DNA from: Andalucia godoyi And28
Lineage: Eukaryota > Protista > Jakobida
Direction: 5' to 3'
DNA: 64,000 nt
Assembly (NCBI GenBank): GCA_009859145.1
Contig: VRVR01000027.1
Location: 195,974 to 259,973, forward strand
Shown here: one piece after another, positions 1 through 64,000 of the stretch
How the letters are laid out: each line of letters opens with the position of its first letter
How positions within the stretch are numbered: the first letter of the stretch is position 1
The notes under the pieces: generated by a model
Told to the model about the DNA's origin: nothing
The model's input: the letters and a program-made list of their open reading frames with translations, nothing else
Databases searched by the model: none
Position numbers and translations under genes: made by a program

Positions 1-229
1 AGGGGAAATAGTTATCAACTTGAACGGCATATCTGACAGTTGAATGTGTCCACCGTGCTGATTTTGGTCTTGGAAGTCTTGCAGTTGAGCACTCATGCGA
101 CTGTATTACCACGTAGATGGTGCCAAAGGACTTAAGAGAGTCATGGAATTGAGTCGAACCGCATTCTGATGAGCACGAGCACTTTGACAATTCTTAGGGT
201 GCTGTAACATTCAATGCCACACATCACGA

Positions 230-3200
230 TCAATCATGGCTCACCATGGGCGCATCTTCCGACTCGACGGCTTTTGAGGTTTCCAAAGCGGCCTTTGCGC
301 CAGCAGCCATCGCACGCTCTCTCATTTCGAGAATCTCCTTTGGAATCACGACCTTTCTTGGCGGAACAGGGATGCAGCGGATGATGGCGCCCAGCGGCAG
401 GGAGATGAATCCAATGATGATGCATCCCCACCACTGCCCGACGGTAAGACCGGTGGTCTGGATGGCCACACCGCCGAATTCGACAATAAGTGCCTGGATC
501 AGAACAGTCGAAAACCAGATGAGGAAGAAGAGCGGGGACTTCGTCGGCGTCAGACCGGCAAAGATGTTGGCGTCCCATCCATCGGTATCCGCAATGCGAC
601 GGGCATTGAGCTCGTTGAAGAGCTGGCAGAACACAAATGAATTGAAAATGATCGTCGTCAGCTCAATGGAATTCTCAGTCACGCCAGGAATCAGCTTGTG
701 GCCCGCAAACAGCAGCGTCATGGACATCGTGATCTGGTACGCCCCTTGGCCCACAACGTTACGAAGCATAACAGACGTAATCAACGGGTCGTAGCGACCA
801 TACGGCTTGCGCTCCAGCAATGCAGGCGATGGCGGCTCAGTCGCAAGCGCAAGCGCCGCAAACGTGTCCATGATAAGATTGACCCAGAGCAACTGGATGA
901 CCGTCAGCGGAAGATCACGCTGCGCAAGCGCTGCAATGAAAACCGTCGTCAACGCCACGAAATTCACAGTCATCTGGAACGAGAGGAACTTTCGGATATT
1001 CTCATACACCGAGCGTCCCCAAAGAACCGCCTTGACGATCGACGAGAAGTTGTCGTCCAGAATCACAATGTCCGATGCCTCCTTTGCGACTTCCGTTCCA
1101 GAGAGCCCCATCGACAAACCAACATCGGCTTCCTTGAGTGCTGGTGCGTCGTTCGTTCCATCGCCCGTAACCGCAACGACTTCTCCAAGCGTACGCAGGC
1201 GATTCACAAAGATGAACTTGTCCGACGGAGTAGAGCGCGCAAGAACCTGCAAATTCGGCAACACGCGATCACGCTCCTCGTCCGACATGTTTCGGAACAC
1301 GCGCCCCTCCATCGCCACACCGCCGTCTGTCAGGATTCCGCACTCACGGGCAATGTGCTTCGCGGTCAGAATGTTGTCACCCGTACACATTCGCACAACA
1401 ATTCCAGAGGCGCGGCATTGTCGGACTGCCTCGTACACCTCCTTGCGCAGCGGATCCTTGATGCCGACAATCGCAATGCACGTCATCTTGGACTCTGGAT
1501 CGCTCTCACTGGGCTCCCCGGACACCGATACAGGAACATTCGTCCATTGGTCGCCACCATCCTCTGCAAAGTCCCGATATGCCAGGCAGATCGTGCGAAG
1601 ACCCTGCGAAGCCATCTTGACAATCAGCTCTTCGAGATGTGCACGGTCATCGGTCGTAATGTCCACTTCGGCGCCAGACGGCGTCATGCGCTTTGAGCAG
1701 AGACCGAGGACAATCTCCGAAGCACCCTTGGAGAACAGGCGGAACTTCGGGCCCACTCCGTTTGCAGCAGCACCCTTGGAACCGAGAGAAACAATGGTCG
1801 ACATGCGCTTGCGGTCTGACGAGAACGTGTACACCTGGTGGATCGCATTCTTGTGCAGCTTTCGGATCGCCTCCCAATCCGAGTCAAAATTCCTTTGCAC
1901 CAACCACAACAGCGCGCATTCGGTCTTGTTTCCAACAAAATCCGGCCTTCCGTCCTCCTTCACAGCAATGACTGCCTTTGTGTTGATCGCAATTCCCTCG
2001 CACAGAAGCTGCTGAACACGCTCCGACGGCAAGGCTTTCGGAAACTCTTCATTGTCAATGAAATCTCCGGCAAAGTAACCCTTGACGACAGTCATTCTGT
2101 TCTCGGTGAGCGTTCCGGTCTTATCCGAACAGATTGTCGTTGCGCCGCCCATTGTTTCGCACGCAGACAAGTGCCGTACAAAGTTGTTGTCCTTCATCAT
2201 CTTCTTCATGGAGTACGCAAGAGCAATCGTAACTGCCAGCGGCAAGCCCTCGGGCACCGCAACGACTACGATTGTGACTGAAATCAAAAAGAAGTTCACA
2301 AACACATTGGTCGATCCACTGTTCCATGATTCACTTGTCGAAGCACGGACAGTGTATGAAATCGCGAGGACCAAAAACACAAGGATCGCGACGACGAACC
2401 CGGCTTTTCCGATCTGCGTCGCCAAGGCATCGAGCTTAATCTGCAGCGGCGTGTCTTCGGGGTCCTTCACGAGCTTTGCGACCGTCAGACCCCATTCCGA
2501 GTTCTCGCCAACGGCCAAAACAAGCATCCGGCCCGTGCCATCTGCAACCTGGGTTCCAGACAGCAAGAACGGTGCTTCACGCCGCGACTTCTTCACCAAG
2601 TCCGTTTCTCCGGTCATGGCGGACTCGTCTGTGGCGACATTGAATCCATCGATCAGAACACCATCGGCCGGCACCTGGTCTCCCGAATCCAAGATCACGA
2701 CATCTCCGACGCACAAGTCATGCGTTGAAATCACAGCGCGCTTGCCGCCACGAACAACCTTGATCTGTCGGTTCTCCTTGACCTTGTTCAGCGCCTTGAA
2801 CTGTCTTTCCTTTGAGTAGTTGTTTCCCGCGGTGACGAATGCGACCAGCAGCACGGCAATCATGATTGCCACCGGCTCAATCCACCCGTTTCCACCACCA
2901 TCGTGGAATCCAAGCTCCAGTGCAAGCGACACGCATGCCAGTCCCGTCAAGATCCGCAGCATCAGATCCTCAAATGCTTCCCACAGCAACTCCAGAAATG
3001 AAGCCGACGGTTGCTCGGCGTATCGATTCGCCCCAAACACGGATCGGCGATAGTCGTGGCCGTCGTGAAGCGCATGCGGAAATGCAGCGACCGCCTCCGC
3101 CGTCTGGTCCGTCTCCTTATCTGCGGAAATGCCATTGTCGAGATCCGTACACAGCTTTGCCGCCAGAAAGGAAACAGGATCCGCGTCCAACTCCCGAAGA

Positions 3201-3328
3201 GTAGGCACATCGCGCTCGAGCGAAAGCTGTGAAAGATCAGAAAGCGATATGCCAAACGGACCTTGAACCGTCGAAGACTGTCCTTCCATCACTGAGGACA
3301 GCACTGGTTTCTGTTCTGATCCAGACAT
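230..3328 (-). CDS. P-type IIB Ca2+-transporting ATPase (PMCA/Pmc1-like), about 1032 aa; short C-tail without an obvious calmodulin-binding extension
   Basis: Motifs DESAMTGE, VAVPEGLPLAVT, CSDKTGTLT, FSSDRKRMS, KGASE, TGDN, GDGTNDAPALK and QLLWVNLIMDT; about 10 hydrophobic helices. First plausible ATG (MSGSEQK) is at 3328; the track start at 3397 lies in the purine/pyrimidine-biased leader. Confidence 0.96.
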   Translation of the reverse strand: MSGSEQKPVLSSVMEGQSSTVQGPFGISLSDLSQLSLERDVPTLRELDADPVSFLAAKLCTDLDNGISADKETDQTAEAVAAFPHALHDGHDYRRSVFGANRYAEQPSASFLELLWEAFEDLMLRILTGLACVSLALELGFHDGGGNGWIEPVAIMIAVLLVAFVTAGNNYSKERQFKALNKVKENRQIKVVRGGKRAVISTHDLCVGDVVILDSGDQVPADGVLIDGFNVATDESAMTGETDLVKKSRREAPFLLSGTQVADGTGRMLVLAVGENSEWGLTVAKLVKDPEDTPLQIKLDALATQIGKAGFVVAILVFLVLAISYTVRASTSESWNSGSTNVFVNFFLISVTIVVVAVPEGLPLAVTIALAYSMKKMMKDNNFVRHLSACETMGGATTICSDKTGTLTENRMTVVKGYFAGDFIDNEEFPKALPSERVQQLLCEGIAINTKAVIAVKEDGRPDFVGNKTECALLWLVQRNFDSDWEAIRKLHKNAIHQVYTFSSDRKRMSTIVSLGSKGAAANGVGPKFRLFSKGASEIVLGLCSKRMTPSGAEVDITTDDRAHLEELIVKMASQGLRTICLAYRDFAEDGGDQWTNVPVSVSGEPSESDPESKMTCIAIVGIKDPLRKEVYEAVRQCRASGIVVRMCTGDNILTAKHIARECGILTDGGVAMEGRVFRNMSDEERDRVLPNLQVLARSTPSDKFIFVNRLRTLGEVVAVTGDGTNDAPALKEADVGLSMGLSGTEVAKEASDIVILDDNFSSIVKAVLWGRSVYENIRKFLSFQMTVNFVALTTVFIAALAQRDLPLTVIQLLWVNLIMDTFAALALATEPPSPALLERKPYGRYDPLITSVMLRNVVGQGAYQITMSMTLLFAGHKLIPGVTENSIELTTIIFNSFVFCQLFNELNARRIADTDGWDANIFAGLTPTKSPLFFLIWFSTVLIQALIVEFGGVAIQTTGLTVGQWWGCIIIGFISLPLGAIIRCIPVPPRKVVIPKEILEMRERAMAAGAKAALETSKAVESEDAPMVSHD

Positions 3329-4372
3329 GTTACGTGTAATCCTCGAAGGGGGAGGAAGTAAAGAAGAAGGGAGAGAATAGGCAGAAAGAATGAGCATTTT
3401 TGAGCGGGAAAAAAAGGTGTGAAAAATTGCGAGACACAGAAGAAATTGTTGTTACACCGAAACGGCAGACAAACAAAGCAGACTGCAGAAAAGAAATGCG
3501 ATCACAGATTTGCCCGCTCGCCCGTCTTAGAGAAAGAAAAGGCCGAACTTGGCGTGAGCAGTTGTGAAGGTCAAACACTGAAAGGCACATGTTTTCCATT
3601 TGCCCCAATGACCATTTCAATTCCACGATGGAGCGAACTGGCAATTCGAAAGCGGTGACAACAAAAGGTGCTCCGATCGATGAATCATTCAATTCACTCA
3701 TCCTCCTAGCCAAAGTCGGCCCACAAGAAAAACCACCAAAATGAATGCTCGTGTCTCTCCGAACAGTAAAATACTTTTCTAGCCACGTATTCGCCAACAA
3801 CAAAGGGGGGTATTTCAACCGATGCGATCCAGCCTGCCATCGTCGAAAACATGCTTGCCATGCAGACGATACGACGCAGAACATCCTAAAATTCCGCAGT
3901 GGTACACAGCAGGTTGAACATTCTCCTCGCAGTTCGGATCAAGGCCAGCAATGTTGAAGAGGCGCCACTCGATCGAGAAGAACCGTCCGTTGCCCACGAT
4001 GACAGCAAGCTCCTCATTTTCGACAGCCAATGGACGGATGGAGACACGGCGAAGATCTGCGAATCCAATGCTGGAGCACAAGTACCAAAGGTAATTCACG
4101 CACAGTGCTCCGCCCTTGCATTCACCACGCAGCAATTCATTTTCACAACCGATTTGAATCAGAAGATGTTCATAAAATTCGTCTGACAAGAAGAATTCTC
4201 CCGCCGTTGCGCAACAACCGGTGAAAGATCTTCCAAAATAAAACAAGGAAATAAAGAAAATTACGGTTTACAACCAAAACAACGGGGGCACATGGGGGAG
4301 CCCACAAGTCACAAAGATCAGGAAAAGTTCTTCCCCAAATTGATGGGCCGTTTTAGAACTCGAGCCTGAAAT

Positions 4373-4495
4373 CTAGTCGGAATCATCCTTCTTCTTGTCC
4401 TTCTTGTCCTTCTTGTCGTGATCGTGGTCCTTTTTGTCCTTCTTGTCGTGGTCGTGGTCCTTCTTGTCCTTCTTGTCGTGCTCGTCTTTACCCAT
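4373..4495 (-). CDS. 40-aa His/Asp/Lys-rich micropeptide MGKDEHDKKDKKDHDHDKKDKKDHDHDKKDKKDKKKDDSD (not in ORF track)
   Basis: ATG at 4495 to TAG at 4373, 41 codons. The repeat units differ at synonymous third positions (AAG/AAA, GAC/GAT). AT-rich leader; divergent from the P1B ATPase. Confidence 0.6.
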   Translation of the reverse strand: MGKDEHDKKDKKDHDHDKKDKKDHDHDKKDKKDKKKDDSD

Positions 4496-4603
4496 TGCTT
4501 AAAGATTCTTTCAGTGTTTTTAAAAGCAATCGAAGAAAAAGAAAAAAGATGCAAACTTGTGGAGAGCGGTGATTTTATTACGTTCAAATCCACCAGACCT
4601 CAG

Positions 4604-4675
4604 AGTCGGAGTCGGATTCGGAGTCGGATTCGGAGTCGGTGTCGGCGTCGGTGTCGGCGTCGGTGTCGGCGTCGG
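4604..4675. repeat. Hexamer tandem repeat NNTCGG x12 (AGTCGG/ATTCGG, then TGTCGG/CGTCGG) in the divergent intergenic region
   Basis: Directly visible in sequence; each unit ends in CGG. Confidence 0.95.
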
Positions 4676-4778
4676 CGTGAGCATTTTGCGAACAGCAGAT
4701 GGCGTCTTATTTTTTGCTGTCGGTTGGCAAAAGGATCTTGATGTAAGAAATAGTTTTTCTTTTGTTTCTTGATTTTCA

Positions 4779-7706
4779 ATGGCAGAACCACAACGCGACT
4801 ATTCCAAGGCTAACGATCGAGACGGGGATTGTTGTGCATCGCATTCTATTATGAAGGAAGATTGTGACAACCATGGTGGTGGAGAAAGTGAGAACACGCA
4901 TCCACGTGTTTTTCCTCCTTCAGACGATGATGATTCTTCTTGCAATTCGTGCGATAACCACTCGCACGGCCATGGCAAGAACGAGGCGAAAGACGAGTGT
5001 GGCTCCGCGTGTGGTGGCGGTCACTCGCATGGTCCAAGGACAGAAGATGCCTCGTGGAAAACGGAACCCTCGAGTTCAGGAAGTCCTTCCATCTCCACAG
5101 TTCCTGACGTTTGCTGCAAACCATGCATGCAAGGGCAGTGTTGCGGTGACGACTGCTGCAAGGAGAAGTGCTCCTTGCTCGCACAAGAGCCGCATCTGAC
5201 CACTGTTTTGTTCTTGGTTGCTGGAATGACATGTGGAGGGTGTGTTTCGACTGCTGAGAGTCAGCTTCTGTCATTGCCATCTGTGACCAGGGTTTCTGCG
5301 TCCTCCTTGACAGGAAAGATAGAAGTCACTTTTGACGAGTCTGTCATCCATCCTTTTGCGATTGCTTATTCGTTGAGTCTTGTTGGCTTCGAGGCAAGGC
5401 CGGTACTTTCCAACTCCAGCACCCCATCGTTGATCGTTGCGTTTCCAGAAATGTTGTCGATGGAGGCGGAAATCGACACCCTCGGAAAGCTGCACAGTGG
5501 AATCACTTCCGTCTCACCTTTTCCCGGACCTGCAAATCGACTCGAGGTCTTTTATGATCCATCCATAATATCTCCATCTCGGCTGTTTCTGCTTTTGGAG
5601 TTGTCTACGAAAGGCGCTGGCCGCTATGTCTCCCGCTCCGAGATCGAATCCGAGCAACAGGCCGAAGCCGAGCATCAGGCGGTGTGGCGCTGGCAGTGGC
5701 GGTTCTGGGTGAGTCTCATCTTGTCGATACCCACATTCCTGGTTGCGTTTGTTTTCCCTTCAACTGGACCGAATCTGGGTTTTGAAGTGGCCGGGAGCTT
5801 AACCCTTTCGACGCTTTTGCTCTGGTTGCTCGCCACTCCTGTGCAATTATGGATTGCTCAACCGCTGTACGAAAGCACATGGCTGGCTCTTCGCTATTCG
5901 CACCGCGCGAATATCGATACATTGATCGTCGTGAGCAGTTGCGTGGCCTACTTTTACAGTATGGCCATGGTGTTCGTGTGTCTTTCCGGAAATAGTGCGT
6001 GTGATGACGAGACCTTTTTTGAGGCTGCCACTTTGCTGATCATGCTTATTTGTCTTGGTCGCTACCTTGAGGTGGTAACGCGTCGCAAAACAGCCGGTGT
6101 GCTTCGGGAGTTGGCCGCCCTGCAGCCTGCCGTTGCGCGTTTGAATCCAGGCGGACAGATGGTGCCCGCGGATTTGATTACTCCAAAGGAACGGGTTCTG
6201 ATTCTACCAGGAGAACAGATTCCTGTAGATGGAGTTGTTGAGCAAGGGGATTCAACAGTTGACGAGAGTATGATCACAGGAGAGTCGGCTCCTGTGGCGA
6301 AGGAAGTGGGTAGTGTTGTGACATGCGCAACGTTAAATCAGCATGGGTCTTTGGTGGTGGAGTGCACTGCAGATGCCCAATCTTCGAGTTTGTCGGCCAT
6401 CAGACGGATGATAGAGAATGCGCAGGCGTCGAAGCCCCGCCTGCAGGAGGTCACCGATCAACTGGCATCGTTTTTCGTTCCTGTGATCATCATTGTAGCT
6501 ACTGTTGTGTTTGTCATCTGGTTCAGTTTGGCCAGCACAGACTCGGTGGATACGAATGGCTCCCGGAGTTTTCCCTTTGCATTGAAGTTTGCTCTCGCAC
6601 TTCTTGTTGTTTCGTGCCCATGCGCGGTTGGCTTGGCCGTTCCCACAGCGGTGATGGTAGGAACTGGCGTCGGTGCCCGCAAAGTCGGAGTTCTGTTCCG
6701 TGGTGCCGACTGCATTCAAAATCTTGCTGAAGTGGACACCATTGCGTTTGATAAGACCGGAACTCTGACAGAAGGAAAGTTTTCTGTCGTGCAAGTGTCT
6801 GTGGAGCCGGAGTTCTCCGAAACACAGTTGTTTTCTTATTTGTTGGCGGTTGAAAGCCTCAGCGAGCATCCCATTGCGAAGTCCGTGGTTGCCTTCATTC
6901 AGACCAAAGGCTGCATCTTGGATAGTCTTACCGTGGATTCGTCAGAAGCGGTTCCAGGAAGAGGCATCCGCTGTGCAGTGGGAAAGGATCGCCTTGCAGT
7001 TGGATCATTGCAGCTTATGTTAGATGAAGGCGTTCCCTCATTCCAGGATCCGGATGCTCCTGGCACCATGGTGTTTGTATCTTTTAATGGTCAGCTTGTT
7101 GGATGGTTGAGATTGGCAGACCGTCCTCGTGCTGATTCCGGATTGGTCATCGCAGAACTTCTCAGCCGTGGATTCCGTGTCGTTATGCTAAGTGGTGATC
7201 GCGAATCCGCTGTTTCTTCTTGCGCCGTAACGATTGGAATCAAGGAATACTTTGGGGCATTGCTGCCGGCTGACAAGGCGTCAAAAATTTCCGCGTGGCA
7301 AGCTGAGGGACATCGCGTGTTATTCGTGGGTGACGGGCTGAACGACTCCCCGGCTCTCGCTGAAGCGAGCGTCGGGATGGCTGTGTCGACAGCTTCCACC
7401 CTGTCAATGTCCACAGCAGATGTTGTTCTCCTCAAAGACCGTCTTGCTGATACTGTCGGCGCTATCGATTTGGCCCACGCTATCTTCCGGGTCATTCGAT
7501 GGAATCTCTTTTGGGCCTTTTTATACAATATCATTGCGATCCCTCTTGCCGCTGGAGTGCTCTATCCTGCTGGCGGTATCTCTATCAATCCTGCTTTTGC
7601 TGGCTTGTCTGAAGTCTTGTCGAGTATCCCTGTGGTGCTCTGTTCCCTGACGTTGAATTGGTTTGAACCGAAACGGTTCTCAGTGAACAAAGAAGCGACA
7701 GCCTAG
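4779..7706 (+). CDS. P1B heavy-metal-translocating ATPase with His/Cys-rich N-terminus and one HMA domain; Pca1-like TM8
   Basis: HSHGHG and CC..C..CC..CC..C N-terminus, GMTCGGC, ESMITGES, SCPCAVGLAVP, FDKTGTLTEG, SEHP, GDGLNDSPAL, TM7 YN, TM8 AGLSEVLSSIPV. Confidence 0.96.
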   Translation: MAEPQRDYSKANDRDGDCCASHSIMKEDCDNHGGGESENTHPRVFPPSDDDDSSCNSCDNHSHGHGKNEAKDECGSACGGGHSHGPRTEDASWKTEPSSSGSPSISTVPDVCCKPCMQGQCCGDDCCKEKCSLLAQEPHLTTVLFLVAGMTCGGCVSTAESQLLSLPSVTRVSASSLTGKIEVTFDESVIHPFAIAYSLSLVGFEARPVLSNSSTPSLIVAFPEMLSMEAEIDTLGKLHSGITSVSPFPGPANRLEVFYDPSIISPSRLFLLLELSTKGAGRYVSRSEIESEQQAEAEHQAVWRWQWRFWVSLILSIPTFLVAFVFPSTGPNLGFEVAGSLTLSTLLLWLLATPVQLWIAQPLYESTWLALRYSHRANIDTLIVVSSCVAYFYSMAMVFVCLSGNSACDDETFFEAATLLIMLICLGRYLEVVTRRKTAGVLRELAALQPAVARLNPGGQMVPADLITPKERVLILPGEQIPVDGVVEQGDSTVDESMITGESAPVAKEVGSVVTCATLNQHGSLVVECTADAQSSSLSAIRRMIENAQASKPRLQEVTDQLASFFVPVIIIVATVVFVIWFSLASTDSVDTNGSRSFPFALKFALALLVVSCPCAVGLAVPTAVMVGTGVGARKVGVLFRGADCIQNLAEVDTIAFDKTGTLTEGKFSVVQVSVEPEFSETQLFSYLLAVESLSEHPIAKSVVAFIQTKGCILDSLTVDSSEAVPGRGIRCAVGKDRLAVGSLQLMLDEGVPSFQDPDAPGTMVFVSFNGQLVGWLRLADRPRADSGLVIAELLSRGFRVVMLSGDRESAVSSCAVTIGIKEYFGALLPADKASKISAWQAEGHRVLFVGDGLNDSPALAEASVGMAVSTASTLSMSTADVVLLKDRLADTVGAIDLAHAIFRVIRWNLFWAFLYNIIAIPLAAGVLYPAGGISINPAFAGLSEVLSSIPVVLCSLTLNWFEPKRFSVNKEATA

Positions 7707-7937
7707 TAATTCTTGTGGAACTTAGAACTGCACGTGATTTGCTGATATCAGTTTCTGCAATGCTGTCGAATAACACCATTGGAGCATCGACAACTCAAAA
7801 TGCCGAGCTGCAGCTTCCTCGGGGTTGATACATATTCTGGCAGCATATTGATCTTGCACCTCTTGTTTACCGAACCATTCAATTTGCATTTCTGACATCG
7901 TACAAAAAAGTCGTTCCTATTTTTGCATTCGCAGAAG

Positions 7938-8765
7938 TTAAACCCAGAGTGCCAACACTGTAAATCCTCCGAATCCCAAGCAGAGCCACCCTTGTTTCCA
8001 AAAGAATCGTCCACGCAAAGCAACTTCCGGCAACATTTCCAGGAAAGACACAAAAATAAAAGAGCCCCCGGCGCAACTCAAAAGTATTCCGTTTGCCACC
8101 GACGAAGAATGGCCCCCTCCCGTTGCAAGCGAGCCAACAGCGATGCCCACTGGACAAGCAAGCGAAAATGCAACTGCCGCAGCTACGAGCCAAATAGCAG
8201 GCCACTGCAGACGAGTGAGTCGGACTCCCAGCGAGTAGGCGGCGAATCCTTTGTGCGCAATGACAGCTGCAAACAGCATGATGATTTCATGAGACGAGCT
8301 TTCCGTACCGAGACCAAGACCTTCCAGGAACGAGTGAAAACTGAGGCCAAACAGCAATGTCAACGCACCGGATGTATGATTGCCATCTTCAAGCCAACAT
8401 TTGAGAGAGAAAAGAGCGAGGCACACGGAGCCGGACACAGCATAGGCAAGCGGAAACGCAATCTCAGCAAGCATACTGGCGGCCTGAGGAAGAACATGTA
8501 CGAGACCAGCCGACAAGATAACCCCAGCCCCAATGGCTTCTCCTCCATCTTCGAAAAGGCTCTTGGAGACGCGATCTTTAACGGGCTCCTGATCAATAAA
8601 GGACATGCCTGACTCCAACTTATCCAAGTCCTCCGCAGTCGGCAATGTTTCCTGCTGCTTTGAATACCGGTTCCATCGTTGATGCAGGATCGGAACCATA
8701 GCTCCAGCCAAGCCAACAGCAAAAATAACAAGGGCCAACAAAACCTTTAAGAGCTCAATGTCCAT
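7938..8765 (-). CDS. ZIP (SLC39/Zrt-Irt-like) divalent metal transporter, 275 aa
   Basis: Motifs GVILSAGLVHVLP, SFHSFLEGLGLG, AHKGFAAYSLG and GSFIFVSFLEMLP; about 8 TM segments. Confidence 0.92.
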   Translation of the reverse strand: MDIELLKVLLALVIFAVGLAGAMVPILHQRWNRYSKQQETLPTAEDLDKLESGMSFIDQEPVKDRVSKSLFEDGGEAIGAGVILSAGLVHVLPQAASMLAEIAFPLAYAVSGSVCLALFSLKCWLEDGNHTSGALTLLFGLSFHSFLEGLGLGTESSSHEIIMLFAAVIAHKGFAAYSLGVRLTRLQWPAIWLVAAAVAFSLACPVGIAVGSLATGGGHSSSVANGILLSCAGGSFIFVSFLEMLPEVALRGRFFWKQGWLCLGFGGFTVLALWV

Positions 8766-9300
8766 GGTGAAACAATCGGTAAGTTCTGTACTTTATTACG
8801 ATGCGATCGGAAAAGTGGAAGCAGCTTGAAAGAATTTGAGGACCACCACTTCCTTAAATCCAAGTTTTGTGAACTGATGCAAGCTTTGATGCTGCCGGCA
8901 AAAGCCATCTCCTTTGGATTTTTTAACGCTCACCTCGACGTTTTAAGGTTCATTTCAGTTTAAAAAATTGACAAACGGTTAATGCTTTAATTGCACAAGA
9001 TTCTGCAGACGCCACTCACTTCAGTATCAGGGCTAATACATATCTCTTTTGTTACATAGAACCTTGCAAATGGTCATGAACTGAGGGACTTCTTTTAATC
9101 AGGAGTCACAGGTGTACAAACAGAACAAGCAAGAAAGTCGACTCTCTGGAAGGCAAATCTCAACGACGACGACCACTTCGAAAGCCTAAAAGCCCAATCC
9201 TGACAGCTGGCTGCGATAAAAAGAACCCTTTCTGCAGGACTGTGTTAGCACTGTTTTTGGAAAGCTGTTACATATCTTGAACGGTCATGAATGACACCAC

Positions 9301-10266
9301 CTACCACAATCTCATTGGCATGAATGAAAGCAACCCATATACAAGATGATATCGATCATCGCGAAAGAAAAGCACCCGGCTAAACGCAGGTTCAACAAGA
9401 TCGTTTCCAAATTGTACAGCTATTTTCATTACTCGATTCTGCGATCTACAATCACCTCCTCGCATACTGCAACAGTCATCTTCCATGATCAAATCACCAA
9501 GACGCGGGGACGTGGAAAGCCAAAACGACCGAGGAAACCGGCTCCATGCCTCGAAATCTCTATTGACGTCTACCACAGATAGGTGCTCGTCCAGAGAGAA
9601 AACGATCGCAGGCACTGGCATATCAAAAAATAAAATTGAATGAAGCAGTTCGCGAAAAGCTGACAGGGAACCATCACTTGTGTCACGCGAAGGCACAATC
9701 ATGGTGGAAACGGTTAGAACGGTAGAACAGGTCAACTTTTCCAGGAGGGTTCGATTCCCCACGCCACATTGCAAAGGGGACGTGCAAACAGGGTGTAATC
9801 GTGAGGGCTGATCAGGAGCGTCCGAGTTTTGCGTCAGAGAAAGCCCCGCAGCTGTCAAAACTGACGTCGAACTGCATGGGATCGTTGATATAGATATTGG
9901 AACTGACGGTACCGAGGATTGATCTGATAATTCTAGAGGAAAACCGTCAAAACCGACTGCAGCAGAGCCCGGCAATACAGAATCGGAAATCGTAGAATTT
10001 GGGTACGTTGTCAGTTCGAGAACATTGAGATATTCTGGTGAATTGAAGGCCCCATTTGGCAAAAGAGGAACTGCAGGTGTAGTCATCGCTGAATCGGAAG
10101 TCGGCTCTGCAGTGAAAGAGACGGTGCTCCTCAAAGGAGCAGTGGAACTTTCACAAACCTGTGCTCGGCCCGACGCAATGCAGCGCTCACAAGCGGTTGT
10201 TCCGGAGCGCACACACCGCTTTTTCTGCTTGTGACACCACTGACACGAAGATGATCGGGAGGACAT
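9301..10266 (-). CDS. Zn(II)2Cys6 binuclear-cluster transcription factor; possible C-terminal PAS-like domain
   Basis: N-terminal CQWCHKQKKRC-x7-CERC-x8-C; Ser/Thr/Pro-rich linker; C-terminal PAIVFSLDEHLSVVDVNRDFEAWS is reminiscent of the PAS region of ERT1/GSM1-type factors (weak). Confidence 0.85.
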   Translation of the reverse strand: MSSRSSSCQWCHKQKKRCVRSGTTACERCIASGRAQVCESSTAPLRSTVSFTAEPTSDSAMTTPAVPLLPNGAFNSPEYLNVLELTTYPNSTISDSVLPGSAAVGFDGFPLELSDQSSVPSVPISISTIPCSSTSVLTAAGLSLTQNSDAPDQPSRLHPVCTSPLQCGVGNRTLLEKLTCSTVLTVSTMIVPSRDTSDGSLSAFRELLHSILFFDMPVPAIVFSLDEHLSVVDVNRDFEAWSRFPRSFWLSTSPRLGDLIMEDDCCSMRGGDCRSQNRVMKIAVQFGNDLVEPAFSRVLFFRDDRYHLVYGLLSFMPMRLW

Positions 10267-10997
10267 GGATCAACACAAAAGAGACAATTATTTTACTCAA
10301 ACTTGCAGTCGAAACAAGTTGTACAGTTTCTGGAGATTGACTGGGGAATTTCCCAAATACCGGAATTTTGATGGGCACAAAATGCGATTCGTCGACTTTT
10401 GCCGAACAATCCATACGAAGAGGCTGGGAAGCCTATTTTTACAACAGTTAACACCTTGGCACCCGAATATGCAAACAAAACATATGGAAACCAGTAAACA
10501 CTGATGAAAAGGAAGAGATTGGAATGATCAAGGATCATGGGCGGGAGAGATGGAGTCAACCTGGTGAAAAGGCAAGCAGACGAAGAAGAGAGAGACGCGC
10601 AGACGAAAGCCAAGAGAAGCGAAGCCATTTTGACTTGCATGAAGGACCAGTTGACTACAGCTGCTGGAAGCAGTCCACTCAGAAAACCAGAATAGTTATC
10701 GTAAAGGCAGGTAATCTTGCCGGTTTTTTCGCACTTGTCATGCCGGGTCATTGTCGGGTCATTCCAATTGAAAACCATCCGATTCTTTTTTTTTCCGAAT
10801 TCGTGTTCAGCGCAGCGAGCTTCATGCGTTTCGTTTTTAAATTTTTTCATCTGATAATGTTCATTGTATTATTATCAGCACTGCAAAATGGTCAAAATTT
10901 AATTAAGCGGCAGGTATTCTTGCCGGTTTTCCTGGAGGAAATGTTTTGGCGCGCTTTCTTCTTTCTTCCTTTTCGTTTTTAACGAAAACAAGCCAAA

Positions 10998-11429
10998 ATG
11001 GTCAAAAAACGATCCCCCATCGAAAGAACAGCAAATTCGGACGCGCAGCTCACGCAGGACGTCCTCGCGCATATCATTAACGGTGTAAAGTACACCGATC
11101 TGCAATGTCCGGAACGAACCGTGCGCAAATACGTGGGCATCTACTACGATGTGATCCTTGATGAACTCAGCGACTGTGCACGATGTGCGCTGGTGGAAAC
11201 GCTCGGTGGGCAAGCTCAAACGTTTCATCCTGTCGTGCCAACGGAAGCGGAAAGACGGCGCTCAAAGATCCCGGAAGCGCTGCACCAGTTCATCGACATG
11301 AATCACCTCGAAGAAGTCGTTTCCTTCTTTGGGAAAGCAGGACGACCGCCTGCTCTCTGCCCGGACGAAGAGAAGCGGCTGCATCACTATGTATCGTACA
11401 GAGAGTGCAGAAGAATATGCCCCTTCTGA
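10998..11429 (+). CDS. Hypothetical protein, 143 aa; may continue in another frame or be decayed
   Basis: ATG after a T-rich tract and natural-looking composition; no recognised motif. Confidence 0.35.
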   Translation: MVKKRSPIERTANSDAQLTQDVLAHIINGVKYTDLQCPERTVRKYVGIYYDVILDELSDCARCALVETLGGQAQTFHPVVPTEAERRRSKIPEALHQFIDMNHLEEVVSFFGKAGRPPALCPDEEKRLHHYVSYRECRRICPF

Positions 11430-11802
11430 AGCAAGATTTTCTCCAAATGGTGTCCAAGTACCTGGGTGATACCGGACGAACGAGAACAATCACCTTGACA
11501 AGGAAGAGAGGCTGTTCGTCTGGGAATGGCGTCAAATCGACGGTATCCTGTGCAATGCTGTCGAAGCACTGGCTTCCTGCATTCAATCGGCGGATGGAAA
11601 AGCAGGGCCTAACGTTTCTCGTCCTCCGCCTGCCATCAGCACTCGAATGATCCCGCGAGTACGCATTCAACAAGGAGAGCGTCGACCTCTTGCAAACAGA
11701 CTGTGCAAATGCGCTTTGTGGGATTGAGCTCTTCCAAAAAGATGCAAACAAAAGAACAACCATCCGACGACGCACGGTAGGACGGAAGTGGTTTCCACGA
11801 AA

Positions 11803-12762
11803 TCAGAGAACTTTTTGAAATTCGACCGACACAGTGATAGCATTTGGATCTGCGCCGCAAGATACTTTGTGAAAGAGCATCTTCTTCATCATTTCTTCTA
11901 ACCGTGGAAGCATATCCTTGGAGATGAGTTCGAACCGAAGTGTCCTGGTCGTCAGAAGTCCAGCTTCGTATAAACTTGCAAGGCAAGAAACATCTTCACC
12001 AGTGCAGAACCGCAAGACAACGCTTTCGTTGGTGCCGATTGCTGCGAGGACTTCCAATCGTCTCCCCATATTCATCAAACCCTGCACAGGGTTGTTTGCA
12101 TGAAGGTCAATTGAAGAGATACATTTGACAACAGCAAGGATCTGAGACTGGGCTTGCGCTTGTGCTCGAGCGATTTTTGCATCAGTGTCCTCTCGCAAGA
12201 TTCTCAAATCTCGATCGAACTGCTGCGTCAACAGCGAGATATCCGAAACAAGAATTGCGGCCAACCGCTCCGTAAAAATGATCGGAACATCAAATGCTGG
12301 ATTTGAGATTTCAAACTGCAGTTCCAGGGATTCTGGAGTCGCGCAGACCACCACAATTTTGCACATCTCTTGACTGCTCAAGAATCTCGAGAGGTTTCTC
12401 GGTGTAAACAGGAATATTTCGGGGTCGCAAAGTGCGCAGATACGGCTCCTGAGCAGGAATCGGGAAAATTTCCTCAACGAACGAAGATGAGTAGCCTCGA
12501 TTTTCAGACAGGATTGTCCAAGAAAGATGTGGAATTCGTAATCGTCCGCAAGTAAGCGTGTGCCAACGAAAATCCACTCTGACCCTCCTCCACTTTGAAT
12601 CGGCTCAACGTTATGAATGACCGTTGCAGTCTCCGAAACCTCCGAGGGTGTACCGGACATGACAGCTTCATTTGCACGATTACGAAGCTCGCTCCAGTCA
12701 CCAGAAAGAGAACTGGAGAATGCAGAGACTGTGCTGGAAGAGGCTTCGGAAGCAGAGTCCAT
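11803..12762 (-). CDS. Hypothetical protein, about 319 aa, with central coiled-coil-like segment
   Basis: Long ORF; first ATG (MDSASEASS) at 12762, track start is TTG; no recognised family. Confidence 0.55.
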   Translation of the reverse strand: MDSASEASSSTVSAFSSSLSGDWSELRNRANEAVMSGTPSEVSETATVIHNVEPIQSGGGSEWIFVGTRLLADDYEFHIFLGQSCLKIEATHLRSLRKFSRFLLRSRICALCDPEIFLFTPRNLSRFLSSQEMCKIVVVCATPESLELQFEISNPAFDVPIIFTERLAAILVSDISLLTQQFDRDLRILREDTDAKIARAQAQAQSQILAVVKCISSIDLHANNPVQGLMNMGRRLEVLAAIGTNESVVLRFCTGEDVSCLASLYEAGLLTTRTLRFELISKDMLPRLEEMMKKMLFHKVSCGADPNAITVSVEFQKVL

Positions 12763-13616
12763 TTGGAAAAACGAAAATGAGCAGAGAGTGATTACGGAGT
12801 TCCTGCAGAATATTTGTATCTTCGGCAAAGCAACAGACTGAGGAAAAGACTGCCGCTGAAACCAATTCCGGGTTGCGGACTTTACCAGGTTCAGACATCC
12901 ATTTTGAAGAGGGCGGCTTGACGCTAGAAATTTCCTTGAGGCACTGTTCGTCTTTCACGCGGGCACTGCATTTTTCGGACGCAAGCCGTCAGGCAGAATA
13001 TCCATTCCGAATTGCTCGCCATCATCTTCTTGTCCTTCTTCCAGATGTTGTTGAACAGCGTGGATGGTGGCGACTGCTGGCTGTGGCTCTCCAGTGCCCG
13101 ATTCTTCATCGATGAGTCTTGTCGATGCGTCCGTGGTTTCCGAGGCGTTCCGCTGCAGCTTGCTTCTCGTCGCATGTATGATCATGGTCAAAAAGCCCTC
13201 GCGTTGAGACCGACTTTCGGTCCAAAGAATCTGTGGAGGCTGGATACCATGTTTCCAGGTACCTTTGATTTCAGAAGATGCGACTTGGTGGTAGATCGTC
13301 CAGAAGTGTTTTTCATTCGGCTAGCTGTTCATAGCCGTGTCTCTCAACCTCGGATGCTTCTCTTTCACCAACCAGAATTGCTACAAGTCGTTCCTGGGGA
13401 CGACAAACGATCGAGGGAACGACCCTGTCAAATCCCGCATCCTGCACTGCTTCTGGCATTCCGGAGTTTGGTGAATTGAACGCTCTCCCTCGGTTTCAAT
13501 GATCCTCAAATTCCATGCATCTTCCTTTACTTACACATCCGCAGAATGACAGAAGCAATTCACAAGTCCTTTTACACTTCAACTCCTTCTCAAGCAAACT
13601 CCTGTTAACAACCAGC

Positions 13617-14819
13617 TCATTTTCGATTGGAGGCATCCGAAAACAAACCAGTCCATTCAGTCGGAACCGGACCTACCACATTAAACTGGACGAGACCGGG
13701 AAAGCTGCCAAACGACAATCGCGGACACGTGCACTCGGATTTCTGATAAATGGTCAAGCTTCGAATCGACAGCGAGCCTGGCAGTGATACCGGTTGATGC
13801 CAAGTTTGGGGAAAATCAATGATCACAACCAGCTCTGTGAACCGTGGATCGACAAACCGGAGCGGAAACAATTCGATCGGCGACGCATCATCCCATTTCC
13901 GAACAGAATATCGATCAATTGTCACGGTAACAACGGCGTCGTCTTGCGAAAATCGTACGGAAACCGAATAGTGATCTTCCGGGACCCAGACAATCTCCCA
14001 GTATTGCAAACCGGGAACGCTCCGCATTCTCGAATTGGACCCCAGCAGCAAGGGATCCAACCGTGACTGGTACACCACCACAGCCAGTTCCTTCACTCCC
14101 AGGAAGCGAGGACAAGCAGACTGGCACCATTTCCATGCGCACACAATCGAATGCTCCGATGGCACACAGACCACGCGATTCGAGATCGGAAGAACAGGCC
14201 CAAACGAGCAATCGGGCGACTCAAGGTCGATGCGGACGTCTTCACACTGGATCCAGCGCGCGTTGGGGATCGACAGTTCGTGCGATTCCGAAAAGTCAAT
14301 ATTGAGAGAGCGAACCGCGAGATCCCACTTTGGAAACCGCTGCACAATGCTCCTCAAATCTGCAGCAGACACTTCCTGCGAAATGCACAACTTTCCATAG
14401 AAATCGTGAAACGGAATCTCGGTGATTTCCAGATCTTCTCCCATAAAGTCTACCGTATCATGTGGCAACAGTGTCCGTGTTTCCAGATAACGCCCAGAGT
14501 ATACGCCCGCCACGGAGGGAACAACAAACTGTCTTCGAAAGAACAGTCGAGATCTGAATTTGCGATACACTCGTCGTTCGGCTTCATTCGCAATGCGCGA
14601 ATTATCGAAACACGCCGTCGAGGAGGGAAACTTCTCCAGAAACTGGACGACGCCCAGTGGCCAAGCTTCATCTGGAAAGTGAACGACCGCACCCATTGTG
14701 AGCGAGGAGACTACGGCATTGTTGTGGGATTTCGACGCACACTGGATGGACACAGTGTCACTGAAATACAGAAACTGAAGGATGTGATGGAGGACAGGGT
14801 TGGGCAAATCTGCGATCAT
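13617..14819 (-). CDS. F-box domain protein, about 400 aa
   Basis: N-terminal MIADLPNPVLHHILQFLYFSDTVSIQCASK fits the F-box pattern (LP.E/PIL..IL..L....L......K); ATG at 14819 follows a pyrimidine tract. Confidence 0.72.
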   Translation of the reverse strand: MIADLPNPVLHHILQFLYFSDTVSIQCASKSHNNAVVSSLTMGAVVHFPDEAWPLGVVQFLEKFPSSTACFDNSRIANEAERRVYRKFRSRLFFRRQFVVPSVAGVYSGRYLETRTLLPHDTVDFMGEDLEITEIPFHDFYGKLCISQEVSAADLRSIVQRFPKWDLAVRSLNIDFSESHELSIPNARWIQCEDVRIDLESPDCSFGPVLPISNRVVCVPSEHSIVCAWKWCQSACPRFLGVKELAVVVYQSRLDPLLLGSNSRMRSVPGLQYWEIVWVPEDHYSVSVRFSQDDAVVTVTIDRYSVRKWDDASPIELFPLRFVDPRFTELVVIIDFPQTWHQPVSLPGSLSIRSLTIYQKSECTCPRLSFGSFPGLVQFNVVGPVPTEWTGLFSDASNRK

Positions 14820-15310
14820 GATGCTTTTTTGGGGAGAAGAAACAGAAAGAGGAAAAGAGGAAATGTTGTTCGCGAAGAACGGATGAAATTTTAGAGAAAT
14901 TTGCAAAAACCACGAATTCTATTTTCAGAACATCGACTGGAGTGCATGAGCTGCAAATCAAAAGGTGTGCCCATTTTTGGAAGGCAGGTCCGTGCAGACA
15001 TGACCAGAGCGGGCAGACATCGATGGCCTCATTGCCAGTAGTTCCCAGTCCGACGGTGACTCACAAGCTTGTGGACCCGGACCGTCTTGCTTTGTGGACA
15101 GGTTTACAGGGCCACCCGGTCATCGATGCTGCCCCTTTGGCATGCAGAGCGTTGTGGAAACAGTTGGAATGCCGCTGGGCTGATAATGTCTCCTTCAAAT
15201 ACAAAGACGGCTCTGGATGACAGGGTCGTTCCAAAAGAAAATCAAATCTCTGCATCTTGTTCACTCATGTTCATCCATCCACACATATACATATACATGT
15301 TGTCGCATTC

Positions 15311-16312
15311 TCATTGTTGCAGTGACGATTCCTCTTCCTCGCATCTGCATGTCGCAATGCGCTGGCGGCGGCGCTCATTCTCCTCGGGGGTGCAAGGCTG
15401 GCGACCGCGAACCTGGAAACAGGAGCTTGATACGATGGCGAGCAGTTGTCCTGTGATACTGTCCTGCACAACAACCACGAAGCGCAAATTCAGACCAATC
15501 CCCACTGTCGGCTTCGGAATCATGAATGGTTCAAAAGGAAACACTTCAGATGTTGCAGAAAAGTCGCTTGGAGGGAAACGCAATTCGAAGGGAGCAGCGA
15601 CAGCCTTTCGAGACCTGGGAACCATCTGGTTGAATCCGCTTCGCGACCCGTCGTCGAGTAATAACAAGCGGCATGAAATTGCAAAGGGGAGAATGCCGGA
15701 AAATCGGATGCCAACACGATTCGTCATTGTCTTCAACACATTAGGAGAGACGTCGCCAATCCATGGCGATTGGATCGCCGTGCCGTGTTTCCACAACACA
15801 ACCATTGAACAGGACGGGAGCAATTGGAACGACCGACCAAACCATGGCGCCGAGGGTGCATTCACGTAAGTGGTTACCAAACTATTCGAATCGGATGACA
15901 CTTCTGCGGGTGCACCATTCGATCTTTTCCTCTGATCAACACTATCCTCGGCTTCATTACCAACCCGCGAGTCGATCGATGGTGCGTTCATTTCACACGG
16001 CGAGCTGCTCAACGATGGCACTGTCAACGAGCAAACGCCTGGAATACTCAGGTCGGAATACCCGTCTTCATTCAAAATATCCGACTTATCGTATTCGAGT
16101 TCATTGGAATCGTTCTGATCGCGGTCCGCCAGCACCCACGCCTAGGACAGAGTCTGGCTGAGCTCTCTCCCGCACGCAATCATTTCGTCGGAAAGCGAAG
16201 ACTGCGAAAGCAGAAGAGAAAATCCAGAGTCGTGAACAATCTTGGGGTCTGCTGTGTTCATGAAGGCGCTGTCGGACAGCGACGGCAAGGAAATTCCCGA
16301 CGACTGCGACAT
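15311..16312 (-). pseudogene. Putative Ig-fold DNA-binding-like protein interrupted by an in-frame TAG at 16142-16144 (or spliced)
   Basis: Track ORFs 16142..16384 and 15311..16135 are in the same frame and separated by one TAG. The downstream ORF has only a GTG start, the upstream one an ATG at 16312 (MSQSSG). C-terminal LRFVVVVQD...VSSSCFQVRGR resembles the end of 46584..47606. Confidence 0.45.
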
Positions 16313-16648
16313 GGGTGGAGGTGCCTGTCTCAAATGTAAAGAGAAACCCGCCAGAAAGAGGAGCGAAAGCTTTGATCTGAACAAACACGAGAAGGTGGAA
16401 GAAGCGGAAATGGGAGCAACTGCGCTGCACAGCGAATTCGCCGAATTGCGGTGCGCTTCTTTTGCCGCGCAAATGTCCGCTTGAGTCTATTGAGTAGTGG
16501 AATTCATTTTTCGGTCTTTTTTATGTTCATTGAATAAGAATTTGGCAAGATTTCTGGACATCGTGATCATGCCGTTTGCTGATGAACAGCGCTTCACATA
16601 AGCGCGGGTGCATGCAACAGCCCGACGCCGAGGCCATTCTGTCCGACG

Positions 16649-17233
16649 CTACGACCTTTCTGCTTCCTGCGTCCAAACGTGTGCTTCCGCATCCAGAAAT
16701 GCTTCCCGCGACTCCTCGAACGTATCCGCACCCTCGGCTTTCGCGATTTCCTCTGCCTTCCGTACAAGTTCCTCGTGCTCTGAGCACAGACGCACTCGTT
16801 TCCGCGCTCTTTTGGTTTCCTCATTGATGTATTCCTGCAGTGCACTCGCGAGCGTTGTGGAGGAGCCCGCTTGCAATTTGCGATCCAGAAACACAAGCAG
16901 CGATTCCGTCTGGGCCGGTCGTTTTGCCGGTACTTGCAAAGCAACTGCGTCCATCGTCGCATTCTCGGCGTCTGGATTCGTAAATCTTGTGCTCGTAAAT
17001 CGGCCACCGGTGTTCTCACGAACCTGCATGCACAGGTCGATGTCCTTCTTGCTGAACTTTGGACAATGCATCGTCACGACCAGCATTTCCGAAAATTCGC
17101 CCGCGTACGGCACGGAGCGAAACAGCCGATTCACGCCAGCTTCGAGAACCTCGGATTGACGGTCTTTCAGTCTCTTCCGATCTCGATGTGGGATGTTCAA
17201 TAAAGATGCGATTGCACGGGTCGTCTGTGACAT
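16649..17233 (-). CDS. Hypothetical protein, 194 aa, divergent from the TOP2-like gene
   Basis: ATG-initiated ORF with charged helical C-terminus; about 180 bp from the TOP2-like ATG. Confidence 0.5.
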   Translation of the reverse strand: MSQTTRAIASLLNIPHRDRKRLKDRQSEVLEAGVNRLFRSVPYAGEFSEMLVVTMHCPKFSKKDIDLCMQVRENTGGRFTSTRFTNPDAENATMDAVALQVPAKRPAQTESLLVFLDRKLQAGSSTTLASALQEYINEETKRARKRVRLCSEHEELVRKAEEIAKAEGADTFEESREAFLDAEAHVWTQEAERS

Positions 17234-17416
17234 TTTCCCTTGCGTATTTGAGAGAAAAAGGAGAAGAGGAAAAACGCGAGGAGAGCAGGATTTGGGCGAG
17301 TCTGAAATAACGGTGCATCAAGTGACCGGTTGAATCCTGGATTTCCCCGACTCATTAATTCCCTGCAACCGCCCGCTCTCCTCCTTTTCATTTTCTTCGA
17401 GAAATTCAGCCTTTTC

Positions 17417-20400
17417 ATGGAATCCGCTTCTTCGTCGACGTCCAGAGTGCAAATTCTCGATCACCGAGTGCATATTCTCACCCGTCCCGATACGTATGTC
17501 GGCGCGCTCACGGTCAAGCCTGTCGAAGCATGGATATTTGACTTGAACACACAACGCATGGTCAAACATCCGAATGTGCAAGTCTCGCCAGCGCTTCTCA
17601 AGATCTTTGACGAAGTTCTCGTCAATGCCTCGGATTTTGCTGTGCAGGAGCCGCGCGTCACCGAGATTCGAGTCACCATTGATCGAACCGCGGATTCGAT
17701 TTCCGTGTACAACAATGGCGGGTGCGTGGAATTGCAGCCGCATCACCAGCGAACTCATTTGTACGTCCCGGAAGTTGTGTTTGCGGAATTCATGTCCTCC
17801 TCCAACTTCGAAGACAATACTGCGCGTGTCGTGGGCGGACGCAATGGGTATGGCGCCAAGCTTGCCAATGTCTTCTCAAGCAGGTTTTCTGTCGACTTGT
17901 GTGACGGCACGACGGCGTACAAGCAGGAGTGGCGCAACAACATGAGCGGCTGCAGCCCTCCGGTTTTGACTCCCGCAGAAGGCGTTCCGCCCTCTGTCTG
18001 TGTCACCTTCGTCCCCGAACTTGCGCGAATGGGATTGGAGCACATTACGGACGATCTCGTCTCGTTGTTCTTTCGCCGTGCACTGGATGTCACTGCATAT
18101 CTCCACATGATTGGGCGCAATGTGCATGTGCATTTCCGGTGTGGCTCCGAGGAGTCGTGGACGCACGATTTCAACTGCTCGGAACTTGTGCCCACGATGC
18201 AGCAGTACGCGAAAGCATTCTTTCCCGATGCCGTGTTCCTTCCCATCGTCGCGCACCGGTTGTCGGTGGCGTTCTCCATCCAGCCGCAGGGCCGCGAGCT
18301 GCAGCAGGTATCCATCGTGAATGGCATCTTCACGTCTGCTGGAGGTGCGCATGTGAAAATGGTCATCGATGATCTTTGGAGCAACGGAGTGGCGGATGAA
18401 GTGAGAAAGAAATGCCCAAGTGCGAACCTGACTCATTTTCGCCAAGTGATGCAAGTCGTCGTTTGCTGCCAGTTGCACAACCCCGAATTCTCGTCGCAAA
18501 CCAAAGAAGAGCTGGTCAAGTTTCTCAATCTTTCAGAATTACCCGTCTGGAACGGAGGCCTTGCAAAGCAGACGGTCTACAAACTGGTGCAGAATCGGTT
18601 CATCGAGAGTGTCACAAAGGCGATCATTCAAAAGTTAAAGCAAGAGGACATTCGATTTTCGAATCTCCGCGTCGGCAGCGCCCTTGACGTTCCCAAGCTG
18701 CAGAATGCGGCTCTTGCGGGAACCGAGCAGCGGCGCCAGTGTTCGCTGATCTTGACGGAAGGCGACTCGGCCATGGCGTTGGTGAGCAACTCCTTGTCGA
18801 CCGCTCAAAAGAGACACTTTGGCGTGTACCCGCTGCGAGGCAAGTTTCTGAATGTCTGCGAAGTCCCTCGGGAGGACGTCCTGGAGAATGAGGAGGTCAA
18901 AAACATTGTGAGGGCGCTCAATCTCAGCTTCGATCTTGTTTACGACAACGACACCGAGTTGGATACATTGCACTATGGCCACGTGATGCTGATGACTGAT
19001 CAGGACCACGATGGGTTGCACATCAAAGGTCTGCTGCTGAACTTCTTCCAATTCTTCTGGCCGCACTTGGTTGTTCGCATCCCGGACTTTCTGAAAGAAC
19101 TGCGGACTCCGATCATCCGAGCTGTTCATTCAAATAGCAGTGATTTCCAGGAGTTCTTTGCGTTGCGACAGTTCCGAACGTGGTTTGGAGGACTGTCTGT
19201 GGACGAGCAGCGTGCGTGGCGCGTCAAGTACTACAAAGGACTGGGAACCTCGACGACAGAAGAAGGCCGTCGCTATTTTGAGCGGCCCCAGGAATATGAA
19301 CGGTCATTCCGCTTCGCGGACGCAAATCGGGCGATGCTGGATGTTTTCTTTTCGGAAAGGAAGGTGAAAGAGAGGCGCAAGATACTGGAAGAGTGCTGGA
19401 AAGAACAGGAAACCGTCGATGCTGCTCTGCTCGATGTCAGCATTTCCGAGATTGCAGCAGAATCGATTACAATGGACAATTTCTTGTGCAAGGAAATGGT
19501 ATCTTCCAGCTTGTACGATTGCATTCGTGCAATACCAAATGTGCTCGATGGGCTGACGCCTGCGCAGCGCAAGGTGTTGTACACGCTGCTGAAACATAAT
19601 GGCGATGGAGAAGACATGCGGGTGTCGGAATTGATTGGCATGGTCGTTCGAGAAACGAAGTACCACCATGGCGAGGCGTCGTTGGGCGAGACGATCATCG
19701 GCATGGCACAATCGTTTGTGGGGAGCAACAATGTCCCCTTGCTCGTGCCTGTGGGTCAGTTTGGGAGCCGATTGATGGGTGGCGAGGATGCTGCCAAGCC
19801 GCGGTACATTTTCACGCGACTGGATCCAATTGCGCGCATTCTGTTTCCGACCGACGATCTTGCTTTGTTGGAGTACTTTTCAGAAGAGGGACAAAACGTC
19901 GAGCCAAAGGTCATGCTTCCCATCTTGCCCATGGTCCTTGTCAATGGCGCACGGGGCATTGGGACTGGGTTTTCGACGGAGGTGCCGACCTTCCACCCAG
20001 GTGATCTCGCCCAGCGCCTGAAGTCGTTCCTCTTGGATTCTGCGTCTCCTCCAACGGAAGGTGAGATGGACCGGTATGAGAAGCATTTTGGCGCGGGGTG
20101 GACACCGTGGTATGCAGGCTTCACGGGAGAGATCGTTCCACTCGAAGGAGCTCCATGTTCATGGGCAAACTTTGGCCGCGTGAAGCGCGACGGCCCGCGC
20201 ACGCTGCAGATTTCGGAGCTTCCGATTCATACATGGGTTCAGCCGATGTTTGAGCAGCTGCAGAGGTGGATGGTGGACCGCAGTCTGAAGAACAAAGTCG
20301 GTCCATTCCAGGATGCGCAGAATCTGAGCGAGGAGAATCGCGTTTGTCTGCGAATTCAGTTCCACAATCCCGAGGATATCAGGGATCTGATGAGCCGCGA

Positions 20401-21130
20401 TGTATACAAGCTAATGAGACTGCAAGGACAAGTGTCGTTTTCGAATGTCCACTTGTTTTCCACGGACGGCGAGGGCCTTCGAATTCGCAAGTTCGCTCAT
20501 CCGTGTGACATCCTTCGTGCCTTTGTGCCTGCGCGACTGGAGCTGTACCGCAAACGGAAGCAGGTCATCCTTGAGCAGAAACGACTGGAAGCAGTCCGAC
20601 TTCGGAGCATCGTGCAGTATGTCGAGAATCGTGCTTTGGTGCAGAAAGTGGTGCTCGCGAACCTCGATGGACTTGATCCGTCGCCCGATCTGGAAGCAGC
20701 GGGTCTTGCAAGAGTGAACGGATCGTTTGACTATTTGCTGCGCGATCTGAATGTCGCGTCGGTGCGGGTGACGTCGGTGCGAGAACGAGCCACAGCCAGT
20801 GAAGAAGCGTGCCGAGATCTGGAGTCCAGGAGTGCAGAACAGATGTGGATTGCCGAACTGGACCGGTTCATGCAGGAGTGGACAGTTCGGATACCGGAGA
20901 CCGTTGTGGAAGGAGCGAAAGTACCGCGGAAATTGAAGACACTGCAAGCGCCGCCGGTTGTGAAGCTTCCGAAAGTTGAAAAGTCAGTGGCTCTCGGGAA
21001 CACGAAGGAGCGCATTGCATCGCTGTTTTCCAAGAAGCAGGCGGGTCCGCGGAAAAGAGCACGCAAGGACATGTCGTCAGACGAAGAGGACTTTGAAGAT
21101 GATTTGGGTGTACCGGATATGTATGAATAG
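17417..21130 (+). CDS. TOP2: Type IIA DNA topoisomerase (single-chain, eukaryote/large-DNA-virus type), about 1237 aa, divergent and intronless
   Basis: HILTRPDTYVG, FDEVLVNASD, ISVYNNG, GGRNGYGAKL (GHKL ATPase); ILTEGDSA, PLRGK, MTDQDHDG (TOPRIM); YYKGLGT, DGLTPAQRKVLY, YHHGEASL, PRYIFT (active-site RY), LVNGARGIGTG. Confidence 0.96.
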   Translation: MESASSSTSRVQILDHRVHILTRPDTYVGALTVKPVEAWIFDLNTQRMVKHPNVQVSPALLKIFDEVLVNASDFAVQEPRVTEIRVTIDRTADSISVYNNGGCVELQPHHQRTHLYVPEVVFAEFMSSSNFEDNTARVVGGRNGYGAKLANVFSSRFSVDLCDGTTAYKQEWRNNMSGCSPPVLTPAEGVPPSVCVTFVPELARMGLEHITDDLVSLFFRRALDVTAYLHMIGRNVHVHFRCGSEESWTHDFNCSELVPTMQQYAKAFFPDAVFLPIVAHRLSVAFSIQPQGRELQQVSIVNGIFTSAGGAHVKMVIDDLWSNGVADEVRKKCPSANLTHFRQVMQVVVCCQLHNPEFSSQTKEELVKFLNLSELPVWNGGLAKQTVYKLVQNRFIESVTKAIIQKLKQEDIRFSNLRVGSALDVPKLQNAALAGTEQRRQCSLILTEGDSAMALVSNSLSTAQKRHFGVYPLRGKFLNVCEVPREDVLENEEVKNIVRALNLSFDLVYDNDTELDTLHYGHVMLMTDQDHDGLHIKGLLLNFFQFFWPHLVVRIPDFLKELRTPIIRAVHSNSSDFQEFFALRQFRTWFGGLSVDEQRAWRVKYYKGLGTSTTEEGRRYFERPQEYERSFRFADANRAMLDVFFSERKVKERRKILEECWKEQETVDAALLDVSISEIAAESITMDNFLCKEMVSSSLYDCIRAIPNVLDGLTPAQRKVLYTLLKHNGDGEDMRVSELIGMVVRETKYHHGEASLGETIIGMAQSFVGSNNVPLLVPVGQFGSRLMGGEDAAKPRYIFTRLDPIARILFPTDDLALLEYFSEEGQNVEPKVMLPILPMVLVNGARGIGTGFSTEVPTFHPGDLAQRLKSFLLDSASPPTEGEMDRYEKHFGAGWTPWYAGFTGEIVPLEGAPCSWANFGRVKRDGPRTLQISELPIHTWVQPMFEQLQRWMVDRSLKNKVGPFQDAQNLSEENRVCLRIQFHNPEDIRDLMSRDVYKLMRLQGQVSFSNVHLFSTDGEGLRIRKFAHPCDILRAFVPARLELYRKRKQVILEQKRLEAVRLRSIVQYVENRALVQKVVLANLDGLDPSPDLEAAGLARVNGSFDYLLRDLNVASVRVTSVRERATASEEACRDLESRSAEQMWIAELDRFMQEWTVRIPETVVEGAKVPRKLKTLQAPPVVKLPKVEKSVALGNTKERIASLFSKKQAGPRKRARKDMSSDEEDFEDDLGVPDMYE

Positions 21131-21434
21131 CTGGTTCTTGTTATTCTCGGTTTTTCGATTTTCTCCGAGAATATGCGGAATTGCAGATCTGTCACGGACC
21201 GAACACACTTGTGACCGGGTGGAGCTCCCAAATGGCTCCGAACTTTGTTCGCAAAACTCGTGTATCTCGAACGTGTTTATCCCGGTGCAAGTGCGCGCAC
21301 TTGCTCCTGGTTTTCTCATGCTCTTCATTTCCCCGTGTTCCTCGGAGATTCTCGTCATTTTCCTCCACAGTCAGGGTCTTTTTAAGCCACTTGTTCCCAA
21401 GATTCACATAAAATTAACCCTACACCTCTCCCTG

Positions 21435-23237
21435 ATGAATTCCAACGGCGACATTTGGGATGTTGATGCTGCTGTGCATTCTGTTTTGCACCTCCTTCAA
21501 ACGGATCCGCAGAATGCACGCCTTGCAGCAGTCCCTTTGTGGGTTCGTATCAACCTGCGATTTGTAACTTTGTCATTCTTCCAAATCCCTCAGTTCCTGG
21601 AGGAAGAGTTCGAAATCCCGTGCGCACTGTTCCCTCTGCTGCCCACCTCCCAGTATGCCGAGGTCGCTGACTCCGTGATCTTCTTGCTGCGGCACAGTCC
21701 GCGATACGAAGAACGAGCTTCCGCGTTCTTGGACGATTCCACTTTCCCGGATCTCGAATGGCAGAAAATCGACCCATACATTCCAGCTTACATGCCGGGA
21801 GTGCTGGGAAACGCGAGGTTGCTCGAAATGGTCATGCGCGACCGCCAGTTTCCAACTGCCCACATTCTCTTCTTGCTGAAACAGTCGTTCGAACGCTTTC
21901 TGGAACAGACAACCGCTCTTTTGATCGAGGAATCCGACTGCGGTCTACTCTCTCATTTCCACCACACCCTTTGCAACGCCGTTGTCGAGAGACGCATCAC
22001 AGGAGTGCGCATAGGGCAAATTCTATTCGTTGGGGCAGAAATAATTCTCGCATTGGGCGTTTGCTGTCCTGAACTGTTCAGAGCCAACATACCTTCTTTC
22101 CAAGCAGCCATGCACCGAATGCACTTGCCGCGACCATGGGTGTGGCTGGTGCGTGCGAGCGTACTCGCTCGATCCGACCAAGACCTCCTTCGAGCTGCTG
22201 ACCTCTTGTTGGAGCACCTGTCGACTCGTGGGGTGCGACTCCACTTTCTATTCAACGCTTTCAACATGAATAACGTCTCGTTGGCTCGGTGGATGATCGA
22301 GCACGATCTCATGGACGCAGAGCGAATCTTTGCCACCTCGTCCTTTCCGAATGTCTTGCAAGCAACAATGCCGCCCGATAAGAGGTTCACCACGATAGAG
22401 GCCGCTGCACTGTTGGGCTGTACCCTCGCAAATCCGTTTGTCATCGCTTCGGATGCTCTCCATTTCGCAGCCAACTTGTCGGCACACCTCTTGGAATCCA
22501 ACGACGTGCGGGTTGCGTTCTTCGTCGACAAATGGCTGGATTTCACTCCAACTCCTCGGCTTGATGGGTTGTCTGCTCTCCTTGACGTGACAATAAGTGA
22601 TCTCATTCTCAGCGATGAGGTGGTGGAAAAGTTTGTGTACATCTCCGTTCGGAATGACGACGTTCTCTGACTGCAAGTGCTGGAGAGTGATTTCCATGCA
22701 GACTTGTCGGACCCGAAATATTGGAGTTCCATTTCGAGTTTGAGCATGCTGCAGTTTCTGAAGGAGGAACTTGGCGTGCGGGTGCGATGATCAAGGTGGA
22801 TGAAAGTCCCAGCGGCGCTTCGCAAAAGCATATGAGACGGTGATCAGTCCGTTCGAGCAGACACATACGAGTTGCTGCGTTTGCACATCCGCTCCTCCGT
22901 TCGCCCTCAGCGAATGGCAGCGCACCGTGCCCAGTGGACCCTTCGTGCACGGCTATTGGAGGACACCGACACCGTGGGGGCCGATGTCCCACGAGTCCTT
23001 GCCGCCAATCCTCCAGCATTTCGACATTACTATCGATGGCAAACTTTGCATCATAGCATGGTATTGTTTCTCACGTTCTTGTTGAAGAGGATGGGAAGCC
23101 CAAGTGATCTTGCAGGGGGTACGCACCGTTACCGCACACAAGAAGATGTGGAAAGGGATTTGCAAACTGCAATGGCAGATGCAAAATCGAACAGCAGGAC
23201 GCTCGGTGTTTCCTGTGGTTCAGAGTGCCGAACGTAA
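21435..23237 (+). pseudogene. Paralog of the 28417..30198 protein N/central region, interrupted by three in-frame TGA codons (22668, 22788, 22833)
   Basis: Reading through the TGAs gives DLSDPKYWSSISSLSMLQF...V*SRWMKVPAALRKSI*, which aligns with DFSDPEYWRSISSQEMLRF...VWWPSWMAVPEALRRSIH of the paralog. RPWVWL and LSTRG.R motifs are also shared; no frameshift. Confidence 0.72.
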
Positions 23238-23499
23238 ACGGATTGTAAGCAAATGTGCTTCTGATTCAACGGGAAACGGTTCTGATGATGCGATTTGAGC
23301 CACACGGACTTCGATTGCAGAGTTGGCTTGTTGTTTGACCAACTTGTTCTGTCTTCGAATGGGAAAGATGCATCCGAGCAAAAACGCGCACTTTATTTGT
23401 AGCGAAACAGCTTTCCTTTCACTTCCTAGCCGCATAGGAAGCTTTCTATGCAGCTTACGTTTTCGTTTGCACTCAGTTCCGCCTACTCGATTGCCCGTG

Positions 23500-24456
23500 T
23501 TACGGGCTCTCGAAAAAGCAGTCGAATTCGTCATCACTCTTCTCCTCAGAGAATTCTTCATCACTCTTCTCCTCAGGGAATTCTTCTGCAAGTTCAAGAT
23601 TGTGCTCCCATCCGTTGCAAGTGCAAACCGGCGACGGCTTCATCTTGGAGGCCAGGACCATCCTCGCGAAGCATTTCTCACACAGCACATTTCCGCATGC
23701 CAATCGAACGTAAGGGCCGGCTTCCTCGTGATCACATGTCTGGCATCCTTCGCTGGTTGCAATCATGGGAATCATCTTCGGTCCGAGAACGTCTTTGAGA
23801 TCCGAGCAAGTTCGCTCAATTCCGAACCTGCCGATTCGTTGAAAGACTGCGAAACGTAACGGCTGGTCTATCATGACGTTCCACCATGCTTCTGAGCATC
23901 CCGTGAACAGCTGAACAAATCTGAGATCATCGCTGAAGTATGGGCGACTGAATGCAATCCAGCGTTTCAAATCTCCGAGGGAAACCAACTCATGAGGTTC
24001 CGGGAAGTCGTCCTCTTGCAGGAGGTCTTCCTCGTCGGCTGCGAGACGAATGGCTTCATTTGCCAGAAGAGATCCCATCCGGGTGATCCTGCGCGATCCA
24101 GAGCCAGGAGGGGCAGGCCAGGGCAACCACGAGGCTGTGGCAGGTACATACTGCCAGAACACTTCCAGGTCATTGGGATGGATATGGTGCCGTGGAAATT
24201 CTTGTTCGAACTTGAGAGCGAGCTTCGGGTACTTGCCGCAGAGGGATTCGACGGAAAGCGCTGCTGCAACGGTTTGCTTCTTATTGCAGCAATCGTACAC
24301 CGTTCTCCCATTCACTTCTCGACGTCGAACAATTCCCCAGCGGCATCCACGGATGAAGAATACGTTTCTGTTCTTCCGTGCCTTGGACATGGGCTGCCGA
24401 GATCCGGAGCCCGAGGGACCTGTTGATGTGGAAACGGAAGTCTTACTGGAACGCAT
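23500..24456 (-). CDS. RING-like zinc-finger protein with possible N-terminal chromo-shadow-like segment, 318 aa
   Basis: C-terminal CQTC-x12-CGN-x2-CEKC-x15-CTC (His replaced by Asn). RGCRWGIVRRREVNGRTVY...KYPKLALKFEQE resembles the HP1 chromo-shadow pattern. Acidic tail with a 27-bp duplication. Confidence 0.6.
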   Translation of the reverse strand: MRSSKTSVSTSTGPSGSGSRQPMSKARKNRNVFFIRGCRWGIVRRREVNGRTVYDCCNKKQTVAAALSVESLCGKYPKLALKFEQEFPRHHIHPNDLEVFWQYVPATASWLPWPAPPGSGSRRITRMGSLLANEAIRLAADEEDLLQEDDFPEPHELVSLGDLKRWIAFSRPYFSDDLRFVQLFTGCSEAWWNVMIDQPLRFAVFQRIGRFGIERTCSDLKDVLGPKMIPMIATSEGCQTCDHEEAGPYVRLACGNVLCEKCFARMVLASKMKPSPVCTCNGWEHNLELAEEFPEEKSDEEFSEEKSDDEFDCFFESP

Positions 24457-24577
24457 GCCTGCTGAAAATGATTCTTTGAAATGGATTAAAGATTAAAAGA
24501 AAACACGAAACCAAGAGAAAACGTTTCATCTCTATTTTTCTCACGGATTTTTTAAGCCATAAACAGGCAGAACGGTA

Positions 24578-25238
24578 TTTTTACATAAACTTTACATAAG
24601 CACAGTCATCTGGGTATCCGTGACCTTCAGCTGCTCCGGTTGGTCAGGAGGTCAGGAACGTCGGACGGAGCGCATCTCGATTTTACATAAGCACAGTCAT
24701 CTGGGTCTCCGCGACCTTCAGCTGCTCTGGTTGCTCAGGAGGTCAGGAACGTCGGACGGAGCGCATCTCGATTTTACATAAGCACAGTCATCCGGGTCTC
24801 CGCGACCCTCAGCTGCTCTGGTTGGTCAGGAGGACCGGCAGGTCGGACGGGGCTGATCTCGATTTTACATACGCCTGGTCATCTGGGTCTCCACGACCTT
24901 CAGCTGCTCTGGTTGGTCAGGAGGACCGGCAGGTCGGACGGAGCTGATCTCGATGTTAGATAAGCACAGTCATCCGGGTCTCCACGACCGTCAGCTGCTC
25001 TGGTTGCTCAGGAGGTCAGGAACGTCGGACGGGGCTGATCTCGATTTTACATACGCCTGGTCATCTGGGTCTCCACGACCGTCAGCTGCTCTGGTTGCTC
25101 AGGAGGTCAGGAACGTCGGACGGAGCGCATCTCGATTTTACATAAGCACAGTCATCCGGGTCTCCACGACCGTCAGCTGCTCCGGTTGGTCAGGAGGACC
25201 GGCAGGTCGGACGGAGCTGATCTCGATGTTAGATAAGC
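24578..25238 (+). repeat. 91-bp tandem array 1 (7 units)
   Basis: Unit starts (CATAAGC-equivalent) at 24595, 24686, 24777, 24868, 24959, 25050, 25141 and 25232, an exact 91-bp period. Confidence 0.97.
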
Positions 25239-25239
25239 C

Positions 25240-26450
25240 TAGTGGTTGCGCTCTTCGTGTTGGAGTGGAAGACGAAGATTTTACCAACCGTTCACTCCTT
25301 GGCATCTGAACATCGCAGCACAGCTCCAACTCTACTGGCGGAAATTCGACATCTGTTCGGAGGAAACACCGAGGGCTTGCGCCAGGGCTGATGCATCCAT
25401 CCTAAGCGTAAATGACGTGATCGTTCATGCCGAGTCGAACGACGCTAGAATTGCATTCTATGAACTCAACGCAGACAACATCAGCAGGTTCGCACACGGA
25501 GGGGTGCAGCGCCAGCAACTCGTGGTATGTATGCAGCCGATCCTGTGTTGGTTCGTGAAATGCTTGGCCCGTGGATATAGAGACTACATCGTGTTCGAAT
25601 CCACCAATCCGACACATGCCCTTCTAATAAGGTGTCGACTATCAGAAGACAACGCACCAATAAGGCAGACAATGGGTGGCTCCGATTCTGTCGGACCTGT
25701 GCCCGCTACCAACTGGTCTCCCAAGGAATTCCACCTGCATCTAGGACCAAGGACCGTCCGATCTGGGTTCCAAGGGGATCACATGGGAGGGCGCCTGGAA
25801 GCATCGAACCCCAACATGACCGACCCACAGGTTTCACGCACTTTCTACTGGACTTCCTGATAGGAAACTCGATCTCGGATACCAATTTCTCCGAAAGTTG
25901 AAGGAGTCGTTCTGCGGATATTCGCAATCAATTCCAAGTGTTCTTGTTCCTGAGATGCGATCCGATGTTTCCTTGAGGACAAGAGGCTACCAGCGAATTC
26001 AGCTTCATTCAGCTTCACGGTCAACCAGCTTAGTAAGGCCATGCCCGTTCGGTGGAAATGTGCCAATCTCAGAAAATCGTCGACGTATAACGAGATTTGA
26101 AGCCCAAGCGAGCGGCTGTGGTCTTTCAGTGGCATCCGAAGCTTCGTGCTGACGTCAGATGTCCAACTCAGCCTGAAGAAGAGTATCTGAAATATGTACT
26201 GCTGCTGTCCCTCCCGAATGCCGCGCAGTGCGGAGAACTGATCGCTCAGGGAAGCCACACGATATCTGTATGTGAGATCTACCGAGAAGAGCTGTTCTCG
26301 CTCTGGGTCAGGTGAACCAACGAGGATCAATCCTCTTATCTGATGCGCGAAGTTTGGAGCAGGAGCATGATGCACGGCCCGCAGGCCGTCAACCAGGCGC
26401 CCCTCTCACCTTGGAAATCAGGACAACCGGACACCGTAGGAGGCTATCTA
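25240..26450 (-). mobile_element. Degenerate DIRS-like (tyrosine-recombinase retrotransposon) reverse transcriptase plus RNase H remnant
   Basis: RLVDGLRAVH...LFSVDL...QYIFQILFFRLSWTSDVSTKL...RSLGLQISLYVDDFL matches the DIRS RT layout (RLIxDLRxLN, SxDL, YQFxxLPFGL, FTK, YxDD). Downstream TLRMDASALAQALG and frameshifted VELEL resemble RNase H motifs; stops and frameshifts are present. Confidence 0.7.
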
Positions 26451-27247
26451 CGTCGGCTGCACTCCGAATCGACCCAGCCGACAGCAGCCGCTGCACCTCA
26501 GCGTCGAGCCATTCCAGATCTGAAATAGGCAACAATCTTCGAGGTTACATCGGATGATACATCGGTGCAAGGTTCAGACCCGCGACAGACACCACTTCCA
26601 GGATCAGAGGAGAAGACGGATGCTCGCTCAATAAGCCGATTCATCTGATATGCACAGCCAGAGCGGCAGGTCAGGCAGGATCTCCTTAGTCAGCACGAAC
26701 CGGCGGCCAAGCGCCATAGAGCCGGTCCTTCTCCGGCCTGTTTCCCTCGTCGTGCATATCATGTTAGCCGCACAGGAACCGCTGTCCACGCAGTACGCGG
26801 CGGCTGATGTAGGAACTGGCGGCCACAGATTTAAAGGCATGCAGCTGAACGTGGGCTCCTCCCCTTTTGACTCACAGGGGATGGAGGTCATGAGCACCGG
26901 CTCCAGCGGGACAAGTGAGGCGAGGGCATACGAAGTTGGCTCTCCCGCCTCAATGTAGAGGGATGCGGGATTAGCTGCGATGGCGGCCGACCGGTGGTCC
27001 AGCTCGCATTCCAATCCGGAGCCAAGTTGCATGCCGGATTCGAACTCTCTTTTCCGACGGAAGCCGAAGATGTGTCGGTTGGATTTCCAACAACGCCCCA
27101 GAACGCGGCTCACTTCCGAATTCGTCCACTGCCTTTCCGTCTCTCTTTTTATTCTTTTCGCTCTTTATGGTTCGCCTAATTTTCTTTTCTTCTTTTCTGT
27201 TCTTCTGTTCCCAGTCTCAGTTATCCTTCAGCTTAATCTCGGCCATC

Positions 27248-28195
27248 ATGCGTTTTGTATTCGCCATTGCTTTTTCCTTGCTACTGGCCATGTCCAGCGG
27301 TCTGTCAACACAGACAACGCTTCCTGAGCTTGAACTTGTGATAGGTCTCGGCATGGAATCATCCTGCCCCACAGTGCGGTACTTCGCCGCTGGGGATGCT
27401 GTGAATCGCATTGCAGTGTCGCCGATCGATTTCACCGAGTACACGATCACGCCGTCGTCAATCACAAGCGGTACCGTTACGAAGGTCGCGTGTTCCATCT
27501 GGCAGGCGGACATCGTGACGGATCCTGCTGGAAAGTTTATTTCGTACACGGGTGCACACAACGCCGGGACCACGCCTTCCGTGTACTACTACATCTGTCT
27601 GTCGGAGACGGGTTGTTCTGTCGATCGCATCTACGCCTCGTTCATCATCACTGCCTTCACGAAGGTGAACTACAATTACACGCTGCCTGCTGCGGTGCCG
27701 ATGACCCGTGGCCAGGCGTTCCTCGCTGCAATTCCTGCACCGCGCTCGACGCCGTACGGATCCGGGGTCACACATCTTGGATTTGACTTGCAGACATATG
27801 TCGGGGGCTCTCAAAGCAAGAAGAAAATCACGTTCGACGGATCGAGCAGTGCGTCTGCGAACATCAAGCTGATTGCCAACGGGGGAATTTCGGTGGTTGC
27901 AAGGCAGGGAGGGCCATACTCGTTTGCAGGCGTGTACACTTCTCCAACGTCGTACTACGTGAATGCGAACAATACGAACGCCGAAACTGCCGTAGCCGCT
28001 TATGGAACTTCGAGCGCGGTCGGCTCTCTGTATGCCGATACCACGACGTACGTGGCGATTCCCCAGGACCGGTATGCCAACATCATATTTACCGCTGTGT
28101 TCGGAGTCACCGGGACCGGCGTGTCCTCAGGTGCGTCCGCTGCATGGATGTCTCCGTTGGTACTGTGCACTCTGGCCGCTCTGCATTTGCTGTAA
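27248..28195 (+). CDS. Secreted, probably GPI-anchored surface protein, about 315 aa, Ser/Thr/Ala/Tyr-rich
   Basis: Signal peptide MRFVFAIAFSLLLAMSSG; C-terminal SSGASAAWMSPLVLCTLAALHLL (small residues then hydrophobic end). Confidence 0.75.
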   Translation: MRFVFAIAFSLLLAMSSGLSTQTTLPELELVIGLGMESSCPTVRYFAAGDAVNRIAVSPIDFTEYTITPSSITSGTVTKVACSIWQADIVTDPAGKFISYTGAHNAGTTPSVYYYICLSETGCSVDRIYASFIITAFTKVNYNYTLPAAVPMTRGQAFLAAIPAPRSTPYGSGVTHLGFDLQTYVGGSQSKKKITFDGSSSASANIKLIANGGISVVARQGGPYSFAGVYTSPTSYYVNANNTNAETAVAAYGTSSAVGSLYADTTTYVAIPQDRYANIIFTAVFGVTGTGVSSGASAAWMSPLVLCTLAALHLL

Positions 28196-28416
28196 TCTAC
28201 CATAAACATGGTGACTGCATGAAGCTTCGTTTATTTAATCAGAAAAGACGTACGTGGCATCCGTCGCCTTGTCGATTTTTTGTGCAGAAGAGCAGAACAT
28301 TCGCTGATGACGGATGCCGAGTTTCTCCAAAACACGAAGCATGCACCACTTCTGTGACACATGCACTCTCCTATTCATTTATAATTCCGTAATCCCGACC
28401 CAGCCAACTAATAAAA

Positions 28417-30198
28417 ATGCCGATTGATCTCCAATCTCTTTGGAACGGTGTCTTGGACGGCTGTGTCGTTCAGCACGAGTTCTTCGGACTCACCTTTGAC
28501 ACTGCAGAGATCCTTCTCGCTGTAGCCGTGCAGGACCCAACACTGCTCGAGCGGAATATTGTCTCGTTGCTGGATGCGGTACGCACGATGGTGCGACCTC
28601 GGCCGTGGGTCTGGTTGATGAAGGCGAGCTGCCTGCGGAATGTTCCAGATGCTAATTTCCTGCGGGTCGCAAACATGCTGCATGCCATCCTGTCAACACG
28701 AGGGATGCGTGTGTTTCTGGAGTTTCATGTAGTTGACATCGGCAATGCAGCTCTCGCTGGTTGGATGGTGGAACACCAACTTGTTTATGCAGATCGGGTG
28801 CTGCAGACAAGCACGTTCCCGTCGGTCATTCTCTCGTTGCTGGATCCATATAGGATGTTCTCACTGGAAGAGGCTTTGAAGATCATGAGACGAGTCTTGT
28901 CGAATTTCCAGGTTTCCCGGGAGGAGAAGCTTGCATTTGCTTCGCACCTGCACCGCCATACGTCTTCCAGCTTGGAAGAGTGCGAGGAATGTTTAATGTT
29001 CATTTGGTTGGGCGAAATGGATCGCGAAACTCTTGCTTTCTTCGAGGTCCTCGTGGGGATCGAGATCCGTGCGCTTGTCCTTGCGCCCAGTGCAATCCAC
29101 GCATTCATTCGTCACGAACATTTCGTGCAGCTGAATTTGCTCGTGGAACAGTTTTCGGTAGACTTTTCGGATCCAGAATACTGGAGATCGATCTCCAGTC
29201 AGGAAATGTTGCGCTTCTTTGTGAACGATCTCGAGATTGATGTCTGGTGGCCGTCCTGGATGGCCGTACCGGAAGCACTGAGAAGAAGCATTCATCAAAA
29301 CGAATTCGCAGTCCGTCCCCGAGAATACGAGGGTTTGTTGCAGTTTGTCCGCTCGGGAGCACGTCCAAGACGGGAAGCCGGAGAACGGGCACGATGGAAT
29401 ATTCGATCCATACTTTTAGCGTCGAATGATATTGTGGAAGCTGACGTTTCTGCAGTCCTTGGAGAAGATGCGACGCGGCTTAACCGGTATTTCCAATGGA
29501 GAAGCGTGCATCCGAACCTGCGGGCCTTTCTTGCCACACTGACACGCCGAGTGCGTGCCCCCGCTTCTGTCTTGACGGCAGCGATGCCAATGACTACCGA
29601 TGAGCAGATATCCCGCATCCTGTCACTTGCTCTGGAGAATCCAACGTGGAGCATGCTGGGCTTCCTGCTTTCCTTCCGTCGAAGCGAGGACGCGGAGTCC
29701 CTGCATGCCAACGCTCTTGTGGTGCGCCGAGATGGACGCCGTGTAGAACGATTTGAGCCGCATGGCCACTGCGCTTCGAATGACATTGTCGAAAGTCGCA
29801 TTCGACGGATCATGTTGCCGATGCTCAGTGCATCCGACCAAGGTCGTTCGTACAACATTCGTCCTCTTAAACAGACTTGTCCCTTTTTGGGTGCACAGGC
29901 GCTGGAAGCCGCTGTGGAATGGGACCGGCTCGATCTTCGAGAAATGCCAGGATTCTGCGCTATCTGGTCTCTCATGGCATTGCACTACTGCATGGTCTAT
30001 CCGTCTTGGTCGATGAGCGAGGTCTCTTCTCATCTCGCCCGCGGCAAGGCGGTCGAAGTAGCGGCCAGAGTCCGACAGTATACCGCGTATGCATGGGCTC
30101 TGCTGAACCAGGATGCGTGGCAAGAAGACGTATTTCCCATTGCGAAAGCGGATGGAGTAGTCGAAAATCAGAGGTACATTGGAACGTTCGCTCCCTAA
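28417..30198 (+). CDS. 593-aa protein with C-terminal clan CE-like (ULP/adenain-type order His-acid-Gln-Cys) cysteine protease domain
   Basis: HANALVVRR...ERFEPHG...LGAQ...GFCAIWS; N-terminal two-thirds are homologous to 21435..23237. Confidence 0.65.
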   Translation: MPIDLQSLWNGVLDGCVVQHEFFGLTFDTAEILLAVAVQDPTLLERNIVSLLDAVRTMVRPRPWVWLMKASCLRNVPDANFLRVANMLHAILSTRGMRVFLEFHVVDIGNAALAGWMVEHQLVYADRVLQTSTFPSVILSLLDPYRMFSLEEALKIMRRVLSNFQVSREEKLAFASHLHRHTSSSLEECEECLMFIWLGEMDRETLAFFEVLVGIEIRALVLAPSAIHAFIRHEHFVQLNLLVEQFSVDFSDPEYWRSISSQEMLRFFVNDLEIDVWWPSWMAVPEALRRSIHQNEFAVRPREYEGLLQFVRSGARPRREAGERARWNIRSILLASNDIVEADVSAVLGEDATRLNRYFQWRSVHPNLRAFLATLTRRVRAPASVLTAAMPMTTDEQISRILSLALENPTWSMLGFLLSFRRSEDAESLHANALVVRRDGRRVERFEPHGHCASNDIVESRIRRIMLPMLSASDQGRSYNIRPLKQTCPFLGAQALEAAVEWDRLDLREMPGFCAIWSLMALHYCMVYPSWSMSEVSSHLARGKAVEVAARVRQYTAYAWALLNQDAWQEDVFPIAKADGVVENQRYIGTFAP

Positions 30199-30355
30199 GT
30201 TGTTGTTGAAGGTGAATGTAGGTCATCAACCGAATGCCGTGGAATCGACCAGAACCAGAGAATCTTTTCCAACCTTAGAGGTAAACGAGAGTCACCATTC
30301 GCTGCAGTTTTTGAACTGGCTTTTTTCATTACTACATAAAAGATCGGACGCTGTC

Positions 30356-30592
30356 ATGATGCTCGCCGTACTGATTGTTCTCGTTCTTCTGATTGTGATT
30401 GGTAACATCCCGGCGTTTTTCCGAACATGTGCTTACGCGGTCGAGAAGACGCAAGACATGTTCCGCTGCTGGGGAGAGCAAAAGCCGCCGGCACCCGAGA
30501 CCAACGGAGAGCGATTGGAAGGAGTACATCCTACAAAAGCAGATCGCTTGGCAGGCGTAGAGAAAAAAGATGAATCTGAAGACATGGCGTAG
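30356..30592 (+). CDS. Small protein with N-terminal hydrophobic helix, 78 aa
   Basis: MMLAVLIVLVLLIVIGNIP then a charged tail; first ATG at 30356. Confidence 0.3.
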   Translation: MMLAVLIVLVLLIVIGNIPAFFRTCAYAVEKTQDMFRCWGEQKPPAPETNGERLEGVHPTKADRLAGVEKKDESEDMA

Positions 30593-31996
30593 AATCAGTC
30601 AAAACAGGGACAAAAGGATGCAACCGCGAGGTTGTTGAAGACGAATAACATGTTCTTGCGTTTGTCAAGTTTCTAGAGGAATGGCTACCGAAGCCGTGGC
30701 TGCCAGTGTTACATCTCTCTCGATACTATTAGTCAAGTCCCAGAGAACTTTGTCTCAGACGGGAGAGGTATAAACAGCTGCTATACCGTCTTTGCATTTC
30801 CTTACTCCAAGATGCTCCACCTGTGTTGGTGCGAGACGCTCGAGAGGATCACATTCCTTTCAATGAAGGATGCGTAGGATTTGAAATGCTTCACAATCAT
30901 TAAAGTGCTCTTATCGAATTACTACAAAAACACCATCAGAAATTGGTGTATCAGAGAGCCATCGATTTTCATGAAGCAGGTCGCATGAATGTGGATTCGG
31001 GTGTACCTGCAATTCGGAATTTACATGATAACAAACATCATTATCTCAGGAAAGTTTGCTACCTCGCGCCGACGGGGATCGTCTTCGGATGCTTGTCACG
31101 GAACCAGCAATCGGATGGATGGGCTGTCACACCGGGCTTGATCTGCGAGGGCACTGAATAAGCAGGAACGTTTGTCATCCTTGCCTGCCTCCCAGCTTGA
31201 CGACAGAGCCCCAGACGATGACAAGTTTCCGGCGATCTGCCCCGATTTGACCGACCAAGAACACTAGAACTGCAGGGGGCGAGGATACTCATCTCCGCTA
31301 GTGGATTTGTTGTGACCGGCTTGTACGCACTTCTTCGCGCAGCCGCTCTGAAATCCCACAGGCGGTCGTCCCTTTGTTGTCTTGCAGCAAAGTGCATGCG
31401 AGTTTCCCGTTGCTATCCGTTTGGGTAGTGTTTCAATGGAAAAACCAAGGTTTAAACTGACGATCTTCAGGAAGATGGCCAGAGGCATTCTGTTTGTCAT
31501 TCGGCATCCTCCTGTCTTCTCTCAATGATGCTAGCATGAACCTTTGGGCCTACAGCACAGGTGCGTATATGAGACACTGAATACCGTCGGGGTCCCTGGG
31601 AGAGCAGTCTGTAATGACTGCTGGCGAGGGACCTACGAACGTGGCTTCTCTCATCGGCTTGAGGAGAAGACGGCACACTGGCCGTGCATGTGTTCAATGA
31701 AATCGAGGTTTGATATAAACTGGAAAACTGTCTTGAGATCTTTTACTGCGTTCTTTGCGCCACTCCAGGTACCGACGCAAGCACCCATCCTCAAAACTGC
31801 ATAGAAAGACATTCACGCGCCATCAGTCAATCAAATACGGATTGGGAACCGCAAAATAGAAACCGAATCTACGTCATTCGCTCTTTGCTGTCGGAGGAGA
31901 CTGGCGCCCCATTGGTTCGTCTCGCGTACGTTGCGTTATCCTCCTCTGGCCGCCGTCTTGCATTTCTTTTCTTTCTTTTTCGATTGAACAGATTCC

Positions 31997-32950
31997 ATGG
32001 ACCACTCTTCCTCTGGCCCAATGCAAGTTTCCCCTTATCATTTGAAGATGACAACGGACCAGCGTCTCCTGTTGACAGACGTCTACAAGAAGAGCGTTCG
32101 CTGGTCACATTGTTGCCATTCCTCTGCATCCATTCTTGTCCTTGTCTTTGCTGCAATGTGCCTTTGGCTGGGGTTGGGCAACGATTTTACTGTTCAAAAC
32201 TACTGGATGCTCGACGAACTTCCTTCAACCGCACGTGGTCCTCGATGCGAGAAGGGCGCACTGGTGGATGGAAGTGTGTTTTACACGTTCCGTCAAGGTA
32301 GCTTGGTCATGCATGGATTCGATGGATGTGCGTTTATACTCAGTGCCCCCTGCACAAACACTTCTGACCTTCTGCAAACATACGTGCGTACGGGAATTCC
32401 ACTGCAGTACGAGTTCTACAACATGTCCAACTTTGATTACGATGTTTATCACAGGAATGCCGCGTTCTTCCTCGTCTTGCTTGCCTCCGAGCTGATCGTC
32501 TTGCTCTTCCAAGTCTACACCACCAGAAAGCGCCTTTCCGGAGATGTCCTTTATGAAAACAAATGGTTTGAGCTGGTGCAGATCATCTTTACCGTACTTA
32601 TGTTTCTCATGTTTGCACTTTCGATCCGGGCAGTCTTCTTCTTCTCCTTCTATGGAATGGTCCTACCGCCGCTCTCTGTTTCTTCCGATGTCTGTTCAAC
32701 AAAAAACGACCCATATTCCGATTATGTCACCGAAAATGTGCTGTCCATTCGCAGTCTTGTGGTTAAATACGTAGCGATTGCAAGCTTCGTGGTGCTCTGC
32801 TTTCGAATCCTCACTGTTTTCGTCAATCCCGTGTTCTTCTTGAAGAGGGTCCAGTACAAGATCCTCGTTGGCGAATCTCTGACATTCCTGGAAAAGATGG
32901 CCCATAGATTGTGCTGTTGCTTTCTTCCCAGAAAGGCTGTGCCCATTTAA
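31997..32950 (+). CDS. Multi-pass membrane protein (about 4 TM) of unknown family, 317 aa
   Basis: Hydrophobic segments ILVLVFAAMCLWLGLG, FFLVLLASELIVLLF, IIFTVLMFLMFALSI and VAIASFVVLCFRILTVFV; Cys-containing luminal loop. Confidence 0.75.
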   Translation: MDHSSSGPMQVSPYHLKMTTDQRLLLTDVYKKSVRWSHCCHSSASILVLVFAAMCLWLGLGNDFTVQNYWMLDELPSTARGPRCEKGALVDGSVFYTFRQGSLVMHGFDGCAFILSAPCTNTSDLLQTYVRTGIPLQYEFYNMSNFDYDVYHRNAAFFLVLLASELIVLLFQVYTTRKRLSGDVLYENKWFELVQIIFTVLMFLMFALSIRAVFFFSFYGMVLPPLSVSSDVCSTKNDPYSDYVTENVLSIRSLVVKYVAIASFVVLCFRILTVFVNPVFFLKRVQYKILVGESLTFLEKMAHRLCCCFLPRKAVPI

Positions 32951-33203
32951 AGCCTACGGGCCACGAGCTACGGACCGAGGACTGCTCTTACAAGTAAAAC
33001 GAATCCGGCTCGACTCACATCCATTCTTGCAGAGCCCCAGATTGATGCCACCGTGTAACCATTGAGTAACCAGCCTTTGTGTGTATCGTCGTCCACGACT
33101 AACCTTCGGACTGGCTCCCGCTCCCCGTTATTAAAGCGAACCGCCTTCGTTATCTTTTTTGCTTTTTGACTTTTCATTTTTTGTTTTGTAATTGTTCGAG
33201 CAA

Positions 33204-33716
33204 ATGAACTTCAGTGTCCTGCTGAGCTGCCTCTGCGTCGCGCTCGTCCTTGTGGGAGTTTCGCATGGGGCCAAGCCGACAACCTCCAGTGCTCTGCTTG
33301 CAGACATCTGTGGAAATCCGTACTGCGGAGGTCCTTACAACTCCTCATCTGGAACTGTTGGCTCGTGGAGTTTGACCAATGTTGCGTGTGCAGGCACTTC
33401 CGTTTCGTACGCTGGGGTGTACCTGGATGTCATAGGTCTTTCACTGACCTGCCAGGACAGTATCAATTTGTGCTACGTGGGCCCGTTGTTTCCCATCGGG
33501 TCTAGTTCTCTTTCTGTCTCGTATACGGCCAGCTTTGGGTCCCCAGAATTCTTCACTTTGATGAATGGAGCAACTCATAACGCGAGTCGCGGGATGACCA
33601 GCACTGTGAAATGCGACAACGGCCCACCGCCATCATCCGATGCCCTTGCTCCTCGTCTCATGCCCAGTGTGTTGGCCCTGGTTTTTGGTTTTGTTTTCCT
33701 TGCTGCATACATGTAA
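33204..33716 (+). CDS. Small Cys-containing secreted, probably GPI-anchored protein, about 170 aa
   Basis: Signal peptide MNFSVLLSCLCVALVLVGVSHG; C-terminal SSDALAPRLMPSVLALVFGFVFLAAYM. Confidence 0.75.
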   Translation: MNFSVLLSCLCVALVLVGVSHGAKPTTSSALLADICGNPYCGGPYNSSSGTVGSWSLTNVACAGTSVSYAGVYLDVIGLSLTCQDSINLCYVGPLFPIGSSSLSVSYTASFGSPEFFTLMNGATHNASRGMTSTVKCDNGPPPSSDALAPRLMPSVLALVFGFVFLAAYM

Positions 33717-35864
33717 ACGAAGACCGTAACTACTCTCAGTAGCATTCTGGATTCCAAACACACACAGGTCGTGCGAACTGATTGTATGCCTTCGTCCACA
33801 GTTCCAAAACCTGCATCGGCCTTGTGTCTGATTATCACGTGGGCTGATCCAGTTGTTTTTGATGCTCCTCGCTTACTCCTTTGCTGTCCTGAACATGGAG
33901 GCGAAGTGGAAAGAAAGTTTCTGTGATTTTAACAGGCCGCCCATTTCCTTCCATCTTCCCAAGTCATGTTTAGTTCCGGAGAATGACATCAACCAGCTAG
34001 GGAACCTTGAGAAGTAGATAGACCCATTTTGCTTCCTTCTATTTTGCATGAAGGCTTTTACGGTACATAGTGCAGAACAGTTGGTTAGCAACAACAGTCG
34101 TCTGTCAACGCGCAGTCGTAGGAACAGGGGGCTTCAAATTCATTTTGTTCGCAAAGCAGAAGTCTGCAGCGGTACGACGTGACTGGCGCGGATTTGCCCC
34201 CACGTGTTGTTCCGAAAGAGATTTTGTTTCCAAGTTGAACGTCTAGATTTCATTTTCAGGTTTTCTGTTTCTTCTTTTTTAAGGAAGTTTTTTTCACTGG
34301 TTTGATCTGCTCATGTCGACCAACCTTGATATTGCGCGACTTTCGCCTATCCTGGTTTCTTTCCATTTTAAACAAAGGAAATTCTTTTAGCTTACAGGAG
34401 AACGCTCTTCTCAATGTGCTCTGCGACCCATTACAAAGCAACACACGAATGCTAAAAGAAATTAGAAGAAGTCGTGAAGCAATCGTACTTCTGTACTTGG
34501 ATTACAGAGCCTGATTCAAGCTGTTTTGGAGAAAGGAGTGGTTGAGGGGGTTTCAAGGAGTACCTCCAATCCACCTTGTTCTTTGATTTCTTTAGCTGCA
34601 TCTGGTCAGACACTTTCTCAGGATCATCGAACAGCACTTGATCAGAGTCATCGCATTCTGGCATCTAGACAGCGCTATCTGCACGCACCTGTCTCTTTAA
34701 GATCGGAGGACCCTTCTGACAGTATTCTAGACAGGTTATCCGAATACAGCAGCAGTGAGATGTATGGATACCGTTAGGGCGAATCGAACGACGTTCTTAT
34801 GCAGATTGTGGGATTCCTGTAGTTCAACAGAACCGAGATTCTCCGAAAACTGTCGAGTTTGATGCGAAATCAAGGCTCTAAGGGTGCTTTAGACATGATA
34901 GCAGATTGGCAGGGGTGCCTTCAGCCTATTCCCGCCGAGATTTCGAGTTCTGGTGCGCCGTCAAAGAATCCATCTTTCAAAGCGGAGTCGTCAGGGATCT
35001 TCAGATGAGAACAGCGTGAATGAAACTCCAGATTGAAGCACACATAACGGAAAACGAGAATCTGCATGGCCGTGCAGTTACGATGAAAGTGAGGACGAAG
35101 CAGCACATTTTCATTCCTTGCTCCACTTAGTTTGTGAGTTGGGATATCCTCTGCCCACAAGAAATCTACCTTCAGCTCTACCGATGAATATGAAAAGCAT
35201 TCTTTCCCCCATCATACAGCGAAAGTCGTAAGGATGTTGTTTTAGTAACAAACCCGCACCGAAGAACAATATGTGCACAGCGACCGGGAGCAAATTCTCA
35301 AAAGAGAAAAGATGAGTATTGGAAGACGACGTGCCAAAAACAATAACGCCGACCAATAGAATAATCTGCCGACTGTGCCCGATCCTGCGGTACGAGCAAT
35401 TCCTGCCACGGTGGAAACCTGCATTGCTTTTGCATCGTTTCCACTGCATTTAGCAACGTTATTCAGCGACCCCCATTTCTTTTACTGTCAGAGCATGCAT
35501 GCGCCGGTATCCTCAGTCGCTCCGTTAAGGAGCTCGCCCTTTGCTATCCTAATGACTTCTTTGAAGAGTCTTGCGGCATACATGCAACGTTAAGCCGCAT
35601 ACCGTTCTGCTACAGCTATGTCTGTTGCTCGTTTCTTGATGATCCGAACTCCATACAGACCACCTACATCGCTGCTCGAATGTCGATGACCGTGGTAGTC
35701 AACACCTTGAATACGCAATTACGACAAAAACACACGATTAATGAGACGGACGAGAGGACCTCCATACTCATAGAGCAGCCGTCATTGCAACCATCGTGGG
35801 CAACGAAATCAATCAACGGATTGAAAATGAAACAAAGCGGTGGCGAACGTCAATCTCATTTTTT

Positions 35865-37012
35865 CATAAGCCTGGTCGTCGTGGTCTCCGTCATCTTCAG
35901 TCGCTCCAGCTGTTCAGGAGGACCGGCAGGTCGGACGGGTGTGATCTCGATTTTACATAAGCATGGTCATCTGGGTCTCCATGACCTTCAGTCACTCAGG
36001 CTGTTCAGGAGGACCGGAAGGTCGGACGGAGCTGATTTCGATTTTACATAAGCATGGTCATCTGGGTCTGTGTGACCTTCAGTCGCTCCAGCTGTTCAGG
36101 AGGACCGGCAGGTCGGACGGGTGTGATCTCGATTTTACATAAGCTTTATATAAGCATGGTCATCTGGGTATTCGTCATCTTCAGCTACTCTGGCTGGTCA
36201 GGAGGACCGGCAGGTCGGACGGAGCTGATTTCGATTTTACATAAGCATGGTCATCTGGGTATTCGTCATCTTCAGCTACTCTGGCTGGTCAGGAGGACCG
36301 GCAGGTCGGACGGGTGTGATCTCGATTTTACATAAGCTTTACATAAGCTTGGTCATCTGGGTCTGTGTGACCTTCAGTCACTCAGGCTGTTCAGGAGGAC
36401 CGGAAGGTCGGACGGAGGGAGTATCGATGTTACATAAGCATGGTCATCTGGGTCTGTGTGACCTTCAGTCACTCAGGCTGTTCAGGAGGACCGGAAGGTC
36501 GGACGGGTGTGATCTCGATTTTACATAAGCTTTATATAAGCATGGTCATCTGGGTCTGTGTGACCTTCAGTCACTCAGGCTGTTCAGGAGGACCGGCAGG
36601 TCGGACGGGTGTGATCTCGATTTTACATAAGCTTTATATAAGCATGGTCATCTGGGTCTGTGTGACCTTCAGCTGCTCTGGCTGGTCAGGAGGACCGGCA
36701 GGTCGGACGGAGCTGATTTCGATTTTACATAAGCATGGTCATCTGGGTCTGTGTGACCTTCAGTCACTCAGGCTGTTCAGGAGGACCGGAAGGTCGGACG
36801 GAGCTGATTTCGATTTTACATAAGCTTGGTCATCGTGGTCTCCATGACCTTCAGTCACTCAGGCTGTTCAGGAGGACCGGAAGGTCGGACGGAGCTGATT
36901 TCGATTTTACATAAGCTTGGTCATCTGGGTCTCCATGAGCTTCAGTCACTCAGGCTGTTCAGGAGGACCGGAAGGTCGGCGACGGAGGTGATCTCGATTT
37001 TACATAAGCATG
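35865..37012 (+). repeat. 91-bp tandem array 2 (12 units; four carry an 11-bp duplication, last unit +2 bp)
   Basis: Unit starts 35865, 35956, 36047, 36138(+11), 36240, 36331(+11), 36433, 36524(+11), 36626(+11), 36728, 36819, 36910 and 37003; same family and orientation as array 1. Confidence 0.97.
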
Positions 37013-37355
37013 ATCGTTGCTGTCGTCAGTGTCTTAGCAAAACCGTGTGCGTGATGGTTGGAGAAAACCATCGTTCTATGGGAATACCGACGTCGTTTTT
37101 AATTCTGTGGCTCGCGGTTCGCCCTGAAGGTCCTTGTGTTTCTCCGCAATAAAGGATCATGTGCTGCACCGTTGTAAGGCAATAATTCAAGCGACAGTCA
37201 CGCACAACACCGGACAAAGTTTCGATTCGAAAAGTTGGAAGGAAAGCCTTTTCCCACCATTTTTCCATCGCTAAAATCACGCATTTCTAGACAATCAAAA
37301 TGTATTAGGACGACAGCGATTTTCGTCCCAAACGTTTCAGTGGATCATTGTTAGA

Positions 37356-37826
37356 ATGTCGTCTGTTCGAAACTTCTTTGTTGCCGGATACACAGGTACC
37401 GGTGTTCTATTCCGTACTCAGAATGAGGAATCTAAAGAAATGCCATGCATCAACATCCCCTCCTTCGTGAAACGCAGCTGGGACAACATTGTGAATAATG
37501 GCATCATTGATCGACGCCTTCAGACCCGTGGCGTGTGGATCGCAAGAGAGAAACTGCAGCATGGCACAATCAACGACGCGGACCGGCACCACGAAGACTT
37601 CTGGTCGTGGAGAGAAATTATCGATGCAATTGAAGAAGCAGAAGACCCCGACTGCTTTCCTTCAGAGGATGATCTCGACGGCCTTGACGATCTAAATGAT
37701 GGCGAAGATGACGTGGTTGATGAAGAGGAAGATGAAGAGGAAGAGGAAGAAGAAGAAGAAGAAGAAAAAGGATCCTGTCCCTCACCGAAGCGCATTCGGT
37801 TGACGGAAGATCGTCTCGAAAGGTAA
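37356..37826 (+). CDS. Hypothetical protein with long acidic (D/E) tail and basic terminal motif, 156 aa
   Basis: ATG-initiated; poly-Glu tract followed by PSPKRIR (NLS-like). Confidence 0.55.
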   Translation: MSSVRNFFVAGYTGTGVLFRTQNEESKEMPCINIPSFVKRSWDNIVNNGIIDRRLQTRGVWIAREKLQHGTINDADRHHEDFWSWREIIDAIEEAEDPDCFPSEDDLDGLDDLNDGEDDVVDEEEDEEEEEEEEEEEKGSCPSPKRIRLTEDRLER

Positions 37827-38409
37827 ACAACTTTATCATAATCATTCCTTCTATCATGGTGGGTGCGTGCGAACCGACTGCTTCTGTCCTTCATGTAGGT
37901 ATGATGTTTTCGCTACATAAGAATTTGGCGATCTCAGAAAGTGAGAGAGATACCAATCATCATGGATCACGTCGTTAGCGGTCAGAGGCGCAAACCTACG
38001 GGAGATAAGACAGCGGATGAGACCAAAGGACCAAATTAACGGATGCAGGAATGCTCGACCGGCCACAGAACCTCAGAGGGCGTGAAGAACAGAAGACCCT
38101 TCACCAGACATTCTGACAGGAGTGCAGTCTAGACCTCTCGTCGTCTTCAAGAAGGCCACACACCCAGGGGTTTCTATGTCCAGCAGAGACCTTTCCGTAC
38201 GGTCCCAGAAAGGAGGTCCCCGTTCTGGAGGAAAAGGACGACCTCATAACCTACATACAAAACAAATCGACAGCTCGAAGCAAATGCCTTTCATCGACTC
38301 AAAAATGCAATATCACTCACAGTGCCCCTCCACTCCTGCCAGACTGAATGCAAATGAGAAGAACGTGAAGAATTCTAAAGAAACGACAAATGGGCGAGTT
38401 GATTTGAAC

Positions 38410-39501
38410 ATGAAATCCTGGAAGGACCAGCTTCCAGAAGCCCTCCGTACCCCGCATGAAGACCAGCGAAACAAACGGAGAACGAAGACAACGGATTTCG
38501 ATCTCAAGACCGTGTCGACCTGGACATCTGTCCTCGGATACGTCCGCGTCTCGACGGACATGCAGGAGGCATCGATGGAAAGCCAGACAGCGGCTATCCG
38601 GAAATACGCTGCCGACAGTCTACAGCTTCCAGTGCGTCGCATATACACAGACGAAGGCATCTCAGGAGCGAAAGACGAAACACATCGCCCAGGGCTCGCA
38701 CAGCTCCTTCGGTCCATGCGAAAAGGAGAGATTATTGTCGTCACGGAAGTGAGTCGCCTTGCTCGGAGCATGGACATCGCTGTTCCCCTCCTGCGACAAA
38801 TAGCCCAAGCCGGCTGTCGGTTCATAGAACTTCGAACGAACCTTGACACCTTGGATCCGGCCTCAAAATCATTCTTGATGTTTCATGCGACTTTGGCAGA
38901 AAACGAACGGGAGATGATACGACAACGAGTTAAACGAGGAATGGAACACTGTCGATCCAAAGGATTCGTAATGAGTTGTCCGCCTTACGGGTATAGAGTC
39001 AACCCAGAAACAAGAACACTAGTGCATGACACTGCGACGCGACCCGTCGTCGAACGGATCATCGAAATGCGACGAGAAGGATTCCAGTACGAAAAAATCG
39101 CAGATGCTCTTCCTCTGATGACTGATCTTGGACCTCCAAAGGCACCGCGCGGAGGAGACTACTGGCAACCTCAGACCGTGCGAAACATTTGTGAAAGAGA
39201 ACTGGGAAAGGAACTAGCCGATTCTTGCGGTACGCATACGTGCGCGGATGTTCACGACAGTGACGAAGATGAAAACAGCGTTCAACCAGCTCAGACGGAA
39301 AGCAAAGAGATTAAAAATCCTGATGTCGAGGAATCCGGTACCGAGCTGACGTGCAGCAGGAAAGCAGACCTTGCGCGAAAACCTCTCCCTCTTCTGCGAA
39401 TTCTCGTGCGGAGAAAGAGAATCGAAATTGGGATTTCCGAGGAAGAAGTTGGACTGCTCTCTGCAGACGATTGTGTCGTCCTGTTGACAGAAACTGTATG
39501 A
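38410..39501 (+). CDS. Serine recombinase (resolvase catalytic domain plus recombinase-type DNA-binding extension), about 363 aa; frame open from 38122
   Basis: LGYVRVST (catalytic Ser at 38551), YTDEGISGA, RPGLAQLL, VVTEVSRLARS, AENEREMIRQRVKRG, PPYGY and WQPQTVRNI. Confidence 0.9.
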   Translation: MKSWKDQLPEALRTPHEDQRNKRRTKTTDFDLKTVSTWTSVLGYVRVSTDMQEASMESQTAAIRKYAADSLQLPVRRIYTDEGISGAKDETHRPGLAQLLRSMRKGEIIVVTEVSRLARSMDIAVPLLRQIAQAGCRFIELRTNLDTLDPASKSFLMFHATLAENEREMIRQRVKRGMEHCRSKGFVMSCPPYGYRVNPETRTLVHDTATRPVVERIIEMRREGFQYEKIADALPLMTDLGPPKAPRGGDYWQPQTVRNICERELGKELADSCGTHTCADVHDSDEDENSVQPAQTESKEIKNPDVEESGTELTCSRKADLARKPLPLLRILVRRKRIEIGISEEEVGLLSADDCVVLLTETV

Positions 39502-40240
39502 AAAAAGACGGAGGCAAAAGAGAGAAGTTCGAGTGTTTAGGAGGACATCGATGCAGCAAAGGATAGAGGGAGTGTTCGGAATGTAAATAAGGCCGTGGAC
39601 GCATGAGATACTGATTGAGAGAAGCGCAAAAGGACCCCAGCCGCATCATGCGCTCCAAAGGATATTGCAGAAGACGCAAAATTTCCTGCAAAGATAGCGT
39701 CCGGCTGAAGTCACGGCCATAGAGGCATGGAAACGCCTTAGAGAGACAAAACAGAAAGACGAAAATGACGACGAAGCAGATCTCAAACAAGAGCAGACGT
39801 ACTTTGCGTGGAAAGAAAAGCAGAAACATTATTGCACGATCAGCATCAGAGCAACAGTGAAAAATGAGGTCGAAACAAAACCTTGGAAGCATATCGTTGC
39901 GAATCGACAATCCAGAAAACGACGATCGGCGTCTTGAGTTACGTGACGACACTCCAGCAATATTTCGCGATGAGCTGAACTAAACAGTCTCACGAACATT
40001 CGACAAAAGACAAAAGATAGAAAAGACGATGCATGATTCGGTCAAACGGCTATACGAAGAAAGCACGGCATCATCAATCTGTCCGTCAACCGTAATTACA
40101 CCGCCGCATTTCGGCAGAGCCAAACAGGCGGGAAAAGCAACAGACGGAAATCTCTGCACACCCCCAAACGTACTTCGCTCTGGGACATCGTGCAAGCGAT
40201 TAATAAGGTTGGAGAAGGAGAAGGTCTTTCAATCCAGACC

Positions 40241-40703
40241 TCCCCAGATGTCCCCATATCCCCAGATCAGGACACCCAGAAACAATGAGCAAAGGTTGTG
40301 GAACGAGAGAACCTTCACACCCAGATGTTCCCATATCCCCATATCCCCAGATCCCCAGATCAGGACACCCAGAAACAATGAGCAAAGGTTGTGGAACGAG
40401 AGAACCTTCACACCCAGATGTTCCCATATCCCCAGATGTTCCCATGTCCCCATATCCCCAGATCCCCAGATCAGGACACCCAGAAACAATGAGCAAAGGT
40501 TGTGGAACGAGAGAACCTTCACACCCAGATGTTCCCATATCCCCAGATGTTCCCATATCCCCATATCCCCATATCCCCAGATCAGGACACCCAGAAACAA
40601 TGAGCAAAGGTTGTGGAACGAGAGAACCTTCACACCCAGATGTTCCCATATCCCCATATCCCCATATCCCCAGATCAGGACACCCAGAAACAATGAGCAA
40701 AGG
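40241..40703. repeat. Composite minisatellite, 93/111-bp units built from a constant core plus variable numbers of CCCCATAT/CCCCAGAT micro-units
   Basis: Core GATCAGGACACCCAGAAACAATGAGCAAAGG at 40265, 40358, 40469, 40580 and 40673. Confidence 0.95.
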
Positions 40704-40798
40704 CGTTTCTAAAGAGCATGGCCATAGGAAACTGAACACATGTGCGTCGAGCCGAGCACAACTGGAAATTGCGTGGTGCAGCTGCACCTCAGTCCTGC

Positions 40799-40951
40799 TT
40801 GGTTTGGTTTGGCTTGGCCCGGTTCGGTTTGGTTCAGTCCTGTTTGGCTTGATTCTGTTAGGTTCAATCATGTCCTGTTTCCTCAGTTCGGTCCTTTTCG
40901 CTTCGATCCGCTCCTGTCCACCAGGCACTGCTCGGTCCGGTTCGGTCCGGT
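40799..40951. repeat. Degenerate pentamer microsatellite (GGTTY/CGGTY)
   Basis: ttggtttggtttggcttggcccggttcggtttggttc...cggtccggttcggtccggtc visible directly. Confidence 0.8.
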
Positions 40952-41110
40952 CATGTTCTGTGAGTTGTAGTCGTATTCAACTGCGTTCGGGTTAATGGAA
41001 GCAGAGCGATCGCACTTCGTTTACAGATTAATTTCAGTTTGTTTATTGCATTTGCACAGTCTTCATTTCGAGGATTCCGGAGGACGCGGGTAAGATGTGG
41101 AAAGACGAAG

Positions 41111-41842
41111 TCACCATCTAGGCAGACGTACTTTCTTTCGGATGTTCTCTTGCAATTTCAGCCGTTGTTGTTGTTCTTCAAATTCTCTTCGCCAATTAGG
41201 GCCCTTTTTGCCGTCCAAATCCAAATCCCAATTCACACCAGGGTTGAAAAAAATCCGTTTTTCGTTGTCTGGTATTGTTGACGGGTCGATCTCTTCACAA
41301 ACCCTCTTTCGAGACCGGAGCGAGCTTGTCAGTTGCACGTCCTTACCTGGTGTCGATGATACGGCTTCATCTCCTGATGTAGAGGACATAATTTCCAGAT
41401 CGTCCTCGGCATTTTGCTCCATTTCCATCCATGAATGCGAGAGTTCGTCTGCAGCTTGCACGTCCTCGCCTGTTATCGGCGTTGCAGTTTCTTCCTCCGA
41501 GCCTGTGCTGTCATGTGACGAGGATGAAGAGCCCGAGGAAGGAAAGTTTGTGGATCCCTGATTGCGCCTTTCTTCGCGGCACTGTTCTACAATAGCATTC
41601 CGCTCCTTCTTGTTTCGGCACGTACATGTACGAAGCAGTCGCATTTTCACCTCATCAACTCCGCCAGCCATTTGAAATATGTCATATGGAGGAGAAAGCT
41701 GCAAATCCTCGATTTTGGACATTTGTTTCCATTCCCGACGATATTCTGCCTTTCTCTGAGAAAGCGAGGACGCCGTGCTACCAATGAACCAAGACCCTTT
41801 CCATTCAATGATGAACACCTCGAGCACCGTAGCTTCCGACAT
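41111..41842 (-). CDS. Divergent GIY-YIG-like domain (N-terminal about 95 aa) plus Ser/acidic tail, 243 aa
   Basis: EVFIIEWKGSWFIGSTASSLSQR...LLRTCTCRNKKERNAI aligns with the neighbouring KIYKLV...FFIGSTTCRTLAER...LLEDYPCETKDQLNAR. Confidence 0.55.
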   Translation of the reverse strand: MSEATVLEVFIIEWKGSWFIGSTASSLSQRKAEYRREWKQMSKIEDLQLSPPYDIFQMAGGVDEVKMRLLRTCTCRNKKERNAIVEQCREERRNQGSTNFPSSGSSSSSHDSTGSEEETATPITGEDVQAADELSHSWMEMEQNAEDDLEIMSSTSGDEAVSSTPGKDVQLTSSLRSRKRVCEEIDPSTIPDNEKRIFFNPGVNWDLDLDGKKGPNWRREFEEQQQRLKLQENIRKKVRLPRW

Positions 41843-42685
41843 GGTCTTCTTTTATGTTGTTTACTCTCATTTTTCCGGTCCGTCAATTTGAATTCTTGTA
41901 GGCTCATCCATTTCCTCTAGACCCCTCCGTCATTTTGAGCGCTTGGAGATTCGTGAATCAAAGAGTGTGTTCTGTAATCCACAGTGCCAAAAGATCAGAT
42001 AGTCGGATAGCCGTCGTTGTGTTCTGCAAGATGTGATCATGCTTCTCCTCAGCGTGCGCAAATCGTTTCTGTGCTCCAATGAACCATACGGAACACAGTC
42101 AAGATCGCCCCATTCTTTCGTTTGAGCGCAATCAAGAGAGTCGTCAGCACTCAGCAGTCCCAAATTAGGACGCCATGCAAACAAACATGCTTTCTTGTGC
42201 TCGCGTGGGACTGGTGACCGTGGTGATCGCCTCGGACCCCGGTCACCAATGGAAAAAATTCTGCTTGCATATTCTCTTTTTTTGGTTTGCCCTTCCTTTA
42301 ATCCTCTTGTTAAAACCCAAATTTGCCAAAAGTCCGGTGAAATCAACGATCGTCCCAGAAAACATGGCCTTGTTTTGCTTTGACACGGATTCTGATCGTA
42401 CGCATGCCGACCGCGTGTTGATTGCACCCTTTTGTTCTTCCGCCTGTCATGAAACGCCCCCAGAACTTCGAATGAGACTAGACTTGAGACCAGCACTTTT
42501 TAATCTGAAACACACACGCATAAAAAAGCTCAGAGCACGCCCTCCGCGTATGTCCATCGACACCGAGAATGCCCCGGTTCTTGCATCTCAACATCACTGA
42601 GCAACACGCCTGCAGGACTGACCACGCCGCACCGGATTCACAAAACAAAAAAAAGGGGATTTCACGGTTAAACGCGGGTTAACAT

Positions 42686-43006
42686 TTAAATACTGGGATT
42701 ACCGAGCTCTTTGATCTGGAAAGACACTGGATTTTCGATCCACAATTGTTTTCTTGCATTGAGTTGGTCTTTGGTTTCACAAGGGTAATCTTCGAGAAGA
42801 AAGATATGGCAGTTATCTGGTCCGTGCTGGTCAATGAATTCGGTCGATTTGCATGTTGACCCCTTTCCTTCCTTCCACATTTTGTACATAAATTTGTGAT
42901 GTGACAGTCTTTCAGCCAATGTCCGACAAGTTGTTGATCCAATGAAGAATTGGTCGGGCTTGTTTGCCACCAGTTTGTATATCTTGCTTTGTTGATAGTT
43001 CACCAT
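42686..43006 (-). CDS. GIY-YIG endonuclease-family protein (MVNY..KIY type), 106 aa
   Basis: MVNYQQSKIYKLVANKPDQFFIGSTTCRTLAERLSHH...LLEDYPCETKDQLNARKQLWIEN; true ATG at 43006. The position of the usual catalytic Glu (ARE) reads ARK. Confidence 0.8.
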   Translation of the reverse strand: MVNYQQSKIYKLVANKPDQFFIGSTTCRTLAERLSHHKFMYKMWKEGKGSTCKSTEFIDQHGPDNCHIFLLEDYPCETKDQLNARKQLWIENPVSFQIKELGNPSI

Positions 43007-43386
43007 CTCGTTTCGTCTCAGAAATAAGATACCTTTTTGTATTGTTTTTGGTTTTGTAGAATAGAGCAGGAACCACACCCGTTCTGAAACAACTCAGCAG
43101 TTGCACCATTCGTAAGGTTTAGTCACTTCAAACCTCAATCCCTTAATGCTCGACGATTCCCGGAGAGTATGGAAAGTTGAAAACTTGTGCAACAATTAAG
43201 ATCGAAATGCTCAGCACGTAGAACGCGAGTCATGTCGGGGAAAGAAGCCTCTCGTTTGTAGCGATCCAAATTTAGAGAAACAGGACAGTTGGGGTCCCGA
43301 AAGGCGACCTGTTTGGAGGAACAGATGTCATGATCCGTATCAATAGTGACTCAAGCACACACACCCCTTGTCAAAGAGAACGTGCT

Positions 43387-43884
43387 TTCGAATTTACATA
43401 AGCATGGTCGTCTGGGTCTGCATGACCTTCAGCTGCTCCGGTCGGTCAGGAGGACCGGCAGGTCGGCGACGAAGCGCATCTCGATTTTACATAAGCACGG
43501 TCGTCTGGGTCTGCATGACCTTCAGTCACTCAGGCTGTTCAGCAGGACCGGACGTCGGCGACGAAGCGCATCTCGATTTTACATAAGCACGGTCGTCTGG
43601 GTCTGCATGACCTTCAGTCACTCAGGCTGTTCAGGAGGACGGGACGTCGGCGACGGAGTGCATCTCGATTTTACATAAGCTTTACATAAGCATGGTCGTC
43701 TGGGTCTGCATGACCTTCAGCTGCTCCGGTCGGTCAGGAGGACCGGCAGGTCGGACGGGTGTGATCTCGATTTTACATAAGCTTTACATAAGCATGGTCG
43801 TCGTGGTCTCCATGACCTTCAGTCGCTCCGGTAATTCAGCAGGACCGGAAGGTCGGACGGAGATGATCTCGATTTTACGTAAGA
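43387..43884 (+). repeat. 91-bp tandem array 3 (5 units of 91-93 bp; two 11-bp duplications)
   Basis: Unit starts 43397, 43490, 43582, 43674(+11), 43776(+11) and 43878. Confidence 0.97.
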
Positions 43885-44029
43885 CTGGTGTTTGTGCTCT
43901 GCTGCCTCGCTGAGGTCTTTCAGGAAAGCAGCGATCGTTGAGCTGACAAGACTTGGGATCTTTGAATTGTTTACGTTTTGAATGCAGGGTTTATTGTGCA
44001 AGATCTTGGTTACGTTTCTGCAATTTTTT

Positions 44030-44309
44030 TTGGATTATCGATCGATGCCTGTTTTCTTGCATTCAGCTGGACCCTGGTTTCTCCAGGTGTTCTTCAAGGA
44101 GAATGATACGGCAATTATCGGGTTCGTACTGGTCAATGAATTCGATTTATTTGTATTTTAGCTTCTTCTCTTGTTTCCATGCTTTATACGCAAGTTTGTG
44201 CTGTGCTTGCGTTTCGGCTGGTGTCCAACGTGTTATTGATCCAATGAAGATTTGATCGGGCTGGTTGGCCTCCAATTTTGTGTATCTTGCCTTTTTTTCA
44301 ATTCACCAT
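44030..44309 (-). pseudogene. Decayed duplicate of the 42686..43006 GIY-YIG gene
   Basis: MVN*KKGKIHK, frameshift, EANQPDQIFIGSIT...AYKAWKQ...K*IEFIDQYEPDNCRIILLEE, frameshift, QLNARKQ. Shares upstream GTCACTTCAAAC with the intact copy. Confidence 0.82.
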
Positions 44310-44634
44310 TCGTTTCCTGTTATCTTCTGTTCTTGTTTCGGAGAAAGAAGAACGATGCAACAACGATAAAAAGCCAAAAAGAATTGTGCTATAATGTACG
44401 TCTTGTCACTTCAAACTTTTAAACGGACCGATCGAAGCTTCGAAAAGAAATTCGCTCTGTCGTCGACGTACAAGCAGATGTGAACGACAGTCGTGCAGGT
44501 ATGATCAGACGCGGACTGAGATTTCCTGGAGAATCGAATTCGTTCCCAGAGAGCATTTTTAAAGACGGTCAAGCAAAAGCAAACGGTTCAGTTGTAAGGT
44601 TTTACTCGATTCGAGTGATCCACTTCTTAAGAAA

Positions 44635-46386
44635 ATGAACGGTATAGGTGCGCAACAGAACAGTGGTCAACTCCAACCTGCAGCGATCGGCCCGAAGTCA
44701 CCAGTCTTCCGTACGACAGGAGGCATAGGAAGAAGCGTAAACCCGGAAGCATCAGAACGCAGACATACTCCCGATCCAGATGCGCAGTCTTGCATTCGCG
44801 CCCCATACCCAGATGTATGGAGTCAGCGCATAGACAAGACGCAATTGCGAGGAGCACAGCGAGAAGCAATTGCAGCAGTTCATTTGCATTTTCACCAGCT
44901 GAAGATCGAGGATGATCTGAACGTCATTCGAACTTTCGTGGAAAAGGAACATCTTCTGAAAAACAAGCTTGCGGAAAACGACAGGGAGAGAGATGATCGC
45001 CTCGAAACGGAACTGAGAGGAGTGCAGAGGCAGACAAGAATTCGCGCAGAGCGCAACAAACCAGCATTGATTCACCTTCCAATGGGGATGGGTAAAACAG
45101 GGATCGCAATGACTCTTCCGTTCGGTATGGTGAATGGACGAGTGCTCTTCGTCGCTCCAAACCGAGAAATTGCTCGCGAAGCTGTGAGGAATGCCGCATG
45201 GAAGTCAGCGAAGTGCTTCATCCGAAACATTAGAGTCCTTTCCACGGATAGTCGACATCCCTCGATTGGAGTGATTGTGAGCGCGAACGGGAATCCAGAG
45301 ACCATGCGTGAATTGGCAAGCCTGGAGGTCGTTGCTGCAGACCCGAGTTGTTTAAATCAACTTCGTGATTGTGATTTCATAATTACAACACGACATCGCT
45401 TGCAGAATACGAGAGGATCACTTCAACAGCTTCCGCGAGACTACTTCGATCTCATCATCGTGGATGAAGCGCACCACGCCACCTCTTGCACTTATCGCCA
45501 GATCCGCAAGCACTTCGTCACTGCAAGGCTCGTGTACATGACCGGAACACCGCATCGCGCAGACGGAACGCAGTTGGACGCGACACTCATTTACCGCTGT
45601 CCACGAAAGCAAGCATTTGAAGAAAGGGCCTGGAAACAACTCGTCGTGGAAACCATCGAAGTATCCGAGCTGATATTTCTTGCATCAAAGCCATGTGAAA
45701 AACCTATTGTGTTCAACTCTTGTGAAAAAGTCCGACGAGCAGGATACTTGAAATGGGTTCGAAACAGTGTAGCACGATCGCGAGCAACCATGGAATGGAC
45801 CGTGGAACGTGTACTGCAGTTATTGAGAGAGAAGAACAGACCGGGGACGTCGATTCACCACCAGGCGATTCTGCAAGCCATGGATTTGCAACACGCAATC
45901 CAGCTTCAAGAAATCTTTAATTCTCATGCAGAGAACGGCGATGAGCGATTCAAAGCAATTGCAATCGGATCTAGAAATATTCCATGCTACCCGATGCAAC
46001 TAAGATCTTCCAATGACTTGCGAAACTTCCGAGAAGGGGGATATGACGCTGTTGTGCACGTGGGAACCCTAGGAGAAGGCTTTGATTTGAAAAGTCTCTC
46101 CATCTGTGGCATCTGTCGGCCGTTCGCATCACAAGCACCTTTGGACCAGCTTATTGGCAGAGTGATCCGAGCATTTTCTCCAGATACCCAAGGACTCGAT
46201 CCTAGCATAGACAATGTGGCTCATATTGTTGTCCACGATGCTCTTGGACTGGGGGCCATGATACGCGCTTTCGTTACAGAGGACCGCTTGCAACTGAGAT
46301 TTCGAGGAAAACGAGGTCTTGCGAGAGGAACGCCTCAAGTGAGTCAGTCGATTTCGAACAGGCACGTGCGGACGCACCGTTTGTGA
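44635..46386 (+). CDS. Superfamily 2 helicase/ATPase, DEAH type, type III restriction Res-subunit-like, 583 aa
   Basis: Q-motif-like LRGAQREA, IHLPMGMGKTG (I), LFVAPN (Ia), LIIVDEAHH (II), MTGTPHR (III), VGTLGEGFD (V), QLIGRVIR (VI). Confidence 0.88.
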   Translation: MNGIGAQQNSGQLQPAAIGPKSPVFRTTGGIGRSVNPEASERRHTPDPDAQSCIRAPYPDVWSQRIDKTQLRGAQREAIAAVHLHFHQLKIEDDLNVIRTFVEKEHLLKNKLAENDRERDDRLETELRGVQRQTRIRAERNKPALIHLPMGMGKTGIAMTLPFGMVNGRVLFVAPNREIAREAVRNAAWKSAKCFIRNIRVLSTDSRHPSIGVIVSANGNPETMRELASLEVVAADPSCLNQLRDCDFIITTRHRLQNTRGSLQQLPRDYFDLIIVDEAHHATSCTYRQIRKHFVTARLVYMTGTPHRADGTQLDATLIYRCPRKQAFEERAWKQLVVETIEVSELIFLASKPCEKPIVFNSCEKVRRAGYLKWVRNSVARSRATMEWTVERVLQLLREKNRPGTSIHHQAILQAMDLQHAIQLQEIFNSHAENGDERFKAIAIGSRNIPCYPMQLRSSNDLRNFREGGYDAVVHVGTLGEGFDLKSLSICGICRPFASQAPLDQLIGRVIRAFSPDTQGLDPSIDNVAHIVVHDALGLGAMIRAFVTEDRLQLRFRGKRGLARGTPQVSQSISNRHVRTHRL

Positions 46387-46583
46387 CTCTGCGAAAACCC
46401 TGTTGTCCGTCAAAACAGGGGGGTATGCGCCTGGTAGGCCGGTACGGATTGGTGTCATTCTTTTGTTCTGCAGAAACAAAACCAGAACCAAAAAAAAATT
46501 CTTTCCTTTTTCTTTTCTTCTCTTTTTTTCCCCCCTTCTTATTTTCTCCTTTCTCCTGTTTTTACTATTTAAACCCGCGAACA

Positions 46584-47606
46584 ATGACGATCGACGATTA
46601 TTCACTTCCGCTGTGGAACCTTGAGAATGATGCGATAGATAGCCCCGGTCTGTTTGACAGCTTTGGCAGTCTTTTCGCAGAAAAGGAGGTATCCGCAGAC
46701 GCTCCTGTTACGCAGACCCCCAATCAGGGGTTGGACAATGTTGATCCAACGGTACCACATTCGATGACAGAGCCTGTGGATACTGGATACGACGTCAGTG
46801 ATTCTGATGTCACGAGCGACCTGTCCGTGGATGCAGTTTCGACAAACTGTGAATCTGTCGGGACACCGGATCAGATTTCTGAGCATGATGTTGCTCGTCT
46901 CGTCTCGACGTCAAGTATCCCAGCTGCATCTTGGCCACAGTCTGTATGCGGTGCGATGGGTGAGACGCTCGGACATACTGTGAATGGTGTTCCATTGACA
47001 GTGTGCGTCTCATGGCAACATGAATCTGCTTTTGACCTCAGCGCTGGATATCTTCCAGTCCTGGGAAGTAAGCGAGAAGTGCTTGAAGGAAGGGACGGTC
47101 GTGTGTCTGTATTCATTGCCTCACCGTGGTTCTCCTCCCCGGTCACCGCTTTCTTGACTCTCGAGGATGTTAAATCAGGATCACTGGTTGATTTTGAGAC
47201 TGGCGAGTTTTGTAGCAACCTCTCCGCGATGCCTTTATCTACTGGCTACAATCCATGGACCAGATTGATTGAGCTGTATGGCTCTCATCACTTCTGCTTC
47301 AAACACGCCACTGTTCGAGAGAAACGGGATCTTCGACTCGTGGTCTCCATCTTTGCGGAAGGGACATTCTTTTCAGTGAAGAGCCAACCCTTCCGCGTTC
47401 TGTCCCGCAAACACCGATGCGTGGAATCAGAACAGGCAGACTTGATCTGCCACAAGGTTTTCTTTTGCATCATCGATGCTCTGTGCTCGCTTCTTTTCAT
47501 AATCCTCATTCTTCACGTAATATTCGCGTGGAGGATTGTGGAAGCCGGGTACGCCCAACTGTCGAATTTATTATGGACAGCTTCTCATCTTGAATTTAAT
47601 ATGTAA
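46584..47606 (+). CDS. Hypothetical protein with acidic N-terminus and possible Ig-fold DNA-binding domain; 3' end may be spliced
   Basis: ATG at 46584 follows a long pyrimidine tract; LRLVVSIF...VKSQPFRVLSRK beta-rich end. The T-rich segment after AAG|GT at 47457 may be an intron. Confidence 0.55.
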   Translation: MTIDDYSLPLWNLENDAIDSPGLFDSFGSLFAEKEVSADAPVTQTPNQGLDNVDPTVPHSMTEPVDTGYDVSDSDVTSDLSVDAVSTNCESVGTPDQISEHDVARLVSTSSIPAASWPQSVCGAMGETLGHTVNGVPLTVCVSWQHESAFDLSAGYLPVLGSKREVLEGRDGRVSVFIASPWFSSPVTAFLTLEDVKSGSLVDFETGEFCSNLSAMPLSTGYNPWTRLIELYGSHHFCFKHATVREKRDLRLVVSIFAEGTFFSVKSQPFRVLSRKHRCVESEQADLICHKVFFCIIDALCSLLFIILILHVIFAWRIVEAGYAQLSNLLWTASHLEFNM

Positions 47607-48148
47607 ATAGAGGACTCAAATTCACAAATGAGAATCATTTACACGTAGAATTGGGTTTGGAGCAACGCAGATGATTGATATGCTCGAGGATATTCACAAG
47701 CGATAAATAGGAAATAAATCTGAAAGAACTACAAATCGAAGATATGCTCCACGTGATACGTTTCCATGACGAGAGAGACAACATTTCTTTCGAGTTTCCT
47801 TTGGGCAGAGAATCGTGTTTTTTCTTGGGAAGATCTGCTCAGACAGCTTTCCTTCATCTGCTCGTACCTGCACGACTTTCAAATGACTGACAAAATGGGC
47901 AAACGCTTGTGGAAAGACTGCTCGCATCTCCTTGACTCTGCAGTCTACTTCTGCACGCATCTGCACGACTTCACTTTCTTTCAAAAGAAGTCCGAATGTG
48001 GTGGCGCTTGCCGCGGTCTTGCGTAACATTTATAAATCAGATGTGCAGCATGTTTTCGCAATCCCTTCTTTCTCTTTTTTCTTTTCGTTTACTCAAAACC
48101 CCTCTTCCTTCCTTCTTCCATCCCAACCCAACGAAAACAACAGAAGCC

Positions 48149-49159
48149 ATGAGCTCCAACAATTCACCTGTGTCCAGCAACAAGCCTCGTGATCAGTCCA
48201 CCGTTCGTGATGAGACGATTCTCCCTCATTCCAAGCCGGCGGCGCACGATTCCAAGCGTTCTCCCCTGCAGTCGGTTTCCAAGATGTCTCCGAAGTCACC
48301 GACGGCTCCTGTCAATCGTCCTCGCAAAACAATCTCTGATGAAGAGATCGAGGGCGAGCTTTCAGCTGGCGTGCGTGACAAGGCGCCCATGAACGCGAAG
48401 CGCCGCGTTGACGACGATGATATGCCAACCTTGGAGCTCGATGACGCGCAGGAAATCCCGAAGCCTCGTCCGCAGACGTCCTTGCCCAAGACTCCTGTCA
48501 AGCGCCCTCGCGACGTGACATCGGACGAAGATGCCGAGAACAAGCCTTCGTCTGGAATGCGTGGCAAAGCGCCGATGAAAGCGAAGCGCCGCGCTGACGA
48601 TGATGATGCCTTAGCCTCCGGAACGGACGACGATCAGGAGGACCCGGAGCCTCTTCCGCAGAAGCGCTTGAAGGATGGCAATCGCTTTGCCACCACCTCC
48701 GACCATGTGGCCTCTTCGTCATTGTCCAAGGCTTCTGTGAAGCAGGCTTGCGAACGGATGTCAGATGCCAAGGTAGCGGAAAAATTGTCTCAGCTCAAGG
48801 CGTCATCAGCGGTCCTGCGTCGCAAAGTAAGCGAGAACGCGTCTTCTGACGAAGACGGAGGCGAAGGCTCTGAATCAGATGCGCACGATGAAGACGTGGA
48901 TGACAACCGTGGCGCAGGATCTCTTCAGGGAACGACTGGTGCCGCTGACGAACATGCCGCCTCGAAGCATCAGGAAGCAAAGAAGGCCGCGCAGTCCTCC
49001 AAGAAGCGGAAGACTCCCGTCCAACGCAAGAAGCCCTTCTGGATCAAGTTTACTGTGTCAAATGATGACGAGCTGAACGGCATTTACCGTCTTGTAGCGT
49101 CTTTTCTCACGACGCTGAAAACTCACAAGGTCGAGCGCAGTCCTCGACCCAAGGCATAG
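48149..49159 (+). CDS. Low-complexity, largely disordered protein with an internal duplication, about 336 aa
   Basis: SAGVRDKAPMNAKRRVDDDD versus SSGMRGKAPMKAKRRADDDD; short folded-looking C-terminus FWIKFTVSNDDELNGIYRLV. Confidence 0.7.
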   Translation: MSSNNSPVSSNKPRDQSTVRDETILPHSKPAAHDSKRSPLQSVSKMSPKSPTAPVNRPRKTISDEEIEGELSAGVRDKAPMNAKRRVDDDDMPTLELDDAQEIPKPRPQTSLPKTPVKRPRDVTSDEDAENKPSSGMRGKAPMKAKRRADDDDALASGTDDDQEDPEPLPQKRLKDGNRFATTSDHVASSSLSKASVKQACERMSDAKVAEKLSQLKASSAVLRRKVSENASSDEDGGEGSESDAHDEDVDDNRGAGSLQGTTGAADEHAASKHQEAKKAAQSSKKRKTPVQRKKPFWIKFTVSNDDELNGIYRLVASFLTTLKTHKVERSPRPKA

Positions 49160-50210
49160 TCCCGTCTTGGTTCTGCTTGACAGAACACGGTGCGTTACTT
49201 TCCCTGTTCGTTACTAATAAACGCATCCTGTGCATCGATCTGTCTAGTTCCGTTCAATTCAGTGAAGATCGGTACACGCCGTGTACAGATAATCTCGGTT
49301 GCCCGGGAGAATCGTTTGGCCTGCTAATCAAAGCGGATGAGAATCTGTTGTAGAACCGCCTTTTCTTTTTCGTTCATGCAACACGCAAAACATTCCTCTG
49401 GTAAAATAGAAAGCGTTAGCGGACGAACACGTCAATCATCTGCTTGATCCTCGATGCAGTGGTGAAAGTACATACTCAACCTTGGAGCATCAGGCTTATG
49501 CTATCTCATGAGATACGAAGCATCTGTTTTTCTCATTGAGCTCGAAGGAGACAGTTTCGATTTCTGTGTGCATGATCAGCAGTGATTGCAGTGTGCTGGT
49601 CCATCCCGATCTGATGAGGCACGAGGCATCTCGGTTTACTAATTGAACAAGGTGGAGACGCTTCTGGTTTACGGTTGACCTCTGAGCAATGTAAGAATGG
49701 TGCTGGTCCGTTCGGACCTTCATGGTTTATGTAACAACTCTTTTCTAATTGAGAAAAGAAATGCCTTGCCATGACGGGTCCACCGCTTCTCATTTTCCGT
49801 TAAATGCTAGTGAGCGCTGACCTCGACGGGATGCGACGCTTGTGAATCACATAAAGAGACCAAAAGACGAAAAAGGTTCGATTCAATCCATTAACAAGAA
49901 AGGCACGCCTTTCGAGAAGAAAACACATTTACAATTTGTTTCGACGGGCTCAGCTTTTGAAATAGGAAAGCACAGTTTACGGTAGATCGTGGAAATCCGG
50001 GTCATTTCAGCGGAGCAGATCCAGTCCGAGGTTACAAGCAGAATGACTTCAGCTTTCGTTTCCCGAAGTCTGGAACGATGAGCAAGCGCATTCCAGTCCG
50101 TCTCGGAAATACAACCCGCGTAACTCACAGCATATATAAACATACGCAGGACAACTTATCATGGAGATGATTTTCTTGTTTTCTTCAGTTTGTGAACATT
50201 CGCATCGAAT

Positions 50211-51287
50211 ATGTCTCAGGGATTTGAAATTGTGGGCAGCCACAACGGAGCATTGATCACGATCCAGGAAGCGCACGTCGTCAGCGTAGGACGAACCGTC
50301 ATTACATCCCCGGAAATCATGCAGTGGGTTCAGAAAACCATGGAAGAGAAAGCAAAGGTGGCAACAGAGAGTGCGGGAGAATTCGATGAACCTCGTTCCG
50401 AGCCCGATTCGGTGATAAAATTCCCTGCAACACAGACCGTGGAACAACGCATACGAGCGTTGAAAAACGCTATCCTTGCGTCCCGTTTCAACAACTTCAC
50501 GGCGACCCAGGAGCTGGAAGATATACTCGGGCCTGATACAACCTTGTCAAATCTGTTGGATCGATGTGTGCGTTTCTTCGAGCATGGGCAGTACATCCGG
50601 ATCCTGCCAATCGCCCTGTTCGCTCTGGCCGTGAAGAGGAGTAAGGACGACGAAGAGTCAGGGGATCGTCAAACCCTCTCCGCACTTTCCGAAGTACCGG
50701 TTGGCAAAAAAGCGGACAGAGGAAGCATGAAGGCACTCAGGGACCGCATGATCAAAGAGATTCAAGATTTTGCGGGTCCTGCAAAAGTCGAGTTCATGAA
50801 CGCGATTCCGAGCTGCCACCGAATGAACCAGTATCTCTGGCTGGGAAAGCTGTACGCGGAGTATGAATTGTTTCGACGCCTGACCCAGTTCCCTGCTGGG
50901 CGCATGGTCGACTACATGGCAGTCGAAGTGCTTTCGGAGATTCATCAGTGGCTGTATACCGAGGCGCCTCCAGACGATGCGGATGTCACTTCTGCCCCCG
51001 CACCCGACCCCGACCAGTCCGTTCCGGAAACTGAAACAGAAGACGAAGCTTCTGAAGAAATGCCGAACGATTCTGACGAACAGCTCAACGCTGAATCATC
51101 GAACCGCAGTCGCCCGAAACTGACGCTGGGCCGCCACCACGGCTTGAAGAAGAAGAAGATCCAGAAACGCCGTATGCTCGCAGAGAAACACCGCACATAT
51201 GTGCAAAATGCGAGTCGACTGTCTCGAAACAACGAAGCTTCGAATTCGAATGCATATCATGATAGGAACGCGATCGCAGATGGATGA
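50211..51287 (+). CDS. Hypothetical protein, 358 aa, helical core plus acidic/basic tail
   Basis: ATG-initiated long ORF; basic KKKKIQKRR NLS-like stretch; no family recognised. Confidence 0.65.
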   Translation: MSQGFEIVGSHNGALITIQEAHVVSVGRTVITSPEIMQWVQKTMEEKAKVATESAGEFDEPRSEPDSVIKFPATQTVEQRIRALKNAILASRFNNFTATQELEDILGPDTTLSNLLDRCVRFFEHGQYIRILPIALFALAVKRSKDDEESGDRQTLSALSEVPVGKKADRGSMKALRDRMIKEIQDFAGPAKVEFMNAIPSCHRMNQYLWLGKLYAEYELFRRLTQFPAGRMVDYMAVEVLSEIHQWLYTEAPPDDADVTSAPAPDPDQSVPETETEDEASEEMPNDSDEQLNAESSNRSRPKLTLGRHHGLKKKKIQKRRMLAEKHRTYVQNASRLSRNNEASNSNAYHDRNAIADG

Positions 51288-51991
51288 GATTTCGAGAAGT
51301 CTTTCGGGGAATGTGTCTTTCTAAGCTGCAGCTGCAATTCTTGTGGCACACAAACGGACAAGTATCGATTAAGGCGCTGGAAATGCCGCCAACGTTCCAC
51401 TGCTGAAGAAAATGCTTGCTTCTTCTGTTTTGATATGCTGAATAAATTGACAGTAACACGACCAAAGACGTCCCTGCTGTTCCCACATTGACTGAGCAGG
51501 AGATACATGAGAGTGTGGCTCTCGAACCGATGACATACATCTTCACAGAATACCATGAATCCGATGAAACAGACGAGATCTTTGACTCTTCGTCCAGCCC
51601 TCAAGAAATCAACGCGGGCAACTTCGAAGTTGTAAGTACGACCTCATCGTCTGGACCATGCACTGCAATCCTCTGTAGGCCGAGCTTCGATGAAACACAA
51701 GGATACACGACTTTGATGGAATACTTTGGAGTGATTTATAAGCAGGATTATGTTCGAATGATGAAAAAGCGAACGAAAGAACAGAGAACGAACGTTGGCC
51801 GGGTCTTTACAGTAACCGATGAAAGCCGTCGTAACAGCGACTCCAAACTGTGCTCCGAAGGATTCCGTTTGCAGAAGATTCGCATGCATTGCACATTCCA
51901 TATTAGGATGAGCAACGGAGATCTGCTCGCATTCGCATGACTCGGAAGACTTGGCGACGAAAAAGAATTTGAACGAGGTTCTGAAGATCAT
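51257..51991 (-). pseudogene. Decayed paralog of the C-terminal KEN region of the 53862..57206 gene
   Basis: VFCEDVCHRFESHTLMYLLLSQCGNSRDVFGRV versus VFRQDACHRYESHTLVYLLLSQSGKNGDLFGRI. VKDLVCFIG sits at the position of the (D)LLRFIRN motif. In-frame TGA at 51644-51646 joins two track ORFs. Confidence 0.65.
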
Positions 51992-52104
51992 AAAGCTGTT
52001 CCATCATCTTGTTTTTTCTTTTTTTTCTTCTTTTTCTCTTCTCACTGAGTCTGCCAACTTCTTTCCCCTCTTATTTCTTCTCGAAAAGTAACTGCAGAAT
52101 CCTG

Positions 52105-52698
52105 ATGTCTGAACAAGTCACCGCCGTGAAGTCTCCGCGAAGCCAAACGTTGGCAACCGCTCAGGAACTCCGCAGCATCTCTCCGTCTGCGTCTTCCTCC
52201 AACATAGCCGCAGTCGAAGCTGGAAATCTTGCTGAAGACTCCAAGTTGCTTCCACGTTCAATCAAGCATAATTTCGACGAAATTTCTAACAAGATGGATG
52301 CCAATCCATCCAAGAAGGCGAAGCCAGCCAACGGCCCTTCAAACGCCGCTTCTGGCCTTCCCAAGGAATGCACGCCTCTTTCTGCCTTGAAGAAGTGTGA
52401 GCTCAACCATGCGCAGCAGGAAGACGACGGATCGTCGGCTTCAGAGTCCGAGATCGAATCGGAGACGGAATTGGCGCAGGACCGTGAGTCGCGGAACCGT
52501 CTCGCGGGCAATCTCGCAGAAACAGCACCGCCCAACCGTGATGGTGGTGCATCAATGTCATTCGAGGACAAGAGAGCTCCTGAGGTCGATCCCGAGTCCA
52601 GCTACGGTGCGCCACTCGTCGATCCTACTGTGGCCGCTTCTGATTCTTGCTCTGCGAAGAACGGTGGCAGGAAGTCCCACCGTCACTCTCCGTTGTGA
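52105..52698 (+). CDS. Low-complexity disordered protein, about 197 aa; may be frameshifted near the 3' end
   Basis: ATG after a long pyrimidine tract; Ser/Ala/Glu-rich. Confidence 0.5.
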   Translation: MSEQVTAVKSPRSQTLATAQELRSISPSASSSNIAAVEAGNLAEDSKLLPRSIKHNFDEISNKMDANPSKKAKPANGPSNAASGLPKECTPLSALKKCELNHAQQEDDGSSASESEIESETELAQDRESRNRLAGNLAETAPPNRDGGASMSFEDKRAPEVDPESSYGAPLVDPTVAASDSCSAKNGGRKSHRHSPL

Positions 52699-53861
52699 TC
52701 AACGTTGCAATCCGTCTCCTTGATGATGCAAACCTGGGAACTGCTCGGCGTTGTATCAGTAAGGCCATCGACGAGATTCCGGAGTGTACGATAACTTTGT
52801 TCTCCGTGACAAAGATGCCGCACGCTGCAGGCATTCCTCAGAAAATGTGACGCGGGTATCATACGTGTCATATTGCCCGGAAAGACGTACAATCTCTGTT
52901 TTCTTTGAGTTTTTAAGCATCAGTGTCACACATTTTGTTCTTTTCTCTATGATACTAACGTAAAGCTGCTTCCTTTCCTAACGAAAGGCAATGACCAGGA
53001 ATCTGCAGAATGCTGAAGACGATTGAAATAAACCGAAAACATGTTCATAGATGTGTCGTTTGAGAATGGCAGCCAATTAAATGATATGAGATGGATGTTA
53101 ATCTGCTCCTTTTTGACATCCCGTTTGATACAGATGAACGAATTCCCAGGCACATCGGACGCCACCTTCTGTTTTCCAATAACCGTGATTATAAGGATGC
53201 TGTGATTTCGCAACTGGTGCACCATGTTGTCTCTTCGAAGAAAGGAGCTCGGATGCACCGTATTCTGCACTCCCGGTCAAAGCCAACATAGCTGATCCAC
53301 TATCATTCGTTGTCGAATTTCTGTCCGACGTTCGACTATGAGACAATCGATCATTGTCAATTCGGAGTAATCTTGGACACATTTTGGATTCGATCTGCTG
53401 CATTCATCCACAAACTGGATCATCATCTTCGGCTTCTGTTCCAAATTGCATGCCAGTCGGTTGAAAAGCTCTGAGTTTCACACTTGTTTCCATTCCCTTC
53501 GGTTTCTTGACGAACACGATGCTGCTGCGACTTTTCGTGATTTTTCATTTTGTCAAGAAGGTGGCAAAATTCCGTTCTTAACATCCAAAGATTTGAATTG
53601 CGAAATCAATACTACGTTTATGACATTCCTGCTGTGCCTGCAAACCATGTGAACGACTTCACCCTTCATTGCATTGAGGTAGCATATCGAACAAGAAATA
53701 CTGAAGGTTTTTACGTGAGAAACAACTGCAATCATTCTGAAGACTTCAAGCATTCTTAATCATCGCAGCGAAGTCCGAATTTGAACTTAAAACACGAAAA
53801 CAGACGTTTTCCTTTTTTAAAAAGAAAGAAGATGCTGAAGAACGTTGAGCAAAACAACATT

Positions 53862-56800
53862 TCAACGATGCTCGAGAAATTCGTCGGGATCAGATTTTGG
53901 AAGAAATCCGCAAGCTTGAAGAGATTTAAAGATCTGACGATCTGTCAATGTCAACTGACTCTCGTTTTCCAACAAGATCATCGACAGTTCACTGACAATT
54001 TCAACAATACGACCGAATAGGTCTCCATTCTTTCCACTCTGGCTAAGTAAAAGATACACAAGAGTGTGACTCTCATATCGATGACACGCATCTTGACGGA
54101 AAACTCGTGATAGCAGCGGGGTATGGCATGCTAAGTTACGGATGAAACGTAAAACGAAAAAGACACACATCCGTCCATGCTGGCACAGGCGCTTGTACAC
54201 GGAATAATTGTTCTTGGGATGGACACAGTATTCCATTAACGCCTGTTCAAACGAAATGACATCCAACATTGATTCTAACATCATAGAATCTGGTGATGAT
54301 CGCTGACCTGGCGACGAAAAAGGAAGCATGGAAGACGGTGACACGGTGTGCCTCAAAAAGTGATTCAACGCAAAGGAACTGTGCGCATGTTCGAAATTCT
54401 GGTAATGTAAGCCTTCAATGCCTTGAACTTCTCGAAACAAATCTGCTAACGGCTGAGCAACGTCAACAACAAATTGTACACACTGGCTTGCGCTCCAAAA
54501 GAAAGGATGCATCACAACACCTTTCATTTTCAAACGGTCAGTGTAATCATATGCTACCATTCGACTCAGAAGATGGGAAAACAAGATGCGGGACGTCGTC
54601 GTCGAATGAACATCTGTTCGCAAGTGAGTCTGAATATGACCATCCCGCAACGACTGCAAGTCTCTATTTACCATTTCCGAATAAGTAAAGTACTCATTCT
54701 CGTCCCCAGAAGAGAATAGATCAGAATTCAAGGCTGAAGAAACTTGACAGGCATGCTGCAAATACTCGCTGGTCATACCCATTCGTTGTACTTGCGCGAG
54801 GTACAACATAGTCCATCCGAGACTGAAGACATCCGAACGGGGCGTCCGCAACGCTGGTTGGTGCACGAATTCGGGAGGTCGCCACCAAGGAGATCCAAGT
54901 GGATAGTTCGGATTTGCACTGGAATCGACGTACGTTTGCGCCTCCAAACGAACGGAAGAAATTCCAAAATCTGTGAGACAAAAGGAGTAAGAACCGCTCG
55001 ATCCATTGTTATTCAACAAGATGTTGCTCGGCTTGATATCGCGATGAATTAACTGTGCCTCATGAAGTGCAGCGACAGTGCTGGCAAGGAGATTCAGCTG
55101 GTGAAACAATAATCTGGGCGACAGATTCTCCTGAATCCGTCGATTCTTTCCGAATACATCTCCTTCAGGATAATAAGACATAACAAGAGCGCTCTCTTGC
55201 TGCAAAACACTTCCGACACTCCTTCCGGAATCTACAGCTCCAATGTACAAGACTCGAACCAAACTAGGAAACTGGCCAGTCGACTGCCGAGGAATACGGC
55301 CAAATAACTCTTCCTCTCCCAAATGGTCCATTTGGTCAGAAAAGAATTGTTGAGTTTTTGCCTCTTCGGTTCCATCGCCGATGGACCGACGGAAGATCTT
55401 CACAGCAACGGGACCGTGGTGCAGGGTGAGACCTCGATACACAACTGCTTCAGCACCGCTCCCTATCACACACCGAACACAAAACAAGCACACTGGCAGG
55501 CCACCATGAAGAACCATCAAAAGAGAGCTCTCATTCTCATCTAGAAAGATCTCATCGGTCGAGAACAGATCCCGCAACTGCTGGATAAAGGCAGCATATC
55601 GCTCGCTCAATGATATGATTTCTTCCACGATGCGGCCGTTGCGATAGGTAGCGTATTCCACATTTCCGCAGATTGTCAATTTCATGATTCCTGACGGAAG
55701 CTCGTCCACAAAACGACCCTCCATTGTAGCGTTGTGTTCCATCCATAATTCACGACAGTCTTCGTCGGACACCAAGCGACCAGATCGAATGCGTCCGATA
55801 AAGTTCGCAATGCACGCATGAGAAGATCGCTCAAACAATAATATCTCACCGCAGTCGCAGTTGGCCAAAGACGTAAAAGACTGTGAACCATGCATACATT
55901 CATATGATGAATGGCTCCCGAGACACATTCGGATTCCAGCAGACACAACCTGGAAGTCGGGGAAACGACGAACATCCGTAAGGCTGACAGAAACTCCGTT
56001 TCGGAGACTAAAATAGTCGGAAGGAAGTATCGCAAAACCTTTCTGCGACGACCATGTAACAGATGCACAACCAAGTGAGACGTTGCGCTGACCTGTATCA
56101 CTATCAAGAGTCCACAGACTGTATCTCACTTCCTTCAATTCGCCCTCTATGTGTCTCAAAGATAGACACAGAAGAATCCGTGAGCCCCAGCGAAACCAGA
56201 GAACCATGGTTCCGTCGACTTCAATTTGTACATGGTGCAGACAGAACGTACGCTGGTTGGTTGGTGCCACATGGTTGGTATTTTCATCAACAATAATCTC
56301 TGCAATTGTCAACCCACGCACCCGCAATGCACCATTTGTAAAATGAAATTCAAGCGAAGAGTTCTCAAAAGGGTGTAAATTGCCGAACGTGCCAATTTCA
56401 GAGTCTTCGCAACCCTCGTGATGTAAAAAACATCCAACAACAAATTTCTTGCCTTCATTATCGAAAGTTGCGCCGAATACTGGCTCCTGGGCAGAATCTG
56501 GTCCAAACGCGCTTAGCGGCGAAAAAAGAAATCCAAAAAGTGATGGCCTGTTCAAAGTCGTATACGAAGGGGAAATTTGAATGTGGACGTTCAAATCCTC
56601 TTTTAACACCTTTGAGATTGCATTACTAGAATCATCGTCTCCCAGTAAAGAGAGACAGCGATCAAACCTCCACAAATTGATTTGTTCAAACTGGAACATC
56701 CAATCACAAGCGATTTCAGAAACGCTCGCTTGACATTCATGCAGCAACGACTTTGATGCCCACCCCAAGGATTGAGTGTTTTCCTTGGATAACATTGAGT

Positions 56801-57206
56801 ACTTGTCGTGATACCTCGTCCGTGAATCTGGATTCACTGGATTAACTCCGCGCAAACCTAATTCCACAATGTTGCGATGAAGAATGACATTATCCACAAA
56901 TGGACGGACATAGTCAGGAACAATGAGAACAAGAAGTTCGTCGAATTGAGAAAGATGCTCCTGAATCTCTGGGCATTTTCTACGCTCGAAATCATCAGCT
57001 GTGAACAAAGACTCCTGGCGAGCAGTACTCCATAATCCTAAAAAGACAACCGACTCATCACTGTCCAGATGTTTGTGAATCAGATTTAGCAATTGTTTGG
57101 CGTCAAGAACAGGACTTGTCATCCAACACGAAGAAAGTGATAGCCATCGTTCATTTTTGGTAGGAACAATAAGAGTGTTCTCAAGATCAAACAGAACTGG
57201 AAGCAT
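53862..57206 (-). CDS. Soluble protein kinase fused to C-terminal KEN (IRE1/RNase L-type) ribonuclease domain, about 1114 aa, with about 580-aa unknown N-terminus
   Basis: Kinase: IGSGAEAVVY, VAVK, IHRDIKPSNILL, TDFG, GSPWWRPPE, SDVFSLG. KEN: VVMHPFFWSASQCVQFVVDVAQ (compare IRE1 [22 protein letters not shown]) and LRFIRNLACH (compare RNase L LKFIRNLGEH). No signal peptide or TM helix seen; likely ATG at 57206, frame open to 57314. Confidence 0.85.
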   Translation of the reverse strand: MLPVLFDLENTLIVPTKNERWLSLSSCWMTSPVLDAKQLLNLIHKHLDSDESVVFLGLWSTARQESLFTADDFERRKCPEIQEHLSQFDELLVLIVPDYVRPFVDNVILHRNIVELGLRGVNPVNPDSRTRYHDKYSMLSKENTQSLGWASKSLLHECQASVSEIACDWMFQFEQINLWRFDRCLSLLGDDDSSNAISKVLKEDLNVHIQISPSYTTLNRPSLFGFLFSPLSAFGPDSAQEPVFGATFDNEGKKFVVGCFLHHEGCEDSEIGTFGNLHPFENSSLEFHFTNGALRVRGLTIAEIIVDENTNHVAPTNQRTFCLHHVQIEVDGTMVLWFRWGSRILLCLSLRHIEGELKEVRYSLWTLDSDTGQRNVSLGCASVTWSSQKGFAILPSDYFSLRNGVSVSLTDVRRFPDFQVVSAGIRMCLGSHSSYECMHGSQSFTSLANCDCGEILLFERSSHACIANFIGRIRSGRLVSDEDCRELWMEHNATMEGRFVDELPSGIMKLTICGNVEYATYRNGRIVEEIISLSERYAAFIQQLRDLFSTDEIFLDENESSLLMVLHGGLPVCLFCVRCVIGSGAEAVVYRGLTLHHGPVAVKIFRRSIGDGTEEAKTQQFFSDQMDHLGEEELFGRIPRQSTGQFPSLVRVLYIGAVDSGRSVGSVLQQESALVMSYYPEGDVFGKNRRIQENLSPRLLFHQLNLLASTVAALHEAQLIHRDIKPSNILLNNNGSSGSYSFCLTDFGISSVRLEAQTYVDSSANPNYPLGSPWWRPPEFVHQPALRTPRSDVFSLGWTMLYLAQVQRMGMTSEYLQHACQVSSALNSDLFSSGDENEYFTYSEMVNRDLQSLRDGHIQTHLRTDVHSTTTSRILFSHLLSRMVAYDYTDRLKMKGVVMHPFFWSASQCVQFVVDVAQPLADLFREVQGIEGLHYQNFEHAHSSFALNHFLRHTVSPSSMLPFSSPGQRSSPDSMMLESMLDVISFEQALMEYCVHPKNNYSVYKRLCQHGRMCVFFVLRFIRNLACHTPLLSRVFRQDACHRYESHTLVYLLLSQSGKNGDLFGRIVEIVSELSMILLENESQLTLTDRQIFKSLQACGFLPKSDPDEFLEHR

Positions 57207-57424
57207 ATTGGAACGTTTGAATTCGTAGAAACGGTGAAAAGAAACGCAAAAGCGAACTTCTGGTGCAGACTTGAAATTTGGGACCCGGGCTGGCATTGCT
57301 TTTTGAGCTGACATGTCATGTCATCCGAAACCGCTTTTCTGAATTTCCGGTGATCTCGGCTTCTGAGGTGCGGAATTCTTTTCCGCGATGAGTTTTCCTG
57401 TTAATCCTGTTCAACGACCCTGCA

Positions 57425-60400
57425 ATGCTTGACCATTCACTGGAAATTCCACTTTCGCAACTTCGACTCAAGGAATTGTCGTTTGGTATCCCGAGTTCAT
57501 GGTCGTCGGCAGTTATAAGAGTGTATCCGATTTTATGTACACTGTATACGCAATTGACACCTGATGATCGACGACTGGCAAAGCTTTGGCCACGGAACGA
57601 GACAGGAAATGAAACGACTCCTGTGGTGAGACTGTTTTGCATTTCGGTTTCAGGACAAGAGGCAATATCCGCAGATGATGTTTCTCAGATCAAGGACAGT
57701 ATTCTGAAATGGTCGTCTAAATTATTTTGGGGGGTTGTCGGAATTGAAGAGCCATGGTGTGTTTTGGACTCAGAATTTAAAGACCTTTCTTTGTCTGCGT
57801 TCAGTTCTTGCACTGCTCTGCGTCATTGGAAATATGATGCGAATCATGAAATACGACTGCACAAACCTTTGATGTGCTATTGTGTCCGTAAATCAGATGA
57901 GGAAGGCTTGCTGAGCCGTGGCGGCATGGGAAAGTCCACAATCTTACAATTGTCCAATGCGTTATCGGTCAACGGATTTAATCGCAAATCAGTGGATCGC
58001 TCTATGGAAGCTTCTGCATGTTTTGGAAAGTTTTCTCTTCACGGTGTTGGATCTCATGACGATTTCCGAACAGTAATTTCGGATTGTGCATCTTGTACTA
58101 CTACCAATACGCCACAGCTTTACTGTTTGGAGTTGCAGATTTCCAAGCAGAAAAGCGTACCACCTGTATACGCCTATTGCACAGATGTCAGTGCTTGTTG
58201 CTGTGTGGTGTTGCTAAGTTGGACCTGGAATTCGTGTGCGAAGGGCCGAGTTTCTTTCTTGGAGCTCTCCATCCGCACTCGTTTGCCGTTGATGTATGCA
58301 CACGAGAAGATGGAGAATCTGATGCAAACGCTCTGTCGTCATTCTGACGGGCAGTCGCTCATGGAAGTCTTGGACTGCATCGGGGTAGGTGGATGCGGGG
58401 CGGTGTATCGCGTGCTTCTCGGATCACAGAAAAAAATGTTTGCCTGTAAGGTGTCATGCCATCCTGATGTTCAGCACGTGGAAGAAACTACATGGAGTGC
58501 TTTAGATGGTCATTCGCATATTGCACCAATTGTTTTTGCTCACGACGGAGCAGTGTTTACAGAGTACTTTGATCATGGTTCATTGAAGGACTACATTTCA
58601 TCCACAGACTGGTCGACGCGATGGATGTCATCACCGCGCGAGATGTTACTTGTTTGTCGTCATGTGGCTTCTCAGATTGCTTCTGCTGTTGGATACATGC
58701 ACTCTCTGGAGTACATGCATCTTGACTTGAAACCAGAAAACGTGCTTGTGTCTCATGAATTATGGATTCATGAAAACATCGAGAAGGGTATCGTTGAAAT
58801 TTGCGATTCCAAGTGTGTCGATGCCATCCGTTCGATGCATGTGTGCCTGTGTGATTTTGGCCTTGCTCAAGTTGAGAAGACTGCGAAGCCTGTGTTGGGA
58901 ACGCCAGGATGGAACAGTCCGGAACAACAACGATATGAAAAATCCACTACCGCATCCGATGTTTTTTCTCTAGGATTGGTTTTGTCGTGGTTGCTTCATC
59001 CTCAGAATGCTCGTTTGGATGACGACTCTTCGAGTTCTTTTGAGAAATGGCAAGATTCATTTCGATGTTCAGGGATTTCTGAGAACCTTTTAGAATTCGT
59101 TGATTGTGTGTGGTTACGAGTAATGGAGCGAATTCTGTCTCGCGATTTCCCGCGTAGGCCGACCGCGTTTCACGTGGCCAATGCCATTCGAACTAGTTGC
59201 CGTCCACATCTTGCCATATACACGTCTCCGAGTGATGCGAGACGGCTAGCTTCGTCCCGGGAACATACTCTGCTTATTTTTGAAGAAATGTTTGGAAATA
59301 ATACGCCCGACTATTTTGAACATTGTTGTCACTTAGTATCTGGCCTTCGTCGTGGAAATCACAGTGCGTGTGTTGTCAGATTATTCCCTTTGGAATGCGT
59401 GTCGTCGCTTTTGAAGGAAGGTCTGGGCACAAATCTTGTATGCAAAGTCGCAAGCTGTTTGTCTGATCTTGGTCAGCTGAAACCTGTCGTTCCGCTCCTG
59501 AGTGGTGTGTTGGAGCGGTCATTGACAGGAACAAACCAGAATGTCACAGTTGATTCTATAAGGAACAATCTGGGTTTATGTCTTCTTCATCAAGGAAAGT
59601 GCGAAGACGCACTTTCAATGTTTCAATCCGTTTTGAAAATGAACATCGAGAGTTTCGGCGAGGAAGACTTGAAGACGCTGGAAGTGCGGGCTAACATTGC
59701 ACAATGTTTTCATTTTATTGGAAAGCATTCGGAAGCTATTGAACAATTCAAATATGTTGTTTCGATGCAAGAGAAGATGCTTGGCATTAAACACCCTAGA
59801 ACCCTGCGATCGCGGATCGAGTTGGCTCTGATATTGCAGTCCGAAGGCAAGTATGATGCGGCGCTGGAGATGTTGGAATCTCTTCTTGAGATTGTAATCG
59901 AGGTTCTGGGTGCTGATCGTGCAGTGACACTCGCATGTCGAAGCAACATTGCTGTTTGTCATCGCAGCCTCGGACACTACGATGTTGCACGAGAACAGCT
60001 TGAATCGTTGATTGCTGTTCAAGAGGGGGTTTTCGGTTCGAGACACCTGGACACACTGCGATCGCGCATCGACTTGGCTCTGATATTGCAGTCTGAAGGC
60101 AAGTATGATGCAGCGCTGAAGATGTTGGAATCTCTTCTTGAGATTGTAATCGAGGTTCTGGGTGCTGAGCACCCAATTACTCTCACATGTCGAAGCAACA
60201 TTGCTGCTTGTCATCGCAGCCTCGGACACTACGGTGTTGCACGAGAACAGCTTGAATCGTTGATTGCTGTTCAAGAGGGGGTTTTCGGTTCGAGACACCT
60301 GGACACACTGCGATCGCGGAACAGCTTAGCTCTGACATTGCAGTCCGAAAGCAAGTATGATGCGGCGCTGGAGATGTTGGAATCTCTTCTTGAGGCTGAA

Positions 60401-61899
60401 TTGGAGGTCCTGGGTGCCGAGCATCCAGCGACGCTTTCACGTCGGCATGACATTGCTCTGTGTCATCGCGACCTCGAAGAGTATGATGTTGCACGAGAAC
60501 AGCTTGAATCGTTGATTGTTGTTCAGGAGCTGGTTTTCGGTGTGACTCATTCTGACACGCTACTTTCGCGAGAAGATTTGGCCTACACATTGCAATTTGA
60601 CGGAAAGAATGATGCGGCGCTGGAGATGTTGGAATCTCTTCTTGAAACTGAATTGGAGGTCCTGGGTGCCGAGCATCCGGCGACGCTTTCACGTCGGCAT
60701 GACATTGCTCTGTGTCATCGCGACCTCGGACACTACGATGTTGCACGAGAACAGCTTGAATCGTTGATTGCTGTTCAAGAGGGGGTTTTCGGTTCGAGAC
60801 ACCTGGACACACTGCGATCGCGGAACAGCTTAGCTCTGACATTGCAGTCCGAAAGCAAGTATGATGCGACGCTGGAGATGTTGGAATCTCTTCTTGAAAC
60901 TGAATTGGAGGTCCTGGGTGCCGAGCATCCGGCGACGCTTTCACGTCGGCATGACATTGCTTCATGTTTACGAGCACAAAGGAAATATGGTAGTGCGATT
61001 GAGCACTTGAAGAATTGACAGCTATCAAGACCCAACTTTTTGGCGCTGGACATGTCGACACTTTAGAGTCAAGAAAGGACGTTGCTTCATCCGTATGCGA
61101 TCAAGGGAACTACAAGATGACCCTCTCACGATTTCAGGATGTTCACATCGCTGCAGAACAGTCTTTCGGCAGTAGTCATCCTTTTACGTGCACCTGTCTG
61201 TATGATGTTGCCCATTGTTTGAAACTCAGCAGAGAATACGACATAGCACTTCAGGAGTTTGAAACCTTGTTGGATATTCAAGAGAAACGTCTCGGAGTCC
61301 AGCATCCCGAAGTTTTGCGTATTCGGAACAGTACTGCTTCGTGTCGCATGCTTCAAAGTGACTTAGATGTTCCACTGAAGCTGTTGGAATGCCTACTCAA
61401 AGATCAGGAGCAAGTCCTTGATCCTGAAGATGCAATTACCCTCGATATTCGTTACAACTATGGAAAATGCCTTATGTTACTACATAAGGATACAGCGATA
61501 TCGGAATACAAAGCGGTTTTACATGATCGACAGCGGCTGCTGGGAACAGATCATCCTGATACGTATGAGATGTGTCATGGAATTGCGTATTGCCTAATGG
61601 ATCAAGGCAAGTATGAGGACGCCCTAGAGGAGTTTTCGTCTGTTGTGGATTCACAGCAGCGACTTTTGGGTGATTTGCATCCGATGACGTTGACTACGCG
61701 ACACAGCATTGCCCGGTGTCGCATGCTCAAAGAGGATTACGATGCCGCATTATTAGGATATCGAGACGTTCTACGCAATCGAGAACAAGTTCTTGGACCA
61801 GATCATCCAGATACCCATGCAACGTCTCGCGATCTCAATCGCTGCCTTGAGCAAGCTGGAGTTTGCGTGTTATGCAGCGAAACGCAAGAAGTCCTGTAG
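57425..61899 (+). CDS. Protein kinase (non-RD, HLD) plus long array of 42-aa kinesin-light-chain-type TPR repeats, about 1490 aa if the single-base frameshift near 61010 is corrected
   Basis: IGVGGCGAVY, FACK, MHLDLKPENVL, CDFG, GTPGWNSPE and SDVFSLG. TPR units such as LGAEHPATLSRRHDIALCHRDLGHYDVAREQLESL. ORFs 57425..61018 and 61015..61899 join in repeat register (HL-EELTAIKTQLFGAGHVDTL) on adding 1 nt. Confidence 0.88.
59770..60990 (+). repeat. Intragenic 252-bp (2 x 42 aa) near-identical tandem repeat encoding alternating A/B TPR units
   Basis: Equivalent positions at 59806, 60058, 60310, 60562 and 60814. Confidence 0.93.
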
Positions 61900-63240
61900 A
61901 TTCCTGATTACCTGTGAGTGTCATTGCCAGTACCTACAGAAGTGAACGATCTGAACAAGAAAAACCGTATGAAACACGCTCATTATTATTGATCAGATGT
62001 TGCACACTGAAGCAATGACAGTTCTTTACACAAAATTCAGCTATTCGATTCCCATGTCGTTGACCATGATTCGAGACAGAAGTTTCTGGAAACAAACGGA
62101 CAATCGAGCATTTTTAATAGAGAGGCAGCAAAAGAAGTATCAAAACAATCAAACCACCGCAGAGCATATCACTGCCATGCGGCCATTTCATGGAAACACA
62201 CAACAAACACTTCAAGCTGCTCGAAGACACGGCGAGGCTTTATATCAGCCGAGAATCGGTTACCGCTATCTGTAGAACGTCGAGTTTTGCGCTCATCACG
62301 TACAGTCCCAATCCGTTTCGCGAAGTCTTGCAGGTCTCTCGAGTGATGATATGCATTGTAGAGAGCATTACAGGTGTTGCAGTCTCTGTCCAGCTCGTCA
62401 TCGGTGTCATATGTCAGTTTCTTCATCCCTGAAGGACGAGACCGTTTCTTCAGCAGAACTTCTGTTATGCCTTGCAAATACTTGCAAAAGAATCCAATTC
62501 ACTGGTGAGTCGAAGAGACTTGGAGGGTTCGTTAGGAAACAAATTAAAAATAGTCGTGCGCCAAGAGGAATGGATAACATGTTGCTGGCCACCCCGAAGT
62601 CCAGCGCTTGTCATATTGGACTGCGGATGGCTTTGAGAATTTGTTGCAGGTGGAGATAACTGTTCAGCGGCAGTTGCAGAACGAGAAGCTCCTGTCTCCG
62701 CGGGTGCATCATTGTTCGTGGCATCGTCCTCGTTAGGCCGCACAACGACTTGCGACTACGCGACTGTGCAGTCCTCCGGTCCGAGACCTGGAACATAACT
62801 TGTTTCTCAGAGATGCCTCCCTTTCTTTGAGTTGCGAAAGCAACTGAGTCAAAACCAATTCTAATTGGTTTAGCGAAAAACTCGCGGACCCACTAGCGTT
62901 CATTTGCCGTGAGAAAAAGAAGAAGATGTTGAACAGAAAAACAAAGCTGAGGCAGCAATCAACTTCTGGAAATTGTTGTTTTGGTGAATTTCGGTCGCTG
63001 CACTGTATAAAATCAATAGTTGATGCTGGATGCTGTGCACTCCTCAAAAAAAAGGCGGGGAAAAACCGATTTTTGCAACGACAGTCTCACGTGACTACGT
63101 GGCTGGGCCGTGGGGAGCATGAAAACACCAGAATTCTTCGCTCTACCTCGAAACCTACAATTTGAAAATCACGTAACTGTCCTCTTTGAGTTTGGTCATT
63201 GTTTCGCTTTTTTCTTGTTTGCGGACCTATCGTTGTTATC

Positions 63241-64000
63241 ATGAAATTCTCCTTGATCAGCTCATGGATTTGTTCCTTCGAAGATTCGAAAATTGACAAG
63301 TTGAACTTTGATGTGACAAAAATTCTAGATCTTCTCGAAGAAACCATATCCTGGATTTTATTCAGTCATCGAAAACACGATCCCCTTTCATTTCGGATTT
63401 ATGTGGATGCTTTTTGGAAGAGCCGTATTTCCGCGCTCGTCACTCAAGGTGATGATGGTTTTCGGAAAATCCAACGTTACCTGAAACTTGATACATTTTG
63501 TGATCAGTGCCTTGGCGGTCGTAGGCCTCAGGGAAACTTTAAATCCGCTTCCAAATTATGGTCGGTATGGTTGGCATTGATTTCACAAGATCAGACAGCG
63601 ACCTCACAATTTTGTATGTCGATGTCGAAAGACCTTGGACTTCTTCGCACGCAAATGTGTTCATTTATTGTTCTTACTTGCGAGTGTATGTTTCGGGTGA
63701 TCGAGATGAATAATTGTTCTATGAGCATCCTTCAGGGTTACCGTCCTTTCTTTGAAGTGATAATCAATGACGAGCAACTTGCTAATGATATGCCCAACGA
63801 CATTATCCAATGCGCACTGTGTTTTGCAAACTATGTTATCACCCGGGCAAAGAATGCACCTGTTCTTCAAGATTGTCAAAATCTTTTGAAGATGGCTTCT
63901 CAGTTCTGCCAGGTAGAATCATCCGGGGACACAGAATATGCTCGCAGATGGGTTCTTGCCAAAATGCTATTTTACAGCGCTTTAATCCGTCGTTCGAAGA
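63241..64000 (+). CDS. Partial hypothetical helical protein (at least 253 aa), runs off the window end; absent from the ORF track
   Basis: ATG at 63241; I translated the frame with no stop through 64000 (MKFSLISSWICSFEDSK...LAKMLFYSALIRRSK). Confidence 0.6.
   Translation, partial: MKFSLISSWICSFEDSKIDKLNFDVTKILDLLEETISWILFSHRKHDPLSFRIYVDAFWKSRISALVTQGDDGFRKIQRYLKLDTFCDQCLGGRRPQGNFKSASKLWSVWLALISQDQTATSQFCMSMSKDLGLLRTQMCSFIVLTCECMFRVIEMNNCSMSILQGYRPFFEVIINDEQLANDMPNDIIQCALCFANYVITRAKNAPVLQDCQNLLKMASQFCQVESSGDTEYARRWVLAKMLFYSALIRRSK

Follow-up and report, generated by a model that had tools for sequence, protein, structure and literature searches.

Within the window, the whole 64,000-nucleotide stretch of DNA that was analyzed, a 6.4-kb body (37013-43392) lies between two arrays of a 91/102-nt unit, both on the same strand; it contains a serine recombinase gene and carries direct repeats of a core word at both junctions, which matches the anatomy of an integrative element. 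We establish here the arrangement of these parts, the sequences of the junctions, and the conservation of the catalytic residues of the recombinase. The segment may be an integrated element; with a single genome copy examined, it is indistinguishable from two neighboring arrays that exchanged a variant. The reading that we prefer, held tentatively and at a little less than an even chance, is that the body is an element that recombined with an array through a unit-like site. The features on which the analysis rests are collected in Table 1.

Table 1. Arrays, junctions, and genes of the segment and its surroundings (window positions)
Feature	Coordinates	Strand	Description
Array A1	24580-25242	+	7 units of 91 nt; used as comparison array
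Array A2	35861-37012	+	12 units (91, 102, or 93 nt) plus terminal word TTTACATAAGCATG
Left junction	36999-37017	+	exact 14-nt word plus ATCGT, 4/5 unit-like
Acidic ORF	37356-37826	+	156 aa; Glu/Asp run from a 12-nt repeat
Serine recombinase	38305-39501	+	398 aa from ATG; ORF open from 38122
Minisatellite	40251-40703		periods 93, 111, 18; CCCAGATC/CCCATATC sub-repeats
Remote GIY-like ORF	41111-41842	-	243 aa; rest beyond N-terminal 70 aa Ser/Glu-rich
GIY-YIG-like ORF	42686-43006	-	106 aa; giant-virus type; truncated after catalytic core
Right junction	43382-43406	+	GTGCTTTCGAA (8/11 identical to unit tail end), then exact 14-nt word
Array A3	43393-43884	+	5 units: 93, 92, 92, 102, 102 nt
GIY pseudogene paralog	44031-44316	-	75% DNA and 51% protein identity to the 106-aa ORF

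Arrays and junctions

Arrays were called with Tandem Repeats Finder and by a repeat search of the window, which is Andalucia godoyi-like nuclear DNA in which ORFs without a Pfam family are abundant. Three arrays of the one unit, all on the same strand, were found within 20 kb (A1, A2, and A3, with units numbered in order within each), and a multi-copy TopoII cassette and many family-less ORFs surround them. The word TTTACATAAGCATG is the unit's own first 14 nt, and an exact or near copy lies at every unit boundary; with at most one mismatch allowed, it was matched 17 times in the whole window compared with 0 expected from shuffles. The word is degenerate at the start and the end of A1 (TTTACATAAAC and GTTAGATAAGCCTAG), at the start of A2 (TTTTCATAAGC), and at the end of A3 (TTTACGTAAGA), and perfect words were counted at both inner edges, at none of the four outer edges, and at 21 of the 28 internal positions. 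The first-pass annotation had described direct copies of a word at both flanks of the body, and these proved to be exact (14 of 14 nt at 36999-37012 and 43393-43406). Because this 14-nt repeat is the start of the unit itself, the direct repeats must be taken with caution as a mark of integration. The units at the inner edges were ordinary (97-100% to the nearest neighbor), and the most diverged units were the outermost, A2_1 and A3_5 (86%). The cores nearest to that of the last A2 unit (A2_12, 36906-36998) were those of A2_2 and A2_11; units 1 and 4 of A3 have identical cores, and A3 does not repeat the succession of unit lengths seen at the end of A2. Neither a strong palindrome nor a strong fold is present in the units (z -0.3 to -2.1). 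The unit was absent from IMG/VR, the similarity of eight metagenome matches was limited to 19-23 nt around the search pattern, and no array was present in the one other contig of the organism that was examined.

On the element side of the junctions, matches to the unit account for 8 of the 11 nt that precede 43393 (P 0.008) and for 10 of the 20 nt that follow 37012 (P 0.07). The natural array ends are similarly unit-like, with 13 of 20 nt after the last word of A1 (P 0.0015), 12 of 20 nt at A3, and 7 of 11 nt at the left of A2. The array ends, inner and outer alike, are all in one phase and grade into unit-like sequence, and the inner edges of A2 and A3 are complementary in phase with a 14-nt overlap. 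No dyad symmetry was detected at the reconstructed sites, no serine-recombinase site architecture was recognizable at the junctions, and neither terminal inverted repeats nor a tRNA target was found.

A 2-nt insertion that had been proposed as diagnostic of the units next to the body indeed has this distribution: GTCGGCGACG is limited to A2_12 and A3_1-3 (36975, 43462, 43554, and 43646; the A2_12 insertion is at 36975-36984), and the remaining 20 units all carry GTCGGACGG. This CG indel is rare, is not of the slippage type, and is located precisely at the two inner edges (P 0.03 for its position with blocks kept together and 0.008 with units placed freely); once the body is removed, the units that carry it form a contiguous block. 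A second state (the A in C-A-TG) is continuous from A2_11 to A3_5. About 14 other variant patterns are common to A2 and A3 at scattered positions, so the CG indel was picked post hoc from a mosaic. Also shared between arrays are the T3 tail in A3_4, a doubled word, and A1-type tails in A3_1-2, and GTCGTCGTGG is present in A2_1 and A3_5. The CG indel is the one rare character linking A2 with A3. Whole-unit similarity showed no gradient toward the junction (rho -0.08, permutation P 0.32).

Recombinase and other contents of the body

The serine recombinase reported in the first-pass annotation was recovered with Pfam (Resolvase, PF00239; E 1.2e-35, with profile positions 2-143 of 145 aligned). 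The ORF is intact (398-459 codons open). The protein consists of 74 N-terminal residues that are predicted to be disordered in the model, a catalytic domain at ∼75-215, helix E, and a partial "recombinase domain" to ∼307, followed in the model by an acidic, disordered linker and, at the C terminus, a small helical module of 50 aa. The motifs YVRVST, Q, D..SG, RPG, and SRLAR were found, and the residues that are invariant across 20 aligned relatives are all kept (Y79, R81, S83, Q94, D116, S120, R128, R151, and R154). The Ser in LSRLAR, which is Asp in resolvases, is common to 9 of 19 aligned relatives. On the basis of its predicted nucleophilic Ser and its set of Arg and Asp residues, the protein belongs to the serine recombinase superfamily. 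The PHROG 95 integrase profile matched it with an E of 1e-50 at profile positions 39-309 of 651 only. PF07508 was not matched in Pfam at E <= 0.01; the region after helix E aligns with PF07508-bearing relatives (PYGY...), and residues 230-307 were modeled with the expected strands and helices (pLDDT 85-93). For the zinc-ribbon/coiled-coil part (PF13408), no Pfam match was obtained and positions 310-651 of PHROG 95 were unmatched. The closest relatives are 35% identical, with at most 38% to any known relative, and the nearest are located in prokaryotic mobile-element contigs, where they adjoin excisionase-like HTH_17 and Prim-Pol genes. The search for further copies that had been suggested as a check returned no second copy of the recombinase among the protein-search matches, the next match being at 35% in another organism, and the one recombinase gene found lies exactly within the bracket.

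The acidic protein and the minisatellite that had been noted in the segment are both present. The acidic ORF, with its Glu/Asp run, has GC1 > GC2, which fits coding sequence, and matched no known family in Pfam or PHROG. The minisatellite was found by the repeat search, and several frames are open across it. In GC, GC3, and codon adaptation, the genes of the body are within the range of the neighboring genes; no foreign composition was detected in the body, the GC and codon usage of which are native, and no other fragments of it were found elsewhere in the 64-kb window.

The claim of two GIY-YIG homologs in the segment stood for the 106-aa ORF, on the strength of its relatives, and for no more than the N-terminal 70 residues of the 243-aa ORF, the resemblance of which is remote. 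The 106-aa ORF aligns over its full length with 30 relatives at 38-45% identity (at most 52% over phmmer-matched stretches) and belongs to a very large family (6335 representatives by phmmer and at least 231 loci in IMG/VR, giant-virus bins included). The ORF itself had no Pfam match; PF01541 (GIY-YIG) was matched by 21 of the 31 sequences scanned, comprising the 30 relatives and this ORF. It retains KIY, FIG, Arg, and His, has Lys at a near-invariant Glu (Glu in at least 90% of sequences), and lacks the conserved Asn of CVNK and the C-terminal Cys/His part. By these comparisons it is a homolog by descent and probably an inactive relic. The N-terminal 70 residues of the 243-aa ORF matched the GIY family by hhalign (87%, E 4e-6) and BLASTP (E 0.014), the conserved His and Glu positions of the family are altered, and the ORF had no Pfam or PHROG match. 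The duplicate placed outside the bracket by the first-pass annotation is there and is a pseudogene, with in-frame stops, frameshifts, and Arg-Lys instead of Arg-Glu, as in the 106-aa ORF; the homology extends over the gene and ∼110 nt upstream, and no further. The GIY-YIG-like genes look like decayed giant-virus-type cargo and are probably outside the integration mechanism.

Comparison with known systems

The encoded protein resembles the large serine recombinases (SPbeta SprA, Bxb1, phiC31, and TP901-1) in its catalytic domain, helix E, and first part of the recombinase domain, and its best Foldseek matches were SPbeta SprA (9dxd) and Bxb1 (9iu2), with E of 2e-12 to 3e-10 over ∼246 columns. 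As with elements integrated by the large serine recombinases, the body lies between direct repeats of a short shared core. In those enzymes, the zinc-ribbon and coiled-coil part (PF13408) controls the choice of att site and the direction of the reaction, whereas the protein of the segment has no zinc-ribbon or coiled-coil domain and the segment has no recognizable directionality factor. The setting also differs, since the host here is a eukaryotic nuclear genome and the putative target is a tandem-array unit, not a unique gene. By sequence, the best matches among solved structures were small serine recombinases (Gin, E 8e-17; gamma-delta resolvase, E 4e-10). Members of this group (gamma-delta/Tn3 resolvase, Hin/Gin) act on two alike sites, and in direct repeat these give a deletion and a circle, an outcome that the flanking words would also permit. 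Compared with the small enzymes, the protein here is longer (398 aa) with additional N- and C-terminal regions, a C-terminal DNA-binding part of recombinase-domain type takes the place of the 40-aa helix-turn-helix, and no accessory-site architecture was seen.

In baculoviruses and other viruses with large DNA genomes, the homologous regions (hrs) likewise consist of several dispersed arrays of one repeat family, and they are hot spots for recombination and for the gain or loss of gene cassettes. In contrast to hrs, no strong palindrome or fold is present in the units of these arrays, and the viral nature of the region is suggested by gene content alone. The 106-aa ORF can be aligned over its whole length with the stand-alone GIY-YIG proteins of giant viruses (the NYQxGKIYKI...YIGST family), from which the window copy differs by its Glu to Lys change and by the missing Asn and C-terminal Cys/His, and its paralog by being a pseudogene. 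Among eukaryotes and giant viruses, the serine-recombinase mobile DNA that is known is the IS607 family (PMC3673617, PMC3627910, PMC6188088), which shares with the segment a serine recombinase, an association with eukaryotic genomes, and the lack of inverted repeats and target duplications. IS607 elements are ∼2 kb, compared with 6.4 kb for the segment. Membership in this family was rejected: the MerR-like DNA-binding domain of TnpA precedes the catalytic domain, whereas in the protein of the segment it is the catalytic domain that leads; Foldseek matched an IS607-like catalytic domain much more weakly (E 4e-3); and no TnpB/Fanzor family, a frequent companion in IS607 elements, was found in any ORF scanned.

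Origin of the arrangement

The proposal in the first-pass annotation that one array was split by an insertion was borne out in part. A split is favored because the CG indel and the second state are contiguous across the junction, and because the inner words are perfect and the inner units undiverged whereas the outer words are degenerate and the outermost units diverged; the lack of a similarity gradient and the wide sharing of variants speak against it. That the body is an element is favored by the same orientation of the arrays, by the intact recombinase in the bracket, and by the prokaryotic mobile-element contigs of its relatives, and the unit-like flanks on the element side point to an array-homologous site rather than unrelated foreign DNA. 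The same flanks weaken the case in being exactly like those at natural array ends, as do the missing gradient and the post hoc choice of the CG indel; the single-copy recombinase, native composition, and absence of inverted repeats, dyad, and tRNA target; and the lack of the direction-controlling zinc-ribbon and coiled-coil part.

Several of these points would be expected if A1, A2, and A3 were independent members of a dispersed repeat family, each with naturally fading ends, like a subtelomeric satellite or the hrs of viruses with large DNA genomes, an explanation that is the main rival and that we take seriously while doubting it. The body would then be ordinary inter-array sequence in a virus-like, ORFan-rich region that holds relic mobile genes by chance, and gene conversion or unequal exchange between arrays across 6.4 kb would have carried the CG variant to both inner edges. 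Three arrays within 20 kb, the common phase and fading of every end, the many variants shared at scattered positions, the lack of a junction-directed gradient, the native composition, the single-copy recombinase, and the GIY paralog beyond A3 all agree with independent arrays, and the family-less ORFs and multi-copy TopoII cassette make the whole region repeat- and virus-like. Yet independence requires that the CG block fell on both inner edges by chance (P ∼0.03) and that both inner words are perfect while the other four edges are degenerate, and it must accommodate inner-edge units that are undiverged, unlike A2_1 and A3_5, and the location of the sole recombinase gene found exactly in the bracket. 

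The signals of a split array apply equally if the split was made without the encoded recombinase, which would be a passenger or domesticated DNA; we consider this unlikely. The 6.4 kb could have come in when a break was repaired, when the template was switched at the 14-nt word, or when viral or episomal DNA was captured; or else part of A2 could have been copied together with a GIY gene in a segmental duplication. The GIY paralogs on either side of A3, the junctions with no recognizable serine-recombinase site architecture, and a single-copy recombinase with GC and codon usage like its neighbors are consistent with such events. However, the GIY homology ends ∼110 nt upstream of the gene with no larger duplicated block visible, the unit-length order of A3 is no copy of the A2 end, and unit-like sequence on the element side is unexpected for captured foreign DNA. 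The exact 14-nt direct repeats at both junctions could also represent the 14-bp target-site duplication of a cut-and-paste transposon, which we regard as very improbable: no duplication-making type of transposase was found among the ORFs scanned, terminal inverted repeats are lacking, the degraded junction similarity reaches beyond 14 nt, and the 14-mer, being the beginning of the unit, is repeated with each unit. Serine recombinases as a family are not known to make target duplications.

According to the preferred reading, recombination of an element with an array through a unit-like site, the body would be a present or former integrative element with a serine recombinase gene of its own, and the tandem array of 91-nt units would have existed before it came in. 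The exchange would have taken place between a unit-like sequence of the element and one of the array's unit junctions, with no cut-and-paste step and no target duplication. The element may have carried one ∼30-nt site, with strands exchanged by the recombinase inside the shared 14-nt word; the body ends, when joined, read GTGCTTTCGAA-TTTACATAAGCATG-ATCGT, and 26 of the 30 positions match an array junction. It may instead have brought its own short array of CG-type units and integrated Campbell-style, by homologous recombination or by the recombinase. These two versions fit equally well, and either would produce an array, the body, and an array in direct orientation. We infer that the arrays were formerly continuous, that the recombinase acted on the 14-nt word, and that the element was once mobile; if it took place again, between the flanking words, this reaction would yield an excised circle and a single restored array.

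Array units, array ends and the segment between A2 and A3

The three arrays A1, A2, and A3 consist of one unit that starts with the word TTTACATAAGC, which is doubled in seven units to give a unit length of 102 nt. Exact copies of TTTACATAAGCATG lie at 36999 and 43393, where the first-pass annotation had placed two direct copies flanking the segment (37013-43392). Its diagnostic 2-bp insertion was borne out as well: GTCGGCGACG occurs only at 36975, 43462, 43554, and 43646, which places it in the final unit of A2 and in units 1-3 of A3; the remaining 20 units carry GTCGGACGG instead. The inserted CG, read directly in the sequence, does not duplicate the adjacent bases in tandem, which makes recurrent slippage unlikely. 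A2 has a higher-order pattern in which 91- and 102-nt units partly alternate (TRF period 193), with two types of tail in alternation. The unit also contains four GGTC/GACC half-site-like motifs (orientation + - - +) that could be protein-binding sites; convincing structure was not found by single-strand folding of the units.

Features of the window
Feature	Position	Strand	Remarks
Ca-type P-type ATPase	230-3397	minus	
Heavy-metal P-type ATPase with HMA domain	4779-7706	plus	
ZIP zinc transporter	7938-8765	minus	
Array A1	24580-25242	same as A2, A3	tandem copies of the 91-nt unit
Array A2	35861-37012	same as A1, A3	tandem copies of the 91-nt unit
Serine recombinase	38305-39501		Pfam Resolvase, E 1.2e-35
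ORF, 243 aa	41111-41842		GIY-like only remotely, in first 70 residues
GIY-YIG-like ORF, 106 aa	42686-43006		huge GIY-YIG-like family, 6335 representatives
Array A3	43393-43884	same as A1, A2	tandem copies of the 91-nt unit
GIY paralog, pseudogene	44031-44316		just beyond A3; same Lys as 106-aa ORF

The resemblance of the flanks to the units was measured by in-register identity counts, which are more sensitive than strict local alignment; strict-scoring local alignment of the flanks to the units was not significant. Over the 20 nt past the last word, 13/20 positions were unit-like for A1 (P 0.0015) and 12/20 for A3 (P 0.008), and 7/11 were unit-like in the 11 nt ahead of the first A2 word (P 0.04). 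At the inner edges (the right end of A2 and the left end of A3), the counts were 10/20 after 37012 (P 0.07) and 8/11 before 43393 (P 0.008). Natural ends of the arrays taper off instead of stopping abruptly, and the inner edges behave similarly. When the ends of the body were joined, the resulting 30-nt sequence matched a unit junction at 26 positions. The junction data fit three readings: an array-homologous site borne by an element, a short array borne by an element, or two natural ends. Only chance-level pairs were found as terminal inverted repeats of the body, the reconstructed attP and attB sites showed no dyad symmetry above background, and Rfam and tRNA scans gave no match. At the array ends 25228-25262, 35850-35875, and 43874-43905, the words at the edge are degenerate, and for ∼20 nt the flanks are 60-65% unit-like. 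The terminal word of A1 (GTTAGATAAGCCTAG) and the first word of A2 (TTTTCATAAGCCTGG) have in common a rare GCCT state, seen elsewhere only in the fourth and sixth units of A1, which hints at A1 and A2 having possibly been neighbors. Two further ideas, a GAACGT in common ahead of where the arrays begin and, for A1 and A2, two insertions into one and the same word, were dropped because flank-to-flank alignments were not significant and the right flank of A1 is itself unit-like.

The recombinase and other genes of the segment

The serine recombinase claimed for the segment was recovered with a strong Pfam match, and the acidic protein and minisatellite were both as described. The recombinase (398 aa) has no zinc-ribbon or coiled-coil part. 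It matched PHROG 95 (integrase) at E 1e-50, covering just profile positions 39-309 of 651, and its best solved-structure match by sequence was the Gin invertase (E 8e-17). AlphaFold, run with 20 sequences, modeled residues 75-307 with confidence. Structural comparison of this model ranked the SPbeta and Bxb1 integrases highest, with E values of 2e-12 to 3e-10 over ∼246 columns; IS607-type domains matched far more weakly. Large serine integrases have the closest fold, but the protein was not filed among them because their defining zinc-ribbon/coiled-coil feature is missing; nor is it IS607-like, because the domain order is reversed. Every residue invariant among 20 aligned relatives is kept, and the Ser in its LSRLAR motif is common in its clade. 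The nearest relatives (35% identity) lie on prokaryotic mobile-element contigs adjoining an excisionase-like HTH_17 gene, and no comparable tandem repeats adjoin the one prokaryotic relative inspected. The IMG/VR scan yielded no close relatives, the best 80 being on contigs of 2-192 kb with identities of ≤39% and none bearing a giant-virus bin label (GVMAG). The recombinase is itself a EukProt entry.

As to the two GIY-YIG homologs claimed, the 106-aa ORF does belong to the family, and the 243-aa ORF is merely a remote match. When the 106-aa ORF and 30 of its relatives were scanned, 21 of these 31 sequences matched PF01541, and the family of this ORF has at least 231 loci in IMG/VR, giant-virus bins included. 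The window copy is truncated, with Lys at a near-invariant Glu and a conserved Asn missing; the duplicate said to lie outside the bracket is present as a pseudogene. The segment genes match their neighbors in GC content and codon usage. In a word-indexed protein search, the sole match of the 106-aa ORF was on an 8.9-kb Logan contig (SRR21620650), whose full-length 180-aa GIY protein (51% identity) retains the catalytic Glu and ends in a Cys/His tail; the contig, on which a DUF5754 gene and a pair of large family-less ORFs also lie, is probably from a giant virus or related. Directly right of the pseudogene, within 44635-47606, a ResIII/DEAD-type helicase ORF (583 aa, PHROG 16, DNA helicase) shares a 4-nt overlap with a 407-aa open frame of no Pfam or PHROG family, and the helicase ORF may be part of the same virus-like stretch. 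The minisatellite (40251-40703) has periods of 93, 111, and 18, each a multiple of three, and each strand has several open frames; whether as a repeat-protein gene (ORF 40029-40712) or as non-coding DNA, either reading may apply.

Surroundings of the segment

The long uninterrupted ORFs of the window encode topoisomerase II (TopoII), two P-type ATPases, a ZIP transporter, and two protein kinases. Of all ORFs between 9 and 53 kb, the majority match no Pfam family. No HATPase_c Pfam match was found in the topoisomerase. EukProt lists five or more paralogs from Andalucia godoyi at 89-90% protein identity to it, and its nearest relative outside Andalucia, on a metagenome contig, is 42% identical. 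The gene sits inside a sharply bounded 5.2-kb block (16664-21855) with another copy (83% DNA identity) that closes scaffold VRVR01000066.1, and the block looks like a multi-copy cassette, possibly virus-derived or subtelomeric. A giant-virus reading of the window, drawn from the many ORFs without family and from the TopoII, kinase, and P-type ATPase genes, was replaced after the TopoII and EukProt results. Because of the 89-90% identical TopoII paralogs and the presence of the recombinase in EukProt, we take the window to be nuclear DNA, virus-like in content, from A. godoyi or a very close relative. The A. godoyi genome is compact (20 Mb) and nearly intron-free, and its authors set aside subtelomeric scaffolds "primarily of transposon/viral-like sequences", mentioning such sequences in passing only (PMC7050145).

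The scaffold end of VRVR01000066.1 has the TopoII cassette and nothing else in common with the window, and no array; metagenome TopoII relatives share only the TopoII gene. The segment had no match among phage records, the repeat unit was not found in the IMG/VR scan, and a metagenome scan for the unit junction gave eight matches, each covering just 19-23 nt around the pattern. Contig look-ups by identical protein gave no record for the recombinase, the adjacent helicase, or a TopoII paralog. Elsewhere in the window, the three metal-transport genes form a cluster (230-8765), and a protein kinase that carries fused TPR_12/TPR_10 repeats is followed by a separate TPR ORF (57425-61899), the kinase repeats being encoded by a 252-nt (84-aa) tandem array (59804-60961, 4.6 copies, 86% matches). 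A 123-nt sequence occurs twice within 48299-48607 (75% identity, 186 nt apart), inside a 387-aa ORF (47996-49159) of no known family.

Origin of the bracketed segment and its significance

We tentatively favor, at somewhat less than an even chance, the reading that the body is an integrative element, which would have recombined with an array through a unit-like site. The serine recombinase would be the likely catalyst of such an integration, and excision between the two flanking words is possible in principle. In the main rival, doubtful yet to be taken seriously, A2 and A3 would each be an independent array, both belonging to a family dispersed in virus-like DNA, and the CG variant would have spread by conversion. 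The earlier claim that an insertion split one array agrees with several observations. CG units would fall on both inner edges by chance in 1/36 of cases with blocks kept together and 1/120 with free unit placement, and a second state, the A in C-A-TG, runs continuously from the 11th unit of A2 to the fifth of A3. Words are perfect at both inner edges (2/2) and in 21/28 internal positions, and all four outer-edge words have one or two mismatches. The most diverged units are the outermost (A2_1 and A3_5, 86% to the nearest unit), those at the junction, A2_12 (97%) and A3_1 (100%), being ordinary. CG position, A-state run, edge words, outermost-unit divergence, and the single orientation of all arrays speak for a split array.

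Against it, the CG pattern is an after-the-fact choice, because the arrays are mosaics in which ∼14 variant patterns common to A2 and A3 are scattered; whole-unit identity has no gradient toward the junction; and the tail of A2_12, the indel aside, is nearer the A2-type tails than those of A3. A reciprocal chimera (A2_12 as B core with P tail, A3_4 as P core with B tail) was weakened by this same tail and by mosaic units being the rule. The unit-like sequence at the inner edges also makes it unlikely that unrelated DNA was cleanly inserted with duplication of 14 bp; a transposase-type insertion with target duplication is close to excluded, and a split of the array by some other route is improbable. 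A further reading is rather unlikely: an integrative element of a eukaryotic nuclear genome (or of a virus endogenised in it) whose serine recombinase, integrase-like and not of IS607 type, would use the unit junction of a 91-nt satellite as attachment site, with the array as a multi-copy landing pad and recombination between flanking words able to release the element as a circle.

To our knowledge, no mobile DNA with a serine recombinase other than IS607 has been documented from eukaryotes or the giant viruses that infect them (PMC3673617, PMC3627910). We know of no integrase-like serine-recombinase element described in a eukaryotic nuclear genome, and our literature search returned IS607 cases only. 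An array-targeting integrative element, if true, would be the first of its kind in a eukaryote, as far as we could find. The locus places an integrase-like serine recombinase with its relatives' invariant residues kept in a jakobid nuclear genome, flanked by arrays at which it could recombine. If active, it would add one more kind to the eukaryotic mobile DNA repertoire, provide a natural example of a tandem array as an integration target, and offer a compact recombinase (398 aa, lacking the zinc-ribbon domain) with a short, directly testable site. If the arrays are independent, the locus would show that repeat-array mosaics can mimic insertion signatures and would document virus-like, ORFan-rich DNA in Andalucia godoyi, including GIY-YIG relics of giant-virus type as well as multi-copy TopoII cassettes.

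Follow-up and report, generated by a model that had tools for sequence, protein, structure and literature searches.

A predicted soluble IRE1-type kinase with a strongly diverged KEN-like tail in a species-specific protein family of the jakobid Andalucia godoyi

The window analyzed here is a stretch of 64,000 nucleotides of nuclear DNA from Andalucia godoyi And28 (GenBank assembly GCA_009859145.1, contig VRVR01000027.1, positions 195,974 to 259,973 of the forward strand), and all coordinates below are positions within it. On its minus strand, an open reading frame (ORF) of 1,150 codons runs without interruption from 53862 to 57314. The encoded protein consists of an orphan N-terminal region (approximately residues 1 to 590), a protein kinase domain (residues 616 to 939), and a helical tail of 215 residues. 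Positions 53862 to 55470, for which a soluble kinase joined to a KEN ribonuclease had originally been predicted, make up the kinase-plus-tail part of this 1,150-codon frame. The gene and the features in and around it are as follows.

53862 to 57314, minus strand: whole ORF, 1,150 codons plus stop, the proposed correct gene model for ANDGO_07190
55545 to 57314, minus strand: N-terminal region, residues 1 to 590, without a recognizable domain (no Pfam, PADLOC, NCBIfam, or PDB match)
55545 to 56720, minus strand: N-terminal core, residues 199 to 590, common to the paralogs
54498 to 55469, minus strand: protein kinase domain, residues 616 to 939 (Pfam Pkinase, E 1.5e-23)
55398 to 55409, minus strand: VAVK, residues 636 to 639 (K639), motif intact
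55038 to 55046, minus strand: HRD, residues 757 to 759, motif intact
54963 to 54971, minus strand: DFG, residues 782 to 784, motif intact
54446 to 54557, minus strand: 112-nt GT..AG "intron" of the public model, encoding residues 920 to 956 (VAYDY..HPFFWS..DVAQPL); its removal frameshifts the tail
53865 to 54509, minus strand: KEN-like helical tail, residues 936 to 1150, with helix 1 homology and a collinear alignment to the RNase L KEN
54495 to 54509, minus strand: HPFFW, residues 936 to 940, followed by QFVVDV, where the kinase passes into KEN helix 1
54282 to 54341, minus strand: Ser/Pro-rich variable insertion SPSSMLPFSSPGQRSSPDSM, residues 992 to 1011, inside the tail
54123 to 54140, minus strand: R1059-N1060-L-A-C-H1064 in FIRNLACH, putative HEPN/KEN catalytic motif (R-x4-H)
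51455 to 51592, minus strand: decayed 48-codon paralogous tail fragment, 52% identical to residues 1056 to 1103
57425 to 61018, strand opposite to the target gene: divergent neighbor, a kinase fused to a long TPR array
44635 to 46386: helicase
38122 to 39501: serine recombinase

The helicase and the serine recombinase lie in a range of 8 to 15 kb from the gene. Most of the half of the window in which the kinase-tail gene is located has a lower G+C content.

The protein belongs to a small family that was found in A. godoyi only. An exhaustive search of 1.84 billion representative proteins with the N-terminal 600 residues returned the self-match and three further proteins, ANDGO_07774, ANDGO_06880, and ANDGO_07409 (automatically named nek3, NTF6, and ppk4), all from A. 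godoyi, and the N-terminal region had no relative outside this organism. The paralogs were identified by this exhaustive search and not by a word-seeded search with the full protein, which returned the self-match and two weak kinases and missed a paralog of 73% identity. The four paralogs are 27 to 73% identical. The tail shows 70%, 46%, and 26% identity to its three counterparts, and its rate of divergence matches that of the kinase and of the N-terminal core, which indicates that it is under comparable constraint. For residues 1 to 198 of the N-terminal region, conservation is not demonstrable. At 2.3 kb downstream of the gene there is also a decayed copy of the tail (51455 to 51592, minus strand); it has Phe in place of the motif His, and stops interrupt the frame around it. 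Not counting this nearby fragment, the family that is specific to A. godoyi has at least four paralogs, the gene among them. A literature search retrieved no paper linking A. godoyi to IRE1 and none describing the kinase-tail family.

The public annotation gives a shorter protein. EukProt ANDGO_07190 is 100% identical to the translated ORF over 77% of the latter. The public model comprises 909 amino acids, starting at Met37, and a 112-nt GT..AG segment (54446 to 54557) is removed from it, past which the frame changes and a stop is reached 26 codons on, such that the tail is lost. If this model were correct, the segment would be a real intron and the protein a kinase of 909 amino acids with no nuclease tail. 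The segment does have GT..AG ends, its 112 nt fall within the range of intron sizes reported for A. godoyi (55 to 756 nt; PMC7050145), and the intron is present in the deposited model. However, the supposed intron encodes the very stretch of the protein that is most similar to IRE1 (E 1e-8), and the equivalent segment is kept as coding sequence in the models of all three paralogs. The unspliced frame also remains open for 194 codons beyond the annotated splice acceptor, for which the probability at the local base composition is ~3e-5, and those 194 codons are 70% identical to paralog P0125. Because the segment encodes the most IRE1-like stretch, because the paralog models translate its equivalent, and because the frame beyond it is both open and conserved in P0125, we regard the 112-nt intron as almost certainly an annotation error. 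It also weighs against a real intron that introns were found in 12% of 864 curated A. godoyi genes, ~88% being intronless (PMC7050145), and we consider the public model very unlikely to be right. The annotation of ANDGO_07190 should be corrected, as the putative nuclease tail is deleted in it.

The N-terminal region had been described as an unrecognized stretch of about 580 amino acids, and this was accurate: it is an orphan for which domain searches are empty. Pfam, NCBIfam, and PADLOC were scanned with the complete protein, its N-terminal region, and its tail, and only generic kinase matches resulted; scans of metagenomes (JGI contigs) and IMG/VR with tail and N-terminal profiles yielded no relatives. 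Flavivirus E proteins that appeared in a PDB search with the N-terminal profile had E values of 0.24 or worse and were dismissed as chance matches. A HAD-phosphatase motif considered in FDLENTLIV (residues 42 to 50) was set aside, having no Pfam support and not being conserved in P0126. There is a MORN-like periodicity of Gly and aromatic residues at approximately residues 500 to 565; it has no profile support and is mentioned as a lead only.

The protein was expected to be soluble, with neither the signal peptide and transmembrane (TM) helix of IRE1 nor the ankyrin repeats of RNase L, and our analysis agrees on each point. The highest hydropathy window (Kyte-Doolittle 2.03) covers residues 599 to 617. 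We rejected this sole hydrophobic peak as a TM helix, since it runs straight up to the glycine-rich loop and lines up with strands of the IRE1 N-lobe. No signal peptide or TM helix was found in the protein, and hydropathy gave no candidate TM helix in the three paralogs, which likewise lack a signal peptide and ankyrin repeats. Ankyrin repeats were not found with Pfam, either in the whole protein at E ≤ 1 or in the N-terminal region at E ≤ 10. One might still suspect that this is an ordinary IRE1 of the ER membrane and that its signal peptide, luminal domain, and TM helix had been missed, given that the kinase is of the IRE1 type and that one paralog was automatically named ppk4, the fission-yeast IRE1. 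Against this, none of the four proteins contains a TM-compatible hydrophobic segment, and the N-terminal region has no similarity outside the A. godoyi paralogs. A missed upstream exon, the one route to an ordinary IRE1 that the original prediction had allowed for, is unlikely because the ATG of the ORF is preceded, 9 nt upstream, by a TGA in frame and because the ATG of the divergently transcribed neighbor lies only 110 nt from it. We consider an ordinary IRE1 extremely improbable.

An apparently active kinase had been predicted from the VAVK, HRD, and DFG motifs, all of which were found intact, as was N764. K639, HRD, N764, and DFG are invariant across the paralogs, and by its motifs the kinase looks catalytically active. 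In a Pfam scan of the whole protein, Pkinase at residues 616 to 939 (E 1.5e-23) was the sole domain. When the PDB was searched with the kinase core alone (residues 600 to 925), a query that leaves out the junction into the tail, the first 14 distinct sequences were all IRE1, with scores of 45 to 40 bits, followed by EGFR (38 bits) and STK25 (36 bits). This sequence comparison places the kinase in the IRE1 type; the margin is modest, though consistent.

The kinase leads directly into HPFFW..QF..DV, as had been noted, and this junction was compared with profiles of the IRE1-type KEN, built from 26 fragments, and of the RNase L-type KEN, built from 8 fragments with an RNase L query sequence checked against PDB 4OAU. 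Against the IRE1 KEN profile, the single sequence gave an hhalign E value of 1.3e-8 at helix 1 and the family profile (residues 905 to 1150) one of 9e-13 (97.8%), the match being limited to kinase helix alphaI and KEN helix 1. A phmmer search of the PDB with the tail likewise matched IRE1 over LLSRM...HPFFWS...QFVVDV only, and a PDB search with the family tail profile found nothing. Against the RNase L KEN profile, the family profile gave an E value of 4e-8, and the default hhalign alignment follows one collinear path that runs from HPFFW through FIRNLACH, the latter falling on FIRNLGEH. These profile comparisons indicate significant homology between the beginning of the tail and KEN helix 1 of IRE1 and RNase L.

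Beyond helix 1, the likeness of the catalytic helix to that of RNase L is marginal. With helix 1 removed from the tail, the catalytic helix was the sole signal against the RNase L profile (score 27.5, P 0.0027), a score equaled by 1 of 300 column shuffles. Nothing significant was obtained with the same truncated tail against the IRE1 KEN profile, where 138 of 300 shuffles scored as high. The FIRNLACH sequence with its predicted R-x4-H motif is present, and R1059, N1060, and H1064, which form an R-N-x3-H pattern, are invariant in all four A. godoyi paralogs. In a MAFFT alignment of 54 family, IRE1, and RNase L sequences, 50 of them canonical KEN sequences, the R-N pair occupies a single invariant column. 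The motif sits in a hydrophobic helix, LRFIRNLACH, that matches RNase L LKFIRNLGEH in 8 of 10 residues, and it follows helix 1 at a spacing of 100 to 123 residues, versus ~83 to 94 in RNase L. In the column of the catalytic Tyr upstream of the KEN motif (Y1043 in yeast Ire1), this protein has H1046 and the paralogs have Q, P, or T, at a place where the alignment is uncertain. Three or four insertions set the tail apart from the canonical KEN. The predicted Ser/Pro-rich insertion is among them, at residues 992 to 1011; it is variable or absent in the paralogs and gapped against the canonical KEN. The HMMER check with PF06479 (Ribonuc_2-5A), proposed at the outset, went against the prediction, there being no match at E ≤ 10 for the protein, its tail, the tail without its insertion, or any of the three paralogs. 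The assignment to KEN is based on the catalytic motif and helix 1 and has no backing from the curated PF06479 profile.

Structure prediction depended on the alignment that was supplied. AlphaFold2 modeled the kinase plus tail with a pLDDT of 30 from an alignment of the four paralogs only. Residues 905 to 1150 were modeled with a pLDDT of 82.9 and a pTM of 0.81 from an alignment of 54 sequences, canonical KEN sequences among them. In a Foldseek search of the PDB, all of the top 50 matches were IRE1 kinase-RNase chains, with probabilities of ~1.0, TM scores of 0.44 to 0.45, and E values of 0.018 or worse. Because the alignment supplied the KEN signal, the confident model is not independent proof of a KEN fold and indicates compatibility with one. 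We infer that the whole tail adopts a KEN fold.

The explanation that best accommodates these observations, to which we assign a probability of roughly 60%, is a kinase-KEN nuclease consisting of a soluble IRE1-type kinase, a strongly diverged KEN (HEPN-class) domain, and an orphan N-terminal region. We regard the protein as a novel version of the kinase-KEN architecture, soluble and specific to this lineage. The original prediction of a soluble kinase-KEN ribonuclease in a microbial eukaryote is partly supported: it stands with respect to architecture, kinase, helix 1, and motif, while PF06479 gives no match and the catalytic Tyr is not conserved.

Two other readings of the tail need to be weighed against a diverged nuclease. 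The tail could derive from a KEN domain that no longer cuts RNA, serving as a dimerization or RNA-binding scaffold in what would then be a regulated kinase. Such a loss would fit the lack of conservation in the catalytic Tyr column, the extreme divergence, with several insertions and no PF06479 match, and the existence of noncatalytic HEPN domains (PMC3710099). However, R-N-x3-H is invariant in the four paralogs despite a tail identity as low as 26%, and the decayed copy at 51455 to 51592 has lost the His. That the motif is invariant in the intact genes and has lost its His in the decayed copy suggests that it is maintained by selection, and we judge a catalytically dead tail to be rather unlikely. 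More radically, only the kinase and the first following helix might be IRE1-like, the other ~190 residues forming an unrelated helical domain in which R-N-x3-H is coincidental. This would agree with the fact that no profile or PDB similarity reaches conventional significance beyond helix 1, and with the Foldseek values (E 0.02, TM 0.45), which come from an alignment-biased model. Yet the motif follows helix 1 in the right order and at a spacing not far from that of RNase L, in a hydrophobic helix that shares most of its residues with the RNase L catalytic helix. Its RNase L score was surpassed by only 1 of 300 shuffles, and by default hhalign runs through helix 1 and the motif in a single alignment. 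Coincidence in an unrelated domain is, in our estimation, quite unlikely, and we return to the diverged kinase-KEN nuclease as the preferred reading.

How such a kinase-KEN nuclease might work can be proposed by analogy with IRE1 and RNase L. The N-terminal region of ~590 amino acids is a presumed sensor or assembly module, and an input acting on it would drive self-association, as in those two proteins. The kinase domains would then trans-autophosphorylate or bind nucleotide and pack back-to-back. This would bring two tails together, such that R1059, N1060, and H1064 form a metal-independent RNase site at the dimer interface, and the assembled site would cut cytosolic RNA. KEN endoribonucleases characteristically leave 2',3'-cyclic phosphate ends. 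RNase activity of the tail, and its activation by a novel input through the N-terminal region, would follow from the same analogy, as would activation by dimerization and any biological role. The existence of a small species-specific family of at least four paralogs, plus a decayed fragment, suggests a lineage-specific stress or conflict (defense-type) RNA decay, rather than the conserved unfolded-protein response of the ER.

IRE1 is a type I ER membrane protein with a single TM helix that carries out the unconventional splicing of a bZIP mRNA (HAC1, XBP1, or bZIP60) during ER stress, and the comparison with it shows a shared core in a different setting. The kinase core is closest to that of IRE1, with VAVK, HRD, and DFG intact as in the active IRE1 kinase; it leads directly into HPFFWS..QF..DV, the first KEN helix, and the spacing of R-N-x3-H is the same as in the R-N-K-K-H-H of IRE1. 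Unlike IRE1, however, the A. godoyi protein has no signal peptide, luminal sensor, or TM helix, and carries a 590-residue orphan N-terminal region instead. Its tail shows no detectable similarity to the KEN of IRE1 past helix 1, has several insertions, and does not conserve the catalytic Tyr. In addition, IRE1 is a conserved gene, whereas the A. godoyi gene stands in a multicopy, species-specific family.

RNase L offers a parallel in overall plan. Its N-terminal ankyrin repeats bind 2-5A, and its kinase domain is a pseudokinase. The A. godoyi protein shares with it the soluble arrangement of sensor, kinase fold, and KEN, and the closest resemblance lies in the catalytic helix (LRFIRNLACH versus LKFIRNLGEH). 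The spacing between helix 1 and the motif is also nearer to that of RNase L than to that of IRE1, and both belong to lineage-restricted families, which is consistent with a role in conflict. The differences are that the A. godoyi protein has no ankyrin repeats, that its kinase, in contrast to the RNase L pseudokinase, keeps VAVK, HRD, N764, and DFG, and that its tail gives no PF06479 match. The description "RNase L-like" that had been applied to the protein is therefore apt as an analogy of architecture and fails as a statement of membership, there being no ankyrin repeats, no pseudokinase, and no PF06479 match. The protein resembles IRE1 and RNase L in architecture and is a member of neither. 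The origin of RNase L lies within the jawed vertebrates (PMC10400998), so that a similar role of the A. godoyi protein would be a matter of convergence.

Among the KEN architectures that have been cataloged are kinase-KEN proteins with ankyrin or CCCH domains and KEN domains combined with UBI or BRCT, and solo KEN expansions occur in Oikopleura and in monocots (Anantharaman et al. 2013, PMC3710099). The A. godoyi family resembles these KEN and HEPN families in its lineage-specific expansion, in the variety of partner domains, and in the conserved Rx4-6H motif. However, none of the cataloged architectures has the A. godoyi N-terminal region, and those families were found through recognizable KEN similarity, whereas the A. 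godoyi family falls below the Pfam threshold. A later survey identified ten KEN clades using PF06479 (PMC10400998), and surveys based on that profile miss the A. godoyi family because PF06479 gives no match to it. Domain-based surveys of KEN and RNase L evolution are in fact doubly blind to the family, since PF06479 does not detect the tail and the public model of this gene lacks it.

It is conceivable, and we offer it as a tentative idea that is considerably more likely to be wrong than right, that this jakobid independently evolved an RNase L-like innate defense, made up of rapidly diversifying, species-specific soluble sensor-kinase-KEN ribonucleases. The orphan N-terminal domains might then, equally speculatively, sense a non-self or stress ligand and trigger global or selective RNA decay. 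If true, this would be a eukaryotic parallel to the bacterial HEPN abortive-infection systems, in one of the deepest-branching eukaryotic lineages.

To our knowledge, the kinase-KEN module has been characterized in two uses only, the response to ER stress (IRE1) and antiviral defense in vertebrates (RNase L). A soluble, multicopy, and fast-evolving jakobid version with an unrelated sensor region would show that the kinase-KEN module has been reused for a third input outside animals, and the A. godoyi family would give a tractable case of HEPN nucleases wired to new sensors.

The deposited public model of the target gene, ANDGO_07190, treats a 112-nt GT..AG segment at window positions 54446-54557 (minus strand) as spliced out. 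The conserved HPFFW junction between the kinase and the KEN-like tail is encoded inside the removed segment, and past it the model is frameshifted, with the loss of ~190 codons of conserved tail. The start codon in ANDGO_07190 is Met37, as against the first ATG further upstream.

Directly N-terminal to the kinase, a periodicity of glycine and aromatic residues was observed at residues ~500-565 of the 1150-aa protein (window 55620-55815, minus strand). The pattern, F.G....G.L ... EGRFV.E.P.GI.K....G.VE..YRNG, is kept in four of four paralogues, and at the level of sequence it recalls MORN-type beta-hairpin repeats; Pfam gave no support for a MORN-like pattern at these residues.

Two features flank the target gene:

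51455-51592, minus strand, remnant of a paralogous tail (48 codons, 52% identity to residues 1056-1103)
57425-61018, plus strand, head-to-head neighbor of 1,197 aa, 110 nt from the target gene

The remnant carries Phe in place of the motif His, lies in a broken frame, and overlaps a 150-aa ORF on the plus strand (51488-51940). The 688-aa paralogue P0125 (ANDGO_06880) is listed under two EukProt accessions of identical sequence and starts within the N-terminal core shared by the paralogues. This double listing and internal start suggest that a recent duplicate, or truncated copies, exist elsewhere in the genome. The head-to-head neighbor consists of an unknown 310-aa N terminus, a kinase domain, and a long TPR array of near-identical TPR_12/TPR_10 units, which a second ORF (61015-61899, plus strand) carries on in another frame. 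The split points to a frameshift or an intron, or to the assembly having slipped within the repeats.

Further genes of the window are as follows:

38122-39501, plus strand, serine recombinase (Resolvase, E 1e-35; PHROG integrase, E 1e-50)
44635-46386, plus strand, ResIII/DEAD-type DNA helicase
230-3397 (minus), 4779-7706 (plus), and 17330-21130 (plus), two P-type ATPases and a type II DNA topoisomerase

The recombinase and helicase lie 8 to 15 kb from the target gene among ORFs that gave no family match, and the region they occupy resembles an insertion that came from a mobile element or a virus. The genes in the window's other half are ordinary housekeeping ones: the topoisomerase and the two P-type ATPases, of which one carries a heavy-metal-associated domain. 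G+C content is 0.51 to 0.55 in the topoisomerase region (14000-30000) and ~0.44 to 0.50 across most of 32000-64000, the half with the target gene and the recombinase, hinting that this lower-G+C half is a compositionally distinct, possibly younger region.
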